From positions 1-14,230 of the forward strand of contig JAQUON010000027.1 of the NCBI GenBank assembly GCA_028717045.1: 14,230 nucleotides of DNA. Reading direction: 5' to 3'. The notes beneath the pieces were generated by a model. It was not told the origin of the DNA. It ran no database searches and saw nothing but the letters and a program-made list of their open reading frames with translations. This document shows, one piece after another, positions 1 to 14,230 of this stretch; within the stretch, counting starts at the first letter, position 1, and every line of letters begins with the position of its first letter. Made by a program: the position numbers and the translations under genes. The DNA is from Candidatus Omnitrophota bacterium. Its GTDB lineage: Bacteria; Omnitrophota; Gorgyraeia; Gygaellales; Profunditerraquicolaceae.

Positions 1-318
1 TCGCCTTTTTCGGGCAGGATTACGCTTGAGGTGAGGCCCGAAGATACGCCCGAAGGTATCTGTACTTCGTCGGGGACAGTAGGCCATTCGCTGAGTTTCG
101 GCTGCGCTGATAGCGTTGCCATTGTCTCCAGGAACGCTGCATTAGCTGACGCGGTTGCTACGGCGTGCGCAAACCTTGTAAGCGGTACGCAGGATTTGGC
201 CAAGGCCGTTGCCTTTGCGCGTTCGGTTGGCGGCATCAAGGGGGTAGTGATAATAGTTGAGGGCAGCCTTGTCAGCTGGGGCAGCATCGTATTCTCGGTA
301 AAAAGGCCGGAAAAATAA
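1..318 (+). CDS. C-terminal fragment of a UPF0280 / ApbE-like family protein (5' end lies outside the window)
   Basis: Frame 1 is open from base 1 to TAA at 316-318, and the GTG at 31 in the ORF track is probably internal. The segment TSSGTVGHSLSFGCADSVAIVSRNAALADAVATA resembles the conserved C-terminal block of UPF0280 proteins as I remember them. The family assignment is from memory only. Confidence 0.5.
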   Translation, partial: SPFSGRITLEVRPEDTPEGICTSSGTVGHSLSFGCADSVAIVSRNAALADAVATACANLVSGTQDLAKAVAFARSVGGIKGVVIIVEGSLVSWGSIVFSVKRPEK

Positions 319-419
319 TAATTTTCAAGAACCGCCGACAGCACCGCAATTTTTTTTAAAAAAATTATTTTCTCGACGGGAAGAACGCCATTTTTACCGT
401 AAATTATTATAAAAAAATC

Positions 420-448
420 TTGACAATGCATAGTATATACAGTATGAT
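420..448 (+). promoter_or_regulatory. sigma70-type promoter of the ATP-grasp/KamA operon
   Basis: TTGACA (420-425), an exact 17-nt spacer, then TATGAT (443-448). An A/T-rich UP-element-like tract lies at 401-417. The predicted TSS is near 455, about 100 nt upstream of the ATG at 554. Confidence 0.55.
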
Positions 449-511
449 ACAGATAATAAAAATAGAGGATGGAGGTTGAAAACTTAAATTGAAAAAATAG
501 GAAGTACTTAC

Positions 512-545
512 AGGGCTCTTGATTTTAGAAGGAGCCTATTTTTTT
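512..545 (+). terminator. Intrinsic-terminator-like hairpin inside the 5' leader (candidate attenuator)
   Basis: AGGGCTCTT (512-520) pairs with AAGGAGCCT (529-537), giving about 8 bp with one bulge or wobble and an 8-9 nt loop. An A then T7 follows (538-545). The right arm holds the only SD-like AAGGAG in the leader, 19 nt before the ATG and too far to serve as its RBS. Confidence 0.4.
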
Positions 546-553
546 AAATCCTC

Positions 554-1546
554 ATGAAAACCATAGGCTTAACGTACGATTTAAAGACAGATTATAAGTT
601 CAAAGACGACGACCCGCCCGATGCAGCCGCGGAATTCGACCATCCCTCTACCATTGACGTAATCGCCGACGCAATAGAATCCCAGGGTTTTAAGGTAAAA
701 CGCATTGGAAATGTTGAGAGCCTTTTGGAAAAGGTAGATACCCTTAACGTGGATATGGTATTTAATATCTCTGAAGGGATCTCCGGGCGGAACCGCGAAT
801 CCCAGGTCCCGATGCTGCTTGAGATGCGCAATATCCCTTTTGTGGGCGCAGATGCGCTTACGTTGGGAGTAACCCTCGATAAAATTATGGCGAAAAAAAT
901 CTTTATCGCCGAAGGGATACCCACGCCTAAATTTTTCGAGGTCAAGAACATCGCGGAAAACCATTTGCACATCGACCATCTTAAATTCCCTTTGATCGTA
1001 AAGCCGCGCTTTGAAGGTTCTTCAAAGGGCTTAAGCGAATCCTCCCGGGTCGAAAGCATAGACGAACTTAAGAAACAGGCCGAGTACATCATCTCTTTCT
1101 ATAAACAACCCGCGCTCGTAGAAGAATTTATCCGCGGGGAGGAACTGACGGTCGCTCTTATAGGCAACGACCCGCCTGAAGTATTGCCGCCGGTCCACAT
1201 CAAGATTGACGGCAGATATAAACTGCACGATAAATTTTATACCTTTGAGCGCATTACTTCAGACAGGCTGGAATATGTCTGCCCGGCGCGCATCAGCCAG
1301 GAGCTGAAAAAGGAACTCTCCGAGCTGGCCCTGAAAGTATATGACACGGTTGAATGCAAGGATTTCGGGCGGGTGGATTTCAGGGTTGACGAAAACGGCA
1401 AGCCCTATGCCCTCGAAATCAACCCTTTGCCTTCCTTGTCCACCGAAGACGTATTTATGGTGGTGGCAAAGGCGATAGGCATTACCTACGAAGAGATAAT
1501 CGGCCGGATATTGCGTAGCGCCTTTAAAAGGTATAACCTCAATTAA
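554..1546 (+). CDS. ATP-grasp amide ligase, D-alanine--D-alanine ligase-like family (paralogue A)
   Basis: 330 aa. ATP-grasp motifs are present: PLIVKPRFEGSSKG (ATP lysine plus Gly-rich loop), ALVEEFIRGEELTV (hinge), GRVDFRV...ALEINPLPS (Mg/ATP Asp...Glu-x-Asn). The N-terminus MKTIGLTYDLK...AEFD..TID lacks the GGxSxEHEVS motif of true Ddl. Confidence 0.85.
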   Translation: MKTIGLTYDLKTDYKFKDDDPPDAAAEFDHPSTIDVIADAIESQGFKVKRIGNVESLLEKVDTLNVDMVFNISEGISGRNRESQVPMLLEMRNIPFVGADALTLGVTLDKIMAKKIFIAEGIPTPKFFEVKNIAENHLHIDHLKFPLIVKPRFEGSSKGLSESSRVESIDELKKQAEYIISFYKQPALVEEFIRGEELTVALIGNDPPEVLPPVHIKIDGRYKLHDKFYTFERITSDRLEYVCPARISQELKKELSELALKVYDTVECKDFGRVDFRVDENGKPYALEINPLPSLSTEDVFMVVAKAIGITYEEIIGRILRSAFKRYNLN

Positions 1547-2542
1547 ATGAAAGTAGCGCTTACTTACAACCTGAAAAAGGAAGACGAAAGCAAGCCTGCG
1601 GATTATTTTTCCGAATTTGATTCCGAAGAGACGATCCAGGCTATCGCGTCTGCACTTTCCACAAAGGGCCACTCGGTAATTTCAATTGACGCTGCGCAAC
1701 GTGACATATTTACCTGCCTCAAGCGCCATGCACCCGATATGGTATTCAATATCGCCGAAGGAGCTTCCAATAGGCTGCGTGAATCAGAAATTCCGGCGAT
1801 ACTCGATTTTTTAAAAATTCCCTATACCGGCTCAAACACAGTCGCCTTGGCCCTGGCGCTTAACAAAGGCATCACCAAAAAAATCCTCAGGGCGGACAAT
1901 ATTCCTACTCCGCCTTTTCAGATTTTCATAAAAGGCAACGAGCCGCTTAATCCGGCGTTGCGTTTCCCCCTCATTGTGAAGCCCAACCGGGAAGGTTCCG
2001 CAAAGGGTATCAGCGTCAGCAACGTCGTGAAGACACCTGAAGCCCTGTATGCCAAAATCAAAGAGATTATTGCGCTCTATAAGCATGAAGCGCTGGTTGA
2101 GGAGTTTATTGATGGCAGGGAGCTGACCGTTGGTATCTTAGAAAACGGCAAAACCACGGTGCTGCCTATCCTTGAGATCGATTTCTCTACGTGCCTGAAG
2201 AGCGGTGAATATTTTTATTCATGGCGGATGAAAGAGTACCAGGGCGATGCGGAGATGGGTCTTACTCCCACTTTTCACTGCCCGGCAAACCTCGACAAGG
2301 AGATAGAGCAAAAGATAAAAGACGTTGCTTTAAGGACCCACCGCGCTGTTGGGTGCCAGGATATATCACGTACGGATATCCGCTTAAGCAAAGAGAATAT
2401 TCCCTACGTGCTTGAGATAAACCCCCTGCCCGGCCTTAACCCAAAAGAGTCAAATTTTCCTTTGATGGCGTATGCGGCAGGCATGAAATACGAGGATCTT
2501 ATAGAGGCGATATTGTTAAGCGCCTCGGAAAGGAAGGGTTGA
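1547..2542 (+). CDS. ATP-grasp amide ligase, D-alanine--D-alanine ligase-like family (paralogue B)
   Basis: 331 aa. Its ATG directly abuts the TAA of paralogue A (TAAATG at 1544-1549). It has the same motif set: PLIVKPNREGSAKG, ALVEEFIDGRELTV, SRTDIRL...VLEINPLPG. It aligns with paralogue A over its full length at an estimated one-third to 40% identity by eye. Confidence 0.85.
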   Translation: MKVALTYNLKKEDESKPADYFSEFDSEETIQAIASALSTKGHSVISIDAAQRDIFTCLKRHAPDMVFNIAEGASNRLRESEIPAILDFLKIPYTGSNTVALALALNKGITKKILRADNIPTPPFQIFIKGNEPLNPALRFPLIVKPNREGSAKGISVSNVVKTPEALYAKIKEIIALYKHEALVEEFIDGRELTVGILENGKTTVLPILEIDFSTCLKSGEYFYSWRMKEYQGDAEMGLTPTFHCPANLDKEIEQKIKDVALRTHRAVGCQDISRTDIRLSKENIPYVLEINPLPGLNPKESNFPLMAYAAGMKYEDLIEAILLSASERKG

Positions 2543-2543
2543 A

Positions 2544-3743
2544 TTGAGCAATAGTCTGCACAGTAATCCGCTGGCTTCCGAGCATCAGAAAACAATACAG
2601 GAATCCGCAGTAACCACCCGTCCTTCGCGCAGGCCGCTCGATTATCAACAGATAAGCCTTTTTAAGGACGTCAATCCCCTGGATTGGGAAGATTGGCATT
2701 GGCAGCTGAAAAATCGCATTTGTAAACTTGAGCAGGTTTCCCAGATAATAAAACTTACACCGCAGGAGGAGCAAGGAATAAAAAATGCCAAAGGCAGGAT
2801 GGCTATGTCGGTAACACCTTACTGGGCTACCCTGGCTGACCCAGACGACCCTACCTGCCCTATCAGGCGCCAGTGTATCCCCACTTCCCATGAGTTCAAG
2901 ATCAGCCCCCACGAAATGGTTGATCCTTGCGGGGAAGATAATAATTCTCCTGCCCCGCACCTGGTGCACCGTTATCCCGACCGCATACTCCTGCTTGCAA
3001 CCGAATCGTGCGCTATGTATTGCCGGCATTGTACGAGGCGCAGGCTTGTAGGCCACGTGCAGGAATCGGAGAACTACTCGAATAAATGGGATGCGGCGCT
3101 TGAATATTTACGCTCCAACAAAAAGATCCGCGACGTGCTCATTTCCGGAGGGGACCCTCTTCTCCTTGAGGACGGAGTTCTGGATGAGTTGCTCAAAAAG
3201 GTGCGAAGTATTCCCCACATAGAATTTTTGCGCATCGGCACCCGTATCCCGGTGACACTTCCTCAGCGCATTACCGACAATCTCATTGCGACCCTGAAGA
3301 AATATGCCCCGCTGTGGATTAGCATACATTTTAATCACCCGAAAGAAATAACCAAGCGTACCAAAAATGCATGCGGGTTACTTGCTGACGCGGGATTCCC
3401 CCTCGGCAGCCAGACGGTACTGCTCTCAGGGATAAACGACAGGCCCTATATTATGCGCAGGCTTATGCAGGAGCTTTTGAAAATAAGGGTGAGGCCCTAT
3501 TACATATACCAGTGTGACCTGGTACGGGGCACACAACATTTCAGGACCCCGGTGAGCGTAGGCATTAATATCATAGAGAAGCTCAGAGGGCATACCTCCG
3601 GCTATGCGGTTCCGGTATATGTGATTGATGCCCCTGGCGGCGGCGGCAAGATACCCATCGGACCTAACTATATTCTTTCGCAGGCAAAAGGCAAATACGT
3701 CATCCGAAACTATAAGAATAAAGTCTATACCTACCTAGAGTAG
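2544..3743 (+). CDS. kamA: Lysine 2,3-aminomutase (KamA family, radical SAM / PLP)
   Basis: 399 aa, with a TTG start one nt after the upstream TGA and a GGAAAGGAAGGG SD at 2527-2538. The radical SAM motif CAMYCRHC lies at 3009-3032. It aligns near-collinearly with my recollection of Clostridium subterminale LAM (DWxDWxWQ, HRYPDR, SGGDPLL, HFNHPxEIT, RVRPYYIYQCDL, GHTSGY, DAPGGGGK). Both Asp residues that bind the lysine epsilon-amine are present (QCDL at 3516-3518, IDAPG), as is the PLP lysine (3648-3650). Confidence 0.9.
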   Translation: MSNSLHSNPLASEHQKTIQESAVTTRPSRRPLDYQQISLFKDVNPLDWEDWHWQLKNRICKLEQVSQIIKLTPQEEQGIKNAKGRMAMSVTPYWATLADPDDPTCPIRRQCIPTSHEFKISPHEMVDPCGEDNNSPAPHLVHRYPDRILLLATESCAMYCRHCTRRRLVGHVQESENYSNKWDAALEYLRSNKKIRDVLISGGDPLLLEDGVLDELLKKVRSIPHIEFLRIGTRIPVTLPQRITDNLIATLKKYAPLWISIHFNHPKEITKRTKNACGLLADAGFPLGSQTVLLSGINDRPYIMRRLMQELLKIRVRPYYIYQCDLVRGTQHFRTPVSVGINIIEKLRGHTSGYAVPVYVIDAPGGGGKIPIGPNYILSQAKGKYVIRNYKNKVYTYLE

Positions 3744-3784
3744 CAGCCTTCCTTTTTTAAAAGAACGGGACAAGCTCATTTTAC

Positions 3785-3813
3785 TTGACCCGTTTTTTCA
3801 AGTAGTATATAAT
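3785..3813 (+). promoter_or_regulatory. sigma70-type promoter upstream of the EF-G-2 gene
   Basis: TTGACC (3785-3790), an exact 17-nt spacer, then consensus TATAAT (3808-3813). AAGGAG SD at 3844-3849, ATG at 3860. Confidence 0.6.
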
Positions 3814-3859
3814 AATACTCCCTTGTTTTTATCCTTAACACATAAGGAGATTATTGCCT

Positions 3860-5815
3860 ATGAGTGCCAATAACAAAAGAAGCATCATCCTCCTAGGGCA
3901 TGCCCAATCCGGTAAAACCTCCCTTTCAGAAGCGCTGCTGCATGCCTGTAAGGCCACCACCCGCAAAGGAGCGGTTGCTGATGGCACGACAGTCAGCGAC
4001 TACAGCCCCGACGAAATAGAAAGAAAAAGCTCCATTAATTCAGGCCTCTTGTACTGTGATTATAAAGAAAGCAGAATTCAGATTATCGATGCACCCGGCT
4101 ACGCGGATTTCTTCGGTGAGGTTATTTCGGGCGTAAGGGCGGTAGACGCTGCGCTGCTGGTCGTTGATGTGACGGCTGGCGTTGAGGTCGGTACCGAACG
4201 GGCCTGGCAGATGCTTGAGCAGGCTAATTTACCCGGTTGCATATTTATAAATAAAATAGACAAAGAAGGGGTAAACCTTAACAAGGTTATCGCAGAAATC
4301 AGGGAACGGCTTTCCAAGGGGGCGGTTTGTGTAGATTCGTTTGAATCCGCAGAGCTCGTTGAAACTATTGCCGAGAGCGACGACAAGCTTCTTGAGAAAT
4401 ACCTTGAAGGCACAAAACTCTCTCAGGAAGAATTGATAAAGGGGCTAAAAGAGGCGGTGATAAAGCGTAAAATATTCCCCGTCCTTGCCGGTTCTGCCTT
4501 GGCCGATAAGGGGATATCTGAATTATTGGAAGTAATATCCCGTCATATGCCCAGTCCCCTTGAAAGGCCGGCCATAGACGCAAAGAACCCCTCCGCACCC
4601 GATGAGAAAAAAGAGGTGGTTGCGCAGGAGGGGGGGCCTTTAAAAGCCTTTGTCTTTAAGTCCATTTCCGATCCTTATGTAGGGCAACTAACGCTTCTGC
4701 GCGTATTTGCCGGCACCCTGGTAGCGAACACCGGGTTCTATAACGTCAATAAAAAGACCAAGGAAAGGATAGGCCCGATTTACATCCTGCAGGGTAAGGA
4801 GCAGCGCTCGGTTGAATCAGCAGCGTGCGGCGATATAGTGGCGATAGCAAAGCTTAAAGAAACCAGCACATCTGATTCGCTATGCGAAGAGAAGGACCAG
4901 GTATTGTTTGAACCCATTGTATTCCCGGAGCCGGTCATTTCGGCTTCAGTGAAACCTAAATCGCGCCACGACGAAGATAAAATCTCTGGCGCCTTAAGTA
5001 AGCTCGCCGCGGAAGACCCGACCTTTAAGATAAGCCACGACCCGCAAACAAAAGAATTAATTATCTCCGGGCTCGGAGATCTACATCTTACGATTATGGT
5101 CGAGAGGATGAAAAAGCGGTTCAACGTCGAAGTTGATTTAGGGACCCCTAAAGTTTCCTATAAAGAGACGATTACCAAGAGCGCTAAAGTCCAGGGGAAA
5201 TTTAAGCGCCAGTCAGGCGGCCGCGGCCAGTACGGAGATGTGTGGATTGAGATCAACCCGCTTGAGCGCGGCAAAGGGTTTGAGTTTGTGGATAAGATTT
5301 TCGGCGGTGCAATTCCCCGCAATTACATCCCTTCCGTGGAAAAGGGGGTTTCACAGGCATGCCTGGAAGGCGCAGTAGCCGGTTATCCGATAGAAGACAT
5401 CCGCGTGACGCTCGTTGACGGCTCCTACCACGAGGTTGACTCATCCGACATGGCGTTCCAGATTGCCGGGGCAATGGCTTTAAGAAAAGCTATACTGGAA
5501 GCAGGGCCGGTACTTCTTGAGCCTATTATGGACGTAGACATTACCATACCGGAAGATTATCTCGGCGCGATTTCCGGAGACGTTAACTCCCGTCGCGGCC
5601 GGATCATGGGTATGGATATAAAAGGCAAATTGCAGGTGGTGAAAGCCCAGGTTCCCCAGTCAGAGATGTTTACGTACGCAAACGACCTGCGCTCGCTTAC
5701 CGGCGGCAGGGGCTCATACAGCATGCGCTTTTCTCATTATGAAGAAGTTCCGCATAAAATAGCCTCGACCATTATAAACAAGTACCAAGAAAGCAAGAAA
5801 CAGGAAGAACAGTAA
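3860..5815 (+). CDS. Elongation factor G paralogue, EF-G-2 (EFG-II) type
   Basis: About 651 aa from the ATG at 3860. The ORF-track TTG at 3854 sits only 4 nt after the SD, so the ATG is preferred. G1 is GHAQSGKTS (3896-3919), G3 is DAPGY (4088-4102) and G4 is NKID (4250-4261). Domains II-V are recognisable (GGRGQYGDVW, GSYHEVDSSDMAFQIA, LLEPIM, RRGRIMGM). It closely resembles my recollection of Thermus thermophilus EF-G-2, including its shorter length and the DAPGY motif. Confidence 0.85.
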   Translation: MSANNKRSIILLGHAQSGKTSLSEALLHACKATTRKGAVADGTTVSDYSPDEIERKSSINSGLLYCDYKESRIQIIDAPGYADFFGEVISGVRAVDAALLVVDVTAGVEVGTERAWQMLEQANLPGCIFINKIDKEGVNLNKVIAEIRERLSKGAVCVDSFESAELVETIAESDDKLLEKYLEGTKLSQEELIKGLKEAVIKRKIFPVLAGSALADKGISELLEVISRHMPSPLERPAIDAKNPSAPDEKKEVVAQEGGPLKAFVFKSISDPYVGQLTLLRVFAGTLVANTGFYNVNKKTKERIGPIYILQGKEQRSVESAACGDIVAIAKLKETSTSDSLCEEKDQVLFEPIVFPEPVISASVKPKSRHDEDKISGALSKLAAEDPTFKISHDPQTKELIISGLGDLHLTIMVERMKKRFNVEVDLGTPKVSYKETITKSAKVQGKFKRQSGGRGQYGDVWIEINPLERGKGFEFVDKIFGGAIPRNYIPSVEKGVSQACLEGAVAGYPIEDIRVTLVDGSYHEVDSSDMAFQIAGAMALRKAILEAGPVLLEPIMDVDITIPEDYLGAISGDVNSRRGRIMGMDIKGKLQVVKAQVPQSEMFTYANDLRSLTGGRGSYSMRFSHYEEVPHKIASTIINKYQESKKQEEQ

Positions 5816-5859
5816 CGTTATGCAGCTCTTCCTTATTTCTTGAAAACCAGGGCCTTGCC

Positions 5860-6561
5860 ATGAAAATCGGAATTGTCTCAATTTCAGATATCCCTGAGGG
5901 CACGCGCGCGATTAAAGATGAGCGCCTCGATGCGGTGCATGCACTCACCAAGTCGAAGAAAAAGACCTATTGCTCGGTCGAAATAGTCACGGAGGCTGCA
6001 CTTTTAGAGGCAGACGTACTTTTAGTGCACAAGGATTCCCTCGCCGACCTTATTTTAAAAGACCTGGAGTTTGTGGAGAACAGATTATCCCGCGCCTCGG
6101 ATGAGCCAGAAAAAGCAATACTGGGAAAATTGAAGGCCGTACTTGAGAGCGAACATTGTGTCTTCGCAAGCGTGGTAAGCGACGAAGAGAAGCGCTTGCT
6201 TTGCGGATACGGGCTCCTGACTAACAGGCCAATAACCCTCTTTATGCCGCAAGAACAGCCTGATTATAACGCAGCCCTCTTTGGGGCGCTGCACGAAGGG
6301 GGCTTCATCAATTTCCTGACTACAGGAGAAAAGGAATCACGCTCGTGGCTGATTAAAAAAGGCGCGACCGCCTGGGAAGCCGCAGGGGTAATTCATTCGG
6401 ATATCCAGAAAGGTTTTATCCGTGCCGAGATTATCAGTTACGATGATTTTATCCGCTCGGGCGGGGAAACACAAGCCAAGCAGGCAGGCAAATTGCGCCT
6501 GGAGCAGAAAGAGTATGTTATGCAGGACGCGGATTTAGCAAATTTCCGCTTTAACAAATAA
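5860..6561 (+). CDS. YchF/Ola1-like protein lacking NTPase motifs (DUF933/TGS C-terminal domain retained)
   Basis: 233 aa. The C-terminal ~85 aa (FLTTGEKESRSWLIKKGATAWEAAGVIHSDIQKGFIRAEIISYDDFI...GKLRLEQKEYVMQDADLANFRFN) match the YchF C-terminal domain almost motif for motif. The N-terminus MKIGIVSISDIPEGT keeps the first beta-strand but replaces the GxPNVGKST P-loop. No DxxG or NxxE is recognisable, and the protein is about 130 aa shorter than YchF. Confidence 0.75.
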   Translation: MKIGIVSISDIPEGTRAIKDERLDAVHALTKSKKKTYCSVEIVTEAALLEADVLLVHKDSLADLILKDLEFVENRLSRASDEPEKAILGKLKAVLESEHCVFASVVSDEEKRLLCGYGLLTNRPITLFMPQEQPDYNAALFGALHEGGFINFLTTGEKESRSWLIKKGATAWEAAGVIHSDIQKGFIRAEIISYDDFIRSGGETQAKQAGKLRLEQKEYVMQDADLANFRFNK

Positions 6562-6583
6562 GAAACAGCGGGGAGTTAGAAGA

Positions 6584-8146
6584 ATGGTAAAGATTACGCG
6601 CGCACTTATCAGTGTTTCCGATAAAACCGGCATCGTGGAGCTGTGCCAAGAGTTAAAAAAATGGGGGGTTGAAATTCTCTCTACGGGCGGCACGGCAAAA
6701 TTGCTGCGTGAAAATAATATTACCGTACAGGAGGTGTGCGAATACACGGGTTTTCCTGAAATGCTCGACGGGCGGGTAAAGACCTTGCACCCTAAGATCC
6801 ACGGCGGGCTGCTTGCGCTTAGGGAAAACCTGCAGCACCTCCAGAGCCTAAAAGACCAGGGCATCGGTCTCATCGACATGGTAGTGGTGAATCTTTACCC
6901 GTTTGAGAAAACCATTGAGAAGCCGGGGGTTGCGATTGAGGAAGCAATCGAGAATATCGACATCGGCGGCCCTTCAATGCTGCGCTCTGCGGCTAAAAAC
7001 TACCGTTGGGTCTGCGTACTTTCAAACCCTTCCCAGTACCCCGGCGTAATCGGGGAATTACGCAAATACAGCGGCAGCGTATCGCAGGAATTGATGCGCG
7101 ATTTGGCGACAGAGGTATTCGCGCGTACAAGCCATTACGACGGGGCAATCAACCGGTACCTAAAGTCAACTATCCGTAGTAAAGAAGGAGCACCCGCCGA
7201 TACCTGGCCTGCTGAACTCAATCTGCGTTTTGAAAAAATGCAGGAATTGCGTTATGGGGAGAACCCGCACCAAAAGGCCGCGCTTTACCGGGAAAAGGGC
7301 AATACCAAGGGGTTGGTTAATTTGATACAGTTACAGGGTAAGGAACTCTCGTTTAATAATATTTTAGACCTGCATTCGGCTTGGGAACTGGTGAAGGAAT
7401 TCGGCTGCCCTGCAGCGGCGATTATCAAACATAATAACCCCTGCGGAGTAGCGCAAGACGGGACGCTTAAAAAGGCATATTACCATGCCTGGAAGAGCGA
7501 TGAGCTTTCATCTTTTGGCGGGATTGTGGCGCTGAACAGGGAAGCCGATCTGGAAGTTGCAACACTCATTCTCAAGAGCGGCTTCAGGGAGTGCATTATC
7601 GCACCGCAGTATCAGCCGGCAGCCCTTGATTTATTTAAAACGAAAAAGAATCTGCGCGTCCTGCTATTGCATGAGTTAGAGCCGGTTGACGAATTAGAAT
7701 TCAAGCGCGTCGGCGCAGGGCTGCTCCTTCAGGCCAAAGATACGGCCTGCCTGGCGCAGGAAGGCTTAAAAATTCCGACCAAGAAAAAACCTACCAAGAA
7801 GCAGCTGGAAAGTCTTATATTCGGCTGGAAGGTTGCCAAACACGTAAAATCCAATGCGATAGTCCTTACCCAGGCCACCAAGACTGTAGGCATAGGCGCA
7901 GGCCAGATGTCCAGGGTAGATTCCGTTTTTATCGCAAGGCATAAAGCCGGTGCCCGAGCTAAAAATTCCTGCCTTGCCTCCGACGGGTTCTTCCCTAAGC
8001 CGGATGCAGTCAGGGAAGCCTCGCGCGCCGGCGCAAAAGCGATAATCCAACCGGGCGGTTCTATTGCCGACGATGAAATCATCAAAGCCTGCGATAGATA
8101 CGGAATTGCAATGGTCTTTACCGGCATCCGCCACTTCAAACACTAA
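6584..8146 (+). CDS. purH: Bifunctional AICAR formyltransferase / IMP cyclohydrolase
   Basis: 520 aa. N-terminal MGS-like IMPCH domain (ALISVSDKTG...LSTGGTAK...GRVKTLHPKIHGG) and C-terminal AICARFT domain (GENPHQ, KHNNPCG, GAGQMSRVDS, IQPGGSI.D). GGGGAG SD around 6570. Confidence 0.95.
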   Translation: MVKITRALISVSDKTGIVELCQELKKWGVEILSTGGTAKLLRENNITVQEVCEYTGFPEMLDGRVKTLHPKIHGGLLALRENLQHLQSLKDQGIGLIDMVVVNLYPFEKTIEKPGVAIEEAIENIDIGGPSMLRSAAKNYRWVCVLSNPSQYPGVIGELRKYSGSVSQELMRDLATEVFARTSHYDGAINRYLKSTIRSKEGAPADTWPAELNLRFEKMQELRYGENPHQKAALYREKGNTKGLVNLIQLQGKELSFNNILDLHSAWELVKEFGCPAAAIIKHNNPCGVAQDGTLKKAYYHAWKSDELSSFGGIVALNREADLEVATLILKSGFRECIIAPQYQPAALDLFKTKKNLRVLLLHELEPVDELEFKRVGAGLLLQAKDTACLAQEGLKIPTKKKPTKKQLESLIFGWKVAKHVKSNAIVLTQATKTVGIGAGQMSRVDSVFIARHKAGARAKNSCLASDGFFPKPDAVREASRAGAKAIIQPGGSIADDEIIKACDRYGIAMVFTGIRHFKH

Positions 8147-8213
8147 CCGTTTAATCCGTTCGATCCGTTATACCCGTTGTGTTTTAACGATAGCAACGAT
8201 AGTGCCGATGATG
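8147..8213 (+). repeat. 9-nt-periodic short direct-repeat array filling the purH-folC spacer
   Basis: CCGTT starts at 8147, 8156, 8165 and 8174, exactly 9 nt apart. The same register then continues as xxxAACGAT / xxxAACGAT / xxxGCCGAT (CGAT at 8188, 8197, 8206, plus one at 8161). The array runs from the base after the purH stop into the folC start codons. Confidence 0.6.
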
Positions 8214-9587
8214 TCCTATCCAGAAGCAGTTGCGTACCTAGAGTCTTTCGTTAACTACGAAAAGATCCCTTGTTATCCTTATAAAAGGTCGGTAAAGCTG
8301 AAGCGCATCAGGGACTTTTTGGCCAGCATAGGTAATCCGCACCATGCTTTGCGCTGCGTGCATGTTGCTGGTACCAAGGGTAAAGGCTCGACCTCTGCGT
8401 GTATCGCCTTTATGTTGCGCGCCGGCGGTTACCGCGTAGGCTTGTATACTTCTCCGCACCTATCGGATTTCAGGGAGCGGATACGGGTTTTATCTGCAAG
8501 AACGCCGCAGGAGTCTTTGGGCTATGCATTTGAAGGGATGATCACGAAGAACGCGTTAGCCCGCCTTTTATCGCAATTGAAGCCAGCCATTGAGAAATTT
8601 CGACGGGTTTCTAAATATGGCGCCCTTTCATTTTTTGAGGCATATACCTCTTTGGCGTTTTTATATTTTAAAGAGAGAAAAGTCGATATCGCGGTATTAG
8701 AAACAGGCCTGGGAGGAAGGCTTGATGCGACTAATGTGGTGGATCCTTTGGTGTGCGCGATTACTCCCATAAGCCATGAACACACCCGGCAATTAGGGAA
8801 TACCTTGGAGAAAATTGCAAAAGAGAAGGCCGGGATAGTAAAGTCTCCGGGCGTAATCGTAATAAGCGCGCCGCAGAATAACGATGCAGGCAGGGTGATT
8901 AGGGAAAGGTGCGCCAGGGTAGGTGCGCAATTATTCACAGTGGGAAAAGATATCCGTCTTAAAATGACCGGTACGCTCTTTAGCGTGCAGGGGTTATTCG
9001 GAGAGTACCCGAATTTAAAAATCAAGCTCCTGGGGTCTCATCAGCGCATCAATGCCGCGGTGGCCATAGGTGCTGTTGAAGGGTTGAGGTATGCTAATAT
9101 CAGGATAGGCAATAGGTCAATTCGCAAAGGGCTCAACCGTACCTTTTGGCCGGGCAGATGCGAGGTTGTTGCCAGGGCTCCGTTTGTCATACTGGATGGC
9201 GCACAAAATAAGGCTTCTGCCTTGGCGTTAAAAAAGGCAATCAGGGAAAATTTCAGGTATAAAGATTTGATTCTGGTGTTAGGCATTTCACAAGATAAAG
9301 ATATACAGGGTATCTGTAGCACGTTACGCAACCTGGCCGATACGGTTATCTTAACTAAGGCATGCACCATCCGGGCGAGCGAGCCGCAGCAGTTGTATGG
9401 CTATTTTGCCGGCAAAAGGCGTTTTCTTACCGCAGATATAAAGAGCGCAAAACTATTGGCAGAGACGATGGCGGGTAAAAACGACCTTGTGTTGGTTACC
9501 GGGTCTTTTTTTGTGATAGGTGAATTCAGGCGTTGTCTTTTTAAAGACCAATACCCATATGTGCCGCGCAGCGTTTCAGCATCTTAA
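8208..9587 (+). CDS. folC: Bifunctional folylpolyglutamate synthase / dihydrofolate synthase
   Basis: Mur-ligase fold motifs: HVAGTKGKGST (P-loop), YTSPHL, VLETGLGGRLDATN, ITPISHEH, LDGAQN. I chose the ATG at 8208 (ATG 8211 and GTG 8202 are alternatives) because MMSYPEAVAYLESF is a typical FolC N-terminus. The ORF-track start at 8064 would overlap purH by 83 nt. Confidence 0.85.
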   Translation: MMSYPEAVAYLESFVNYEKIPCYPYKRSVKLKRIRDFLASIGNPHHALRCVHVAGTKGKGSTSACIAFMLRAGGYRVGLYTSPHLSDFRERIRVLSARTPQESLGYAFEGMITKNALARLLSQLKPAIEKFRRVSKYGALSFFEAYTSLAFLYFKERKVDIAVLETGLGGRLDATNVVDPLVCAITPISHEHTRQLGNTLEKIAKEKAGIVKSPGVIVISAPQNNDAGRVIRERCARVGAQLFTVGKDIRLKMTGTLFSVQGLFGEYPNLKIKLLGSHQRINAAVAIGAVEGLRYANIRIGNRSIRKGLNRTFWPGRCEVVARAPFVILDGAQNKASALALKKAIRENFRYKDLILVLGISQDKDIQGICSTLRNLADTVILTKACTIRASEPQQLYGYFAGKRRFLTADIKSAKLLAETMAGKNDLVLVTGSFFVIGEFRRCLFKDQYPYVPRSVSAS

Positions 9588-9602
9588 CAAATAAGGTATG
9601 CC

Positions 9603-10991
9603 ATGTCGAGCGTGATACTGCAGGAAACTATCGCGGCTATCATTACCGCGTTCGGCGGATCCGCGATCGGTGTTATCAGAATCAGCGGGAAAGACGCGAT
9701 ATCTATTGCGGATACTATTTTTCTTTCTCCTGGCGGGAAGAAACCTTCTGAGCGCAAGAGCTATACCGCCTGTCACGGCTGGATTACAAAGAAGCAAGGC
9801 GCAGAAATAATAGATGAGGTGCTCTTGACTGTGTTCCGCGCCCCCAAGAGCTACACCGGAGAAGATTGCGTTGAGATAAGCTGCCACGGCAGTATCGTCG
9901 GATTACGCGCGGTGCTTGATTTGATCCTTTCTTATAACTGCCGGCTTGCCGAGCCGGGCGAGTTTACCAAGCGGGCTTTTTTAAACGGCAAGCTGGATTT
10001 ATCCCAGGCAGAAGCGGTTTCGGATGTAATCACCGCAAGGACCGATGCAGCCCTGCGGTTGGGTATGCGGCAGTTACGGGGCATCTTGTCTTTAAATATC
10101 AACCGCATAAGGAATACCCTCTTGGGCGTGCTGTCCGCGCTTGAAGCAAACATCGATTTTCCCGAAGAAGAGACAGGGGCCTTACGTAGCAGCGAAATCA
10201 AAGAAGGCCTTCGCCGGGCAACCGGGCAACTCGATACAATCCTTGCTACCGTAAAAGAGGGCAGGGTCTTGCGTGAAGGGGTCAGGGTGGTTATCTGCGG
10301 CAAACCGAATGTAGGCAAATCCTCTCTTTTAAATACCCTCTTGCAAGAAGAACGTTCTATTGTGACCCCTATTGCCGGTACCACCCGTGATTCCATTGAG
10401 GAAACAATAGATATGCAGGGAATTCCCGTGCATATTATTGATACAGCCGGCATCATCGAGCCAAAAGACCTGGTAGAGAAAGAAGCCCTCCGGCGCACGA
10501 AACGTTGCCTTGACTTAGCAGACCTTGTGCTTTTGCTTTTTGACGGCAGCAAAAGAATTACCAAAGGCGACGCGATATTGATGAAAAGGCTGAGGCGTAA
10601 AAAAACACTGGCAGTCGTCAATAAAATTGACCTTCCGCAAAAAATCGAAACACAGAGAATCAAAAAAGAATTTTCTCTCGTGGTAGAAATTTCCGCAAAA
10701 AAACACCAGAACATACGCGCACTGGAGGAGGCGATTAAGGTTGCGGCATGTTCCGGGGCGGCACAGGATGCAGAGGCCCTTATGGTAAGCAATATAAGGC
10801 ATATCCGCGCGCTTCATTCCGCGAAAAAATGTATTGTTCAGGCAGCCAATTCATTAGATAATACACTGTCGGTTGAGTTCATTGCCGAGGATATCAAGGG
10901 TGCATTAGTCCATCTTGATGAGATAGTGGGGAAAAGGTTTTCTGAAGAATTGCTGGAGACCATTTTTAGTAAGTTCTGCATAGGTAAATAG
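9603..10991 (+). CDS. mnmE: tRNA modification GTPase MnmE (TrmE)
   Basis: 462 aa. N-terminal folate-binding domain ([22 protein letters not shown]), central G domain ([23 protein letters not shown]) and the diagnostic C-terminal FCIGK. Confidence 0.95.
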
Positions 10992-10999
10992 GAGAGTAT

Positions 11000-11557
11000 A
11001 TGGACAGGAAAAAAATAGAAAAGGCGGTCAGGGATATACTGGTGGCTATTGGCGAAGACCCCCGTAAAAAAGACTTACGGGAAACTCCCAAGCGGGTAGC
11101 CCAGATGTACGAAGAGATTTTCTCCGGCATGCGCAGCAATCCCGAGAAAGAGCTGGAAGTTATTTTGGACCAGAAGCATAACGAAATCGTATTATTGAAG
11201 GGTATCCCGTTCTATAGTGTCTGTGAACACCATCTTCTTCCTTTTGTGGGGAAGGCGCATGTCGCCTATATCCCAAAAGGCGGCAGGGTGACCGGTTTAA
11301 GCAAGCTTGCCCGCGTGGTGGATATTCTCGCTAAGCGTCCGCAGGTGCAGGAGCGCCTTACTACCCAGATCGCGGAAATCATTATGTCAAAACTGAAACC
11401 CCAAGGATGTATGGTGGTAATTGAAGCGGAGCATTTATGCATGTCGTTTCGCGGAGTCAAGAAGCCCGGGACACTGACGGTTACCTCAGCGGTCAGAGGG
11501 GTATTTAAAGACAATGAAAAAACCCGCGCCGAAGCCCTCGCATTGATGCAGTCGTAA
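11000..11557 (+). CDS. folE: GTP cyclohydrolase I (FolE type IA)
   Basis: 185 aa. [37 protein letters not shown] and EAEHLCM motifs. AGGAGAG SD overlaps the mnmE stop. Confidence 0.95.
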
Positions 11558-11562
11558 AAACC

Positions 11563-11799
11563 ATGGGACCGTATGGTATCGTTTTTGTTTTTGCCGGTAT
11601 TGCGGTGTTAAGCCTGCTGTTGGGCGTCTTTATATTCCTGCATCCTGCGTCTGCAATCGAAATCCAGAGGCGGTTTTATCTTAAGATTAATTGGAACATT
11701 GAGCCTGTGTCCATGCCGAAGGAAATCCGTAATACTAAAGCAATGGGATTATTACTTATACTGGTTTCTTTTTTTCTGTTGGTCTATGTATTACTGTAA
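11563..11799 (+). CDS. Small hypothetical membrane protein (two predicted TM helices)
   Basis: 78 aa. Hydrophobic segments IVFVFAGIAVLSLLLGVFIFL and GLLLILVSFFLLVYVLL flank a basic loop. It starts 5 nt after the folE stop. I recognise no family, and coding status rests on ORF length, position and hydropathy. Confidence 0.45.
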   Translation: MGPYGIVFVFAGIAVLSLLLGVFIFLHPASAIEIQRRFYLKINWNIEPVSMPKEIRNTKAMGLLLILVSFFLLVYVLL

Positions 11800-11828
11800 T
11801 CGCGCGGACAAAAGGCACTAAGGATGAT

Positions 11829-13412
11829 ATGGGGCAGACGGTTCGGCCGGAGAAGATGAAAATCCCTTGTTTGCGATTCCGCCATCTTTTAACGTTGGCT
11901 TGCCTTGTCATAATCGGCTTCTCAATCTACGGTAATTCCCTTCATAATTATTTTGTCTGGGACGATTATTTTCTTGTCCGCAACAACGACCACATCAAAG
12001 ACCCGTCTTTTTTAGGGAATATTTTTACTGAAGACGTAGGGACCGGCAGCGGAAAGAAAATCGGTTTCTGGCGGCCCTTACAAATGTGCTCGTATATGTT
12101 GAATTACGCCTTTTCGGGTTTGAGGGTGGAGTCTTACCATTTTGTCAATATCGCCCTTCACATCCTGGTCGCGTATGCCTTTTACTGGTGTACGTTACTT
12201 CTTTTCGGTAACACCCTTCTTTCCTTTGCCGCCTCACTCCTTTTTTTAACGCACCCCGTGCATACCGAAGCAGTTACCTATATTGCCGGAAGGTCGGATT
12301 CCATGGCCGCACTCTTTATTTTACTCTCATGTATTGCCTATTTGCAATTTACCCGCCGGGTGAGCTTTTTGAACTATGTATTGATGTGCTTCAGTTTTAT
12401 CCTTGGGCTCTTATCAAGAGAAATAACCATCGTATTCCCTCTCTTACTGCTGTGGTATCACTATGTATATAAAATCAAATATCGCGTTAAGGCGCTTCTC
12501 CTGCCGTTTCTGATAAGCGCAGGGTATATAGCGCTGCGCTATACCGCTTTAAAATCTTTTTTGCCCGAGGCTGCCACTTCGACGCTGAGACAGAGGCTGC
12601 CCGGCGCATTCGTTGCGTTTGCCGATTACCTGCGCCTGCTGTGCGTGCCTTCGGATTTACATATGGAGTACGGTAACCGGTTTTTTAGTTTGCTCGACCC
12701 CAGGGCCTTAATAGGCATGTGCTTATTTGGTGCCGTACTTGGCGTTATGTATCATAAAAGGAATTCAAGCAGGCTCATCGTCTTTTCTCTGGGATGGTTC
12801 TTGCTCTGGCTCCTACCGTCGTTGAATCTTTTTCCGGTTAATGCCTATATGGCCGAACACTGGCTCTATCTTCCTTCAATGGGGATATTCATTATCATTG
12901 CGGATATCTTTTGCAGAGCATACGCCGCCGTGCGCATGAAGGCGGTTACAGTCATATTCCTGCTTGTTCTTACGATGCTCTATTCGTTCCTTACTATCCA
13001 ACAGAATCAATATTGGAGGCATCCGATTGTTTTTTACAAAAGGACCATACGCTATAACCCGCAGAGTGCCCGGCTATACGGCAATTTAGGGAGCACTTAC
13101 CGTGAGCTCGGTAAGTTTGAAGATGCGGTGAGCGCATATGAGAAGGCCCTAGAGGTCGATCCTTCTTTTACCGGGGCATACATTAACTTAGGCATTGCCT
13201 ATGAACATGTGGGTAACTATGGCGCAGCGATCAAGGCGTACGAGAGCGCGGCAGCATCTAATCCCGATAATGCGCTTGCCTATGCAAGGCTCGCTAACGC
13301 CTGTTATGCAGTTGGCGACTCGGATATAGCGAATAGCTATTATGAGAAAGCGACTGCGCTCGGATATCTGTTTAATCCGCCTTTCCCTGGATCGGAAAAG
13401 AAAACGCCATGA
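11829..13412 (+). CDS. Polytopic membrane protein with C-terminal TPR repeats (GT-C / PMT-TMTC-like putative glycosyltransferase)
   Basis: 527 aa with roughly 10 hydrophobic segments. An early-loop acidic motif, FVWDDYFLVRNN, is typical of TMTC/DUF1736-like GT-C proteins. The C-terminus has about three TPR units (ARLYGNLGSTYRELGKFEDAVSAYEKALEVDP, AYINLGIAYEHVGNYGAAIKAYESAAASNP, ...). AAGGA SD at 11820. Confidence 0.75.
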   Translation: MGQTVRPEKMKIPCLRFRHLLTLACLVIIGFSIYGNSLHNYFVWDDYFLVRNNDHIKDPSFLGNIFTEDVGTGSGKKIGFWRPLQMCSYMLNYAFSGLRVESYHFVNIALHILVAYAFYWCTLLLFGNTLLSFAASLLFLTHPVHTEAVTYIAGRSDSMAALFILLSCIAYLQFTRRVSFLNYVLMCFSFILGLLSREITIVFPLLLLWYHYVYKIKYRVKALLLPFLISAGYIALRYTALKSFLPEAATSTLRQRLPGAFVAFADYLRLLCVPSDLHMEYGNRFFSLLDPRALIGMCLFGAVLGVMYHKRNSSRLIVFSLGWFLLWLLPSLNLFPVNAYMAEHWLYLPSMGIFIIIADIFCRAYAAVRMKAVTVIFLLVLTMLYSFLTIQQNQYWRHPIVFYKRTIRYNPQSARLYGNLGSTYRELGKFEDAVSAYEKALEVDPSFTGAYINLGIAYEHVGNYGAAIKAYESAAASNPDNALAYARLANACYAVGDSDIANSYYEKATALGYLFNPPFPGSEKKTP

Positions 13413-13461
13413 GGCCATACGGCCTTAGTCAATATGAAGGCCGGGCTTCGCCAAAATTTAC

Positions 13462-13490
13462 TTGACAGTTGATTTTAAAGAAAATAAACT
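13462..13490 (+). promoter_or_regulatory. Possible sigma70-type promoter for the PilZ gene pair
   Basis: TTGACA (13462-13467), a 17-nt spacer, then TAAACT (13485-13490). This puts the TSS within a base or two of the ATG at 13498, so the mRNA could be leaderless. The -10 element is weak, so this call is tentative. Confidence 0.3.
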
Positions 13491-13497
13491 AGAGTTG

Positions 13498-13869
13498 ATG
13501 GAAAACGCAGAAAACAGCTATGCGGGCGTTGAGAGGCGGCGTTACCCAAGGTTGCGCGCGGCAGTTATCGAATATTCATTCGCAGAAAAAGACTCGCCTC
13601 AACAGTCGGCTTTTACCAGAGATGTGGGCGCAGGAGGCATTTCCATCATTGTAAACGAGAAAATAGAAATAGGAACTATTTTGCTCCTTAAGATATACCT
13701 GCCCAGCTATAATGATCCGATTCTTACGCAAGGCAGGGTGGTCTGGAGAAACCCCTCGGCATTTCAGCTGCCCCACGCGGACCGCTTCGACCTGGGGATT
13801 GAGTTTACGGAAATCAGCGAAGAAGACCAGCAGAAGATATCAGAGTACGTCTTAAAACCGTTGAAATAA
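13498..13869 (+). CDS. PilZ domain protein (putative c-di-GMP receptor), paralogue 1
   Basis: RRRYPR (RxxxR) followed by DVGAGG (13621-13638) and a C-terminal GRVVWR...GIEFTEIS block. I prefer the ATG at 13498 over the ORF-track TTG at 13462. It gives the same N-terminal spacing as the downstream paralogue, and that TTG is part of a TTGACA -35-like box. Confidence 0.75.
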   Translation: MENAENSYAGVERRRYPRLRAAVIEYSFAEKDSPQQSAFTRDVGAGGISIIVNEKIEIGTILLLKIYLPSYNDPILTQGRVVWRNPSAFQLPHADRFDLGIEFTEISEEDQQKISEYVLKPLK

Positions 13870-13870
13870 T

Positions 13871-14230
13871 ATGAATGCAGGGGGACAGATCGACAAGGAA
13901 CGCAGAAGGTATCCGCGGCTGAACCTCAATATTCAGGTTGAGTATTCGGTCATACGCGGCGACGAAGCTGCCAAGACGCAGTCAAAGAATATCAGCGCTG
14001 GCGGCATATGCCTTATTCTTTATGAAGATATCCAGCCCGATTCAATACTAGAATTGAAATTTTACCTGCCTCGTGATGCCGATCCCATCAAGGCCATAGG
14101 CAGAGTAGTCTGGAGAAGCGAGATTGTGGTTGCCGATGACAAAAGAACCAGGTTTGACGCAGGAATTGAGTTTCTTGAAATAAGCGATACCGATAGAACC
14201 AAAATTACCCAGCATGTATTCTCTTTGCTG
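13871..14230 (+). CDS. PilZ domain protein, paralogue 2 (3' end outside the window)
   Basis: Not in the ORF track because no stop is reached. My own translation from the ATG at 13871 gives 120 codons open to the window end: MNAGGQIDKERRRYPRLNLNIQVEYS...SKNISAGGICL...GRVVWRS...GIEFLEISDTDRTKITQHVFSLL. It has canonical RxxxR and NxSxxG (13988-14005) motifs. The start is 1 nt after the upstream TAA. Confidence 0.8.
   Translation, partial: MNAGGQIDKERRRYPRLNLNIQVEYSVIRGDEAAKTQSKNISAGGICLILYEDIQPDSILELKFYLPRDADPIKAIGRVVWRSEIVVADDKRTRFDAGIEFLEISDTDRTKITQHVFSLL

Follow-up and report, generated by a model that had tools for sequence, protein, structure and literature searches.

A recurrent gene set of Ddl-like ATP-grasp ligases and a lysine 2,3-aminomutase probably makes an undescribed β-lysine-containing small peptide

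In the pyrrolysine pathway, the mutase PylB produces a non-proteinogenic diamino acid, which the ligase PylC joins to the ε-amine of lysine. The dipeptide osmolyte N-acetylglutaminylglutamine amide (NAGGN) involves a GNAT domain and an ATP-grasp ligase. ATP-grasp ligases also build several antimetabolite-type peptides, and RimK and LysX are ATP-grasp protein ligases. We analyzed a 14,230-nt stretch of DNA (contig JAQUON010000027.1 of a Candidatus Omnitrophota bacterium, positions 1–14,230, forward strand), hereafter called the window, in which two ATP-grasp ligase genes lie beside a gene of the lysine 2,3-aminomutase (KamA) family. This gene set recurs across more than 12 phyla, sometimes as one fused protein, and probably makes an undescribed β-lysine-containing small peptide.

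The ORF list of the window contains three plus-strand open reading frames arranged head-to-tail. They encode ligase A (554–1546, 330 aa, ATG start), ligase B (1547–2542, 331 aa, ATG start) and KamA (2544–3743, 399 aa, TTG start). Ligases A and B meet at TAAATG with a gap of 0 nt, B and KamA at TGA-A-TTG with a gap of 1 nt, i.e., exactly the coupling described in an earlier reading of this DNA (the initial annotation). The best two σ70-like sites between positions 1 and 6600, each matching at 11 of 12 positions, are TTGACA-17-TATGAT (420–448, plus strand), which precedes the operon, and TTGACC-17-TATAAT (3785–3813), a promoter-like site of the following EF-G gene. The operon is closed by a terminator-like hairpin with U-run on the plus strand (3760–3798), 3′ of the KamA gene, that shares positions with the −35 box of EF-G. 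Its minimum free energy is −15 kcal/mol (z = −3.17), and one of 200 shuffles was equally stable. A simple terminator scan (loop limit 8) did not report it, presumably because the loop seen by eye is longer than 8. With a promoter, a leader and a terminator of their own, the three ORFs form a discrete unit, as had been proposed from their spacing and the two promoters. Downstream in the window follow EF-G, a YchF-C-domain protein, PurH, FolC, MnmE and FolE. ORF and domain searches found no mur or ftsQ gene in the window, in line with the initial annotation.

A 5′ leader (455–546, plus strand), which we regard as a putative attenuator, separates the promoter from the first ATG. It comprises a GGAGG conserved in related loci (471–475), a mini-ORF TTG AAA AAA TAG (489–500) and a terminator-type hairpin (513–537) with a U-run (539–545). 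In related loci, the −10 box stands at the same distance (~21 nt) before the conserved GGAGG as in the window. Fourteen Omnitrophota-type loci share the element, and its sole consensus structure across them is the 8-bp hairpin. A pattern scan of metagenomes gave 75 matches with enough downstream DNA, and in 52 of these the A–B ligase genes lie 26–192 nt 3′ of the pattern. Rfam contained no match to the leader, and no Shine-Dalgarno sequence was found before ATG 554. That the leader is operon-specific, conserved and contains a terminator was an incidental observation; the two hairpins with U-runs (513–545 and 3760–3798) are additions to the initial annotation.

We placed both ligases by HMM and fold comparison. 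Their only Pfam match is Dala_Dala_lig_C at E ~1e-39 (4e-39 for A and 3e-39 for B); Dala_Dala_lig_N was matched in neither. All NCBIfam Ddl and Van models stayed below cut-off, the best Ddl model scoring 186 on A and 202 on B versus 243. For the AF2 model of ligase A (pLDDT 92), the best solved matches were Ddl enzymes, with TM ~0.8 at 21–25% identity. RimK matched marginally in Pfam (19.8 bits versus a cut-off of 21) and below cut-off in TIGR, and matches to the L-amino-acid ligase BL00235 were marginal as well (E = 1e-4 and 9e-6). A and B thus fall within the Ddl-like branch of ATP-grasp enzymes, yet they are no bona fide Ddl. They share 38% identity; the initial annotation had called them diverged paralogues that lack the true Ddl N-terminal motif. 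The HMM of the core ligase group, G1, scored higher than that of the divergent group, G2, on A (370 versus 240) and on B (369 versus 251); for E. coli DdlB, the family HMMs gave only 151 and 130, versus ~370 for A and B. The picture of two diverged Ddl-like, non-Ddl ligases stood with one correction: both are core G1 copies, B is no counterpart of the G2 used elsewhere, and its clade is restricted to Omnitrophota-type loci.

The DdlB equivalents K97, K144, E180, E187, R255, D257, E270 and N272 are retained in A and B, as the initial annotation had seen for the catalytic motifs, and in the alignment neither A and B nor the G1 and G2 groups have lost any of the ATP/Mg and transition-state residues. 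Both ligases look active. In the substrate pocket, H63 and the GEDG motif are replaced. Ligase B retains the equivalents of E15, K215 and S281. The acceptor site of ligase A is derived, i.e., Y216 is replaced and the K215 and S281 equivalents are gone (RI and ..STED, respectively).

KamA matches 2A5H, the solved lysine 2,3-aminomutase, at E = 1e-141. It retains the CxxxCxxC motif (C125/C129/C132), R134, D293, D330 and K337 of 2A5H, and the same residues are retained in 63–65 of 65 ligase-linked KamA proteins. The third gene had been called a lysine 2,3-aminomutase on such hallmarks, and its product is indeed a KamA-family radical-SAM enzyme with all lysine-specific residues. It scored 360 on TIGR00238 (cut-off 199), 511.5 on the AblA model TIGR03820 (cut-off 525.4) and 248 on the EpmB model (cut-off 369). 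Resemblance to LAM/AblA amounts to 475 bits, and identity to E. coli EpmB is 33%. It stops at the position of 2A5H residue 367 and has Arg in place of C268. Because it lacks the C-terminal region that holds the Zn site in the studied enzyme, its activity is assumed.

The ligase family has 1,072 representatives (E≤1e-30). Among 80 genome loci from more than 12 phyla, 70 have a lysine-type KamA gene adjacent to the ligase gene and on the same strand, in several gene orders; six of the ten loci without KamA are cut by a contig end. This association occurs in Omnitrophota, Bacillota, Chloroflexota, Ignavibacteriota/Bacteroidota, Desulfuromonadales and Syntrophales, and also in Nitrospirota, Acidobacteriota, Gemmatimonadota, Lentisphaerae, Dictyoglomi and others. 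With 70 of 80 related loci showing it, the arrangement is far beyond chance, and the conserved synteny that the initial annotation had looked to is present. Two-gene G1–KamA operons represent the minimal version, and fusion proteins exist in both orders, G1–KamA (P0190) and KamA–G1 (P0206). Functional linkage between ligase and KamA is hence strong. Ligase–ligase fusions occur too: 68 of 91 long family members are tandem ligases. The usual set in most other phyla is G1, G2 and a GNAT acetyltransferase; the Omnitrophota set has two G1 paralogues and no GNAT. Clusters of other phyla also contain a MarC-family membrane protein, an HDAC-like hydrolase and a divergent MarR-like regulator. Ligase relatives without KamA adjoin hydrolases of the Amidohydro_3 or Peptidase_S58 type, the latter being the DmpA/BapA β-aminopeptidase family. 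Some relatives function without KamA, so the ligases as a family are not confined to β-lysine. No mur or kamDE gene was linked to the family loci. The cluster context points to small-molecule metabolism, and our search found no curated family, defence-system model or paper matching the gene set, so that the published pathway considered in the initial annotation did not emerge.

Those checks proposed in the initial annotation that this analysis covered all speak for its interpretation. On balance, these sequences favor reading the operon as a pathway in which three enzymes turn L-lysine into a free, small β-lysine-containing peptide or amide, and its most likely function would be ATP-dependent synthesis of a free β-lysine-containing di- or tripeptide. 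Ligase substrates, step order and product role we infer as follows. KamA, using radical SAM and PLP, would shift the α-amino group of L-lysine to C3; the resulting β-lysine is likely the (3S) isomer because KamA resembles LAM/AblA rather than EpmB. Each ligase would then phosphorylate a carboxylate with ATP, and an amine would attack the acyl-phosphate to form an amide bond. Ligase B, with Ddl-type contacts for the free amino group of the donor (E15 equivalent) and the carboxylate of the acceptor (K215 and S281 equivalents), probably joins β-lysine to a second amino acid, possibly lysine or β-lysine, to give a dipeptide. In ligase A, acidic residues have appeared where the contacts for the acceptor carboxylate were lost, and this enzyme probably makes another amide bond elsewhere, e.g., at a side-chain amine; which step falls to A and which to B is judged from few aligned residues in poorly aligning loops. 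In most other phyla, G2 and GNAT would take the second step and yield an N-acetylated product. As product role we favor an abundant cytoplasmic solute or polycation, e.g., an osmolyte or a polyamine-like compound. β-Lysine might instead be, for example, a regulator rather than a ligase substrate.

The alternative that survives best, itself rather unlikely, is a specialised antimetabolite or antibiotic. Here the cluster would yield either a di- or tripeptide acting as a Trojan horse, in the manner of bacilysin, tabtoxin or phosphinothricin tripeptide, or an oligo-β-lysine of streptothricin type, with GNAT for self-protection and the membrane protein for product export. Several such peptides come from ATP-grasp ligases, and the GNAT, HDAC-like/amidohydrolase, MarC-family and MarR-like proteins of some phyla resemble a logic of acetyl protection, deprotection and export. 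However, the cluster shows a very wide, vertical distribution in small-genome anaerobes (Omnitrophota, Dehalococcoidia), with 75–80% identity and a conserved housekeeping neighborhood in Omnitrophota. Moreover, the two-gene versions exist, and we found no exporter, resistance gene or further tailoring enzyme in the window.

Less likely again, one or both ligases would attach β-lysine to EF-P, another translation factor or a ribosomal protein, replacing EpmA. Genes for EF-G and the YchF-C-domain protein lie 3′ of the operon in 9–11 of the loci examined in Omnitrophota, and ligase A is 75–95% identical across many Omnitrophota; both would fit a housekeeping macromolecular target, as would the GNAT of other phyla, weakly closest to RimI, and the precedent of RimK and LysX. 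Yet this neighborhood is limited to Omnitrophota, and EF-G has its own strong promoter, with a terminator in between. In fold and pocket motifs, the ligases agree with the small-substrate Ddl branch, and the RimK and EpmB scores given above stay below cut-off. In the clusters examined, no conserved small ORF was found that might encode a target or carrier; an aaRS-like match was found in only one of ~165 related loci. With efp or any other conserved protein target absent from these ~165 loci, the RimK-like alternative of the initial annotation is disfavored.

It is improbable that β-lysine meets a known fate here, i.e., N-ε-acetyl-β-lysine osmolyte or lysine fermentation, with the ligases as unrelated passengers. 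AblA is the nearest model for KamA, and GNAT genes do lie in the clusters of most other phyla, which corrects the initial statement that known β-lysine partners are lacking; for the window it holds, as no GNAT, KamD/E, Kdd or Kce gene was found. Moreover, the GNAT of other phyla did not match the AblB model of NCBI in the scan, and the ligases are the constant, sometimes fused, partner of KamA. Ordinary cell-wall D-Ala–D-Ala (or D-Ala–D-X) ligases beside an aminomutase by accident are very improbable, for all that homologues bear the database name D-alanine--D-alanine ligase and the top sequence and fold matches are all Ddl or Van, in view of the Ddl/Van and DdlB scores, the lack of a Dala_Dala_lig_N match, the replaced pocket residues, the KamA fusions, the lack of mur/fts neighbors and the frequency of the cluster in Dehalococcoidia MAGs, Dehalococcoides being to our knowledge without peptidoglycan.

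The proposed β-lysine peptide route shares features with several known systems. With Ddl, a relative of VanA/B/C, the ligases have in common the three-domain ATP-grasp fold and the residues for ATP/Mg and acyl-phosphate; G1, A and B also keep the Glu corresponding to E15, which holds the donor amino group. They differ in their low identity, curated scores and KamA linkage without mur/fts context, in DxxxE[FY]D for the N-terminal GGxSxE, [SA]-E for H63-G64 and GRxRES for GEDG, and in the omega loop. BacD/YwfE, BL00235 and RimK are likewise ATP-grasp enzymes and make peptide bonds independently of ribosome and NRPS, the latter two with marginal similarity to A and B. In EF-P β-lysylation, a KamA-family enzyme (EpmB) also feeds β-lysine to an ATP-dependent ligase, but EpmA is an aaRS paralogue, and no efp is linked to the operon. 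AblA supplies β-lysine as the AblA/LAM-type KamA would, and a GNAT accompanies KamA in most other phyla, whereas the Abl pathway has no ATP-grasp ligases. The Ngg/AsnO pathway for NAGGN, by description rather than sequence, resembles the G1–G2–GNAT clusters; it uses other amino acids, has no aminomutase, and its fused enzyme is organized differently. PylC was not among the solved-structure matches of the ligases at E≤1e-3, PylB is a BioB-like radical-SAM enzyme and not a KamA, and the operon has two ligases and no PylD. Nevertheless, PylB–PylC follows a like logic in mode of action, i.e., a radical-SAM lysine mutase followed by an ATP-grasp ligase.

Three genes on the forward strand, i.e., ligase A (554–1546, 330 aa), ligase B (1547–2542, 331 aa) and a KamA-family gene with a TTG start (2544–3743, 399 aa), lie head to tail with the junctions TAAATG between A and B and TGA-A-TTG between B and KamA. 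Within the first 6.6 kb, the best two sigma-70-like sites flank this triad, one on each side, TTGACA-17-TATGAT at 420–448 and TTGACC-17-TATAAT at 3785–3813. Moreover, a hairpin with a U-run follows the KamA gene (3760–3798, forward strand, −15 kcal/mol, z = −3.2). From the flanking sites and the hairpin we conclude that the triad is a discrete transcription unit, as the initial annotation had proposed. The names of homologues assign the window to Candidatus Omnitrophota.

The KamA-family protein was matched to the solved lysine 2,3-aminomutase of Clostridium subterminale (2A5H) with E = 1e-141, spanning residues 37–399. The radical-SAM CxxxCxxC motif and the PLP-binding lysine (K337 in 2A5H) are kept here and in 65 of 65 ligase-linked homologues. 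Also retained are the residues that, according to the literature on 2A5H, make the lysine-specific contacts, R134 with the carboxylate and D293 and D330 with the epsilon-amine; the linked homologues keep these in 65/65, 63/65 and 64/65 cases, respectively. The lysine-type hallmarks initially read from the third gene are thus all in place, and the protein passed the KamA family model TIGR00238 (359.6 vs. a cut-off of 199.2). It scored slightly under the cut-off of the AblA equivalog TIGR03820 (511.5 vs. 525.4), and well under those of the Glu- and Arg-2,3-aminomutase models. On the EpmB model it reached 248 vs. a cut-off of 369, and it shares 33% identity with E. coli EpmB. Its C-terminus corresponds to 2A5H residue 367, the C268 position is occupied by R, and the Pfam LAM_C match covers only positions 1–56 of 127. 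With its short end and without C268, the window protein therefore lacks the Cys-rich C-terminal region of 2A5H and the Zn-binding cysteines of that clostridial enzyme. Tails of the linked homologues are generally short and unrelated, and they are devoid of a Cys triad, with one exception.

Both ligases, which share 38% identity, have PF07478 (Dala_Dala_lig_C) as their sole Pfam match (E = 4e-39 for A, 3e-39 for B). Foldseek searches with an AlphaFold (AF2) model of A (pLDDT 92.2, pTM 0.91) returned Ddl/Van proteins for all top 50 matches (TM 0.70–0.81), and on solved Ddl structures the model gave a TM of about 0.8 at 21–25% identity. When aligned with E. coli DdlB, A, B and the consensus sequences of the clades all keep K97, K144, E180, E187, R255, D257, E270 and N272. 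As the ATP/Mg and acyl-phosphate residues are retained, both proteins look catalytically competent. No NCBIfam Ddl/Van model gave A or B a score above its cut-off, e.g., NF002378 (A 186.4, B 201.9, cut-off 243) and TIGR01205 (168 vs. 246), and all equivalog models were missed by a wide margin. PF01820 (Dala_Dala_lig_N) matched neither protein, and the Ddl motif GGxSxE(R/H)xVS is replaced by DxxxE[FY]D in both. Further substrate-site changes are H63-G64 to [SA]-E and GEDG to GRxRES. According to an approximate loop alignment to DdlB, D-Ala-binding S150 is kept and H63 becomes S or A; A lacks equivalents of K215, Y216 and S281, with ..STED.. in the S281 loop, and B keeps those of K215 and S281 but not of Y216. 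Neither the window nor any of the related loci examined contained murC, ftsQ or similar cell-wall or division genes. The initial description of two ligases that look active, lack the true Ddl N-terminal motif and have no mur/ftsQ neighbours agrees with the alignments, profile scores and gene context.

A search with A retrieved 1,072 representatives of 50% identity clusters at E ≤ 1e-30, and a family profile recovered at least 8,000 clusters at 90% identity. Databases name the members solely "ATP-grasp domain-containing protein" or "D-alanine--D-alanine ligase". When a profile built from a 12-sequence alignment was run against one genome per GTDB species, at least 554 confirmed relatives (species-level genomes) were obtained, and the best 80 of their loci were used for neighbourhood analysis. 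Sources of these 80 included Omnitrophota, Bacillota, Chloroflexota/Dehalococcoidia, Ignavibacteriota/Bacteroidota, Desulfuromonadales, Syntrophales, Nitrospirota, Acidobacteriota, Gemmatimonadota, Lentisphaerae and Margulisiibacteriota, among others; taxon labels of MAGs are as deposited, and several "Planctomycetales" MAGs (71–76% identity) are probably Omnitrophota. A same-strand KamA gene adjoins the ligase in 70 of the 80 best loci, across many phyla, and six of the ten loci without it are broken off by a contig end. Fusions exist in both orders, i.e., ligase-KamA (P0190) and KamA-ligase (P0206), and 68 of 91 long family members are tandem ligase-ligase proteins. The N-terminal extensions on some long members had no match in Pfam. 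Linkage that is kept across several gene orders and in fusions is strong evidence that ligases and aminomutase share one pathway.

We used a neighbour-joining tree, which is crude, and clade-specific HMMs to split the ligases into a core type (G1) and a divergent type (G2). G1 is the only type in two-gene clusters and KamA fusions; G2 sequences in the tree came mostly from GNAT-containing clusters. Four layouts recur among the related loci. G1-G1-KamA is found in Omnitrophota-type loci including the window (19 loci, plus one G1-G1 locus broken by a contig end), and G1-G2-GNAT-KamA in Ignavibacteriota, Bacteroidota, Desulfuromonadales and Syntrophales. Dehalococcoidia and relatives have KamA-G1-G2-GNAT, often with a divergent MarR-like regulator in front and, behind, a MarC-family membrane protein as well as a 579-aa HDAC-domain protein whose N-terminal half is unassigned (e.g., L043, 12496–14856 and 8100–8390). 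The minimal G1-KamA pair occurs in Bacillota, Nitrospirota, Dictyoglomi and some Omnitrophota. The GNAT of the other phyla is a protein of about 160 aa encoded inside the cluster (L029–L082, e.g., L047 12056–12550). It gave no match to the AblB model, its best being a weak RimI match (40–50 bits vs. a cut-off of 86). ORF calling in the fetched loci was crude and, where contigs were high in GC, took in some antisense ORFs (clusters c16 and c41), hence the differing counts of GNAT loci (25 by ORF clustering, 28 by tblastn).

On the clade HMMs, A scored 370 bits for G1 vs. 240 for G2 and B 369 vs. 251, with E. coli DdlB at 151 and 130, respectively. Tree and HMMs thereby speak against the orthology we had expected between B and the second ligase found in the other phyla, which is rejected. 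Since A and B are both G1, B is a G1 duplicate specific to Omnitrophota-type loci, and this second G1 appears to have taken the place of G2 plus GNAT in Omnitrophota. Equivalents of E15 (donor amino group) and of K215 and S281 (acceptor carboxylate) are kept in G1 and in B. G2 has no E15 equivalent, which would suit an acyl donor with an acetylated or distant amino group. Some relatives without KamA, including tandem ligases of Myxococcota/Deltaproteobacteria, adjoin a Peptidase_S58 or Amidohydro_3 enzyme (L084 9221–11484, where a GNAT is also present; L193 8264–8890; L194 2093–4292; L067 1275–2351; L050 7825–9393), and one KamA-less locus has an adjacent glutathione-synthetase-like ATP-grasp gene. 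Peptidase_S58 is the DmpA/BapA family, which cleaves off N-terminal beta- or D-amino acids. The S58 neighbour is a hint that the family makes small peptides bearing unusual N-termini.

The operon is preceded by a conserved, operon-specific leader element on the forward strand (455–546), common to 14 Omnitrophota-type loci. It comprises GGAGG (471–475), 13 nt further the mini-ORF TTG AAA AAA TAG (M-K-K-stop, 489–500), 12 nt further a GGGCTC...GAGCC terminator hairpin (513–537), and a U-run (539–545). The ATG of A lies 8 nt downstream of the latter and has no Shine-Dalgarno sequence before it. The terminator hairpin, with U-A/U-G alternation at one pair, is the only consensus structure in the leader, and nothing conserved folds 5' of it; a pairing of GGAGG with CCUC before the ATG, predicted for the window only, is not kept in the other loci and was discarded. 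A metagenome pattern scan for the leader yielded 105 stretches, of which 80 were fetched and 75 had sufficient downstream DNA. A-B genes followed within 26–192 nt in 52 of these 75, and the remaining 23 lack GGAGG and look unrelated. Usually the mini-ORF reads M-E-K-I-G-stop and ends 7–9 nt 5' of the hairpin. Some loci have TGG in place of TAG, and there the frame reads on across the hairpin. Conservation therefore lies in the RNA sequence, which contains three UUGGA repeats and a single Lys codon, and not in a peptide. Rfam returned nothing meaningful for the whole window at the gathering threshold or for 400–600 at E ≤ 10. As there is no room for a promoter between terminator and ATG, expression of the operon must depend on read-through. 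The arrangement points to attenuation, either by the ribosome in response to lysine supply or by a GGA-repeat-binding protein, and makes the leader a candidate attenuator or protein-controlled terminator. It is a candidate new cis-regulatory element; we know of none described so far in the phylum Omnitrophota.

Next to the operon, a UPF0280/PRK04334-family protein is represented at positions 31–318 by its C-terminal 95 aa; seven related loci have the same gene, 245 aa long, immediately 5' of the ligase operon. On the other side, an EF-G-family ORF (3854–5815, 653 aa; likely true start ATG 3860 behind AAGGAG) aligned with full-length EF-G models in two stretches, e.g., query 166–650 with model 210–691, which suggests a shortened G' region; an EF-G gene lies 3' of the ligase operon in nine related loci. 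The ORF at 5860–6561 (233 aa) matched only the YchF C-terminal domain (residues 150–232), its N-terminus (MKIGIVSISDIPEG...) has no P-loop motif, and the gene is kept beside EF-G in 11 related loci. Further along, a FolC-like ORF (8064–9587) with a TTG start as called overlaps the end of a PurH-like gene by 83 nt; its true start probably lies further downstream.

We rate the system as a widespread, uncharacterised candidate pathway of beta-lysine ligation. KamA would convert L-lysine to beta-lysine, probably the (3S) isomer as the enzyme is LAM/AblA-like, and the ligases would form amide bonds via acyl-phosphates. B could make a Ddl-like dipeptide bond involving beta-lysine, and A could then form another amide where no carboxylate lies nearby. 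Candidate products are Nε-(beta-lysyl)-lysine, beta-lysyl-beta-lysine or a tripeptide. On balance we lean towards a free small peptide or amide containing beta-lysine as the product; the assignment of steps to A and B is proposed with much less confidence.

A specialised antimetabolite would fit the context of acetylation/deacetylation, membrane protein and regulator genes in some phyla, but the cluster is broadly and vertically distributed and lies among housekeeping genes in small genomes, both of which speak against it. Attachment of beta-lysine to a protein, as in EF-P modification or by a RimK-like route, fares less well: searches with E. coli EF-P, EpmA and EpmB found no efp in about 165 loci and a single aaRS-like match, and the clusters contain neither a conserved target ORF nor a conserved small ORF. 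The translation-related EF-G/YchF-C neighbourhood is restricted to Omnitrophota and transcribed separately. The known fates of beta-lysine via AblB or KamDE would each need partner genes, and these are missing; the window has no GNAT or KamDE-type genes, as had been noted at the outset. A true D-Ala-D-Ala ligase is rejected, as scores, motifs, context and KamA fusions are all contrary and the cluster is common in MAGs of Dehalococcoidia, Dehalococcoides being devoid of peptidoglycan.

Returning to the free beta-lysine product, a more far-reaching reading is offered tentatively, as one we find possible rather than probable. KamA and G1 would then constitute a widespread, unrecognised route to a new class of metabolites, i.e., short oligo-beta-lysines or free peptides of two or three residues that contain beta-lysine. 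Most phyla would N-acetylate these compounds, whereas Omnitrophota would not. Many uncultured anaerobes would use them as a major solute or polycation of the cytoplasm, and the new, operon-specific leader would switch the operon in Omnitrophota by sensing lysine supply via the Lys-codon mini-ORF just before the terminator.

To our knowledge, four fates of beta-lysine have been described, i.e., acetylated osmolyte, EF-P modification, fermentation and NRPS-type antibiotics. ATP-grasp ligation would, if true, be a fifth, and a common one, as the ligase family counts more than 1,000 representatives (50% identity) and occurs in at least 554 genomes at species level. Among the carriers are many uncultured lineages with little-understood physiology, e.g., Omnitrophota and Dehalococcoidia, and the label "D-alanine--D-alanine ligase" misleads inferences on the cell wall, as for the wall-less Dehalococcoidia. 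With only two to four genes, the set is directly testable by heterologous expression and mass spectrometry, and the enzymes would be of use as beta-amino-acid peptide ligases.

NCBIfam, Pfam, PADLOC and Rfam hold no model describing the KamA-ligase system, and PADLOC anti-phage defence models matched none of the three proteins. Among the papers covered by full-text searches we found none describing this gene set, and PMC11641026 has no bearing on it; an earlier in-silico mention is possible, likeliest in the ATP-grasp neighbourhood survey of Iyer et al. 2009 (Mol Biosyst).

Compared with known systems, the AblA/AblB pathway has an adjacent AblB-type GNAT, whereas the window is without any GNAT. 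The EpmA/EpmB system combines an EpmB-type KamA with EpmA and efp, whereas the window enzyme is under the EpmB cut-off and has no linked efp. Lysine fermentation genes (KamDE-Kdd-Kce-Kal, including the B12-dependent beta-lysine 5,6-aminomutase) were absent from the window ORFs and from the annotated neighbours of a 79% relative. For RimK/LysX, the Pfam RimK model was matched by A only, at 19.8 bits vs. a cut-off of 21, and the clusters contain no conserved small ORF that could encode a target or carrier. No PylC chain was among the PDB matches of A and B at E ≤ 1e-3, and the ligase partner is BioB-like in the pylB context of the pyrrolysine system, in contrast to KamA here. The enzymes themselves belong to known families, and PylB/PylC, AblA/AblB and NAGGN synthesis are precedents for the logic of the pathway.
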